Part shown: positions 1-64,000 of the stretch, piece by piece
Layout of the letters: each line of letters starts with the position of its first letter
Numbering within the stretch: position 1 is the first letter of the stretch
Assembly (NCBI GenBank): GCA_002269645.1
Contig: NIVC01000939.1
Span: 310,001-374,000 of the forward strand
Direction: 5' to 3'
Source: Macrostomum lignano
Lineage: Eukaryota
Length of the DNA stretch: 64,000 nucleotides
Notes under the pieces: model-generated
Database searches by the model: none
What the model saw: the letters and a program-made list of their open reading frames with translations, nothing else
What the model was told of the DNA's origin: nothing
Program-made: the position numbers and the translations under genes

Positions 1-315
1 TTGACCAGGGTCACGACCTTCTCCATCTGTCACAGCTGTGGTGCTAGCTCTAGAAGTCCCTGATGCAGGCTTGGCCGCAGAGAGTTACAGGCAGCAGCAC
101 TGAGGCCATCTGTCTCTACGCCAGTGCCACTGTCGACAGAGGGCCCCCGACAATGAAGCTTGCCTGTCCTTTCAGTCCCAATTCAAGCGCTGAAATTTAC
201 ACTGCAGGGATAGGAGTTTAGGTAGTTCAAACCTATTTGAGGGAGCCAGCAGGACCTGCGTTATGATCGATCTCATGAGGCAAACAAAAGTTACGGGAAG
301 AGTTGCTCAAAGGTG

Positions 316-595
316 AAGGCTCATGGTTGACATTGCTGAGATATCAAGGCTCATGGTTGACATTGCTGAGATATCAAGGCTCATGGTTGACATTGCTGAG
401 ATATCAAGGCTCATGGTTGACATTGCTGAGATATCAAGGCTCATGGTTGACATTGCTGAGATATCAAGGCTCATGGTTGACATTGCTGAGATATCAAGGC
501 TCATGGTTGACATTGCTGAGATATCAAGGCTCATGGTTGACATTGCTGAGATATCAAGGCTCATGGTTGACATTGCTGAGATATCAAGGCTCATG
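316..595. repeat. 30-bp minisatellite, ~9 copies
   Basis: Near-perfect tandem unit AAGGCTCATGGTTGACATTGCTGAGATATC. Confidence 0.97.
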
Positions 596-2045
596 GGGGG
601 TTGCCCAGATGCTTTGAGCAAAACCTCATAGAGAATCTGATATCTCAGGCTAAATCGCTGGCTCTCAGGGCGGATGCTTTCTGCTTTAAAAATCATTTCC
701 CCGAAGAAGTTATCAATGGTAACTGCGTCAGGTCATTACATACAGTTGGTTTATGAAAAAAAATTTTTTCTGTTTTGTTGCCTCGCCAACGAGGGCGGGC
801 AAAGATTGCTAGAAAGTTGCGAAAAAATCCTTTCCAAGATATATTTTCGGGGCCAATCAAGCTGTGTGGATGAAAACATGTAAGGCAAAGAAGGAGACAA
901 TAAATTTTACAATTATTGGCAAACTGAGAAGAGGCAAGGCTGGAGTTCGTAAATTTTAACACAAGTGACAAGCAAATATTAATTATCGAAAACTAAAAAT
1001 AAACAAGACAAAAAAGAGAACAGGTGTTCAGAGGATCAGTTAAAACACACGTCGTACTGCCGCACACCATCGATAACAGACGGAATTCACTGCACGCTGT
1101 AGTAACCAAAGTTTAAATGTTTCATTAATTACGCTTTCATCTGTGTTAAAAGTTTTCCCCACAGCAATTAAAAGAACTTTCATTTGAAGAAATTTTTCAA
1201 TAATATCAAAATTCATGTGAGGAAAATCATAAAAAAGCAAAGGTGCGCCTTAATTGGTCTTAATTGACTGGCAGCAGAATTAAGGCTTCATACGTTTGAG
1301 CGTGTGCTCGAGCTCAGCGCATTTTTTGCTTGTAAAGCGACTCAGAAAAGAGGGGGGGTTTCACGAGCACTTGGGTAGCAACCAGTGTAGGTGCAGGTGC
1401 GAACGCCATTGGGAAATTTCCGGACAAGTTGATTCGTCGGATAAGCGCCTGGAAACAGCTGCCGAGTGCAACAGCCAGCAAAAGTTCCTTTCCGGGATAT
1501 ATTTGCAGGGCCAAGCTGTGTGGATGAAAAGATAGAAAGGAAAGGAAGGAGACAATAAATTTTACAGTTACAGTTTCTCGTATTGGCAAACTGAGAAGAG
1601 GCTGGAGTTCAAAAGCCAGTAACTATCTTATATGTTATAGTGCGCCTTAAATGAAATACAAGAACTACAAGATATACGACGTGATCTCAGCAATCGGGGC
1701 AGGCAGTACTGGGGGGCAACGCCTGGCAACTGTCTTCTTCGGGACCACCAACTACGAGCGTACAAGCTGCATGCAAGTTCTGTGTCCTCAATTTGCTGGT
1801 TTTACAGGCAATTCTCAATCCGAGATGCATTGTTTAGTTCATCACATGAAGCGATTTATTCTAAAGAGATGGTGCATTCAAATTTGTTAAAAGTACAATG
1901 AAAATTACAGTGCGGAGCATTGCTTATTTTGTACGAGAATTCTGCTAGTTCAAAACACAACTCTCGCTGTTAAAAAGTGCCCATTTGACTAGATTATAAC
2001 GTGTGAAAGTGAGATCCAGCGAGCTCCAAAGCACTGCAATTTGCA

Positions 2046-3197
2046 TCAGCCTTTCCTAGCAACTTGAGGCACAAAGTCGTTTCTGACCCACAGTCCGTCC
2101 CACTCGTTGAATGTAGCGATGTTCTGCACTTGGAAACTACCCATGGACAGCAGAGAGAAGTTCCTCGAGGTCATGAAGCGAGTCACAAACTCGTAATAGT
2201 TGGAAGATTGCGGTCGCTGACCGAGCTTCCGCCAGAACTCCATCTGCAGCGCCATGATGTTGAGCTCTCTAAACAGCTTCTCGCCAGTCTTCATGAACAG
2301 GTGCTCACCGGACTCGATGTCCATCTTGACGACCACATTCTTGGTGCCAATGTGCGCTCGAAGCTCGTCCGCTTTGACAGTGGTCACGGGAATCGTGTCC
2401 TCGATTAACTTCGTGACCTGCCGTTTCCAGTCAGCCAATCCGACTGAGCCGCTTCCAGCGTGGCAGCCAAAGTCGTCGGCGTTATAGCTGATCCGCTTCA
2501 CCGCCACGTCGTCGCTGATGAAGCCCCAGAAGAGCCTCAGCTTTTCGTCAAGCAAGTTCAGCCGCTTTGCTGACATCTGCAGCCTGACCAGTGTGCGAAT
2601 GTTTGCATCGATGGCCACCACGGGATACCCGAGCTCTCTGGCCTGCAGGCTGTAGATGCCAAGGTTGCTGCCGATATCGAGGAACGTCGCAGAGTTTTTC
2701 GGAAGCTTCTGTAACAGGTTGATCATCTTCCGAATAGAGCTGCTTTCCCAGTCGTTGTGTTTTAGCATGTGCGCGGAAATCATGTCCTCCTTGCCGAAGG
2801 TGAATAGCGGCATTAAAGGGCCGCCCATCGCTCGGGCTACATTGGCCATAAGAGACCCTTGTCTGACAATGGTGTACATCTGCTGCGGTAAGTTCCTGTT
2901 CAGCTCGCACAGGGGAAACTTGCCCCTGACTAACTGGTAGGCCGGCGTCTCCTGACACAGCCGGTGCTGCAGGCTGGGGTTCGTGAAGTCGACGTTGCGG
3001 AGCTCGTTGTAGGCGGGGCAGTTTTTGATCATGTCGACGTCGCTCAGCGTTGGCAGCGACTCTGAAGCGGTCGAAGTTGTTTCTCCATGGAGTTGCATCT
3101 TTGAAGCGGTCGAGTTTTGCTTTGGGAATAGATACACCACAGTTATTAGTACACATGTCAAACATGCTACAAGTACTACATTTTGGTTAGTTCTCAT
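2046..3197 (-). CDS. FkbM-family (Methyltransf_21-like) SAM-dependent methyltransferase with N-terminal membrane anchor, 383 aa, single exon
   Basis: Uninterrupted ORF. Hydrophobic N-terminus VVLVACLTCVLITVVYLF, SAM motif TFLDIGSNLGIYSL, VVAIDAN, and VVVKMDIESGE typical of the FkbM family. Confidence 0.85.
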   Translation of the reverse strand: MRTNQNVVLVACLTCVLITVVYLFPKQNSTASKMQLHGETTSTASESLPTLSDVDMIKNCPAYNELRNVDFTNPSLQHRLCQETPAYQLVRGKFPLCELNRNLPQQMYTIVRQGSLMANVARAMGGPLMPLFTFGKEDMISAHMLKHNDWESSSIRKMINLLQKLPKNSATFLDIGSNLGIYSLQARELGYPVVAIDANIRTLVRLQMSAKRLNLLDEKLRLFWGFISDDVAVKRISYNADDFGCHAGSGSVGLADWKRQVTKLIEDTIPVTTVKADELRAHIGTKNVVVKMDIESGEHLFMKTGEKLFRELNIMALQMEFWRKLGQRPQSSNYYEFVTRFMTSRNFSLLSMGSFQVQNIATFNEWDGLWVRNDFVPQVARKG

Positions 3198-4440
3198 TGT
3201 ATTGACTGTCCTGGAGTGGAGTTATTGCTGTTGGTCTCAGATTTCCTTCCTGCCTGTGTCGCAAGGTGCAGTACGACTACTTAACGCGCAGAAAGCCGTT
3301 GATTTTGGGGGTGAGGTGGGGGGTCAGAGCCAATGCGATTGCAGTGCCGATCTAATTGGTCCAGACACAGACCCTCATTCTGATGCATGTAAGTCATAGG
3401 ACCAAATGTTTCGGGCTAAATTCTGACTCTTGAGTTCACAATCCCCTTCGATCTTATTCATGCTCTGCTCAGGTCTATCCCCAGGCAAATGTCAATGCTA
3501 CGGTATCATTTGTTAATCCTGTTCACTTCAGCTCGGAATTTCACTGTTGCTTTTTATTTAAACTTACAAGATTATAAAAGCGTTATTTGTTTAGATTTAT
3601 TTCCGCAAGTTTGCGTCCGCTCCATGACACCTGAACTGGTAAGTGGACCTGGGTGTGAGACTTCCAGGTCTCACACCCGCAGCAGCTTAACAGGGCTGGA
3701 GCGTCGCGAGCTTCCCAAGCCTGAAAAGCATCAACTGTCAAAGCAAGGGAATTTGGCTTGCGCTGCAGTCCCAACAGAGCGCATGGGGGGCGGGACTTCA
3801 GCGCGCTCTGCTGTTCTCGCAAGCCGTTGGGTTCTGGGCGGAATGGATCGATATTTGCAAACCCCCTCCCCCCACCTCCTGCTCTGCGCTTCATTGCCTG
3901 TCATTGCTTTGTGAAGAGTCCCCGTGTGCCCATCATTGAAAGGGAATTAAATGGAAGCGAGATGGTGAAACATATAACAAAGTTGAGGCTGAGGCGGCTG
4001 ACTGGGAGGCTTTGCATGAGTCGGTCTCAACCCTCTCTTCAGTCCGCGTGTTCCCCTGTTTCCTGAGAGCATAAGAGGCTGAGGAGAGGAAAATGGAGGA
4101 ACAGGGGAGGCAGGGCAGAGATAGAACTGTGACAATTCATTACCTGCTTAATTTTCCCTCGAATGTGAGGCTGCTGCAGACAGTCCCACAATCCAGGGCT
4201 ACAAGCGCTCCTGGATGGTGGGTTTCAAATCAGTCAAGCAGTTCCACTCTGCAGTCGCATCCGCAGCAGCAGCAGCTTAAAGCAGCCGAAACGGAGGCAG
4301 AACAATAGGAAGCTGGGAAGCTGGGACCTCGCTAGGTTAATCTGAGCAAAAGCAGTGAGGAGAATGAGGAAAGAGAAGAGACAGAGAATCTGAGATCGCG
4401 GCGCAAAGTACTATGCGGTTGCCATGACAATAACCGTGCA

Positions 4441-4905
4441 AAGGGGCGCCAAGAACTACATGTACAAGGGCGCCGAGAACTGTACGAGGGACGCCAAGAA
4501 CTGTGCAAGGGGCGCCAAGAACTGTGCAAGGGGCGCCAAGAACTGTGCAAGGGGCGCCAAGAACTGTGCAAAGGGCGCCAAGAACCGTACAAGGGGCGCC
4601 AAGAACTGTACAAGGGGTGCCAAGAACTTGCAAGGCGCCAAGAACTGTGCAAGAGGCGCCAAGAACTGTACAAGCGGCGCCAAGAACTGTGCAAGGGGCG
4701 CCAAGAACTGTGCAAGAGGCGCCAAGAACTGTGCAAGGGGCGCCAAGAACTGTACAAGGGGCGCCAAGAACTGTGCAAGGGGCGCCAAGAACTGTGCAAG
4801 AGGCGCCAAGAACTGTGCAAGGGGCGCCAAGAACTGCACAAGGGATGCCAAGAACTGTGCAAGGGGCGCCAAGAACTGTGCAAGGGGCGCCAAGAACTGT
4901 GCAAG
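4441..4905. repeat. 21-bp minisatellite, ~22 copies
   Basis: Unit AAGGGGCGCCAAGAACTGTGC with point variants. Confidence 0.95.
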
Positions 4906-5632
4906 GATTGCAAAACGTCGTTGATTGCCTTCAGTGCCAAGTGCAAAGTGGCTCTCCAATTGCCATCAGCTGAATTCTTATACAGTACGGAGACGGCCGC
5001 AATTAAAAAGGCCGGCGCCGTCAGACACTGCTAGTCTCTCCGTTTGTTTTCGCTTCCCTACGGAAGCCCCGCTGTCCCACACGGCCTCTCAGAGTTGCTA
5101 CGCGCGCAAGGCCGGGGCTCTGCATCGGAACTGCGCGCTGCCCCCATTGTTTTGCGCTGCTGAAACCAATCGATAATAAAATTTGGGGAGGGGTGCAGAG
5201 GGGGTGCAGAGGGAGATGGAAATGTGGCCGCAACAGTCGGGCACGCTTGCAGCAGGGCACTGAATGAGCCGGCAGCGGGAGAGCGGGCAGTACGGCTTGT
5301 TTCAGCGCCCACGGGCGCTGTTGACTGTTGCGGAAGCGGCAAGCCTGGAGTGACAAGGAAGAGGAAGAGATGCATAAGGCTGATGCTGGAGGTTTGCACT
5401 GTACTGAAAGAAGTGGGAGAACGAGAAGAACACTGTACAGGAATGGAATCACAACACAAGGCAGTGTGGGAGCGCGGCCGAGCCTAGACAATTTGAGCTC
5501 AATCGATGAGTAGCTGAGATGAGATGAGGTGGTATGAGGCGATATGAGCTTAAAGATACGGATGAATAAATAGAAAATATAAACATTCTTAGGAAGTCTG
5601 CGGGCACCCTGGCGTAACGCCTTTGGCGACAA

Positions 5633-6142
5633 TCGTCCCATCGTCCCATCGTCCTATCTTCCCATCGTCCCATCGTCCTATCTTCCCATCGTCCCATCGT
5701 CTCATTGTCCCATCGTCCCATCGTCCTATCGTCCCATCGTCCCATCGTCTCATTGTCCCATCGTCCTATCGTCCCATCGTCCTATCGTCCCATCGTCCCA
5801 TCGTCCCATCGTCCCATCGTCCCATCGTCCTATCGTCCCATCGTCCAATCGTCCCATCGTCCCATCGTCCCATCGTCCCATCGTCCCATCGTCCCATCGT
5901 CCCATCGTCCCATCGTCCCATCGTCCCATCGTCCTATCGTCCCATCGTCCTATCGTCCCATCGTCCTATCGTCCTATCGTCCCATCGTCCCATCGTCCCA
6001 TCGTCCCATCGTCCTATCGTCCCATCGTCCCATCGTCCCATCGTCCCATCGTCCCATCGTCCTATCGTCCTATCGTCCTATCGTCCTATCGTCCCATTAT
6101 CTTATCGTCCCATCGTCCCATCGCCCCATCGTCCTATCGTCC
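5633..6142. repeat. 8-bp tandem repeat (CCCATCGT/CCTATCGT)n
   Basis: Directly visible, ~60 units. Confidence 0.95.
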
Positions 6143-8304
6143 GCGAAAATTGTCCGATCGGTGGCGTCCGCTTATTCTGCTGACTCCTGGCGCACCAAAA
6201 CTATACAAAGGCACGCACTCATACACGCGCTCACACAGGCATGTACACTCCTGTGCCTTAGGAGCTGACCCTCATAGGTGTGATTGCACGACACCCCAAC
6301 AAGCCCCAAATGAATGCACGGGGCCTCGCACGTTTACCGCCGAGCTGCTCTGCCCGTAGAAACATCAAAATATTATGTCAGTTTGTCACGATGCTTCTTA
6401 AAAAATCATCTGTGAACAAGATGAAAAAATTGATGAGAGGCATCGTGTACACTTCAAAAAGTGCAGATCATAGGTCGGCTGCCACTGCCACCCGGTAAGA
6501 AAAAAACATTTAACTAACTAATGACTAAAGGCCAAACGTGCCAACATCAGAGTACTCTGAGCGGGGTCCATCAAACCCGAAGTATCAAAAACCCGAAATA
6601 TCAAATATGTCTACTTTACGCTCGTACACTTACTCGTAAACCCAGCTTTTCTGGCTTGGCCGTCTGCCTGCGTGCAAGTGCTCCGATTTATTATTATTCA
6701 AAATTTTTCTTGTTTTATTCTCCCCGGTTGCATCGATGAATTTTGAATTCGACGTACATGTTAATTGCGCAAAATAAATACCTAATACGAAAGGGTCGCC
6801 TTCCCTACCTCGTCGCTGCTATGTGCTCGCTGCCTTCCTTTTGCTGCTTGGGGGTTTGCGGGTAAACCCGAAATATCACAAACCCGAAATACCACAAACC
6901 GGAAATACCACAAACCCAACCCAAATAAGAAACATTCGGGTTTATGTTGGCAACCCCATGCCGTCACGCTCAACTCCCTTGCTTGCCAATTACTGTCAGT
7001 ATATTTTTTAAGTCTACAAAGGTTGTTAAACACTGGTAGAATTTGTCAGTCACTACCATATGCATACAGCTTCTCTATAGCAGATTGATATATATGTACA
7101 TGTAGCACCTGCTTCAGGCAACGGTGATCGACTTCAAAATCAGTCTCTGTACCATTCGTCGTGTTCTGAATGTCCCAGTTAATCACACTTAAGCCAATGC
7201 GCCAGATCCCTGTGATCGGAACACGCGCCCGTCCACGAAAAGAAAAGTCGCAGCTACATGCATGTAGATCAAGAATACACACCACGTGCTCTTTTGCAAC
7301 GCACCAAACCGGACGCAGTAAAAATCCAATAGGAATTGCAAAAAAATTTAATATTACTAACGATTTTACAGCTACGAATACTCTAATTACGCATTTGTGC
7401 ATTTTGTTCTGTGACGTTCTTGTAGGCGAGCTCGAGTGCAGACGAATTACACGTGCACTGCTGTCAATCACCGGTGATATCCTATGCTTATAATATACCT
7501 TTAGTCGGATCTCAATGTAAATTCAGTTGCTAAACATGAAGGCGATTAGAGTGAACTTCATTAGTAACACGATTCAAGCAGCGTCTCGACAGAAGGGCTA
7601 TAAAGTTATTGTTGAACAAAAGCGATTTAATTGGCGATTTATTGACCAATAGCAGCTATTTTGCAAGGAATCGAACGCCGAACAACAAAAACCAATTGGC
7701 GGTAGGTATAAACGATAATCATTATAAAATGAATTGGAAAAGTCAATCAGTATAATATAACAAAACCTATTTTTAGCAAATCGGGCAAAACGAACCCGTC
7801 ACACTCGCCTCCCTATCGAAAAACAGTAGAACAAGGAATCGTAATTAGCAATGGCATTTTGAAGGAGTAAAATAAAGTCAACCAGCCGGAGGGGGAGCCA
7901 GGGAGGTGAGAAATACAACTGAGCAGTAAAACTGAAACTACGCTCGTAACATATTGGACATTGGGAGCCAGAACAAGGATGATAAAACAGGAGGAAACGT
8001 GCATGTAGACAGACTCAGCCAATAGATATATCAATTGTGAACTCGTCAGCAGGGATGCACATTGGCGGCGGAGAAGCGACCAGGATGTCGCCAGCAGCGG
8101 GATGCGACCAGGATGTCGCCAGCGGCGGGATGCGACCGGGATGTCACCAGTAGCGAACCAGCCAGCCACCAACGAAGCCAGCCCACACGGAAATGCAGCA
8201 CAACACAGCACAAAACGGCACAAAGCAACCAACACAACAAGACAAAGAAACACACAAAAAACAGCAAAAGCATCCACCGCCAACAGACAGACAGCTAACT
8301 ATCC

Positions 8305-10910
8305 CCCCTAGCAGAACAGAGACCATATGCAGCGCTACTCCAAGAGCACCGATTGATGATGGCAGAAAGGAACCTGGCTGGCTTGCGAACCACCTGACCC
8401 GACCTAGTGGGGATGATCGGGGTAGCCACCGCTTCAGAGGACTCGGACTGAGTGTCTGCAGCCCCCGAACTGTCATCTTGCGGTTCCAGTTTGATGTCAA
8501 CAAGTTCCTCGCTTGGCGGCTGATCAGGCTCTGGATGCGAGTGGTTCGAATCGGTCCAAGAGACCTACTGCTTGAATTCGACCTCCACGCTGTCTTGATC
8601 CATCTATCGTTGGCTCCCGACACTGACCGTCACCGCCACTGAACCCGGAACCCTAGCGGCTGTTCCAGAGGTGGTCCTCTGAGCACTGTGGGCCGGAGAC
8701 TCTTCCGATTCTGGGTTCCACCCGCTAACAGCGGGGATCGAACTTCCCTCCTCTGACTCCTCCCAGTCTCTATCTAGAGAACGCCTCTCTGGAGAGCAGA
8801 CTGCAGTGATGGATCTGTCAATCGAAGGCTGTTGAGCCAGATTGGAAGACCGAGGCTCTCCCGGCTCGGTCGTCTGTCCGAATCTGTCGATCAGATTTAT
8901 GTACGCGGGCCTTCTCACACCCTCTTCAGCCTATCGACGTTGTAAACGTTGTGCTTTGGGTTTGGCACCCCGGTGTCTGACTCTGGGACAAACCGATAGT
9001 TTCTGTCCGAGATATTTTCAATGATCTCGTACGGCCCCAGCCACACCGCCGCTTCCAGACCCTTGTGGTCCGGGTTTCAAGACCCAAACAAGCTCACCTT
9101 CCTTGAATACCGAATGGTGGGTACCTCGATCGTAGTAGCGTTTCTGGCTCTGTTGGGCTTTACCTCGAATCTGTCTGGCCAAGGTCGATGATATATTTTA
9201 TGGGCGAACCTATAGGCACGCTGGCGTGGAGCCGGTGGACTCAGCTTCCGACGCTCTGACTGACAAGCTGACTGACTGACAGAGGCGAGCAGCCAGCGGC
9301 CAATTGCACTCCCTGTCCTGACACACGGCGCGGATCTGGCTCTTTATTGTCTGGATTGCCCTTTCAGCCTTGCCGTTTGCTTGGGGACGGCGAGCTGCAA
9401 TCCGAACTTTTCCGATTTCAAGGAGGCTAGTCAGCTCTTCCAATACCTGATTGATGAAAGCTGTCGGTGGCTTCGGCAGTTGTATCTAGTACCGGAATGA
9501 TTTCGACCCAGTTGGTAAAGCGGTCAATGAGAACCAGCAGATACCTGTTACCATCTTGTTCCGAGAATGGGCCTGCATGGTCTACGCGCAACACCAGGTC
9601 TGGATAGCCAGCAAGGGTGGGCTGCATCGGTTTCTTTTTTTCCGCTTGTTTTTCTTAGTGCGGGCACAAGTCTCACATTCGGAAATTATTCCTTGTTAGC
9701 CTAACCCAGTTTTCTTCTTGCTGATATGACCACTCTTCATCAGACTCGGAGTTGCTTCCAGCCTCTTGTCTAGTAGGGTGCTCCACTACTCGGATTGCCG
9801 GCGTTTCAGCAGGCGTTGGCTGTTCAATTTCTGTCAGCTTTTGATCAGCCTTCCCAGAGAGCGCTTCCAGCTGCCGGGGGGTCTGAGCCTCAGCCTCCGT
9901 GTGTTCGGGTTTCAAATCGTGGTCCCCATTGCTCTCTGTCTGGCTAGCAACAGTGCGCTTCTAAATCTTTTTTTCTCTGGCAGAGCGTACGACTACAGAC
10001 GCACTTTTGGCGTTTCCAGTGAATTTTTCCTTAAGCTCCGGAATCTGGCTACATGTTGGGCAGTCGTAGTGATCCGCCCGGAACTTTGGGTGCCGACTAA
10101 GAAAGTCGGCATTTAAATGTTCTTGTCCAGCCCTGTGTTTGACCTCAAAGTCGTATTCCCCCAAGCGCTCAAGAGGTGTTTGATCAATTTTGAAATCATA
10201 GGCTTCGATCGTGGCCAACCATTGGGCCAACATGCCTGTGGCATGTCTCTTGGCGTGCAATCACTTCAACGCTGCAGCGTCAGTGCGCTCTCTCATCGTG
10301 GCACAATAATTTCGCTGCGCGGCGGTAAAAATTTTTTGAAGCGTAGCTGATTACGTTTTCCTGACCATCAGCACCTTGTTGCGACAAGACAGCGCCGACT
10401 CCCTTGAGGGAGCTGTCGAAGTTCAAGATGAAGGATCTGGCATTCGGTGAAAAGTCAGGGTAGGCCAGGACCGGGGGTGAGCAAAGGCTTGATTTCAGCT
10501 CAGTGAACGCCTTTTGGTGCTTTTCGTGCCAGACAAACTTCTCCGCCCCCCTTGCCAGGTTGTACAGCGGAGCGTCTATCACTGAGAACCTGGGAAAAAA
10601 ATTTTCTGTAATAATTACAGAAGCCTAGGAACGACAATAGCTGTTTCTGATTACTTGGAGTTGACCAATCGCGAACGGCATCGGTTTTCTCTGGGTCAGC
10701 TTCTATGCCTCGTACGGACACTACGAACCCGAGGAACAGCACTTTTTCCTAAACAGTTCACACTTACTAGGTTTGATTTTTAAATTTGTTTTTTGCAACC
10801 TCCACAGCACCAGCGCTAAATTATCAATCATTTGGTCATTATCCCTAGCTTTAACAATGACGTCATCCAAATAGATCAAGCTGACCTTTAGCAGCAGAGG
10901 TTGGAAGACC
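8305..10910 (-). pseudogene. Gypsy pol remnant (RT, RNase H, integrase), frameshifted and internally deleted
   Basis: RT LIYLDDVIV and LLSFLGFCNYYRKF; RNase H DSSLKGVGAVLSQ and HLNADFLSR; IN VDHAGPF, IDRFTNWVEIIP and PQANGKAER; C-terminal TRSGQVVRKPARF. Confidence 0.92.
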
Positions 10911-11702
10911 CGATGTGTTGTGATGGGTGCAAGGGCTCGGTCCTTTCGTGCCCCTTTCCCAGACCGGGGTTCGCGCACTGACCCGGCTGCGGTCCTCCAC
11001 GGTGTCCGTCGGGACTAGGCTGCTCGAGCGTACGACGCACGACAGCCTACAGACTCGCGTACGACGCAGAGCTGCTTGGGTTGGGACCGGCGTACGACGC
11101 ACTTAATCCCTCTAAGGTGCCTAGTACAGATGCAGACCCAAATGACTTGCAAATTGGAAGGCTTACCAGCCGCGATTTCAGTCGTACAACTCGGGAACAG
11201 CGCCGACAGAGCAGTGGGAGTATCGATATTCTTTAATTGTATTTGTAGGACAATTCGGACACTTAATTGCAACCAACGCTGGCACAATCACCGGGGAGCC
11301 ACGAAGACGACGGGAATGGGGTCTCACGGGGGTCCGAATAAATAAGCAGCAAACTGGGGGTTTATAGCGCGGGATGAAGGCGGCCACAGGGGGCTTGACA
11401 ACAGCATGGGACAAATATGAGACGTACCAGCCAATCGCCGGGGCGCAGCACGGCAGACTGGGACTGGCAGCCCATCACAAGCTACAGGGACGGGGCAGCT
11501 AGGCTAACAAAATAATGGGGCGGGGTCGCACGCAGAGAATGGAAGGTTTGAATAAACAGAAAAGGCCAAGGCAGGGAGGGGAGTTGGGGGTACGCACGCG
11601 CAGAAGTGCAGGTGGGTGAGTCAGAAAATATCTGAGAAGGGGGGGGGGGAGAGGACGGCCGACTGGCCCGGCGTAGCAAAGTACACTCAGTCATAATAAC
11701 AC

Positions 11703-12358
11703 ATTCATGACAGATGCATCAAGCGAGCGAAAGTTGCTGGGGCGGTCTTGATGCCGAACGGGACAACCTTCCACCTAAAGGAGCCTTGTGGACAAGAAAA
11801 AGCAGTGAGATCCCTGTATCGCCCCCGACTGCCGGCAATCCCGCGCGGTTGTCCCCTGTCCTTCCTCCGCCCTGCGCAGGGCCCTCCTTGGACTCAACCG
11901 CAGGGACATCAGGGCGGTGACCATGGCCCTCTCGGGTCATGGCTGTTTTGCCAGGCATCGTCATCTCCAGGGAAAAATATCCGCAGTGAGGAATGCCCAT
12001 TCTGCCTCTCCGGTGTCGAGAATGCGGAGCACTTTATCTGTGAATGCTCCACCTTTACTCAGAACAGGCTCACCTACCTCGGCCCAAACCCGGACCTCTC
12101 CGACGTTTTTAGGCCCGAGAATCTCTGCCAGCTCGTCCGCTACCTAACGGCTACCGGGCAAGCGACAATACACCTCCTGGACTCTCCGGAGGGGGACCGC
12201 GCTGCGGACACCGGCACCACCGGAACTCCCTGCGCGACACCGCAGCACTAGCTGCCTGTGGTCGCCAGGGATTAGCGAAATGGTTTTCGGACCTCCTCGC
12301 TGTTTCCGGACACACAGAGCCCCCCTGCATGCAGCTAAGTCAAGTGAGTAAGTCAAGT
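11703..12358 (+). mobile_element. 5'-truncated non-LTR retrotransposon 3' end (I/LOA/R1-like) nested antisense in the Gypsy element
   Basis: [17 protein letters not shown], then a frameshift into the CCHC knuckle [18 protein letters not shown]. Ends in repeated TAAGTCAAG. Confidence 0.7.
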
Positions 12359-14835
12359 AGTTACCCCATATAGTCTCGCCACTGCAAGAATCCCCTGCAC
12401 GAGTCCCCTCTGTCCCTACATAGCCAATGCGATCTAGTCCCAGTAGTGTCCCTTATCATCGGCTATGACTTCGAGATTGACAGCAAAAAGACACTAGTTG
12501 GCAGGTAAGTGCTAAGCCCCTCCAGTCGGAAGCCCGATTTCGAAAGTTCCGGTTTGGTGAGCCAGAACGCAAGGGCTGGTGGCAGCTGGTTAGTTAATCT
12601 GCGGATTAGCTGATCTCTACCTTCAAAATTCTCCCTGCTTGTCTCTCGCTGTCCCTCTCTTAGCCATAGGACCTAGACTGCTCGCCACAGATCAAGCTAC
12701 CATGGGGCTGACCATCTGACAGGAGTGGGGGGCCAGGACTCTGATTTATTTCTGAGACCTGTGGCCTGAAGGCTTCCCCAAAGGAGCCGAAAAGGCCGAA
12801 ACCCATCACAAAGGCGATTTATTTGAAAATGTGTTTGAATTTGTATTTAAAATTTGTCAAACAAGTAAAACAAAACCTGTTTTTAGCTAATCGGGCAAAA
12901 CGAACCCGTCACAGTTCATTCTCAAAGCAAACTTTCAACCAAGCTAAAAGCCGCGCGTGAAACTACGTTTCATGAAACGTATAATGAACAATCTTGTCGG
13001 CACTTGTTTAGCGCCGGTAATACATGCAGGCGAGATTTTAGCGTCATGAAGTCGCAATTTCGCGACTTTGATTTTCTGCTGTAGCTGTCCCGAAAACATC
13101 GATCGCCCTTTTTAGAGCTCCCTCAGCAAAATGGCAAGATTAACTGGATACAAATGATAAATTCTCTTACCCTGTGTTGTTTTTTCCTTACTCTCGTAGC
13201 AAAAGCAGCTATAATTCCTCCTAAATTTTGTATTAATAAGGAAAACAACCAAACAATTGTTTTTTATACTAGCCACGTATGCATGCTTATTGACGACAGG
13301 GCTTAAAATACATGTATACATGTAAAATCTTGTGCCTTCAATTCATGCAGGGAGTTCCAAGATTATCAAATACAGGTGTCATACAGCACATTAATGCACA
13401 CGCATACTAATCATTTCGACATACTCTGCAGTACAATGTTATGCTTCGGAAAAGAGATTCTTTTGTTTAAAATTTTATTTGTAATATGCAAACTGTACTA
13501 CTAGCTACAATTATCTAATTGGAATTGATTCTAGTAGACTTACTTAAATTCGTCCTTGATAAAAACAGATGCTTTTCGATGAATTGAAAATTCAAAATGT
13601 CTCGCAAACATTGCAAAGAATATTGAACAGATGGATTTATTTTGGTAGAATCGTGCTATATAAGAGATGGACATTATTTCAGGGATCAGGCTGCTAGCAA
13701 GTACCGTGAATTTAGATAAACTAAAAAAATGCTAGGAAATCTGTTTTTAAACTGATTACATTAGCCTAAAATACAATTATCCAAACGAATGCTGTATTCT
13801 TAGCTCTGGAAATTAGCTCTGAAAAAGTATTATATGTATTTTATTTTACTAGTCAATTTACAAAGTATTTACGCGCTGGTTTAAACTTAAAGTTTTATAC
13901 GAAAATTAAAATAATAAAAATATTGTTATGGAATCGGCTTTTCTTTAATCTTAATTGCATTGTAACAAATTAAAATAAGTTTTAAATATATAAAAAAACT
14001 AATATTGGCGTAAGACTATTTCTCGGCAAAAGCGCTTTTAACTTATCAATGGAATGCAGCACTGGAAAAGATGTACAAGAGTAACAGAGTTACAGTTAAG
14101 ACCAATGGATATGTTGAAGACATAGACATTGACACTCAATATTTTACGTAAATTGTATTTGAAAAATGAAAATTAGTGCCTAAAATATTTGGAAAAAAAC
14201 TTTTTTTGATGTCTTATTAACTTATTTTGCTTTAAAATCTTATCACTGACATTTCCCATATTAATCTTACCTAGTTTTAGTGTAGTATCTTTCAAGCAAC
14301 AGCAGTCTAAATTACCTGATTGTCATTCAACTCAATGCTAATTTTTTTATCCAAGTAAACCTTACTTGTCATCGTCAATTGTCATAAGCATTTAACTATA
14401 TTTTTATATATCATGGTGGCAACTTTCAGACAGCTATTAGTATTACTAAGGCCTAGGGGTAGGCCTAATATATAATGCTTGCATAATTTTTCATTAGAAT
14501 TTTATAAGGACTACAACTATTATTATTATTAATTAAATTTAGTTGAATGCCTAAAGCTCAGTTTGCTAATATTATAACTTATATAACTTTGCCTTATATT
14601 TATAAAGATTCTAGTAATCATTTGGGTTTTTCTTCAAAATTATTTTCTAGATTTTTTCAAACTTATAGTAAAAAAAGTAACAAGTAGGCCTAAACAATCA
14701 TTAAAAAGTCAACTAATTAGACCTAAGCCTAGATATAGCCTTATCAAATTAGTCTGCATCAATGAAAATTAGTCAATAGCTCATCTTAACCTTTTGTAGT
14801 ACTAACATATATAAGCCATATTACCTATGGCATAT

Positions 14836-15285
14836 GGGATATAAGATTTGCTAGCAGGAAATCAGCTAGCTAAAAATTTGCTAGCTAAAGTTTGCTAACA
14901 ATGATTTTGATATATAGAGATTATAGTTATCAATGGAAAATTGGCCACATTTAAAGATAAAATATACTAATAATACAATATATACAATATACTAAAATGT
15001 ATATCTTTAGCATAATTAAAAAATATTATTGGCAACTAGAGTTAACAAAATCAATTATTTATAAATATTTTTTCTTATTTTATATTATACAAGTGTCTTA
15101 AAGAATTATAGCTATATATATAATTTGTTTTTCTATTAGCAGATTTCAGTAAACAAAAAAATTGCTTGCAAAATTCTTGCTAGCAAAATTCAACTAGCAA
15201 AATTACTACTAGCATATTTCAGTTAGCAAAATCCTTGCTAGCAAATTTTGGCTAATAGATTTCCTGCTAGCAAACTTTTAAACCC
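14836..15285. mobile_element. PIF/Harbinger-like MITE
   Basis: Degenerate ~45-bp TIRs (TTTGCTAGCAGGAAATC...TTTGCTAGC and its reverse complement), GGG/CCC termini, flanking TAT/TAT 3-bp duplication. Confidence 0.55.
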
Positions 15286-15595
15286 TATCTAGGCCTATAT
15301 GTCACCATTCTATAAAAACAGAATGGTTTTTGTGGGACATGGCACTAAAAACATGCAAGTTCAAGCTGTTATATCATAAATTTTAGCCCACATTTTGTTG
15401 GCCTTTAAGCCCAAGCTTATTTTGACAGCTTTAAGCTTTAAGCATTAAGCTGCATTATTCTGGCTACAAAAGCAAAGTTCCAAGCTGCAGTTATTAGCAG
15501 CAGAAATGCAAAGCCAGACATGATTCTCTTATCTCTATCCTCCCCCCTGACAGCTTTTGTCTGGGCAGTCTTGTCGGCAGTTGTCATTGTGTGTT

Positions 15596-16200
15596 TTTGT
15601 GCTAGCTTTTATTTGTCTGATCTGACAGTTGCACTGCCGACAAAGACCTGCTGTTAGTCTGAGGCCAGTTTTTTGTGCTGGCTTTTATTTCTCTGATCTG
15701 ACAGTTGCACTGCCGACAAAGACCTGCTGTTAGTCTGTGGCCAGTTTTTTGTGCTGGCTTTTATTTCTCTGATCTGACAGTTGCACTGCTGACAAAGACC
15801 TGCTGTTAGTCTGTGGCCAGTTTTTTGTGCTGGCTTTTATTTCTCTGATCTGACAGTTGCACTGCCGACAAAGACCTGCTGTTAGTCAGTGGCCAGTTTT
15901 TTGTGCTGGCTTTTATTTCTCTGATCTGACAGTTGCACTGCCGACAAAGACCTGCTGTTAGTCAGTGGCCAGTTTTTTGTGCTGGCTTTTATTTCTCTGA
16001 TCTGACAGTTGCACTGCCGACAAAGACCTGCTGTTAGTCAGTGGCCAGTTTTTTGTGCTGGCTTTTATTTCTCTGATCTGACAGTTGCACTGCCGACAAA
16101 GACCTGCTGTTAGTCAGTGGCCAGTTTTTTGTGCTGGCTTTTATTTCTCTGATCTGACAGTTGCACTGCCGACAAAGACCTGCTGTTAGTCTGTGGCCAG
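15596..16200. repeat. 76-bp minisatellite, ~8 copies, just upstream of Axin
   Basis: Unit TTCTCTGATCTGACAGTTGCACTGCCGACAAAGACCTGCTGTTAGTC...; period 76 (15841 to 15917). Confidence 0.95.
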
Positions 16201-16308
16201 TGAGTACAGCTCATAAACCAGCAGCTTCGGACGGTCTCTCCCGCAGCTCGCTAGCAGCTCCGCCAGCACCAGGTCGGCACCGACTCCGCAGCCGTTGCTG
16301 CCGTCGTC

Positions 16309-16514
16309 ATGACCAACCCCGGCCAGGGCGGCGGCATCGGCGAATGTCGCTGGCTCGACGGCGGCCTGCAGGGCCTCCTGGACGATCCGGAGGGCGTCCA
16401 GCTGCTCAAGCAGTTCATGGAGCTCGCCTGGCCGAAGCAGGCCCGCGCCTTCGACTTCTACTTTGCCGTGCGAGGCCTCCGGGCCAAGCAGGAGCAGGGA
16501 TACAGCGACAGGAG
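16309..16514 (+). CDS. axin: Axin coding exon 1 (N-terminal part of RGS domain)
   Basis: WLDGGLQGLLDDPEGVQLLKQFM...AFDFYFAVRGL matches the Axin RGS domain. Donor AG|GTGGGC, phase 2. The true start could lie further upstream. Confidence 0.85.
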
Positions 16515-16561
16515 GTGGGCGGCGTCTCTTTAGGCTTTGACCAAACACCGCACTCAAGGAC

Positions 16562-17620
16562 CAATCCTTCAGGAACAATAGCCAATCCTTCAGGAACACT
16601 AGCCAATCCTTCAGGAACACTAGCCAATCCTTCAGGAACAATAGCCAATCCTTTAGGAACAATAGCCAATCCTTTAGGAACAATAGCCAATCCTTCAGGA
16701 ACAATAGCCAATCCTTCAGGAACAATAGCCAATCCTTTAGGAACAATAGCAATCCTTCAGGAACAATAGCCAATCCTTCAGGAACAATAGCCAATCCTTC
16801 AGGAACAATAGCCAATCCTTCAGGAACAATAGCCAATCCTTCAGGAACAATAGCCAATCCTTCAGGAACAATAGCCAATCCTTCAGGAACAATAGCCAAT
16901 CCTTCAGGAACAATAGCCAATCCTTCAGGAACAATAGCCAATCCTTCAGGAACACTAGCCAATCCTTCAGGAACAATAGCCAATCCTTCAGGAACAATAG
17001 CCAATCCTTTAGGAACAATAGCCAATCTTTCAGGAACAATAGCCAATCTTTCAGGAACAATAGCCAATCCTTCAGGAACAATAGCCAATCCTTCAGGAAC
17101 ACTAGCCAATCCTTCAGCAACAATAGCCAATCCTTTAGGAACAATAGCCAATCCTTCAGGAACACTAGCCAATCCTTCAGGAACACTAGCCAATCCTTCA
17201 GCAACAATAGCCAATCCTTAGGAACAATAGCCAATCCTTTAGGAACACTAGCCAATCCTTTAGGAACACTAGCCAATCCTTCAGGAACACTAGCCAATCC
17301 TTCAGGAACAATAGCCAATCCTTCAGGAACAATAGCCAATCCTTCAGGAACAATAGCCAATCCTTCAGGAACACTAGCCAATCCTTCAGGAACACTAGCC
17401 AATCCTTCAGGAACAATAGCCAATCCTTCAGGAACACTAGCCAATCCTTCAGGAACAATAGCCAATCCTTCAGGAACAATAGCCAATCCTTCAGGAACAC
17501 TAGCCAATCCTTCAGGAACAATAGCCAATCCTTCAGGAACACTAGCCAATCCTTCAGGAACAATAGCCAATCCTTCAGGAACAATAGCCAATCCTTCAGC
17601 AACAATAGCCAATCTTTCAG
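16562..17620. repeat. 21-bp minisatellite in Axin intron 1, ~50 copies
   Basis: Unit CCAATCCTTCAGGAACAATAG. Confidence 0.97.
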
Positions 17621-17689
17621 CACTGCGCTAACTTAGAATTCATTTCAATCTGCATTTCAAATCATTCAATGCCCGGCCTCGCCCCCAAG

Positions 17690-18145
17690 GTGTCGCCGCG
17701 TGGTTCTGGCCATAGACAGGCGCTACATTCGCCGCGAGGAGCACCTGCCTATCAGCGCGGCGGCGCGGCAGAGCATCCACGAGCGACTGCAGGCCGGCGA
17801 CGACTGCGACGCCAGCGTGTTCGACTGCGCTGTGCAGGAGGTGGCGCAGTTCCTGGCGCACCGGGTCTATCCCAGCTTCGCTCGCTGGTGGGGCGAGCGC
17901 GGCGGCGGCTCTGGATTCGAGCTCGCGACCTCCTCCGCTGCCGCGGCCGCCGCCACTGCTGACGTAGTCGGTGGCGGCGGGGCGGCGTCAGCGGCCGCAG
18001 CGCGCAACGCCCGGGCGAGCTCCGTGCCGCGGTCGCGGTCCTGCCACAGCGGCGGCGGCGGCTCCCTGGACCTCACAAGCCGCAACCTCATGGCCACCGT
18101 ACGGGAGCGGGGCGCCGCTGCCGCCTTTACTGCCGACTGCGCTGG
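17690..18145 (+). CDS. axin: Axin exon 2 (C-terminal part of RGS domain)
   Basis: Acceptor CCCCAAG|G restores the frame: CRRVVLAIDRRYI...VFDCAVQEVAQFLAHRVYPSF. Donor GG|GTAAG, phase 2. Confidence 0.88.
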
Positions 18146-18304
18146 GTAAGGAGCTTCACGAACGACTGACTACTCCGTTTCCAGCTCTCCAGTTGCTGGG
18201 CCAGCCTCCCAGATCCTCAGTTGCTGGGCCAGCCTCCCAGATCCTCAGTTGCTGTTGGCCAGCGCATGCCGCTGCAAGCTGTTATTCACTCGAATCCCCC
18301 GCAG

Positions 18305-18877
18305 GCTGGGCAGGGCCGGCCTGGCTCTCCCATACTACGTGGGCAGCTCGCTGTCCGCCGCCTCCCTGCCGGACTCGCTGCCGCAGACGGCCTCACTGTC
18401 GTCGGACGCGCCGACCACCACTACCTCGGACACGCAGTCGCTGCTGACCGACACTGGCAGCGGCAGTCTCGAGGCCGCCCGCGCCGCCGTCGCCAGTCGG
18501 CGGAGAAGGCGGGCCGTCGCAGCAGCTGCCGCAGCAGCCGCCGTCGCGCCGCCCCAGACGTTGTCGTCCTCAGCGACGGCCGCCTGCGACGCCACTTCGA
18601 ATCCGCCAGCCTTCGCCAGGCTGCTGTCCGACAAACTGCAGCAGCTGCTGCTGCTCGGCCAGGTGGCCGGCTCCACCGGTGGCGGCGACTCCGCGGTTAC
18701 CCCGCCAGCCGCGGCCGTCAAAGCCGACGGCTCGCAATCTCCGTCACAGCAGCAGCCGCTGCCCCAGCCGTCGGCTCCCCCGGCGCGCGACCTGCTGAAC
18801 GAGCCTTGGGCCCGGCGGATCATCGGCCGGGTGATGCAGAGCAGCTCGTCTGACACGCCTGAGCAGATCTTAGACAG
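18305..18877 (+). CDS. axin: Axin exon 3 (SLSSDA region, GSK3-binding helix)
   Basis: Acceptor CCCGCAG|G. Contains PYYVGS, TASLSSDA, NPPAFARLLSDKLQQL and TPEQILDR. Donor AG|GTGAG. Confidence 0.88.
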
Positions 18878-18914
18878 GTGAGGCTAATGGCTGTCCCGTT
18901 AGTGCTGACTGCTA

Positions 18915-19378
18915 CAGGTGTGTGATCACTGTCTGACAGGTGTGTGATCACTGTCTGACAGGCGTGTGATCACTGTCTGACAGGCGTGTTGTCACTATCT
19001 GACAGGCGTGTGACCACTATCTGACAGGCGTGTGATCACTGTCTGGCAGGCGTGTTGTCACTATCTGACAGGCGTGTGACCACTGTCTAACAGGCGTGTG
19101 ACCACTGTCTGACAGGCGTGTGATCACTGTCTGGCAGGCGTGTTGTCACTATCTGACAGGCGTGTCCGTGTGACCACTGTCTAACAGGCGTGTGACCACT
19201 GTCTGACAGGCGTGTTGTCACTATCTGACAGGCGTGTGACCACTGTCTGACAGGCGTGTTGTCACTATCTGACAGGCGTGTTGTCACTATCTGACAGGCG
19301 TGTGACCACTGTCTGACAGGCGTGTTGTCATTGTCTGGCAGGCGTGTGACCACTGTCTGACAGGCGTGTGATCACTGA
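18915..19378. repeat. 22-bp minisatellite in Axin intron 3
   Basis: Unit CTGTCTGACAGGCGTGTGACCA with variants. Confidence 0.95.
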
Positions 19379-19556
19379 CGTGGGGTTTCTGATAGCTGCT
19401 GGATTTTTGCCTGAAATTTTTATGAAAATGATATTTCCGTGTCAAATTGTTTTCTACATTTTTCTACAGCCTACTTGTGAGTAGGTGTATGAGCATATTG
19501 CCGATTTGACATCAAGTTTTCCTATTGGCTTTAACTTTCTCTACCGCCCCGTCCAG

Positions 19557-20121
19557 ACACGTGCACGAAGTCCTTGACCAGCGGGCCAGCGCGCCTCACT
19601 CGATATCCGATCCGAACCTGCTGGTTTATCACCATCACCATCACCACCACATCCTGCGAGGCGGAGGTCGCAGCGGCGGCCGCGGACGCAGCGGCAGCAG
19701 TGGCGGCATCGGCGTCGTCGGCAAGCGCAGCGGAGCAGCGGCGCTTGGCGCCTCCACCAGCTGCAGCTCCTCCGCCGCGACCTCCGCCGCTGTCCCCGGC
19801 AGCGCCGCCGCTGCCGTCTCAACAGCTGCGGCCGCGATGGCGGCGGCCCCCTCAACTGCGGACTCCGGCTTCGGCGGCACCGTCTCCAGCCGGTCCCGCT
19901 TCGGCTTTGGAGACGTCGCCTCCGCGGCAGCCGCCACCGCCACCTCCGCCACGGCCGTCCCCGGCCGGCAGCTGCACGAGCGAGTAGCTCTGCACGCCTC
20001 GTCTCAGGCTGGCGGCATGTCGTTGCCAAGGCAACCGTTGGCCTCCGACTTGAACATGCCGGTACTCGACCGGCCGCACACCGACAATGTCATTGAGGAG
20101 GCCAGGCGGCGCCTGCAGATG
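19557..20121 (+). CDS. axin: Axin exon 4 (end of beta-catenin-binding motif, His-rich tract, EEARRRL)
   Basis: Acceptor GTCCAG|A gives ILDRHVHEVL. Contains HHHHHH and NVIEEARRRLQM. Donor ATG|GTGAG, phase 0. Confidence 0.88.
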
Positions 20122-20128
20122 GTGAGCC

Positions 20129-21040
20129 TCTGACACACTTGAAACACTGCTCTGACACACTTGCAACACTGCTCTGACACACTTGCAACACTGCTCTGAC
20201 AAACTTGCAAGGCTGCTCTGACACACTTGCAACACTGCTCTGACACACTTGCAGCACTGCTCTGACACACTTGCAACACTGCTCTGACACACTTGCAACA
20301 CTGCTCTGACAAACTTGCAAGGCTGCTCTGACACACTTGCAGCACTGCTCTGACACACTTGCAGCACTGCTCTGACACACTTGCAGCACTGCTCTGACAC
20401 ACTTGCAACACTGCTCTGACACACTTGCAACACTGCTCTGACAAATTTGCAACACTGCTCTGACACACTTGCAACACTGCTCTGACACACTTGCAACACT
20501 GCTCTGACAAACTTGCAACACTGCTCTGACACACTTGCAACACTGCTCTGACAAACTTGCAGCACTGCTCTGACACACTTGCAACACTGCTCTGACACAC
20601 TTGCAACACTGCTCTGACACACTTGCAACACTGCTCTGACACACTTGCAACACTGCTCTGACACACTTGCAACACTGCTCTGACACACTTGCAACACTGC
20701 TCTGACACACTTGCAGCACTGCTCTGACACACTTCCAGCACTGCTCTGACACACTTGCAACACTGCTCTGACACACTTGCAACACTGCTCTGACAAACTT
20801 GCAACACTGCTCTGACAAACTTGCAACACTGCTCTGACAAACTTGCAACACTGCTCTGACACACTTGCAACACTGCTCTGACACACTTCCAGCACTGCTC
20901 TGACACACTTGCAACACTGCTCTGACACACTTCCAGCACTGCTCTGACACACTTGCAGCACTGCTCTGACACACTTGCAGCACTGCTCTGACACACTTGC
21001 AGCACTGCTCTGACACACTTCCAGCACTGCTCTGACACAC
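20129..21040. repeat. 22-bp minisatellite in Axin intron 4, ~41 copies
   Basis: Unit CTGCTCTGACACACTTGCAACA. Confidence 0.97.
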
Positions 21041-21130
21041 TGCCTGACGCATTTCCAATGCATAGCTGGCGGCGCATGCCCGACAGATCTCGGGCGCATG
21101 TCTGTCTGTGCTGATCTATCAAACCTGCAG

Positions 21131-21460
21131 CCGCTAGTCCCCCACCGCCGCTTCCAGATGGCGCCACCCTCTCAGCAGACTCCGCAGCCGCCTCAGCAGC
21201 AGCCGCAGGCGCAGCTGACCGTCGGGTATTTCTTCTGCGGCGACTCGGTGCCGTTCCGTCACGACTGGCCGCAGCCGGAGATCAGCCTGGCGCAGTTCAA
21301 GCGCCTGCTGCCCAAGCGCGGCGCCTATCGCTACTTTTTCAAGAAGCGCTCCGACGAATTCGACACTGGCGGCGCCGTTTTCGAAGAGGTGACGGCGGAT
21401 GGCGACCTGCTGCCCCTGTGGGAGGGCAAGGTGGTGGGCAAAGTGGAGCGCGTGGAGTGA
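21131..21460 (+). CDS. axin: Axin exon 5 (DIX domain) and stop; spliced CDS 2130 nt, 709 aa
   Basis: Acceptor CTGCAG|CCG. LTVGYFFCGDSVPF...ISLAQFKRLLPKRGAYRYFFKKRSDEF...VFEEV...LLPLWEGKVVGKVERVE*. All four intron phases are mutually consistent. Confidence 0.93.
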   Translation, partial: PLVPHRRFQMAPPSQQTPQPPQQQPQAQLTVGYFFCGDSVPFRHDWPQPEISLAQFKRLLPKRGAYRYFFKKRSDEFDTGGAVFEEVTADGDLLPLWEGKVVGKVERVE

Positions 21461-21669
21461 CTGCCTGTCATTTCCTCTGTACTTTATCACCTGTAGCTTG
21501 TGTTTGTCGGGCTGCTCTTTTTTATGTCCACAGTCCCCCATAATCCTCTATAATCCCCTATAATACTCCGTTATTCTCCGTAATCTTCTGTCCTTTATAA
21601 CCCTAACCATGACCCTATTCTGCCAGGAGTATGAACACTAGTTTGTCAGGAGTACATTTATGCCCACCA

Positions 21670-22577
21670 ATCTGTCAGGAGTGTGACCCCTAATCTGTCA
21701 GGAGTATGCCCCCTAATCTGGCAGGAGTATGCCCCCTAATCTGGCAGGAGTATGACTTCTAATCTGTCAGGAGTATGACACCTAATCTGTCAGGGAGTAT
21801 GCCCCCTAATCTGTCAGGAGTATGCCTCTTAATCTGTCAGGAGTATGCCTCTTAATCTGTCAGGAGTATGCCTCTTAATCTGTCAGGAGTATGCCTCTTA
21901 ATCTGTCAGGAGTATGACTTCTAATCTGTCAGGAGTATGAACACTAGTTTGTCAGGAGTACATTTATGCCCACCAATCTGTCAGGAGTGTGACCCCTAAT
22001 CTGTCAGGAGTGTGACCCCTAATCTGTCAGGAGTATGACTTCTAATCTGTCAGGAGTATGACACCTAATCTGTCAGGGAGTATGCCCCCTAATCTGTCAG
22101 GAGTATGCCTCTTAATCTGTCAGGAGTATGAACCTTAATCTGTCAGGAGTATGACTTCTAATCTGTCAGGAGTATGACCCTTAATCTGTCAGGAGTATGA
22201 ACCTTAATCTGTCAGAAGTATGACTTCTAATCTGTCAGGAGTATGACACCTAATCTGTCAGGGAGTATGCCCCCTAATCTGTCAGGAGTATGCTCCTTAA
22301 TCTGTCAGGAGTATGAACCTTAATCTGTCAGGAGTATGCCTCTTAATCTGTCAGGAGTATGCTCCTTAATCTGTCAGGAGAATGACCCCCAATCTGTCAG
22401 GAGTATGCCCCCAATCTGTCAGGAGTATGCCCCCAATCTGTCAGGAGTATGCCCCCAATCTGTCAGGAGTATGTCCCCAATCTGTCAGGAGTATGCCCCC
22501 AATCTGTCAGGAGTATGCCCCCAATCTGTCAGGAGTATGACCCCTAATCTGTCAGGAGTATGCCCCTAATCTGTCAG
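21670..22577. repeat. ~23-bp minisatellite downstream of Axin
   Basis: Unit AATCTGTCAGGAGTATGCCCCCT with variants; includes a larger block duplication. Confidence 0.95.
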
Positions 22578-23374
22578 CATGGTCCCTATCGGCCATAAAG
22601 CTGTTTCGCGGTGGATTTCGCAATCCCGGGCTGCGGCCGAAGCGGCCTTAATTGTTCTGCAGGGAGGCTTCGCTGCAGATTTCTCTGTTAATCTTTTAGC
22701 ATACAATTGTATGTTGCGTTTCTTCTGCAATTTCGCTTTTTAAATAAGAAACCTATATGCATAGAGTAGTGAGCATTTTATCAGTTTGTTTTTAGAATAA
22801 AACAAAGATTGCTCTTTGTTTCAATAACTGTGCAATCTTTGACCTTGACGCGTCGGTTTGCTGGCCAAATAAAAAATAGAAAAGGTCAGCGCCTTTTCTC
22901 TGTGCCTTCTGCCTGCTGCCAAGGAGCTCTGCACGTTTGCGGGCCGAGCGGCTCTCGCCTCCCCACGGCTGTTTCGAATCTGGGGAATACTTGCAAATTG
23001 TTTTGTTTAGCCTGGACTTTCGTGTTCTGCACGCAGATCTCTCGCGAGTCTGTTCGAACAGCAAGAGTTGCAGGCCTGCTCAATCGGATCTTTGCGAACG
23101 CCACTCGTAGATCGAGTTTGCGTTGTTTCTTCAGATTTGTGAATCGGAATTTTGTTATAATTTGTAGCGTCTTTTTGTTAATCTGCAGTATCCACTGCAG
23201 TATCTCAGCGACTGCTCTCGCATGCAAACCGCCTCCTCTGCTTCTTAATCTGTCACAGCCCTGCTTGCTCGCCTGTCAAACTTTACCTCCTCGCCTGTAG
23301 ATTTTGCCTCTGCCTGCTGCTGCACTTCTGCTTTGGGAGGCAGCTTTTACCTTTGCCGTGCTTCTTGTGTCCCC

Positions 23375-23690
23375 TGTGTCCTGTCCACTGTGTCCCGGTG
23401 TCCTGCCCATTGTATTCACTGTGTCCTGGTGTCCTGTCCACTGCGTCCTGTCCACTGTGTCCTGGTGTCCTGTCCACTGCGTCCTGTCCACTGTGTCCTG
23501 GTGTCCTGTCCACTGCGTCCTGTCCACTGTGTCCTGGTGTCCTGTCCACTGTGTCCTGGTGTCCTGTCCACTGTGTCCACTGTGTCCCAGTGTCCTGCCC
23601 ATTGTATTCACTGTGTCCTGGTGTCCTGTCCACTGCGTCCTGTCCACTGTGTCCTGGTGTCCTGTCCACTGTGTCCTTCCACTGTGTCCT
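23375..23690. repeat. Compound TGTCC-rich minisatellite
   Basis: Interleaved GTGTCCTG / TGTCCACT units. Confidence 0.9.
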
Positions 23691-24330
23691 GCGCTCCCCT
23701 CTGATTCCCCACCTTGAGCTCGCGTTTACCTCGATGAAGATCTGGCAGTGCCTGGCGAATGGCCAGACCATTGCCGGTTGCTGGCACCATCTCAAATTGA
23801 AGCTGCTGTACCAGCGAATATTCTCAGCTTATAATAGCATTTTAACGGCGTAATAAATTATTAAAGATGATAACTTAAAATTCTTCTGCGCTGCCTTGTG
23901 TGAATATATTGTAGTGCTATATGATCTAAAATAATTTATAATTAAATAAATATATGCTTATTCCACAGATACCGCGGGTCTCTGTGATCAGTCTGTTGCA
24001 AAATGGATCAATTCCATGCAATACACTGTACATCTGAGACTGATTTCTTCACCTTAGATTTATACAAGGTTGAAGGACCACGCGTTGTATCGATACAACG
24101 GTAACTTTTAGTGGTCCATGGATTTACATGTATATCGTTAAGAAATTAACGATGGTAACTTGAAAAAACAAAACCTACGTTTCAGGTTATTCAGAAAATT
24201 TTATTCCTTTCTTTGATGCCTCCCCAATGGGGATTGCTAGTAGGAATCTAATGAATGAGAGATAAAGCGTATCGGAGCTGACTGCATTAAGTAATATACA
24301 TGTTTGTGAGAAGGCTATGGACAGTTACAT

Positions 24331-24628
24331 CATACATGCGCAACAGTCGGCCGAGTCGGCCGATTCGGCCGACCGATTTGGCGGCCAACCAAGGAAGTCG
24401 CAAAAATACCCACCCAAAAATTTACCTAAGTAGTAGTACTAAGTAGCTGACGAGGCATTTTGACTTAATAAGACAGTTATAGTTACTCCTGCCGTTTACC
24501 CAAAGTTGCGTTTATTTTGCTTTAGAGTTTTTTGATGTGTAAGTCGCATTTTTGGCCAAAAACTACGTCGCATTTTTGTTAAAACTAAGTCGCATGGCCG
24601 ACCGAATTTTGGAGGTTGCGCATGTATG
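24331..24628. mobile_element. 298-bp hAT MITE
   Basis: Perfect 14-bp TIR CATACATGCGCAAC and perfect 8-bp TSD AGTTACAT (24323-24330, 24629-24636). Same TIR as the hAT at 38594-44685. Confidence 0.93.
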
Positions 24629-25420
24629 AGTTACATACATGTGTGGGAAGTACATGTAGTGCAACCAGATATTTGGGCGGATACCAAAGAACCAATTGGT
24701 CGAGAATTATCCGAGTCTCTGCCAATGGGTTAGGGATTAGGGTTAGGATTAAGTCAGACTCACTGCGTGTCGCTTCATTCGTCACGAAAGTTGTAAGACT
24801 ATTGAAGACCAATTCGATCGCAAAGGCATGGATATTCCTGAACACAGACTGTGTCCAATGAAAGTTGCAACCGCGCAGATGATCCGAATTTCGGGAAACA
24901 CTTAGGTGCTGCCTTCCATGCTGCAGCCTTCCATACTTTAGATTCAAAGGAACTACTTGCTTAGATTTCGCATGTTCATGTATAATAGCCAAGGACTACT
25001 CAAAGGACCGGAAACCTCGTTTCTTAGAAAATTTTGGGAGGCGCAAGTGTTCGATCCGAGCATCAAACAAAAGATGCCCATCCCGTGGGGCGAAACGTGC
25101 CCAGCGAATGGCGAAAACAAAGAGGTTAATACAAACAGGCAAAGGCCGCGGGCAGGGTTCGCGCTCAGGACTCCGGGGCTCCGGCCGCTGGATCGCAGAA
25201 GTTCCTAACGCTGGAGGGGGTCAGAGCCCAGAACGGACACCAAAAAATGACGAACTTTTTCGTCATCGGTCACGTCCTTCATGCAGAGGACTAACTAGCT
25301 GTCCCGGAGCCCCGGAGGTAGATACGCAGAGAAAAGTTCGTTATTCACGAATAATACATAAAAATTATAAAATGAAATTCAAATGTCAACCCTGCCTAAC
25401 GCTCAGCAACAATTCATATT

Positions 25421-28400
25421 ACGCATTTGTTTCCCCATTGATATTCGCATTGATATTCAAATTTTAACAAAAGCAAAATACTAAAAGCAACCCGTAGCAT
25501 GAAACTTTACACAGAGTAAACTGCAACCGTGAAACGACTATTGGTCAAGTTTCAGCTCGATATGTAACTTTGGCTCTGAGCAGGAGCGATTTTCGATGTG
25601 TTCCATTTAAAATACACGTGATTCCAAAATTCATATTGATATTCGAGTACAGGTACTTCTGCTTCACCGATCTTGACGAAACTTTACACAGAGTAAACTG
25701 CAACCGTGAAACGACTATTGGTCAAGTTTCAGCTCGATATGTAACTTTGGCTCTGAGCAGGAGCGATTTTCGATGTGTTCCATTTAAAATACATGTGATT
25801 CCAAAATTCATATTGATATTCGAGTACAGGTACTTCTGCTTCACCGATCTTGACGAAACTTTACACAGAGTAAACTGCAACCGTGAAACGACTATTGGTC
25901 AAGTTTCAGCTCGATATGTAACTTTGGCTCTGAGCAGGAGCGATTTTCGATGTGTTCCATTTAAAATACATGTGATTCCAAAATTCGTATTGATATTCGA
26001 GTACAGGTACTTCTGCTTCACTGATCTTGACGAAACTTTACACAGAGCAGGCCAGCGTGCGCCGCGTCGACTTGAGCCTCGAGCGAGTCTATCAGCGTCC
26101 AGGTCTCGGCGTTGTATAACAGGACGGTCTCGATCACCGCCTGGAACAGCGCCGCCCTCTGGCGGTCCGGTAGGGCCTCGGACTGCAGGACTGACCTTAT
26201 AGAACGAAAGGCAGCCCAGGCAAGTCCTCGGCGACGCCGCAGATCCTCGCGGACGTCGGGAACCAGACCGCCGAGGTAGACGAACTGCTGACATCTTGGA
26301 AGCCCACTCGCCTGTCCGTCAGCGCCTCGGCAGAAGATTGCAGCCTCGGTGTCGTCCGGCACGCATAGCACGACGGTCTTCTGCGTGTTGACCACCAGGC
26401 CGACGCTCGCCGCAACGGCAACCAGCCTATCCAGCTGTCGTTGGGCGCCCTCGAGGGCGAGGTCATCGGCGTAGCCAAGCACGCTGAGCCGTCTCTCCGG
26501 TTGGCGTCGACCCACGCGTCGCCGCAGCAGGAAGCTGTCGTCGTTGGAAGGCAGAGCAGTCCGTAGCACCCAGTCAAGCACCAGAATAAATAGGAACGGC
26601 GCTAGCGTATCTCCCTGGAGCACCCCAGAGGATGTCTCGAAGAAATCCGATAGGCCGTCCGGTGTTGAGACAGCAGCCGTCGTGCCGTGGTACAGCGCCA
26701 TGACAGCAGAAATCAGCAGCTCTGGCACGTTGTACGCACGGAGCACCTCTGGGAGCGCGTCCCTCACGACCGAGTCGAAGGCCTTCCTGAAATCGACGAA
26801 GATTAGGATCAGGGTCAACTGGCGGATGCGCGCCTCCTCGATGACTCGCCGAAGAGCCAGGATCTGTGTCACTGTGCCGCGATGGGGCCGGAAACCGTTT
26901 TGCTCAGGCCACAGGTACGGGTCCAGCACAGTCTGTAACCGCGATAGCAGCATGCGGTTGAACAGCTTCGCGGCGCAGGACTGTAGGCAGATGCCTCGAT
27001 GCTCCTCGAGCTTGGTGGTGCCCGGCTTCTTTGGAATGGCGACGATGTGCGCCGTGGTCCATTCGTTTGGCGCCACCTCACCGGAAAGCACGCGGTTCAT
27101 CACTCTGGCGACCTCAGTGGCCACGCAGTGGATCCGCAGCGCCTCGGTGGGCACCTCGTCCGGACCAAGCGCTTTGCCGCCCGGCGACTGCCGAGCGAAC
27201 TTCACAACGTCGGCTGTGCTGACTGGGGCAACGTTGAAGCTCTCCTCCGCTGCAACGGCGTCTCCGGCGGCAGCCTCAGATTTTCTGGAAGCGGAGGGGG
27301 CGGCGCGTTGACAATGGCGGCGAAGAACTCGCGCAGCTCGTTCCTGCGCTCATCCGGAATGTCGCCTGCCTGGTTGAGCGCGATGCGCCGCTTTCGCCCC
27401 GTCAGAGTGTTGATGACGGACCAGGCCACGCGCCCTCTGGCATCGGGCCCTGCGGCAGAGACGGCTTGGATGGCGTCATCGACAGCGGACTGCTGCCGCT
27501 GCAGTTAGACAGCTGCCAGAGCCTCCTCCGCCTCGCCAGTTTGCCGCCCACTCAGACGGAGCCTCTCCAGATCTTCCCTCGCTTCGTCGATCGCGGGGTC
27601 GTCCTGCCAGACCGGCTGCCCGCGCTGGGCCGGTCGCATCAGCGGGACTGCTTGCTCCGCAGCGGCTCGAACTGCAGCGCTCACCTCCGCGTACTCGGCT
27701 CCTCCACGCTTGTCGCCCAGCGCAGTGACAAAGGCACCGGCAAAGCGACGCCGCGTCTCGGCGTCCCTGAGCGCGCGGTAGTAGCCCCGCGGTGGCCGCT
27801 TTGGCGGACGGTAGAGCGGGTCCCGAAGCCGAAGGTCGCAGATGAGCAGCCGATGGTCGGACCGCAGAGCCAGTGGCGTAATGGTGCGGCAGTTAGTGAC
27901 GCGGCGGCGCTCACGAAAGCGCACAAGCACGTGGTCGAGCTGTGCCAGCCTCCGCGTAGCGTTCCGGCCGCGCGCGTTCCGCCGCCTCCGCTTGCAGCCC
28001 ACAAGGTCGCGAGCCTGCCCGGTGACTTGCGGAATCTGGTGTTGGCCGACACCATGTCCTGTCTCTCCAGGATGTCCTCTAGCGCTCCGGTGTTGCCGTT
28101 CTCGCGCGCTGTCACAAACAGCGATCGCTCGGACCTACGCAGAACTGCGTTCAGGTCTCCGAGAATGACCACTGTGTCACGTTGCGCCATCTCCTCCACC
28201 TACTCGAATATCAATACGAATTTTGGAATCACATGTATTTTAAATGGAACACATCGAAAATCGCTCCTGCTCAGAGCCAAAGTTACATATCGAGCTGAAA
28301 CTTGACCAATAGTCGTTTCACGGTTGCAGTTTACTCTGTGTAAAGTTTCGTCAAGATCGGTGAAGCAGAAGTACCTGTACTCGAATATCAATATGAATTT

Positions 28401-29314
28401 TGGAATCACATGTATTTTAAATGGAACACATCGAAAATCGCTCCTGCTCAGAGCCAAAGTTACGTATCGAGCTGAAACTTGACCAATAGTCGTTTCACGG
28501 TTGCAGTTTACTCTGTGTAAAGTTTCATCAGGCTCGGTGAAGCAGAAGTACCTGTACTCGAATATCAATATGAATTTTGGAATCACATGTATTTTAAATG
28601 GAACACATCGAAAATCGCTCCTGCTCAGAGCCAAAGTTACATATCGAGCTGAAACTTGACCAATAGTCGTTTCACGGTTGCAGTTTACTCTGTGTAAAGT
28701 TTCATCAGGCTCGGTGAAGCAGAAGTACCTGTACTCGAATATCAATATGAATTTTGGAATCACATGTATTTTAAATGGAACACATCGAAAATCGCTCCTG
28801 CTCAGAGCCAAAGTTACATATCGAGCTGAAACTTGACCAATAGTCGTTTCACGGTTGCAGTTTACTTTGTGTAAAGTTTCGTCAAGATCGGTGAAGCAGA
28901 AGTACCTGTACTCGAATATCAATATGAATTTTGGAATCACATGTATTTTAAATGGAACACATCGAAAATCGCTCCTGCTCAGAGCCAAAGTTACATATCG
29001 AGCTGAAACTTGACCAATAGTCGTTTCACGGTTGCAGTTTACTCTATGTAAAGTTTCGTCAAGATCGGTGAAGCAGAAGTACCTGTACTCGAATATCAAT
29101 ATGAATTTTGGAATCACATGTATTTTAAATGGAACACATCGAAAATCGCTCCTGCTCAGAGCCAAAGTTACATATCGAGCTGAAACTTGACCAATAGTCG
29201 TTTCACGGTTGCAGTTTACTCTGTGTAAAGTTTCATGCTACGGGTTGCTTTTAGTATTTTGCTTTTGTTAAAATTTGAATATCAATGCGAATATCAATGG
29301 GGAAACAAATGCGT
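25421..29314. mobile_element. Foldback-type DNA element with long modular TIRs (80-bp unique end plus 177-bp tandem units)
   Basis: 25421-25500 is the reverse complement of 29235-29314. The 177-bp units run + in 25501-26047 (~3.1 copies) and - in 28201-29234 (~5.8 copies). 8-bp TSD TTCATATT at 25413-25420 and 29315-29322. Confidence 0.88.
26048..28200 (-). mobile_element. RTE-clade LINE internal fragment (APE endonuclease plus RT), frameshifted, truncated at both ends
   Basis: APE motifs VILGDLNA, QLDHVLV and SDHRLL; RT motifs PEQNGFR, IFVDFRKAFDSV, GVLQGDTLAPFLF, LGYADD and ETVLLYNAETW. No 3' tail. Confidence 0.92.
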
Positions 29315-30632
29315 TTCATATTTCAATACGGCCTATATCACAAATAAATAAGTGCAGCAAAAAGGCTCAGATATCATGATACGGTGACATTATATCATGA
29401 TATTCTTAGCCAAGATGCTGCAACAATGGGCCTTTTTATATTGCTTGTTCTGGTTCCAGAACCAGAACCAATTTGTGAAGTATAACTTTTTGTCTCCATA
29501 ACTAGAGGGAGATACATAAACGAACGAAACTTGAAGATAGCCGATACTCAAGAATTATAAAGTTTTTATTATTGAATGACAATCGCCAAGAAGAAAGTAA
29601 AAAATAGCGTCGTTTTAAAAATTTAAGTGAAGCATAATTTTCCTCCACTCCAGTCCAGCATTACAGCCGTGTCCCACTCGTGAGGCCATTCTATCCTCGG
29701 AAAACACAGCCCATTCATACATGCAGCGGTGTAGGGGGCCTAGCGCTGCATGTATTTCTGACTTTATTTTACATTGTATTAAAAACATTTGCGCACGTAT
29801 GCACCAGCTGGTTCTATAAGCCACGGGTGATATTGGTAAACAAGTGTACAATTCAAATTCCATTTTACCTAGCTATTAAAATAAGCCTGCTATACCTACT
29901 ATGTAGCGTGTAGCTTAGGTAAAAATAAGAATTGGGTGAGAACTAGAATTAGATGAGAAAAGTTGATATAGGCTTTAATGACCAATGTAGTTCTAGTCTA
30001 GGAAGTTGCACATCTTACCTAGCTATATTATGTCTGATTTTATGGCCTACATGTTTTTTGACCTTAATATAAACTTTTACCACTTGCCAATTAGTTAGGC
30101 TTACAGATTTATTTATTGCTCTTTAGACTTTGGAATCATTTAAAATTTACAAAACTAGGCCTATCCAATTTTTTGCTTAGCCTAGGCCTAGGCAAAATGC
30201 ATATTTAAAAGCTTTCTAGGCTTTTAATGGCAATAGATAAAAACTACCTACCTAGTAATTTTTTACCTAATAGTAATACAAAGCCTTCTATTTCAAATCA
30301 TTGATTATTTTCTACTATTGACTAGTAGATTTAAGTCTAAAATATTTTCTTTTCTTTTGTGTTATAGAGCCTTTATGCTAGGGGCCTATATTAGAATAGG
30401 TTTTTTTTCTTAGGCCTAATATTAATAATAAAAGGAATCTTTTTCCTTGGATCTAAAATTCATTTGGTTTTTCTTTAATTTAATTAGCTTATATTTTTAT
30501 AAGACCTAAGCCTAGCCTAGTTTATAATATTTTATATTAAAATATTTTAATAATTTTTGTTGGGAATCAAAAGTAGGAATATAGAAGTAGAAATTGGGTA
30601 AAGTGGCTCGCTTGATGAAAGGTAGATAAATA

Positions 30633-30901
30633 AAATAAAGGTAAATATCAACATGAAGTTAGTTATTTTTTTATTTGAGTTGCCAATGCATTTTGTCCAT
30701 TTGCATTAGGACATCATCAGGGTCTTTATTTAAGAAACAATTTGAACAAATATTCAGTATATATAGATAGTTGAGAGTAACAATACTGAATATTCATTCA
30801 AATTGTTTCTTTAATAAAAAGACCCTAATGCAAATGGACGAAATGCATCGGCAACTCAAATAAATAAATAACTAACTTCATGTTGATATTTACCTTTATT
30901 T
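30633..30901. repeat. AT-rich palindrome (~125-bp arms, ~20-nt loop), MITE-like
   Basis: AAATAAAGGTAAATATCAACATGAAGTTAG... is mirrored by ...CTAACTTCATGTTGATATTTACCTTTATTT, with small indels. Confidence 0.85.
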
Positions 30902-33739
30902 ATAGAAGTAGAAGTTAGGCCTAGAATAAAAATCTTTTTGAAATAATTAGCCATAGTCTAATTAACTATAGACAAGTAGTATGAAGACGCATACGTCTTT
31001 TTGCCACCAGTGAACGGGCATCTTTTTAGATGTGGGTCTTCATACTACTTGATAAACCTAGTTTTGTACCAATGAAAAAAACTTTGAGAAGCTCAAAAAA
31101 TATAAATGTAAATCTCTAGTCTCTACTTCTCCCATTTTATCTGTCTGTCTGTTTGTTCTATTTCTCTCATCTCTAATCTCTCCAGTCTCCCCTCTCTCGC
31201 TTCTCTCTTGCCTTGTCTTTAATCTCCTTTTTTCTCTTCTCCCTTTATTCCCTTTCATTTCCTTCCTTATCTGGCCCGCAGCCATGAGGTGGATTCTTCT
31301 ATAATAGGCCCTCGATCTAAAAAATTGTCTAAAGTCTCCAGAGCATAGCAGCTAGCAGGGTTATACCACCCCATTAAGCTGGTTGTTTCGGTGCAAGATC
31401 CTCTTAGCATCAGCTTAAGTGAAGTGCTTGGAAAGCCAGGCCAGTTTTGTGGGACATAATACTCGTACTCTCAATCAGATAAATGAGATAGTAAGTACAC
31501 TTAAGATACCCTAAGCCTCTTCTCCAATGGGGTTGCAAAGAAAGCTAAAAATTAAGTCATTCCAAAACACTGTACATAGCTGCTTCATAAGTCATATCAC
31601 CTTACCTTTTAGTCTAGGTAGATTGTACACGTAGTGACTTGGAGCTTGCCACCCGCCAAACTTTGTACTGGGCTTGCAATTCAAATGTTCAGTTAAAGAG
31701 CTAAATTTAATACGAAATTCTAATCACATGATGCCAATTTATCAATCTAATTTTCCTTGGTCTATGCGTGAAGCAAATGAAGCTCTATTACACGCCCTCC
31801 CAACCAAGCTGCCAAGCCCTCTCACATTGCCACAACCCCTTGGAAGCGACAGTGTGTACATTATATGTACGATTAATTCCTTCCTTTTCCTTTCCTTTCT
31901 AACCAGCTTAATTCAACCCAACACCAAAGCCATGCAAGCAATCGCATGTAAATGCAGATTATGCAAAGTGGTATGCAGCTTAATGTGATGAATTTCGATG
32001 CAAAAAGGCATTTTTACCTGAAAAGAACATCAAATGGTTATGAAACTCTAGAAATTTGTTAAATTAACTATATAGAACACTGTGCATTGGTTTCAGTGCA
32101 AAGTTCCTACAATTTCCCGGTTTATTAGATTTGGAAGTAGCAAAAGTGTCAAAAATCAAGTTTTCAGTTTTTTATTGATAATTTTTTACCCAATGAACTG
32201 AATCCCTAGAAATTGCACACAAATATGCCTCGTTTTATGGGAAATCAGCCATCACAAAAATAATGCCGTCCTATTGCGTTATTTTGCCTGATTTCAAGCT
32301 AAATATTAAAAAATCACTACTCTGATCAATTTCCAATCACTTTCAATACTTGAGCACTTGTTGCAGACACTCAAAAACTTGGTAAATTTTAGCCAAACAT
32401 TAGTACAACTCATTGCAGTATCCGCATTTGATCTATCATTCTTTTAAAAATTTAATCACCTATTTTTCTGGCACCCAATCAGCCAAAAATCACAAATTAT
32501 TGATTTCTGATCGATTTTTCAACTCAAAAAACAGCAAAATCAGATGGCGGCAATTCAAACCAATATAGTACAGCAACTATGCTATAGAAATTCAAAGTCG
32601 GATTATTTGCACCATGTTCTCAAAATTATAATGAGCAATAATACAAAACTCATGTGATTTTTTGAAAAATCGATTCTTGTTGATTTTCTTAGCACTGCAC
32701 AATCGTAGGAAAACAAAACTTTCGACACTTGTAGATTTTTGCATTGTGCATCTAAATGCACTGCTTTGAAGCCAAAACTCAAAAAGCTTCGTAGGAAAAA
32801 ATGGGGAAATAAAAAAGTAGGGTCATTTTTTACCCAAAAAACCCACTTAAACTGAATAAAGATGTTGAAATAAATTAAAGCGCCATATACCATTTTGTAG
32901 GAAATTTAGTTTTACAACTTTGATCCTGAGATATCAAAGCCGTATCTTGTAAGGTGTACCAGAATTTTGAAATCTCCCAGAAGCACTTTTGAAAAAATAA
33001 TCTTTCCACTTAATTTATGGCTTTGGAATAAAATCTCTGCACTTAAAAGTATATTTATTTGATAGATCTAAAAGTTTTCTATTAATCAACACCTCCTCAA
33101 CTCAATTGGTGCAGTGGTTGCTAAACAGAAGCATTTTTTAGAGAAAAAACATGAAATTTCAAAATGCATGGGAGTCTAACTTATTTACTCGTAAATACTT
33201 TCTAGCCCATGTCGGCCTTCGGCTGCCATGGGTAGAAATTATTCACTTGCCCTCAGCCCCTGGTGGGGCCTCGGGTTCTCTCGCTCTTGCCTAACGCCGC
33301 CTTTGGCAGCGCCTTTGGAGCCTTTGGCGGCGCTAGGCTTGGCTCGTTCACTGGTAGAACTAGCTAATGGCTATTCATTGCCAGCTATAAAGTCATGATA
33401 TCCCTCTAGTTGTGACCTTTTCTTCCCCTCTAATGCTAGGCTCTAACTCTAACCTTTTTCTTTTTAGCCCTTATTCTCTTCTATAAAGCCTCATCTTCTT
33501 TTCCCTTTAGTACCACCTTTCTTTCTAGTCCCACAAAGTCAACTCATTTATTAGGACATGCAAGAATATGGAATAGTAAATATGTTTTATCTATATTTGT
33601 AGTGCTGATAATACAACATACAAGGATTAGGGGATTTGTAAAAGCTCATAAAGGGGATTTGTAAAAGAACCTCGTAAAAGGGGATTAGGGAAAATAGGAT
33701 CATGCTGAAATTTTACTTTGGGCATTTAAAAAAGAAAAA

Positions 33740-35083
33740 ATGACCTTATTCAACATGGGTCATTTGATATTCACTGGTAACTTTGATAACATTCTTTGTT
33801 TGTTCAAGAATTAGTGCAAAAGCTGTCAGCTCAACATTTGTTTACTTCTTGATAAATAATTGAATATTCACTCCACTCTTGACAAGAAACTCATCCTGAG
33901 CTGTTAGATCAAATCAAAAGATTGGATAGATGGTTAGAAAGTCTTGTCTATTGAATGGAGGAGTTACACTGAATGGGTGAATGTCTTGAGCTACTGGATC
34001 AATTTCAACATAATCATTCGGATACATCACCTGATTTAACCTGACTTGAAGCTGGGTTATTTTTACTGAATTTGTTCCAGTCTTGTAAGATACATACTTG
34101 TGATCATTAACTATATATGATAGGTTGTTTACATCATATTTGAAGGCTACAAAGATTGCAAGTGGCATATTGGAGATGTTGGCTATGTTCCATGTATATG
34201 GGCTTCCTTGAATGAGTTGTGGCGGAACTGTTATCCTCTCTGGAAATGATACTGTAATGTCCTTGTTAAGTGATTCTAGAAAAGCTGTTTCAGCACTGGG
34301 TGACAAAGTAATAGCAGGGATCCAAATCTCAAAGCTATTAATAGTTAACTTAGCTTCCGTCCCGGCAGCTCCAAAGAAAATTTCAGCATCGTTAGTCTTT
34401 CTTGTCCATGTAAATTTGTATTTAATTCCTTTGCTAATCTTCTGCCAATCAAGGAGCCCAATGTGGGGTGTTAATGATAGTTTGATTGTTCTACCTCTGT
34501 TTGGAGCATTAGTGATATTATTGTAGTTTTCAAGCCTCCTAATGTATCCAGTATTTGAATCTTTCTTATTAAGTCTATCTTTCATAGCAATTGCTGCAGT
34601 TCTCATAGCTGCTTCATTTGCATCATTTGCTAGAGGTATGTCAGAAACAGTTCCAGTATCTCCAGTGTCCGGAATCCAACCATATGCTTCTCCAACTTCA
34701 TTCATTAACTTTTACTACATTACAGACTTTAAGATTGTGTCATACTCTCCAGGATCATTGTAGACTTTCTTTGTTCCTCCAATGTCAACTATGAGTTGGG
34801 AGAAAAGTCTCATAGGCCAATTATGTTCTAGGGTGATATTCGTATTCAAGTCGATATTATCTCATTGTGTTATCTTGTATTTTATAAAACCAAATGCCTC
34901 TGACATGAGAATGTATGACTCAGTTGAATTTACTTCACGAACTATTTGTCCTCCTGCAACATTGAGATTATTAGTGCTACCTGGTGTTGGAGAAAATTTG
35001 ATATAATCATCTTTCTTTTTGAAAAAGCTAAAATTTTTATCTTCATATACATGTAGGTTCAGAATATCCTTTTGATTTTCCAT
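33740..35083 (-). pseudogene. Polinton/Maverick (adintovirus-like) double jelly-roll major capsid protein, disrupted
   Basis: Three joinable frames: ...PGSTNNLNVAGGQI... / ITLEHNWPMRLFSQ...YGWIPDT...LQVRLNQVMYP...TIYPIF / FDLTAQDE...FALILE. Motif order resembles Polinton PY/hexon proteins (recognised from memory). Confidence 0.75.
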
Positions 35084-35103
35084 TTTTATACAAGAAATTT
35101 CAA

Positions 35104-35559
35104 CTAGGCTTTGTGAGGTCTAAGAATTATCCCATTACCCTGTTTCTCCTTTTTAACTTTAAAAGTCTTTAGCAGCCACTTGACTGCTTTGCTGGGTATG
35201 GTACTTGTTCGACTCTTAGCTGCATCAACTAATACTCCACTCCCTTGAGCATTTTTCAACTCTTCTAGTTTTTGCCATTCAATGCTTTCTATTGTCTTAT
35301 TATGCTTAGCATTGTTGGCTGTATTAACACATTTTGCAATCATTGTACCAACTCTGGAGGCTACTCCGATACCACCCAAAATTGCTGGTAGTAAGCCTAA
35401 TAGAGGAATTATTCCACCTTCATGTTCTTTCTGTTTCTCTTGCAATTCTTGAATCTTCTCTTTAGAAAGATACTGCTTTTGTTTATTTACAGTAACATAT
35501 CTTGGTTTCCCCTCTCAAACATTTTGATTGAGTCTGGCTTCAGTATTTTTCTCGCTCAT
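35104..35559 (-). pseudogene. Polinton PZ-like protein (GGxxP Gly/hydrophobic motif), one internal stop
   Basis: EHEGGIIPLLGLLPAILGGIG...IAKCV...KHN...LEELK...GNGIILRPHK, directly upstream of the capsid gene. Confidence 0.55.
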
Positions 35560-35689
35560 TTTGCTGATCAGAATTTCTTCAAACCATTGCCTTGCTGCTG
35601 TTCCTGTTCCTAGAACATGCTGTTCCTAGAGCCTTTTTAACAATATTTTGAATAGCCTTATTTGATTGAGAAGCTATCTGTTGCTCTTC

Positions 35690-35989
35690 TTCTATTCTTT
35701 TCTTTGCTTCCTTTTCTCAGCATTTCTTTTTAATATATTCCAGTTCCTCACCTGCTTTAGACATGTCACTATATGATTTCTTTGCATCAAATATGTTCTT
35801 TGCTGTGGTAGCTGTTTTACCTATTGCATCAGCTCCACTCACAATTTTACTTCGATGATTTGATAAAAAGTTTGTGACACCACTGATCATATCACCAATT
35901 CCTTCACCCTCTTTATCAGCTAGTAGCTGTGAATCTGACGTTTCAATCTGACCCTTTGCTCGTTAGCAGTTTGTTCGGTAAGTGCTCAT
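35690..35989 (-). pseudogene. Small Polinton-associated ORF (GEGIGD motif), one internal stop
   Basis: MSTYRTNC*RAKGQIETSD...GEGIGDMISGVTNFL lies between the integrase and the PZ-like gene. Confidence 0.35.
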
Positions 35990-36479
35990 TTTTAGTTGCA
36001 AAATTTGCTAGTACTCGTAGAAGCTGGGATTTGTAAAATGATCCAATAATTTCTTCTCCATTCTCATCCTCGATAATGTAGGTTATTGGATTTGAGTAAA
36101 CTATTTTCTTTATCCTAAACACTTCTGAAAATTTCCAATAACCTCTTTGACCCTTTTCAAAGTGCTCCTTGTATATATATATATATGAACTTTGTCACCT
36201 ACTTTGAAGTTTGGTTTCTCATTTGAATACTCGAAGGAATGCTTTGGTACTTGCTCAGGATGTTTAGATGCTTCTAAAGGAGTTATCAGAATCTCAGAAT
36301 GGATTGTGTTGTTGTATTTTTCAACAATAGCTGGCAATATGTGGAGCCATTTCTGGTTTCCTTGTAGATCAAATTCAAACCAGAGTTTATTTGTGAGAAT
36401 ACAATTGAACCTCTCAATCATTGCATTCTTAGACTTGCCATAAATTAAAAATATCTTGTTTATATATTTACCCTTTTCA
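35990..36479 (-). pseudogene. Polinton retroviral-like integrase, C-terminal half
   Basis: MIERFNCIL...WLHILPAIVEKYNNTIHS...FKVGDKV, then after a frameshift NPITYIIEDENGEEIIGSFY. Confidence 0.85.
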
Positions 36480-37474
36480 TCCTCTTTAATACTAAAGTTG
36501 GTGCGATGTTTGTTTGTCTGTATGTTGCAATTTTTCTCCTAGACTACTTGCAACTCAGCGTTGAAACTTATATGGGTAAACTGCAAATTTTCCGGGTTGG
36601 GTTTATAGCTATTTTAATCTTTCATTTTCACATTTTAAGATCCCTAAAAAAGCAGAAATAATATAACAATAGGGAATATGATACACCTTGCGCAACTCTT
36701 AGTGATTGCGCCACAACAGCTGGCCTATCTGTGTAGTGTATTCTTTTACCTGGTAGCTTAAGGGGTGTAACCGGGCCAGTTGGCATCAATTTTTAGTGAT
36801 TACGCCATAACTTTCTCCTATCTCTGCAGTGTATTTTCTCTCCAGTGGGTGGCGCTCGCGTTCTAAGTGGCTGCGTGTGTACAATCGGACCCTGGCTCAG
36901 TCGCGGACTGTATATACCTGGTACAATTGCGCAATGATATGGCTACTGATAAGTTTTCCTGTCTCTCAATGGGCAGCCCTGTGTATTTGTTGGACATTGA
37001 AATTCAATGCATCAATTTGCAAGCAGGCAGTGAACATACACTTGATACTTCAATGCTATAAATCAGACAGTTTCAAACGCTAACTGCTCTTCGAGTTCTA
37101 AACTTTAAGAGAAGAGACTTATACTGCTGAATAGATCTTGCAACACTGAGTTGGAAGATATAAATTGTTTGCTTTAAATAGAAAGACTAAAAGCACAGCA
37201 TCAAAAAAACTATTTCCAGACTTTTAGCTTTCTGCAAAGATTGTACTCATTTTGGGGTTCAATGGGCGTTCGACCGACCCCCCAACAGTTGGGGGTTCAA
37301 TTTCTAACTGCTACTGCGTATTGAAAAGGAGTCAGTCGCTGTGTACTGGAGGGTTGATTTAGATTGCGCAATATTTTTGTTAACTTTAACTGAGACTAAT
37401 ACTGACTGACTGAGAAATCGGTTGCGCAATCAATTGGTTCAATTTTTTATTTGAACACGCAGCTGTGTTTAGGT

Positions 37475-37522
37475 CTAACCCTAACCCTAACCCTAACCCT
37501 AACCCTAACCCTAACCCTAACC
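37475..37522. repeat. Interstitial telomeric repeat (CTAACC)8
   Basis: Eight perfect TTAGGG-type units on the minus strand. Confidence 0.95.
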
Positions 37523-38809
37523 ACTGAATCCTGAGAGTTGATTCTTTTTGACGGAGAAAATTTCGATTGAGTCCAGTTTTATAGTGAGAATTTCTGTTTC
37601 GCGGAGATGATTTTGATGGATGTCAGTTTCACGCAGAGGATTAACATGGAATCCAGTTTCACGGAAAGGATTTCTGTTTCGCGGAGAGGATTTCGAAAGG
37701 TGTCCAGTTTCACGGAGAAGATTTCTGTTTCGCAGAGAGGATTTCTGTTTCGCGGAGAGGTGTTTGATCGAGTTCTCTTTTACGGAGAGGATTTCAATTT
37801 AGTTTCGCAGAGAGGATGATAGGATTCAGTTGATACATTTCAGGGAATGGAGTTCCGGTGATGGGAATTCTTTCCCTTTCTCCTCCATCGGAGGAGTTGG
37901 CCTCGTATATACTAAAAATGTGATGTTTATATATATATATGTGATAGATTAGAGAAAAAATGGCTTAACTGATTTTCATGAGACTTGCACTGTTCGATCA
38001 GAAATTTTCCCGTGACTGTACATACATTGTGGCTAAGAAATTGCTCAATGCTAAAGGCATTAAATATTCGAAAAACATGCTTTTTTTGCAAAGGCAAGCA
38101 AACTTTTCAACTTGAAATGAATTGTAAGAATGCTAGAGAAAAAACTGACTGGTTGAATTCTGATTCTGAAATAGATTGCATCATAACTGAATTGTAACTC
38201 CGACTTGAATTGAAAATGCAGTGTGGAAGCATAGTACCAGACTTGATTTAAATTGAGTAACCATATTGTTAACTGATACTGACTAACTGAGAAACTGATT
38301 ATGTCATAACTGCTTCGTGTGATTTATTCTATGCTTGGATTTTAAAGTGTTGAATTATATAAGTGCAAAATTTGATATTATCAAAACAATGAGAGCTAGC
38401 CTAGAGGTGAACAAACTGAACTGCTAAATGAGCGACGATGGTTTGAATGTTCATAGAGTATAATTTTTTTAATTAAAGCTTTTCAACGTTAAGAAAACTA
38501 AAAGACTTTTATAAAAGAAACGTCATGTAAAAATCATAGAAGCGTCATGTAAAAAATTGTAGAAGCGTCATTTAAAAATCATAGAAGCATCATCATACAT
38601 GCGCAACAGTCGGCCGAGTCGGCCGATCCGGCCGACCGATTTGGCGGCCAACCAAGTAAGTCGCAAAATTGATTAACCGCCAAAAAAAACGAAAAAACAA
38701 AAGACGAAAAAGGGGAAAGGAAAAGGAAAAAACGAGAAAAAGGGAGCAAAGAGAAAGAGAAAAACACAAAAAGAGTTGTAAGTGCTGTAAGTTGCAGCAC
38801 TGAAGACAA

Positions 38810-39500
38810 GGTAAGTCGCACCGAGGGCGAGCTAAGTCGCACCGAGGGCAAGCTAAGTCGCAGCAGGACCGAGCTAAGTCGCATCGAGGGCGAACTAAGT
38901 CGCACCGAGCGAGAGCTAAGTCGCACTAAGGGCGAGCTAAGTCGCACCGAGGGCAAAATAAGTCGCACCGAGCGAGAGCTAAGTCGCACTAAGTCGCAGC
39001 AGGACCGAGCTAAGTCGCACCGAGGGCGAGCTAAGTCGCAGCAGGACCGAGCTAAGTCGCACCGAGGGCGAGCTAAGTCGCAGCAGGACCGAGCTAAGTC
39101 GCACCGAGGGCGAACTAAGTCGCACCGAGCGAGAGCTAAGTCGCACTAAGTCGCAGCAGGACCGAGCTAAGTCGCACCGAGGGCGAGCTAAGTCGCAGCA
39201 GGACCGAGCTAAGTCGCACCGAGGGCGAGCTAAGTCGCAGCAGGACCGAGCTAAGTCGCACCGAGGGCGAGCTAAGTCGCAGCAGGACCGAGCTAAGTCG
39301 CACCGAGGGCGAACTAAGTCGCACCGAGCGAGAGCTAAGTCGCACTAAGTCGCAGCAGGACCAAGCTAAGTCGCACCGAGGGCGAGCTAAGTCGCACCGA
39401 GCGAGAGCTAAGTCGCACCGAGGGCGAGCTAAGTCGCAGCAGGACCGAGTAAGTCGCAGCAGGGCCGAGGTAAGTCGCAGCAGGACTGAGTTAAGTCGCA
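38810..39500. repeat. 21-bp subterminal minisatellite of the hAT element
   Basis: Alternating TAAGTCGCACCGAGGGCGAGC / TAAGTCGCAGCAGGACCGAGC units. Confidence 0.93.
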
Positions 39501-39850
39501 GAGCATCTTTAGGATTATTAGGTTAGGATTAGTTTAGGATGAATTTAATGTATCACTTACTAGGGTGTAGGCTACGTGTGCATTAACGCATCAATTTGAA
39601 AAATTAAGAATTACGAAGCCAGAAATGGCTAAGGAATAGAAATAGGGATAGAATAACTTATAAGCAGTAATTTTTCAGCCCTATTACAATTGCAAATCAT
39701 ACTTTTAATAATATTTAATTAGCAAATTAAAACTGCAAGATTCTAACGGTCTTATATATGAACTTAGAAGAACTGTAGTCTTAATGATTATGCATGTACC
39801 ATTGTAATAATTGATTAAAATTGTAGCAGATTAAAACTGATAAAAAACTT

Positions 39851-42219
39851 TTAAAATAGTCCACTTAGCAAATCAGAATCAGAATCTTTATTTTCCTCGT
39901 CTACGTTGGATTCTTTTTGCCGTTGACCTCCAGGAGCATCAGAACGCCAGTGTTTTTTCAGCCAATCATTGACATAAATATCCGGCTTAAATTTCATCAG
40001 CGGAGGCCCATTTATTCGAATCCGTAGTAGATGCTCCAATGTTTTTGGTGCCAAGCGTGTTCTCCTGTCATAGGCAATGTGCTTATAGATAGAAAACCCT
40101 CTTTTAGCCTCAGCTGATGATATTGGCAAAGTTAACACAACCATAATTAGATTCTTTATTCTGGGCAGCCATTCAACAGTTCTTGTCTCTAGAAAGTGAC
40201 TCCAAAATTTCACCGGACCTTTGCCTTTGTAGGCACAGAAGTCAACACTATGCGAAGTGATCAAACTTTTTAGGAGTAGACCGAACTGACCAGAGATTGT
40301 CCTTTCTGTAGCGCGTTCTGAAGCATCTGCATCTCTAGAGTCTGAATCAGAAAGATGGTCCTCTGTTTCAGATTCAGAGCTGTCATCTTCCATTCCAAAC
40401 CGTCTAGCAAGAGGTATGATTCTCGAACTGTATGTAAAGACAGTATGTAATGTTTCAGCATTAGGCAATAACACTGGGTTGAGCACATTAAATATTGAGT
40501 AGTCATCCTCAGGAAAATAATTACGCAGCTGATCAATTATGCTATCAATGATTCGACTGCGAATCTCATCCAGTGCTGGATAAGCTCCCATGTCAACAAC
40601 ACTGCCACGTCCACTAGCATCAAATAATCTATTTCTTAGAGATCTGTCTGCAGCAGAACCTGGTTGCTTCAACTCAAACCTCTCTGTTGGATCGCTGCTT
40701 CCAGGGCCGGAAGGACAAGCAAAGTTAGAATAAGATAGGTCTCTTGTGTGACATCCTGAATGGTATTCCAGCTGCGGATATCCATCTGCAGTTCCCAAAA
40801 CTCGACGACACTTGCAGGAAGCCAAAAAGTCCACAATGCGAGGACCATTGTTCGTTTTTAAGGTTTCTAGTGAATGGATAAGGTTAGTGTGGCGTTCTTG
40901 CAAGCCAATAAATGTACCCTTGGCTCTTTGAAACTGCAAGGACTCAAATTCCAGTAATTTTAGAATGTCCATGAGAAATAGATGTAATGAATAATACCGG
41001 ACATTTTGCAATGTTTTCAATAATCCAGAGGCAGTTGCTTTACTTTCGTCATCAAAGCCTGAGGAAGGTGATTTGATATTTTCTAAATTTGTCAGAAGCA
41101 AGTAGTATGACTTTCGAATCACATCAAGAGCAGACACTTCCGATGCAACCCACCTGATACGATATATTCTTTTTAATTCATAGAAAACCAAGTTGAGTGC
41201 TTCCGAAGTTTGTGCCAAAGATGCCTTACGTTTAACAGCGTGGCTCATATAAAATTTGTGTAGAGAATTTATATTCTTATCGAGATGTTGCATAAATGGG
41301 AAGATTTCAAAGGCATGATAGATTGAAAGTTCTAACTTATGCGCTGCACAATGGTGCTGAAAAAATTGTTTGCTAGCCCAAGGCCTCAGTTGACTTATTA
41401 ATCCCACTCGACTTCCTGTCATTACGGATGCACCATCAGTTGTCACCCCCCATAGCCTTCGTTTGATTTCATCTTCTAGCTTGTCATCCGAAAATAAACG
41501 GATGAGAAGTTCATAAATGCTTCGTCCAGTCTCTACTTCAGTCAGACGTTTAAACCAATAAAAAAACATCAAAGGTTGGCTGTTTTCAAGAACTCTGAAG
41601 TATATCATGACGTAGCTGTTTGAATGAATATCAGACGTTGTATCTAGTACAATAGAAATCGGAAGGTTGTCAGCACTTTTAATGCAATTCACAAATGTCC
41701 GATGCATTGTATTACTGATTGATTCCACCATTGCTGCGGCACTTTTGCGATGCTTATGATGGCTCCCCATATCCAACCCATTTTTTACTTGTAAATCAAT
41801 CATATTTGGATGAGCACTGAATGGAATATTAGATTTGACTTCGGCGAAAAAACTGTTGTCAAAACTCGGGCTGTTATTTCATCTTGTTTAGTTTTAGCTA
41901 GTCTAGCGGCCTCATTCATCTGTTTGAGTTGCTTTGCAAGAACTGAAGTATGTTTTTCCTTCATCCACTTTATGGCGTCACTGTGAAGTGTATTTGATGA
42001 ATGTTCCTGTAGTTTTCTTCGTACGCTATCTTTTGCATGACCTTTGGGAATGTAGCCTTGTTCTGTTGCAAAAGTTAACTTACGTTGGCTCTCTAGATTT
42101 GTCTCCTTTTTCTTATGTGCATTCAAAAATTTTCTGCAGATCCGACATTGTATTCCAGATCTTGATAGATCTTCGGTGTTTTGAACATATTGAAACCATG
42201 TCTTCATTTCTTGTGACAC
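39851..42219 (-). CDS. hAT (ZNF862-like) transposase: zinc-finger part 41800-42219 joined by a single frameshift to the 650-aa catalytic part 39851-41803
   Basis: SIVLDTTSD, GVTTDGASVM, HCAAHKLEL, RWVA and dimerisation region LPISSAEAKRGFS. Upstream W...CRIC...H...H zinc-finger pattern. Frameshift in the A6 run at 41847-41852. Confidence 0.85.
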
Positions 42220-44685
42220 AAATTTTCTTGAAAATGATCTGCAATGGTCAAATTAGAGAATATTTTGGGATTTGGACTATTTGTGAGTATCTAAAAGCAA
42301 TATGCTAATAAGTGCAATACACAATACACTATACATTAATTTACAGTTCGTCAGTTTCCATTTACTTACTGTGACTGGTGCATCTCCAAAGAATGTAACC
42401 ACTCCTCTCGAAAACCAGATGTATCCTCCCAGTCCTTTTTAGGGAAAACTTCAATATTTTCGCCCATCATAGAGGAAGACGAGGGCTTTGATGCTGAAGT
42501 GGCTAGACATGCGTCTGCAGATGTGCTTATGCATGGTATTTTTCTTTGCGATGGCCCTGCTTCTGCAGTATTTACTTGTACTATTTCAACATCACCTGAA
42601 CCCCTTGAGTCGCTCGAATCTAAATCAACAATAGGACTTTGGCAAAGTGATCGTTTCGTTGATTGTCTTTGAATATTTACTTGCCTAATAATTTCCACTT
42701 GTAGTTTGCTTGTTTGCTGGTCATTCTCCAACAACTCTCTTCTTTCCTGTACATTTGCAGCAGAGCAAAAATTAGAAGTTTCTGCAGCAGCAGTTTGAAC
42801 AGCATGATCTCGATTAGCTGCTATTTGCTCTGAAAATTCATAGGACCTGGCCAATTCACTACGGTGTGAGCTTTCAGAACATGGAGCTGGAGCAGGAGCT
42901 AGTCGCATTTCGATTCTTTCTGTTGCTGATGAAGCAGATGCTAATGCTGAGTCTGCCAATGTACATGCTTCTCTTGAAGGTGTATTTATGATGGCTTCAA
43001 TATTGTCCTCTAAAATCCAATGAGCACCTGAGCAGTCATTTTATCTACCTGGAGTCAACTGTCCAAGTTTCCACCTTGTAAAAAGCAAAGGCTTTCGTAA
43101 CTCACTGCTGGATTCAGGGCACCGGTTTATTGAATAGTCCTCATGACCAAGTTCATCCCATTCTCTTGCTGGCTTTAAGATGTAGTTGGGCTTGTCTCTT
43201 AGCCTACGATAAATGGACTCAAAAATGTGCACCTGTTATTGTTCCTAATAATTTCAGCTAATGAGTTATCAATGATAATTTTATCTTCATAAACAGGTCT
43301 TCTTTGTGTTGCATGCATTTTAGCTAGTCGCAGTTTTCCAATGCTACTGGCAGTTGTGGAACTTGAACTGTCCGATTCTGATCTAGAAAAGTCTCGTTGA
43401 TACAAGAGAATAATGGCCATAGCACTTTTACCATTCCCATTCTTTAATGCATTTGGTTCTGTTGGAATTGTCTTACTAGCAGACTTGAAAAAATCAATGA
43501 TGGATGACTGCGATGATCTACTAGGAGCAGAACTTGGCAGCCCATGTCTAGTTTTTCCCTGATACCCAATAGATGTATCGGTAAAAAACATATCTGCTGC
43601 TTCCTGCTTCCCTTTTGATGCAATAACAAAGAAACTGCTGTCCGTTTTGAAGCCCGAGGACCGATAGAAGTCAGCAGAAAATGAAACCACAGGTCGTCTA
43701 AAATCGCCGCTATATTCTTGAACTCCAATCAGAAGAAAATCATGGAGTCTCACTGGCACTGATCCTAATAGCATTGCAGTTGTAGAACAAACTTTCTTTA
43801 GCTCAATGAACTCTGAAAATTCTTGAGATCCAATATTAGGCTCATCAGTATTTAACTCATTTATAACAATTGAGCACTCACTCTCAGCTAGAATACCATT
43901 GATAGCTAGGATGCCACTTAGAAATTAGGCAAAGACAACTAAGGCTGTACATCATTCTGTGAAAGATTAAGTCGAGTATATGATTTTGGTGATAAAATAA
44001 AATTGATTTATGAGTATTACTATATAAATAAAACATTTAAAAGCCCTTACCTTTACCAATTCATGTACAGAAAGTAAGTGTAAATACAACCAATTGCCTT
44101 GGTAGTTTAGTTATATGCTCGTATCAGATGCAGGCAGACAGCATAGGCTGCCAAGGTGCTATAAGTTAAGGTTAACTTTCACTATTTGGCTTTACAGACT
44201 GCTTTTATCGCTGCATGCATTGACTTAGCCTTAGCTTGTGCCATCATACTCATACAGCTATATATACATATGTATCTCTGCCACTCCCCACTTTTGCAAC
44301 CTTACACTGTACAATCATGCCTAAAACACTCCGTGTCAAGTGTACTGTTCTAGTGCCACATGGGGTACAAATACGATAAGGAATGACAAGAGTCAAAACC
44401 ATACATGCACAATAGTTGGCCGATATGGACGACTGATTTGGCGGCCAACCAAGGTAAGTTGCAAAAATGCCCACCCAAATAAATACCAAAGTAGTATTAA
44501 GTAGCTGACGAAGCATTTTGCCTTAATAAAGAAAGTCATAGTTACTCCTGCCGTTTACCCAAAGTTGCGTTAATTTTGCTTTCAGGTTTTTTCATGTAAG
44601 TCGCATTTTTGGCCGAAAACTACGTCGCATTTTTGTTAAAACTAAGTCGCACGGCCGACCAAATTTTGGAGGTTGCGCATGTATG

Positions 44686-47600
44686 AGCATCATATAAAAA
44701 TCATAGATGTGTCATTTAAAAAATCATAGAAGCGTCATGTAAACAATCATAGAAGCATCATGTAAAAATCATAGAAGCGCCATGTAAAAATCATAGAAGC
44801 GTCATGTAAACAATCATAGAAGTGTCATTTAAAAAATCATAGAAGCGTCATGTAAACAATCATAGAAGCGTCATGTAAAAAATTGTAGAAGCATCATGTA
44901 AAAAATCATAGAAGTGTCATGTAAAAAATTGTAGAAGTGTCATTTAAAAATCATAGAAGCGCAATTTAAAAAATCATAGAAGCGTCATGTAAACAATCAT
45001 AAAAGCATCATGTAAAAAATTGTAGAAGCGTCATTTAAAAATCATAGAAGCGCAATTTAAAAAAATCATAGAAGCATCATGTAAACAATCATAGAAGCAT
45101 CATGTAAAAAATCATAGAAGCATCATGTAAACAATCATAGAAGCGTCATGTAAAAAATCATAGAAGCGTCATTTACACAATCATAGAAGCGTCATTTAAA
45201 CAATCATAGAAGCATCATGTAAAAAACCGTAGAAGCGTCATATAAAATCATAGATGCGTCATTTAAAAAATCATAGAAGTGTCATTTAAACAATCATAGA
45301 AGCGTCATTTACACAATCATAGAAGTGTCATTTAAACAATCATAGAAGTGTCATGTAAACAATCATAGAAGCGTCATGTAAACAGTCATAGAAGCGTCAT
45401 TTAAAAAATCATAGAAGTGTCATGTAAAAAATCATAGAAGCGTCATGTAAACAATCATAGAAGTGTCATGTAAAAAATTGTAGAAGCGTCATTTAAAAAT
45501 CATAGAAGCGCAATTTAAAAAATCATAGAAGCGTCATGTAAAAAACCATAGAAGCGTCATGTAAAAAATCAAAGAAGCGTCATGTAAAAATTGTAGAAGC
45601 GTCATATAAAAATCATAGAAACATCATTTAAAAAATCATAGAAGCATCATGTAAACAATCATAGAAGCATTATGTAAAAAATTGTAGAAGCGTCATTTAA
45701 AAATCATAGAAGCGCAATTTAAAAAATCATAAAAGCATCATGTAAACAATCATAGAAGCGTCATGTAAAAAATCATAGAAGCGTCATGTAAAAATTCATA
45801 GAAGCGTCATGTAAAAAATCATAGAAGCGTCATATAAAAAATCGTAAAAGTGTCAAAAAAACATAGAAACGTCATTTAAAAAATCATAGAAGCCTCATGT
45901 AAACAATCATAGAAGCATCATGTAAACAATCATAGAAGTGTCATGCAAAAAATCATAAAAGTGTCATATAAAATATCATAGAAGTGTCATTAAAAAATCA
46001 TAGAAGCGTCATGTAAACAATCATAGAAGCATCATGTAAAAATCTTAGAAGCGCCATGTAAAATCATAGAAGCGTCATGTAAACAATCATAGAAGTGTCA
46101 TTTAAAAAATCATAGAAGCGTCATATAAACAATCATAGAAGCGTCATGTAAAAAATTGTAGAAGTGTCATGTAAAAAATCAGAAAAGCGTCATGTAAACA
46201 ATTATAGAAGCGTCATTTACACAATCATAGAAGCGTCATTTAAACAATCATAGAAGCATCATGTAAAAAACTGTAGAAGCGTCATATAAAATCATAGATG
46301 CGTCATTTAAAAAATCATAGAAGCGTCATTTAAATAATCATAAAAGCGTCATGTAAACAATCATAGAAGCGTCATGTAAACAGTCATAGAAGCGTCATTT
46401 AAAAAATCATAGGAGTGTCATGTAAAAAATCATAGAAGCATCATGTAAACAATTATAGAAGCGTCATGTAAAAAATCATAGAAGTGTCATGTAAACAATC
46501 ATAGAAGCGTCATTTAAAAATCATAGAAGCGCAATTTAAAAATCATAGAAGCACAATTTAAAAAATCATAGAAGCGTCATGTAAAAAATCATAGAAGCGT
46601 CATGTAAAAAATCATAGAAGCGTCATGTAAAAAATTGTAGAAGCGTCATATAAAAATCATAGAAACGTCATTTAAAAAATCATAGAAGCGTCATTTAAAC
46701 AATCATAGAAGCGTCATGTAAACAATCATAGAAGCGTCATGTAAACAGTCATAGAAGTGTCATTTAAAAAATCATAGAAGTGTCATGTAAAAAATCATAG
46801 AAGCGTCATGTAAACAATCATAGAAGCGTCATGTAAAAAATCGTAGAAGCGTCATTTAAAAATCATAGAAGTGCAATTTAAAAAATCATAGAAGCGTCAT
46901 GTAAACAATCATAGAAGCGTCATGTAAAAAATCATAGAAGCGTCATGTAAAAAATCATAGAAGCGTCATGTAAAGAATCATAGAAGCATCATATAAAAAA
47001 TCATAGAAGCATCATGTAAACAATCATAGAAGCGTCATGTAAAAAACCGTAGAAGCGTCATATAAAATCATAGATGTGTCATTTAAAAAAATCATAGAAG
47101 CCTCATGTAAACAATCATAGAAGCGTCATGTAAACAATCATAGAAGTGTCATGCAAAAAATCATAAAAGCGTCATATAAAATATCATAAAAGTATCATGT
47201 AAACAATCATAGAAGCGTCATGTAAAAAATCATAGAAGTGTCATGTAAAAAATTGTAGAAGCGTCATTTAAAAATCATAGAAGCGCAGTTTAAAAATCAT
47301 AGAAGCGCAATTTAAAAAATCATAGAAGCGTCATGTAAAAAATCATAGAAGCGTCATGTAAAAAATCATAGAAGCGTCATGTAAAAAATTGTAGAAGCGT
47401 CATATAAAAATCATAGAAACGTCATTTAAAAAATCATAGAAGCGTCATGTAAACAATCATAGAAGTGTCATGTAAAAAATCGTAGAAGCGTCATTTTAAA
47501 ATCATAGAAGCGCAATTTAAAAAATCATAGAAGCGTCATGCAAAAAATCATAGAAGTGTCATGTAAACAATCATAGAAGCGTCATGTAAACAATCATAGA

Positions 47601-50600
47601 AGCGTCATGTAAAAAATTGTAGAAGCTTCATATAAAAATCATAGAAACGTCATTTAAAAAATCATAGAAGCATCATGTAAACAATCATAGAAGCGTCATG
47701 TAAAAAATTGTAGAAGTGTCATTTAAAAATCATAGAAGCACAATTTAAAAAATCATAGAAGCATCATGTAAACAATCATAGAAGCGTCATGTAAAAAACC
47801 GTAAAAGCGTCATATAAAATCATAGATGGTTCATTTAAAAAATCATAGAAGCGTCATTTAAACAATCATAGAAGCGTCATGTAAACAATCATAGAAGCGT
47901 CATGTAAACAGTCATAGAAGCGTCATTTAAAAAATCATAGAAGTGTCATGTAAAAAATCATAGAAGCGTCATGTAAACAATCATAGAAGTGTCATGTAAA
48001 AAATTGTAGAAGCGTCATTTAAAAATCATAGAAGCGCAATTTAAAAAATCATAGAAGCGTCATGTAAAAAACCATAGAAGCGTCATGTAAAAAATCAAAG
48101 AAGCGTCATGTAAAAATTGTAAAAGCGTCATATAAAAATCATAGAAACGTCATTTAAAAAATCATAGAAGCATCATGTAAACAATCATAGAAGCATCATG
48201 TAAAAAATTGTAGAAGCGTCATTTAAAAATCATAGAAGCGCAATTTAAAAAATCATAAAAGCATCATGTAAACAATCATAGAAGCGTCATGTAAAAAATC
48301 ATAGAAGCGTCATGTAAAAATTCATAGAAGCATCATGTAAAAAATCATAGAAGCGTCATATAAAAAATCGTAAAAGTGTCAAAAAAAACATAGAAACGTC
48401 ATTTAAAAAATCATAGAAGCCTCATGTAAACAATCATAGAAGCATCATGTAAACAATCATAGAAGTGTCATGCAAAAAATCATAAAAGTGTCATATAAAA
48501 TATCATAGAAGTGTCATTAAAAAATCATAGAAGCGTCATGTAAACAATCATAGAAGCATCATGTAAAAATCTTAGAAGCGCCATGTAAAATCATAGAAGC
48601 GTCATGTAAACAATCATAGAAGTGTCATTTAAAAAATCATAGAAGCGTCATATAAACAATCATAGAAGCGTCATGTAAAAAATTGTAGAAGCGTCATGTA
48701 AAAAATCAGAAAAGCGTCATGTAAACAATTATAGAAGCGTCATTTACACAATCATAGAAGCGTCATTTAAACAATCATAGAAGCATCATGTAAAAAACTG
48801 TAGAAGCGTCATATAAAATCATAGATGCGTCATTTAAAAAATCATAGAAGCGTCATTTAAATAATCATAGAAGCGTCATGTAAACAATCATAGAAGCGTC
48901 ATGTAAACAGTCATAGAAGCGTCATTTAAAAAATCATAGGAGTGTCATGTAAAAAATCATAGAAGCATCATGTAAACAATTATAGAAGCGTCATGTAAAA
49001 AATCATAGAAGTGTCATGTAAACAATCATAGAAGCGTCATTTAAAAATCATAGAAGCGCAATTTAAAAATCATAGAAGCGCAATTTAAAAAATCATAGAA
49101 GCGTCATGTAAAAAATCATAGAAGCGTCATGTAAAAAATCATAGAAGCGTCATGTAAAAAATTGTAGAAGCGTCATATAAAAATCATAGAAACGTCATTT
49201 AAAAAATCATAGAAGCGTCATTTAAACAATCATAGAAGCGTCATGTAAACAATCATAGAAGCGTCATGTAAACAGTCATAGAAGCGTCATTTAAAAAATC
49301 ATAGAAGTGTCATGTAAAAAATCATAGAAGCGTCATGTAAACAATCATAGAAGCGTCATGTAAAAAATCGTAGAAGCGTCATTTAAAAATTATAGAAGTG
49401 CAATTTAAAAAATCATAGAAGCGTCATGTAAACAATCATAGAAGCGTCATGTAAAAAATCATAGAAGCGTCATGTAAAAAATCATAGAAGCGTCATGTAA
49501 AGAATCATAGAAGCATCATATAAAAAATCATAGAAGCATCATGTAAACAATCATAGAAGCGTCATGTAAAAAACCGTAGAAGCGTCATATAAAATCATAG
49601 ATGTGTCATTTAAAAAATCATAGAAGCCTCATGTAAACAATCATAGAAGCGTCATGTAAACAATCATAGAAGTGTCATGCAAAAAATCATAAAAGCGTCA
49701 TATAAAATATCATAGAAGTGTCATGTAAACAATCATAGAAGCATCATGTAAACAATCATAGAAGCGTCATGTAAAAAATCATAGAAGTGTCATGTAAAAA
49801 ATTGTAGAAGCGTCATTTAAAAATCATAGAAGCGCAGTTTAAAAATCATAGAAGCGCAATTTAAAAAATCATAGAAGCGTCATGTAAAAAATCATAGAAG
49901 CGTCATGTAAAAAATCATAGAAGCGTCATGTAAAAAATTGTAGAAGCGTCATATAAAAATCATAGAAACGTCATTTAAAAAATCATAGAAGCGTCATGTA
50001 AACAATCATAGAAGTGTCATGTAAAAAATCGTAGAAGCGTCATTTTAAAATCATAGAAGCGCAATTTAAAAAATCATAGAAGCGTCATGCAAAAAATCAT
50101 AGAAGTGTCATGTAAACAATCATAGAAGCGTCATGTAAACAATCATAGAAGCGTCATGTAAAAAATTGTAGAAGCTTCATATAAAAATCATAGAAACGTC
50201 ATTTAAAAAATCATAGAAGCATCATGTAAACAATCATAGAAGCGTCATGTAAAAAATTGTAGAAGTGTCATTTAAAAATCATAGAAGCACAATTTAAAAA
50301 ATCATAGAAGCATCATGTAAACAATCATAGAAGCGTCATGTAAAAAACCGTAAAAGCGTCATATAAAATCATAGATGGTTCATTTAAAAAATCATAGAAG
50401 CGTCATTTAAACAATCATAGAAGCGTCATGTAAACAATCATAGAAGCGTCATGTAAACAGTCATAGAAGCGTCATTTAAAAAATCATAGAAGTGTCATGT
50501 AAAAAATCATAGAAGCGTCATGTAAACAATCATAGAAGCGTCATGTAAAAAATCATAGAAGCGTCATGTAAAAATTGTAGAAGCGTCATATAAAAATCAT

Positions 50601-53600
50601 AGAAACGTCATGTAAACAATCATAGAAGCATCATGTAAAAAATCGTAGAAGCGTCATTTAAAAATCATAGAAGCGCAATTTAAAAAATCATAGAAGCATC
50701 ATGTAAACAATCATAGAAGCGTCATGTAAAAAATCATAGAAGCGTCATGTAAAAAATCATACAAGCGTCATATAAAAAATCGTAAAAGCGTCATAAAAAT
50801 CTTAGAAATGTCATTTAAAAAATCATAGAAGCCTCATGTAAACAATCATAGAAGCATCATTTAAACAATCATAGAAGTGTCATGCAAAAAATCATAAAAG
50901 CCTCATATAAAATATCATAGAAGTGTCATGTAAACAATCATAGAAGCATCATGTAAACAATCATAGAAGCGTCATGTAAAAAATCATAGAAGCGTCATTT
51001 ACACAATCATAGAAGTGTCATTTAAACAGTCATAGAAGCATCATGTAAAAAACCGTAGAAGCGTCATATAAAATCATAGATGTGTCATTTATAAAATCAT
51101 AGAAGCGTCATTTAAACAATCATAGAAGCGTCATGTAAACAGTCATAGAAGCGTCATTTAAAAAATCATAGAAGCGTCATGTAAAAAATCATAGAAGCGT
51201 CATGTAAACAATCATAGAAGCGTCATGTAAAAAATCGTAGAAGCGTCATTTAAAAATCATAGAAGCGCAAGTTAAAAAATCATAGAAGCGTCATGTAAAA
51301 AATCATAGAAGCGTCATGTAAAAAATCATAGAAGCGTCATGTAAAAAATCATAGAAGCGTCATGTAAAAAATCATAGAAGCGTCATGTAAAAATTGTAGA
51401 AGCGTCATATAAAAATCATAGAAACGTCATTTAAAAAATCATAGAAGCGTCATTTAAACAATCATAGAAGCGTCATGTAAACAATCATAGAAGCGTCATG
51501 TAAACAGTCATAGAAGCAGCATTTAAAAAATCATAGAAGCGTCATGTAAAAAATCATAGAAGCGTCATGTAAACAATCATAGAAGTGTCATGTAAAAAAT
51601 CGTAGAAGCGTCATTTAAAAATCATAGAAGCGCAAGTTAAAAAATCATAGAAGCGTCATGTAAAAAAACATAGAAGCGTCATGTAAAAAATCATAGAAGC
51701 GTCATGTAAAAAATCATAGAAGCGTCATGTAAAAATTGTAGAAGCGTCATATAAAAATCATAGAAACGTCAATTAAAAAATCATAGAAGCGTCATGTAAA
51801 AAATTGTAGAAGTGTCATTTAAAAATCATAGAAGCACAATTTAAAAAATCATAGAAGCATCATGTAAACAATCATAGAAGCGTCATGTAAAAAACCGTAG
51901 AAGCGTCATATAAAATCATAGATGTGTCATTTAAAAAATCATAGAAGCATCATTTAAACAATCATAGAAGCGTCATGTAAACAATCATAGAAGCGTCATG
52001 TAAACAGTCATAGAAGCGTCATTTAAAAAGTCATAGAAGTGTCATGTAAAAAATCATAGAAGCGTCATGTAAACAATCATAGAAGCGTCATGTAAAAAAT
52101 CATAGAAGCGTCATGTAAAAATTGTAGAAGCGTCATATAAAAATCATAGAAACGTCATTTAAAAAATCATAGAAGCGTCATGTAAACAATCATAGAAGCA
52201 TCATGTAAAAAACCGTAGAAGCGTCATATAAAATCATAGATGTGTCATTTAAAAAATCATAGAAGCGTCATTTAAACAATCATAGAAGCGTCATGTAAAC
52301 AATCATAGAAGCGTCATGTAAACAGTCATAGAAGCGTCATTTAAAAAATCATAGAAGCGTCATGTAAAAAATCATAGAAGCGTCATGTAAACAATCATAG
52401 AAGCATCATGTAAAAAATCGTAGAAGCGTCATTTAAAAATCATAGAAGCGCAATTTAAAAAATCATAGAAGCGTCATGTAAAAAATCATAGAAGCGTCAT
52501 GTAAAAAATCATAGAAGCGTCATGTAAAAAATCATAGAAGCGTCATGTAAAAAATCATAGAAGCGTCATGTAAAAATTGTAGAAGTGTCATATAAAAACC
52601 ATAGAAACGTCATTTAAAAAATCATAGAAGCGTCATGTAAACAATCATAGAAGCATCATGTAAAAAATTGTAGAAGCATCATTTAAAAATCATAGAAGCG
52701 CAATTTAAAAAATCATAGAAGGATCATGTAAACAATCATAGAAGCGTCATGTAAAAAATCATAGAAGCGTCATGTAAAAAATCATAGAAGCGTCATATAA
52801 AAAATCGTAAAAGCGTCATAAAAATCATAGAAATGTCATTTAAAAAATCATAGAAGCCTCATGTAAACAATCATAGAAGCGTCATTTAAACAATCATAGA
52901 AGTGTCATGCAAAAAATCATAAAAGCGTCATATAAAATATCATAGAAGTGTCATGTAAACAATCATAGAAGCATCATGTAAACAATCATAGAAGCGTCAT
53001 GTAAAAAATCATAGAAGCGTCATTTACACAATCATAGAAGTGTCATTTAAACAATCATAGAAGCATCATGTAAAAAACCGTAGAAGCGTCATATTAAATC
53101 ATAGATGTGTCATTTAAAAAATCATAGAAGCGTCATGTAAAAAATCATACAAGCGTCATGTAAAAAATCATAGAAGCGTCATGTAAAAAATCATAGAAGC
53201 GTCATGTAAAAAATCATAGAAGCGTCATGTAAAAATTGTAGAAGCGTCATATAAAAATCATAGAAACATCATTTAAAAAATCATAGAAGTGTCATGTAAA
53301 CAATCATAGAAGCATCATGTAAAAAATCGTAGAAGCGTCATTTAAAAATCATAGAAGCGCAATTTAAAAAATCATAGAAGGATCATGTAAACAATCATAG
53401 AAGCGTCATGTAAAAAATCATAGAAGCGTCATGTAAAAAATCATAGAAGCGTCATATAAAAAATCGTAAAAGCGTCATAAAAATCATAGAAATGTCATTT
53501 AAAAAATCATAGAAGCCTCATGTAAACAATCATAGAAGCGTCATTTAAACAATCATAGAAGTGTCATGCAAAAAATCATAAAAGCGTCATATAAAATATC

Positions 53601-54800
53601 ATAGAAGTGTCATGTAAACAATCATAGAAGCATCATGTAAACAATCATAGAAGCGTCATGTAAAAAATCATAGAAGCGTCATTTACACAATCATAGAAGT
53701 GTCATTTAAACAATCATAGAAGCATCATGTAAAAAACCGTAGAAGCGTCATATTAAATCATAGATGTGTCATTTAAAAAATCATAGAAGCGTCATTTAAA
53801 CAATCATAGAAGCGTCATGTAAACAATCATAGAAGCGTCATGTAAACAGTCATAGAAGCGTCATTTAAAAAATCATAGAAGTGTCATGTAAAAAATCATA
53901 GAAGCGTCATGTAAACAATCATAGAAGCGTCATGTAAACAGTCATAGAAGCGTCATTTAAAAAATCATAGAAGTGTCATGTAAAAAATCATAGAAGCGTC
54001 ATGTAAACAATCATAGAAGCGTCATGTAAAAAATCGTAGAAGCGTCATTTAAAAATCATAGAAGCGCAATTTAAAAAATCATAGAAGCGTCATGTAAAAA
54101 ATCATAGAAGCTTCATGTAAAAAATCATAGAAGCGTCATGTAAAAATTGTAGAAGCGTCATATAAAAATCATAGAAACGTCATTTAAAAAATCATAGAAG
54201 CGTCATGTAAACAATCATAGAAGCATCATGTAAAAAATCGTAGAAGCGTCATTTAAAAATCATAGAAGCGCAATTTAAAAAATCATAGAAGCATCATGTA
54301 AACAATCATAGAAGCGTCATGTAAAAAATCATAGAAGCGTCATGTAAAAAATCATAGAAGCGTTATATAAAAAATCGTAAAAGCGTCATAAAAATCATAG
54401 AAATGTCATTTAAAAAATCATAGAAGCCTCTTGTAAACAATCATAGAAGCGTCATTTAAACAATCATAGAAGTGTCATGCAAAAAATCATAAAAGCGTCA
54501 TATAAAATATTATAGAAGTGTCATGTAAACAATCATAGAAGCATCATGTAAACAATCATAGAAGTGTCATGTAAAAAATCATAGAAGTGTCATGTAAAAA
54601 ATCATAGAAGCGTCATGTAAAAAATCAAAGAAGCGTCATGTAAACAATCATAGAAGCATCATGTAAACAATCATAGAAGCATCATATAAAAATCATAGAA
54701 GCGTCATGTAAAAAATCATAGAAGCGTCATGTAAAAATCATAGAAGTGTCAAGAAAAAATTATAGAAGCCTCATTTAAAAACTAATGAAAGTGTCATTTA
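44686..54800. repeat. ~23-bp satellite array (~10.1 kb) with higher-order repeats
   Basis: Unit CATAGAAGCGTCATGTAAA(A/C)AAT. A remnant lies at ~38520-38593 on the other side of the hAT. Confidence 0.97.
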
Positions 54801-55682
54801 AAAAATTAAGAAGCATCATGGTAGAATAAAAGAAGCTTCATGTCAGACATGAAGGGTATCATGTAAAAATTAAATGCAGCTATAATGCTGTGCTGGGGAA
54901 AAAAACTGAGACATAAAGGCTCTCAGAAAATAACAGATTATGGGGGGGGGTTTGAGATGTCAAAGCAAAAGTCAGAAGCTACTTCAAAGTTCATGTACTT
55001 TACTCAATTTTTTATTGCATTCTTTGTTGGCTTGCCACGGGGGGGGGGGCGCTGATAGAAGAAGAGTCATATAAAAAATAAAAGTAGCACTACATATACA
55101 TAAAAGAAAAGTCATGTCGAAGTTAAAAGATTCATTTGGGAATTGATACGATGTCAAAGCTTGGTGGAAATTGTTATAGTGCTGTGATTCTTAAAGAAGG
55201 AATCACTAAAATGTCAAGGCTTAGGGGAGAAGAATGGCTGAGATTTCAAGGCTTTAGGTTGGGTTAAAGTTAGGTTTAGGTCAGATGTGGGTTGAGGGTT
55301 ATATTTTATTGGGTTTCAATATTAACAGAATAACAGGGGATTTTTTAGATTTCAGTGTTTATGGGGGCCATCATTGACATGTTAAGGCTTATGGGAGGAA
55401 TAGCTGAGATGTCAAGGCTCACGGGGGTATAAATGAGATTTCAAGGCTAAAGTCAGAAGCTACATGTAGTTTATTGAAAACTTTTTATTACATTATTTGA
55501 TGCCTCCTCAGGGGAGGGATCGCTGATAAAAAAAGCATAATGTAAAAAATAAAAGAAGCTTCATATTGAACTTAAGAAATTCATTTGGGAATCCCTACGA
55601 TGTCGAGGCTTGTAGGGAATCGCTATAATGCTGTAGTAGTGCTATAATGACTCTTAGAGAGAATTACTGAAATTTCAATGCT

Positions 55683-55724
55683 TTAGGGTTAGGTTAGGGT
55701 TAGGGTAGGCTAGGGTAGGGTTAG
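55683..55724. repeat. Degenerate TTAGGG tract
   Basis: TTAGGGTTAGGTTAGGGTTAGGGTAGGCTAGGGTAGGGTTAG. Confidence 0.8.
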
Positions 55725-55930
55725 AAGGTTGACAGATGTTTTTAGATTTCCAAGGCTTATTGGGGGCATTGCTGAGATTTCAAGGGGGAAGTTGATATGT
55801 TAAAGCTTGTGGGGGGGGGGAACTTCTGACATGTGAAGGCTATTTTTTAAGATTTCAAAGATACATGTAGCTTATTAAAAAACGTGTATTGCATTTCTTT
55901 GGCTCCCCAACAGGGGGCGTAGATTGCTAG

Positions 55931-56490
55931 TCCTTCTTTCTAATGTTGTCTTTTGAAAACGAATATAGCTTGTACATATGCTGATTATAAAACTCCTTGC
56001 TTTCATCTACACAAAGTCTCTCTAATCGTCTTCCTGATTCCTTAAATACTTTTTGGAAAGCTTCTGCAACTTCTGCTCCTGTCTTTGTTTTCAAAGGAAC
56101 TGCCCAGGCGTAACATGTAAAACCACCTATGATAGTGAGAGCATATTTGTAACCTCTTTCAGGAGGAAGGATAATGATATCTGCATGCCAAATTGTGTCT
56201 TTTGCATAGTGAATCATTTTTCTAAACAGTCTTGGTTTTCGATATTCTTATGCAATTTCAAAGCATCTTCATAGCTTAGACCATTGCCATATATGGTTAG
56301 ACAGTCTACAATTGTTGGGGTGTGACGTGTGAGTATGAATGCCTAATCTAAATCGAACTTTTGCCTTTATGATCCATTTTACTAGATTTTGAATGAGTCT
56401 TTCTTTCACAGACAAGTCGCTGGTTGGAATAGCATCTAAATCAGTTATCATTTTTCATCAGCAATGTGCTTCTTTGCTAAGGCTTCCTCT
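55931..56490 (-). pseudogene. Polinton PLA2-like domain C-terminus and integrase N-terminal half
   Basis: EEALAKKHIADEK/MITDLDAIP...IIKAKVRFRLG, then IWHADII...GYKYALTII...YAWAVPLKTKTGAEVAEAF...VDESKEFYN. Confidence 0.85.
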
Positions 56491-57911
56491 GGGCCAAAAC
56501 ATATAATTATGGTTGTAACATGACAGACTATTTTTACTTATAAAATGAAATCTAATAATAGAATATACTAAACCAATATTTTGAATTAAAGATTATTTTG
56601 TCAAGAATATGTTTATAAAGTTTCATATAGATATCATCATTAGTATAGATGATATTAAACCTTGAATGGCACTTATGGTTGTAACAACAGGATTTTTGAC
56701 ATATAGAAACTAAAAGGTAAAAGTCGTGTAACATTTTTTCATTTTTGATATTTTGCAATATTTTTTTTTAAATTTGACTAAGAACATCTTTAGAAGTCAT
56801 ACTCTTTTATTAGAATATATAAACTCAAAAAGGCAACAAAGATACAAAAGAAAAGGCTGCCTTATGGTCGTAACTGTGACAGGTGTTATTCCTCTGTCTT
56901 TATGAACAATCCCACTGCTGACACTAGCTGTGATAGGCCTTCTGGCTCTGTCTTTCTAAATTTCTAACTATTGATGCTAGTGTTTATTAAATATCCTACA
57001 AGCTGCCACCAAGTTGTTACAGGTTTTCAATTTCCTCTGCTGATACTAAATTCTGCCTTTGGTATCTCTAACTATTTCTTAGAATTTCATTTAAATATAC
57101 TGGTAGCATCTTATGTATTAATCTGGTAGCGTTCTTAGTATATGGCCTGAGCGGTCTTACTGGTATATGTACTTTCTTTCTCCAGTCTGGGCGTTACCGA
57201 GATTAGAGGGTCACAGCGATCACTCTTAGTACTTTCTTTGCATGAATCCCTGATTCCCAACTCTCAATACCTCTTTAAAATAAGCAATGATCTGAGAATA
57301 AGTATTGAACAACGTTTTGAGCTTATAGCTATCGAATGAAAGTTAATTTTCCTACCTCCAACTTCGCTCCTATTTATACTATCTCAACTGCGTATATTTA
57401 TAACAAACGTAGAATATTAAGAATATTTTGCAAGTTAAAACAAAACATAGTTTTCGCGTGATTTTAGAAATAAGGTTTCCTAGAAAACAGTAACTGCTTC
57501 TACATAACATTATGGTTGTAACATTTTTTTTCTGTCAACTCAGTAACTTTAAAGTACTAATGTATTAAAAATATAATAGATTATATGGTTGCTAATGTTT
57601 TTATCTGATGATGCAAATACTATAATTTTATATATAGTTTGTTTTTAACCTTCTAAAGCTTTCTATTTGTTTTTAAAAGGTACATAAACTTAATGATATC
57701 TTTTGCTTAGAAAATGTCCAATTTTTTACAAAAATAACTTTTTGCCAATTGATAACATACTAATCCAACATTTTATCATTTATTTATTCTTAGATTGTAT
57801 ACATTACATACAAAAAAGATTTGCTAAAAAATGGCTGATAAGGCAATGACAAGCAAAAATATTGAATTTTTTCTATTTTCTAAATATGTCCATCTTATAT
57901 GGAATGGGCCC
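56491..57911. mobile_element. Non-autonomous PIF/Harbinger-like element, 1421 bp
   Basis: GGGCC termini with degenerate ~22-bp TIRs and 3-bp TSD TCT (56488-56490, 57912-57914). Excision restores TSST-PE-EALAKK. Confidence 0.75.
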
Positions 57912-58054
57912 TCTGGAGTTGAAGACGTCTTTTCAGCATCTCTATAGCTTTTGTCATGATAGTAAGCAGTCCAATCGATTGGGTTAATTGGTAGACTATC
58001 ATACCGAGGCCAGTCTATAATTGGATTGAGTCTTTTGTCTAAATTTGTACCAGG
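57912..58054 (-). pseudogene. Polinton parvovirus-type PLA2-like gene, exon 2
   Basis: PGTNLDKRL...PINPIDWTAYYHDKSY: Ca-binding loop and catalytic HD motif of parvoviral VP1u-type PLA2. Confidence 0.85.
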
Positions 58055-58931
58055 CAGTTGTTCCTCAATCTTTCGAAAGAGGCTGGACTTTATCTTAAGG
58101 CTTCATCAGGATTGACCAGATCCTTCAGCCCCACCCTCATTAAGTCTCTGAACCTTCTCCATATCCTTGTCAACTTCGTTCAGACTTAGGAGCTTGGCTG
58201 CGGATTTCCACAATGTCCTCAAGCTTGTTACCATCGAACCATAGGTTGGTGGACAAAGTTTGATTGGGAACAGGAATTACCTGTGTTCCTTCAGAAGATT
58301 TCTCAACTGAAGTGGTACTTGAGGCTATTGTTGACGTACTAGAATTGGGCGGATTTCCCGCAATTTGAAGGTGTCGCCAATAACTAAGCACTTGTTTAAT
58401 GTTGGTTATAATGTTTTTGTATTGATCACCATAAAGAAATTTCAATGCAAATTCTCCTGTTATAAGGGTGATTCCATTGTCTAGTAAAATATTCTTAGGT
58501 TCCTTTGTAGTTTTATTGATGCATATATAATATAACTGGTAGGTGGGATAAGAATTTTTATAGTCTAATAGTTTCTGATAATTCCTTTCACAACTTGATG
58601 AATTGTCCGTGTTATCAGAAGACTTAAGCTCTAATGCAATCTTTCACTCAACGTGAACCAGGTCAATCTTTTTTACCTTGAATCCAAAATAATTTTCTGC
58701 TAAAACTTCTTATAGTCTGCCTAGTCTCATCTGAATAACTTTAATCTTGTGTGAAATTATTAACTCTTCTTGGAAAAGATCATGAAGAATTTGATCATGC
58801 CCAACCTTATCGTCAATTGGTTTCAGAATAGTTTTTCGAATTGTTTGCTCCATTTTTACTTCAGAAAATTTAACAAGTGCTTATTCTATGACTAGCAAGG
58901 ACATTGACTTCCTCACTCAGGCCACTGAATA
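58055..58931 (-). ncRNA. Group I self-splicing intron (IC1-like), 877 nt
   Basis: P AAAUUGCGGGAAA (58354-58366), Q AAUCCGCAGCCAAG (58193-58206), R GUUCAGAGACUUA (58141-58153), S AAGAUAAAGUCC (58085-58096). P3, P4, P7 and P9.0 pair. The 5' exon ends in U paired with G in P1; the intron ends in G. Confidence 0.9.
58170..58853 (-). pseudogene. Intron-encoded PD-(D/E)XK restriction-endonuclease-like ORF (227 codons, two premature stops)
   Basis: One continuous frame from ATG 58853: IQMRLGRL*EVLAENY...KIDLVHVE*KIALELKSSDNTDNSSS...YYICIN...GEFALKFLYG. Stops at 58710-58712 and 58644-58646. The 3' end overlaps the ribozyme core. Confidence 0.65.
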
Positions 58932-59063
58932 ACCTGCAAAAGAATACCCTGGTATATGAAATTTGCCAGGATATTTTCCAGTGGAGAAGATGGGTGGTAG
59001 TTTTGTTATAGCTGACTGAATATCTAAAGCATTTCCTAGAAATAATGGTTTACTGAAGGCCAT
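58932..59063 (-). pseudogene. Polinton PLA2-like gene, exon 1 (44 codons)
   Basis: MAFSKPLFLGNALDIQSAITKLPPIFSTGKYPGKFHIPGYSFAG joins in frame to PGTNL after intron removal. Confidence 0.85.
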
Positions 59064-59458
59064 TTTATATTTAAAAATTTACTTTTGTTAAATTGGGTGA
59101 CACTTTCAAATTGTATATACCTGAAATTGCATTGAATTGACCTGTGAATCCAACTTTTCTCATGGTTTTAGAGCTGGAATTGTAAAAGTTGCACTTTTTC
59201 AAAATTTTAAAAAATCACAAAAATTGCTATTTTCAGACCATTTTCACCTGTTTTTAGTCATTTTTCACCTATTTTTAGTGATTTTCAAAATGAGTGAGGG
59301 CATGAAGGCAAGGGCACCCTCCTTTTTAAAAAGTATAAAAATTCTGAAAAATCTGTGTTCTGTGAAATATTCCACAGGCCAATGCCCCCACATGCCCTCA
59401 CCCTCAACACCCTTACCCACAGATATATATATCTCACCACTTAAATCCATGACCTGGT

Positions 59459-59557
59459 AGTAGTAGTGTTATATAAGGGGTTGAGTCATCCAGCGAGCTG
59501 GCGCGCAATGCGCCTGAGCAATAAGTGTGGCACAACCCCATATATAACACTACTACT
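59459..59557. repeat. 99-bp mini inverted-repeat element with AGTAGTAGT ends
   Basis: Perfect 17-bp inverted repeat AGTAGTAGTGTTATATA, extendable to 25 bp with one mismatch. Confidence 0.8.
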
Positions 59558-60321
59558 AGTATTATTGCAAGCAGTTTTATAACTATTTAATTATATGCTA
59601 GAAGTTTATTATATCCACCCTATATACACATTGTCTCAAACTGCTTATTATATTATAATAATTATTGTTAAACAGATGCTGGCACAGAGTCAGCAAAGTA
59701 CCCACTGGTGGAAAATAGCTGAGTTCAGTCAAACTGCTTATATTAATAGTAATACTCAATTTTTTACTTCTTAATTTTAAATAAACTCAACCTTTAATAG
59801 AAATATCCAATTTTTCAATAGGGTAATATTAAATAATATGTCCGTTTACCAAAATATCCAAAATAACAAAATAACTTATTCAATAATTTATTTATACTTT
59901 TCAAGTAGACTTAGTAGACACAGCATACAAATTGCAACTGCATACATGGACAAAATGTATTTAAAAATATACCAAAAGTTGGGAGTGTATAATGGAAATG
60001 GATATTATAAAGAGTGCTAGTTGTTTTGTAAAAATAAGAAGTTTTTCACAATGTTCAAGGAGAAAGATAGAATATGGTGTTCTAACAGTTCTAACTGTTC
60101 TAATAGTACTAACAATCAATCCCACCCGCAGTGATCACTCATAACCAGCAATGCGAGTGTGTGAGGCTTGTAGAAGCTTCAGTTCTAACTCTAACACAGA
60201 AGCACACTAACTCTTCTCTTCATTGCTGGACTTTGAAGTAAATATTTTAAAATGCAGCTATTTAACCTACTTGTAAAGTAAGTGCATCACGGGAATCAGT
60301 AAAAGCTGGTGCAAGATCCAA

Positions 60322-60846
60322 ATGATTCTTTCTGCAGAGTCAATTAAAGAACTGCTGAATGGGTGTGCATGTACAAAATTGCGCAATTTTGTAACAGTTG
60401 CGTTCCTTCTACTTGGCTACGTCATACTGCAGACACTGTTCCATCATCCAACCACCAATCGGGTGGTCTCTGCCTCCCGAGTCAATACAAAAACAAAAGC
60501 GGCAATCGGAAGACAAACGCGTATTAAAACTTTACGAGTACCAACAGTTTGTGCAAATGAGAGCTGCAGAAAGAAATTCGATGAACAAATAAATATAAGG
60601 GAGAACATTTTCCCTATACCGAAAATTCGGCACATTCTATGGCGCAGCGAGCTGGTGCCCAAGTACTTTTCAACGCACTTAAAATCCTGGGAGAGAGTTC
60701 ATCCCAATTGGAGCTATGTACTGTGGCGTGACCGGGACCTGGAGCCTTTCGTTGCCGCGAACTACCCTAAACTGTTAGGCCAGTTCAGATCTCTGAAGCA
60801 GCAAATTATGCGCGTCGACATGATTCGCTACATGCTGCTGCTCAAG
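60322..60846 (+). CDS. DXD-motif glycosyltransferase (GT32/Gly_transf_sug-like), exon 1
   Basis: Transmembrane anchor, IPKIRHILW, SWERVHPNWSYVLWRD and RVDMIRYMLLLK. Donor AAG|GTCTG, phase 0. Confidence 0.82.
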
Positions 60847-60911
60847 GTCTGCATCCTTCGCATTTCTTCTTCGGACCTCGTATAGATGCATTTCAGCCTT
60901 CCTCCCAACCA

Positions 60912-61708
60912 GTGATTGATTCCAAAGTCCTTCTCAAGATTAGGATGCACGCATGTCTCTCACCAGTGATTGATTCCAAGCCCTCTCAACATTAGGATGC
61001 ACGCATGTCTCTCACCGGTGATTGATTCCAAGCCCTCTCAACATTAGGATGCACGCATGTCTCTCACCGGTGATTGATTCCAAGCCCTCTCAACATTAGG
61101 ATGCACGCATGTCTCTCACCGGTGATTGATTCCAAGCCCTCTCAACATTAGGATGCACGCATGTCTCTCACCGGTGATTGATTCCAAGCCCTCTCAACAT
61201 TAGGATGCACGCATGTCTCTCACCGGTGATTGATTCCAAGCCCTCTCAACATTAGGATGCACGCATGTCTCTCACCGGTGATTGATTCCAAGCCCTCTCA
61301 ACATTAGGATGCACGCATGTCTCTCACCGGTGATTGATTCCAAGCCCTCTCAACATTAGGATGCACGCATGTCTCTCACCGGTGATTGATTCCAAGCCCT
61401 CTCAAGATTAGGATGCACGCATGTCTCTCACCAGTGATTGATTCCAAGCCCTCTCAAGATTAGGATGCACGCATGTCTCTCACCAGTGATTGATTCCAAG
61501 CCCTCTCAAGATTAGGATGCACGCATGTCTCTCACCAGTGATTGATTCCAAGCCCTCTCAAGATTAGGATGCACGCATGTCCCTCACCGGTGATTGATTC
61601 CAAGCCCTCTCAACATTAGGATGCACGCATGTCCCTCACCGGTGATTGATTCCAAGCCCTCTCAACATTAGGATGCACGCATGTCTCTCACTGGTGATTG
61701 ATTCCAAG
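60912..61708. repeat. 52-bp intronic minisatellite, ~15 copies
   Basis: Unit GTGATTGATTCCAAGCCCTCTCAACATTAGGATGCACGCATGTCTCTCACCG. Confidence 0.96.
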
Positions 61709-61941
61709 CGTAGTTAGGGTTTAAATGTACCTGCAGTCAATAAGTGCAGACAGAGGCCTTGCCTAGTTTATTAGATGTCTTGTTTACAGTTTTCTGCAGG
61801 CTTTTTGATTACTTCGCGAGTCACTGGTCCCTGTGCTCATAACTTCATAACCTTGCATTTGACCACCTAGGTAGTAAGAAAATATTACAGGTAAATTATT
61901 TAATCAGGTAATTTTAAAATGATTCTGTTTGACACCCGCAA

Positions 61942-62622
61942 TTCGGTGGCACGTACGCCGACCTGGACTACAGCCTGGCGCGAAGTCTCCACGAGTTTCG
62001 TCGCTTCTCCAGTGTTGTCACTCGCGAGCCGGAGACGCACTCGCTGGATTTTTTCGGACCGAACTGGCCGATCAGGCCGGTTGCCAATCCGGCCTTCCTC
62101 ATGTCGGCACCAGGACATAAGTTCTTCAGGTTCGTGCTCGATAAACTGGCTCTTATGCAGCCGAACTGGGATATTCTCGGCTTTGCCGGACCAATCGGCC
62201 TCACGAGAATCTTGGAGCAATACGCGGCCAAGCAGCCGCAGACGAACGACTCGATGGAAACGGTGTACGTTCCGCCTTCGTTCAGCTTCTACCCGTACGA
62301 GAACAACTCGCTAAGTGGCGTTTCAAAGGAGTTCAGAAAGCACCGACTTTTCCAGATGGGAGAGCGCTGCAAAAGACTGGCACACAGCTCAGAGCCACGG
62401 ATGCGGCTTCTTAGAAAGGTGAAAAATCTGGTGCAGCTGTGCTCAGACCTCACCAATTACAATCCCGTCACGGACTCGTCACCACCTGTGTACGCCGTTC
62501 ACGATATGCGCAAGAGCGGGACGAGTTGGGATGGTGTTCGAAGACGGGAGTACTCCAACCTGATAAACATTACGCAAGTTTTGAAAGGCATAAGGTTTGG
62601 CGCGAATTTCAATATGGTTTAG
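61942..62622 (+). CDS. DXD-motif glycosyltransferase, exon 2 (non-canonical acceptor)
   Basis: FGGTYADLDY...VANPAFLMSAPGHKFF...GPIGLT...FYPY in one open frame to the stop. The acceptor reads CAA instead of CAG. Confidence 0.78.
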   Translation, partial: FGGTYADLDYSLARSLHEFRRFSSVVTREPETHSLDFFGPNWPIRPVANPAFLMSAPGHKFFRFVLDKLALMQPNWDILGFAGPIGLTRILEQYAAKQPQTNDSMETVYVPPSFSFYPYENNSLSGVSKEFRKHRLFQMGERCKRLAHSSEPRMRLLRKVKNLVQLCSDLTNYNPVTDSSPPVYAVHDMRKSGTSWDGVRRREYSNLINITQVLKGIRFGANFNMV

Positions 62623-63449
62623 AGACAATTAAAAATTAAAAAAAATGTATCCCACCGCTGAATCACCAAGTTGTTGCTATATTTACTACTCATAGAATAT
62701 TCTCACAGTAGCCACCAAGTTGTTCTGGGTTTCAATTTATTTTCTTAACCAATTGTAAGTCTAGGACTCATTGTATCATAAGGCTCACCGCTTACTTTCC
62801 TCTTACGGGTTCTCTCCTTTCTTGCTGCTTCTCAGAGTATTAAGTCAAAACGCCTTGCTTTTCTTAGACGGAATCAGAGTGACGGCGGGCGAAAACTAAA
62901 AGGCCCGAAAACGCTTGTATTTGTAGTATATGGGGGAGGTTGGGTGCGGGGGCATGAATAAACAAATTTTTCTATATCAATATAACAAAATTAATTTTCC
63001 CTATTTTAACAAAAATATTTCAATCCATTTAAACAAATTTAACAAAGAAACAAAAAAACGAGAACTTCCTATCTCCGTAGTGTATTTTTTCGGAAGAGCT
63101 TGCCTTCGAAATTGTTTCTAAGAAACGTTCTACTTCAGTAGTCCTTGATTCTAACAGTGTCTAAAATGAATGAAGTTTTTAGATAATTTAGGTGTAGTAT
63201 TCTGTGATGAAACAAATAGTTTAGCCCTAGAGAAACCTAATTGAGGTGATATGTGATTTTAAAGCTAGCACTTAAAAGCTAGTCCATGCAAACGTTATGA
63301 CGAACTTCAGCTTCTCATTAAAAAAGGTTTTAGTGCAAGGTGAATGCGGTAAATAAACAGTAAGTAGTTCCCATCTGTAAAACATTTTAATCCAAAAATG
63401 GTGAAAAGGCCATGAAGTAACCGATTGAAATCTCTATTGACTTGCCTGC

Positions 63450-63985
63450 GTGCACGAGCGCTCTAGTTTATATTTGTTTTGTGCTGGATTGCAGCTTTAT
63501 TAACTCCACATCATTTACAACTTCTATTCGATTTTCTGTTGCACAATTTCAATATCAATAATCCAACCAGTACTTTAAATCAATCTTGCCCAGATTTTTA
63601 AGTAGGCCCTCACTTTGTTCTATTTTTAAATGCTTTTCTAGTCATGATTTTCATCTTTTATATTGGCTGATATTTATATTCCTAATTTTTTATAAATCTT
63701 GTCTCACTTTTTACTTCATGTTATAATGGCTTGTGCCTCATCAACTTTTTAATAAAGTTGCTGATTTCTTTAACTATGTCATCTTTTATAATGACTGACA
63801 TTGTCTCGAATTCAATTTGCACGAGCGCTCCAGTTTATATTTGTTTTGCTGGATTGCGATTTTATCAACTGACATCACTTACAATTTCTATTCGGACTTA
63901 CTCTTGCCTGCGCAATTTCAACAGCCATTGTGTGGTACTTTGAATCAATCTTTCCCAGGTCTTAAGTAGGTCCTAACTTTGCCCT
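63450..63985. repeat. Diverged ~365-bp tandem duplication
   Basis: CGAGCGCTC.AGTTTATATTTGTTTTG at ~63456 and ~63821; AATCAATCTT.CCCAG...AAGTAGG in both copies. Confidence 0.7.
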
Positions 63986-64000
63986 AGAAGAGTTTTCTAT

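Follow-up and report, generated by a model that had tools for sequence, protein, structure and literature searches.

Homing endonucleases, among which I-Ssp6803I is intron-encoded, are thought to need long recognition sites. Short, related words are cut by a number of restriction enzymes: EcoO109I cuts RG^GNCCY and AvaII cuts G^GWCC, according to the accessible portion of one report (PMC7337904), and a homolog of Eco47II is predicted to cut G^GNCC in the available text of another (PMC10305163). Group I introns matching RF00028 have been described, in the part of the source available to us, in protein-coding genes of integrating Polinton-like viruses from Rhodomonas, Paulinella, and Desmodesmus (PMC12220804), and the pairing of a free-standing endonuclease with an adjacent ORF-less intron is described, again in an incomplete version of the source, as collaborative homing (PMC11296320). 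For animals, the accessible sections of a review (PMC10964413) list group I introns solely in a few sharks and in lineages outside the bilaterians. The locus analyzed here is best read as a mobile group I intron that carries a captured restriction enzyme, with avoidance of the recognition site taking the place of a long site or a methylase; this combination appears to be new and unusual, and cutting by the enzyme is predicted. Neither a restriction-type nuclease within a Polinton intron nor a group I intron within a Polinton of animals was described in the literature searched, which covered few subscription papers.

The window, as we call the whole stretch of 64,000 nucleotides that was analyzed, carries the intron within a PLA2-integrase gene, with the following features.

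58055..58931, minus strand: group I intron of 877 nt with its terminal G at 58055, placed by Rfam and intron-less alleles
58918..58936, minus strand: P1, formed by the exon end CAGGU and the guide GCCUG, in which a U-G wobble pair marks the 5′ splice site, read from the sequence
58385..58883, minus strand: long-range stem with arms at 58883-58865 and 58403-58385, the top inverted repeat in the window
58085..58148, minus strand: P7 guanosine-binding helix, 58148-58142 with 58090-58085, from comparison of 6 introns
58932..59063, minus strand: exon 1 of the PLA2-integrase gene, 44 codons, the last encoding Gly
57911..58054, minus strand: start of exon 2, first residue Pro, PLA2-like domain

The ends of the intron (58931-58055) were set by comparison with 22 intron-less alleles, and its removal restores the Gly-Pro frame seen in those alleles. 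It was recognized as group I by a covariance-model match to RF00028 at 58447-58064 (88 bits, E value of 9e-22, gathering score of 50), by the U-G wobble in P1, by P7, and by the terminal G. The P1 pairing is identical in L041, a contig from a sediment metagenome, and is altered on both sides (CGGGU/GCCCG) in six loci of a second Polinton family of the same genome (family 2; the window copy belongs to family 1). Across six introns, all 36 cells of P7 are paired (36 of 36); four of the six pairs are changed on both sides and the G-C binding pair is invariant, in a set that was picked by hand and in which relatedness can itself beat shuffled sequences. The minimum-free-energy fold of the core was uninformative (z of −1.7). 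In the window, L023, and L041, the long-range stem encloses the nuclease coding region in one loop before P3, and it is the top inverted repeat in L023 and L041 as well, with a different arm sequence in L041; from an ORF-less sister intron, we infer that it corresponds to P2.1. None of the records with a matching sequence was registered as RNA. Exon joints in contigs of eight presumed-RNA runs were considered as evidence of splicing and rejected, because their letters match genomic intron-less alleles. The joints carry letters of the L121 type or of the L125/L131 type, and none of those listed from the eight runs has the exon end of an intron-bearing copy, which says nothing on splicing either way.

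The intron contains a reading frame whose parts are as follows.

58170..58853, minus strand: Eco47II-like PD-(D/E)XK nuclease frame, 227 codons plus stop, read from 58853 to 58170
58710..58712, minus strand: premature stop at codon 48 (TAA)
58644..58646, minus strand: second premature stop, TGA (codon 70), located after the catalytic Asp and before E-x-K
58623..58664, minus strand: catalytic motif D64-x10-E75-x-K77 in the numbering of the window copy, kept in relatives

The original prediction described a frame of 227 codons that starts 78 nt inside the intron, and the ends fixed from the intron-less alleles bear this out. Its further statement that the frame starts ahead of the ribozyme core and runs through it agrees with the Rfam RF00028 alignment, in which the frame extends over the core elements P, P5, and Q; the folded domain occupies approximately codons 1 to 165, and the remainder is read-through across the ribozyme core. 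The program-made ORF track had been said to catch only the 3′ part of the frame because of two stops, which is correct: with stops at codons 48 and 70, the stop-free piece is 58643-58173, and this explains the partial track. The plus strand over the frame is closed, with no open frame. The QMRLG, ELK, and NTDNSSS motifs that had been pointed out are all found in the frame, but the proposed spacing D-x(6-8)-ELK was wrong and should read D-x10-E-x-K (D64, E75, K77). With its stops read as X, the window copy scores 24.4 bits against PF09553 (RE_Eco47II), below the cut-off of 25.9; it diverges from its siblings by approximately 4 to 6% in the nuclease and by 1 to 8% elsewhere.

Intact relatives of this frame are present in the same genome. 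A search returned at least 41 matches (40 of 227 candidates were scored), of which 28 are near full length; the frame is open in 15 of these 28, and the catalytic residues are kept in all 15. Across 17 sequences the catalytic E and K are invariant and the D is nearly so. Over codons 1 to 136, dN/dS was 0.12 to 0.21 in four diverged within-genome pairs and 0.78 in one nearly identical pair with 4 differences. As far as these sequences indicate, the nuclease family is under purifying selection and is not decaying. The original prediction of a decaying nuclease next to an intact ribozyme fails for the family, in view of its open copies; the window copy is broken, as is the rest of its provirus.

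Two open copies exceed the PF09553 cut-off of 25.9 bits (at 30.1 and 27.3 bits), in agreement with the resemblance to Eco47II-like enzymes that the original prediction had pointed to. A structural model of an open sibling has a pLDDT mostly above 90 up to residue 160 and below 50 for residues 166 to 224. The fold check that had been proposed gave EcoO109I (E value of 3.8e-5) and AvaII as the top Foldseek matches of the open-copy model; in VIA, EcoO109I had a Z score of 9.5 (rmsd of 3.8 over 164 aligned residues), with the next row at 6.5. Identity to EcoO109I is 13%, and the predicted model and alignment together contain the restriction core fold with D and E-x-K in place. The I-Ssp6803I structure (2ost) is not among the fold matches listed for the model. 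In the Atlas, Eco47II and EcoO109I clusters lie at 0.91 among unnamed viral clusters, which is a lead only. Searches of PHROGs, NCBIfam, and PDB sequences gave nothing useful, and the viral fold library gave no match at an E value of ≤0.001. The C-terminal tail was considered as a protein domain and rejected: its pLDDT is low, it is read in two frames among homologs, and it is missing in the free-standing form of the enzyme described below. The arrangement has the layout of a homing endonuclease gene, in that it lies in a peripheral loop of the intron, its predicted target is disrupted by that intron, and empty alleles exist.

The intron-bearing Polinton resides in an animal genome: contigs C67 and C952 each carry Wnt and the intron-bearing element together, and the genome has 86 Wnt matches. 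A full-length sibling measures 17.8 kb (17,815 nt) between terminal repeats of approximately 580 bp and encodes a PLA2-rve integrase fusion, a double jelly-roll capsid, an A32 ATPase, and a D5 primase-helicase. Its PolB-like gene has no direct Pfam match and is 30 to 37% identical to loci matching PF03175. The repeats, rve domain, capsid, packaging ATPase, and PolB (the last by homology) identify the element as a Polinton/Maverick of the adintovirus-like kind. PF08398 was matched in an intron-less sibling of the PLA2 gene (E value of 1.3e-8). The host gene of the intron, at L166:1884-3239, encodes 452 aa in which PLA2 and the rve integrase are fused, so both domains would need splicing if translation does not begin at a downstream start. 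In the window, the remainder of the element is dispersed as follows.

59007..59558, minus strand: left terminal inverted repeat of the Polinton, matching both ends of the full-length copy
56493..57910, no strand: 1.4-kb insertion breaking exon 2, with an apparent 5-bp duplication
55931..56492, minus strand: remaining exon 2, rve integrase part, with stops inside
33675..36487, minus strand: the same Polinton continued, from the integrase end to the capsid region, 91% identical to L159:3633-6463, with a capsid-family match

The window provirus copy is dead throughout and is a relic. An explanation by post-homing decay of the nuclease alone was rejected, as exon 2 and the integrase part are broken too; decay is therefore not special to the nuclease, as had been supposed, but extends to the whole provirus copy. 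The piece at 33675..36487 has been displaced by approximately 20 kb by a satellite array and other inserts. A 23-nt satellite fills approximately 10 kb at positions 44600-54800, telomere-like repeats come after it near 55680-55720, and a 650-codon open frame at 39851-41803, which we take to be hAT-type transposase-like, sits inside the split Polinton. The insertion at 56493-57910 is AT-rich, has GGCC ends, and is the source of the remnant's only three GGNCC words. At the element's left end, 59458-59558 contains a 31-nt inverted repeat with 39 nt between its arms.

The position of the intron coincides with a word that the element otherwise avoids. Codons for Gly-Pro always read GGN-CCN, so a Gly^Pro junction split by the intron is a split GGNCC; the intron divides GGT^CCN in 25 of 25 parsed family-1 copies and likewise in L041. 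GGNCC is absent, in all four variants, from the 17,815-nt element, where 12.9 (Markov) or 21.1 (dinucleotide) occurrences are expected, and no other word in the set of 256 is more strongly depleted; CCNGG is present 20 times. The 15 ORFs of the element (4,599 aa) contain no Gly-Pro dipeptide against a shuffled mean of 7.0 (P = 0.0015) and 8 Pro-Gly dipeptides; synonymous shuffling predicts 7.2 GGNCC in them, and there are none. In each of two intron-less elements a single internal GGNCC is present, the empty intron site; that empty alleles all have GGNCC follows from the search pattern and is not evidence. Family 2 also lacks the word (0 in 15.9 kb versus 17.9 expected). Copies within one family are 93 to 99% alike, so that the avoidance is seen in only two semi-independent families. 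All seven stretches of other Polinton families without a nuclease match have observed-to-expected ratios of 0.67 to 1.13, with boundaries that were set by eye and take in some host DNA. The host flanks (24 kb) have 36 GGNCC against 40.6 expected, and L041 is too short for a count (0 versus 0.6 expected). From the family, the fold, and the avoided word together, we predict with considerable confidence that the nuclease is specific for GGNCC. The target is probably this 5-bp word and not a long site of the I-Ssp6803I type, in which case a restriction enzyme would have been captured, one that may double as a weapon.

Relatives outside the genome suggest where such an enzyme may have come from. 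The 15 close homologs are 46 to 61% identical; 10 end in a translated group I core, in two different frames, and the other 5 have no intron-core tail, two of them apparently cut short. L041 reproduces the entire arrangement, with the same site in a PLA2 gene, an Rfam match of 80.6 bits, and an integrase downstream. Intact intron-associated homologs, for which the original prediction had proposed a search, are present both in the same genome and in metagenomes. The other 89 loci fetched are 27 to 39% identical. Both computable points on which that prediction could have failed, the fold and the intact homologs, came out in its favor, and on the whole it is supported. Neighbors were scanned for 16 of the 89 loci, and in all 16 of these giant-virus or metagenomic relatives a C5 methylase adjoins the nuclease. 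No methylase, and hence no cognate methyltransferase, was found among the 14 family-1 ORFs scanned; genome wide, PF00145 had 12 matches, all on contigs other than the Polinton contigs examined. A tree places 12 tail-bearing and 14 methylase-paired proteins on opposite sides of a supported branch. The methylase-paired relatives show a partial and uneven loss of GGNCC (384 versus 598 expected, pooled), which is no independent confirmation of the site. For the nuclease, the PLA2-integrase, and the capsid alike, IMG/VR yielded nothing closely related. A scan for the P1 pattern gave 61 viral loci, and the intron core was matched only in L178/L186. Judging by its motifs, L178:9990-10330 is probably a giant-virus RNA polymerase gene with several group I introns. 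One intron of L178 is alike in its P1 pairing and similar in its core, and it is possible that an intron of this type was the source of the Polinton intron.

The animal genome holds several states of the site side by side. At least 22 empty alleles are present in the assembly, with a nuclease within 1.5 kb in none of the 22, and the ORF-less sister intron has 56 pattern matches. Family 2 is approximately 66% identical to family 1 in the integrase region and includes a free-standing nuclease of 167 aa (approximately 65% identical, without the tail) that ends 109 nt upstream of the sister intron. Among 15 family-2 loci, the slot beside the intron is filled by the free-standing nuclease in 2 and by an HNH-like gene in 13. 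The latter, at L172:1306-1872 and in 12 other family-2 loci, is presumably HNH-like by its motif; it had no Pfam or NCBIfam match. Another nuclease could accordingly drive homing at these loci. In 24 of the 34 best matches to the free-standing form that were examined, 17 precede the sister intron, 6 precede a different insert at the same site, and 1 is truncated; none of the 24 stands beside an empty site.

The inserts at this site are themselves diverse. The family-2 loci L143-L157 have ORF-less sister introns of 302 to 333 nt at the same Gly^Pro site, and 10 of 14 parsed end in A instead of the usual G, with the G-binding pair kept. A different intron-like insert of approximately 295 nt occupies the same site in L245-L249 and L260; its P1 is changed on both sides, its peripheral sequence is shared but its core is different, and its 3′ junction is no longer Gly-Pro. 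Its core is presumably of subgroup IE. Rfam at an E value of 0.001 missed the introns in L245, L249, L251, L253, L256, and L260, whose assignment rests on BLAST and P1; L251, L253, and L256 are 83 to 86% identical to L143. On a tree of the backbone (1.2 kb downstream; 42 of 45 rows, with L125, L131, and L140 dropped because they leave the element), the intron state needs five changes, at least three of them forced, and L003 and L023 are 93.8% alike in the intron and 99.0% in the backbone. This scattered distribution hints at homing, and ordinary recombination or intron loss would fit it too.

We consider it probable that a methylase-free GGNCC cutter serves both homing and competition, with the intron as its shield; cleavage, splicing, and homing are steps that we infer from sequence. 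The enzyme of a giant-virus-type restriction-modification pair would have been captured and its methylase lost. The element would then have purged GGNCC, including Gly-Pro dipeptides, save in the PLA2 loop, where Gly-Pro is needed, and the intron would take this last GGNCC out of the DNA, with splicing restoring the gene. The nuclease may first have been a neighbor of the intron, the state seen in family 2, before it came to lie within it, the state of family 1. Cutting at G^GNCC would produce a 3-nt overhang across the point of insertion; an intron-less sibling would be cut once, at the intron site, and repair from an intron-bearing copy would insert the intron. The carrier would be immune because all of its sites are purged and the last one is split by the intron, so that specificity would reside in site avoidance across the element's genome and not in the length of the recognition sequence. 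In unrelated DNA the enzyme would find many sites to cut, and it thus probably acts as a weapon as well while the virus replicates. Dozens of open nuclease genes coexist in the assembly with at least 22 empty alleles, which suggests that chromosomal copies are not converted efficiently. A five-base cutter would also damage host DNA (36 sites in the 24 kb of flanks) and would require tight control; this toxicity and the surviving empty alleles would imply expression only during virus replication. A real role of the nuclease in homing nevertheless seems likely to us. We also lean toward viewing the system as restriction without modification, in which a giant-virus enzyme was captured, GGNCC was recoded out, and the intron replaces the methylase as the mark of self.

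There is some chance, though a rather small one, that homing plays little part and that the enzyme chiefly degrades the DNA of rival viruses or of the host, with the intron hiding the last site in place of a methylase and intron-less alleles coming and going through recombination and loss. GGNCC is fully purged in both families, the free-standing form always adjoins a split site, and two intron types occupy the same site in family 2, all of which such a weapon would explain; interference by a phage intron endonuclease is also known, as far as the available part of the source goes (PMC11620839). However, the intron-less siblings would be cuttable exactly once, at the intron site, which makes them a homing substrate, and the gene has moved into the intron, in two reading-frame registers among the homologs. 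The two accounts are compatible and do not exclude each other.

It is quite improbable that the enzyme is a conventional long-site homing endonuclease centered on GGNCC, with the avoidance due to another enzyme such as the restriction system of a helper giant virus. The host genome would be spared by such an enzyme, and most characterized homing endonucleases have sites of >14 bp (17 bp for I-Ssp6803I), according to the accessible parts of two sources (PMC3984707, PMC3424549). The folded part of the model is predicted to be only approximately 165 residues with no added domain, however, all four GGNCC variants are gone, and the avoidance tracks the two nuclease-bearing families and is absent from other Polintons of the same host. 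That the protein is an inert passenger or a splicing helper that cuts no DNA can hardly be believed, for although the window copy has two stops and ORF-less sister introns are common (56 pattern matches), all 15 open copies retain the catalytic residues, dN/dS is approximately 0.2, and the GGNCC purge would go unexplained.

If the preferred reading of a captured GGNCC cutter protected by site avoidance is true, there would be a second route to homing, in which a short site is made unique by purging the genome around it. The locus would provide a snapshot of a restriction enzyme becoming an intron-borne homing enzyme with a proposed intermediate in the same genome, since the empty site, ORF-less introns, and the enzyme both free-standing next to an intron and within one are all present in a single genome. 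The purge would further imply viral replication and competition of these Polintons in the presence of a nuclease that would be dangerous in the host nucleus. The locus also places a group I intron in a protein-coding gene within animal chromosomes, beyond the lineages listed in the accessible sections of the review (PMC10964413).

Among described systems, the Type IIP Eco47II family (PF09553), with EcoO109I and AvaII, is alike in Pfam match, fold, D...E-x-K motif, and a GGNCC-type site that is the word avoided here; the present enzyme differs in having no adjacent methylase and in that its gene lies within a group I intron carried by an integrating virus of eukaryotes, with protection apparently coming from site loss and the intron. 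The giant-virus restriction-modification pairs (IMG/VR GVMAG and metagenome loci L031-L120) have a similar nuclease, 28 to 39% identical, but a C5 methylase adjoins it in all 16 loci tested. The introns of protist Polinton-like viruses measure 309 to 376 bp in Rhodomonas and have no endonuclease annotated in the portion of the source available (PMC12220804), whereas the intron described here is in an animal genome and bears a nuclease. I-Ssp6803I is likewise described, in what is accessible of its report, as a restriction fold used as a homing endonuclease, but it is bacterial and has a 17-bp site (PMC3424549), whereas the present enzyme belongs to a different Pfam family and likely recognizes 5 bp. 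Family 2 resembles collaborative homing in that the same nuclease stands upstream of an ORF-less intron at the same site; here, by contrast, the proposed precursor and the intron-embedded state occur in one genome, and the enzyme is of the restriction type.
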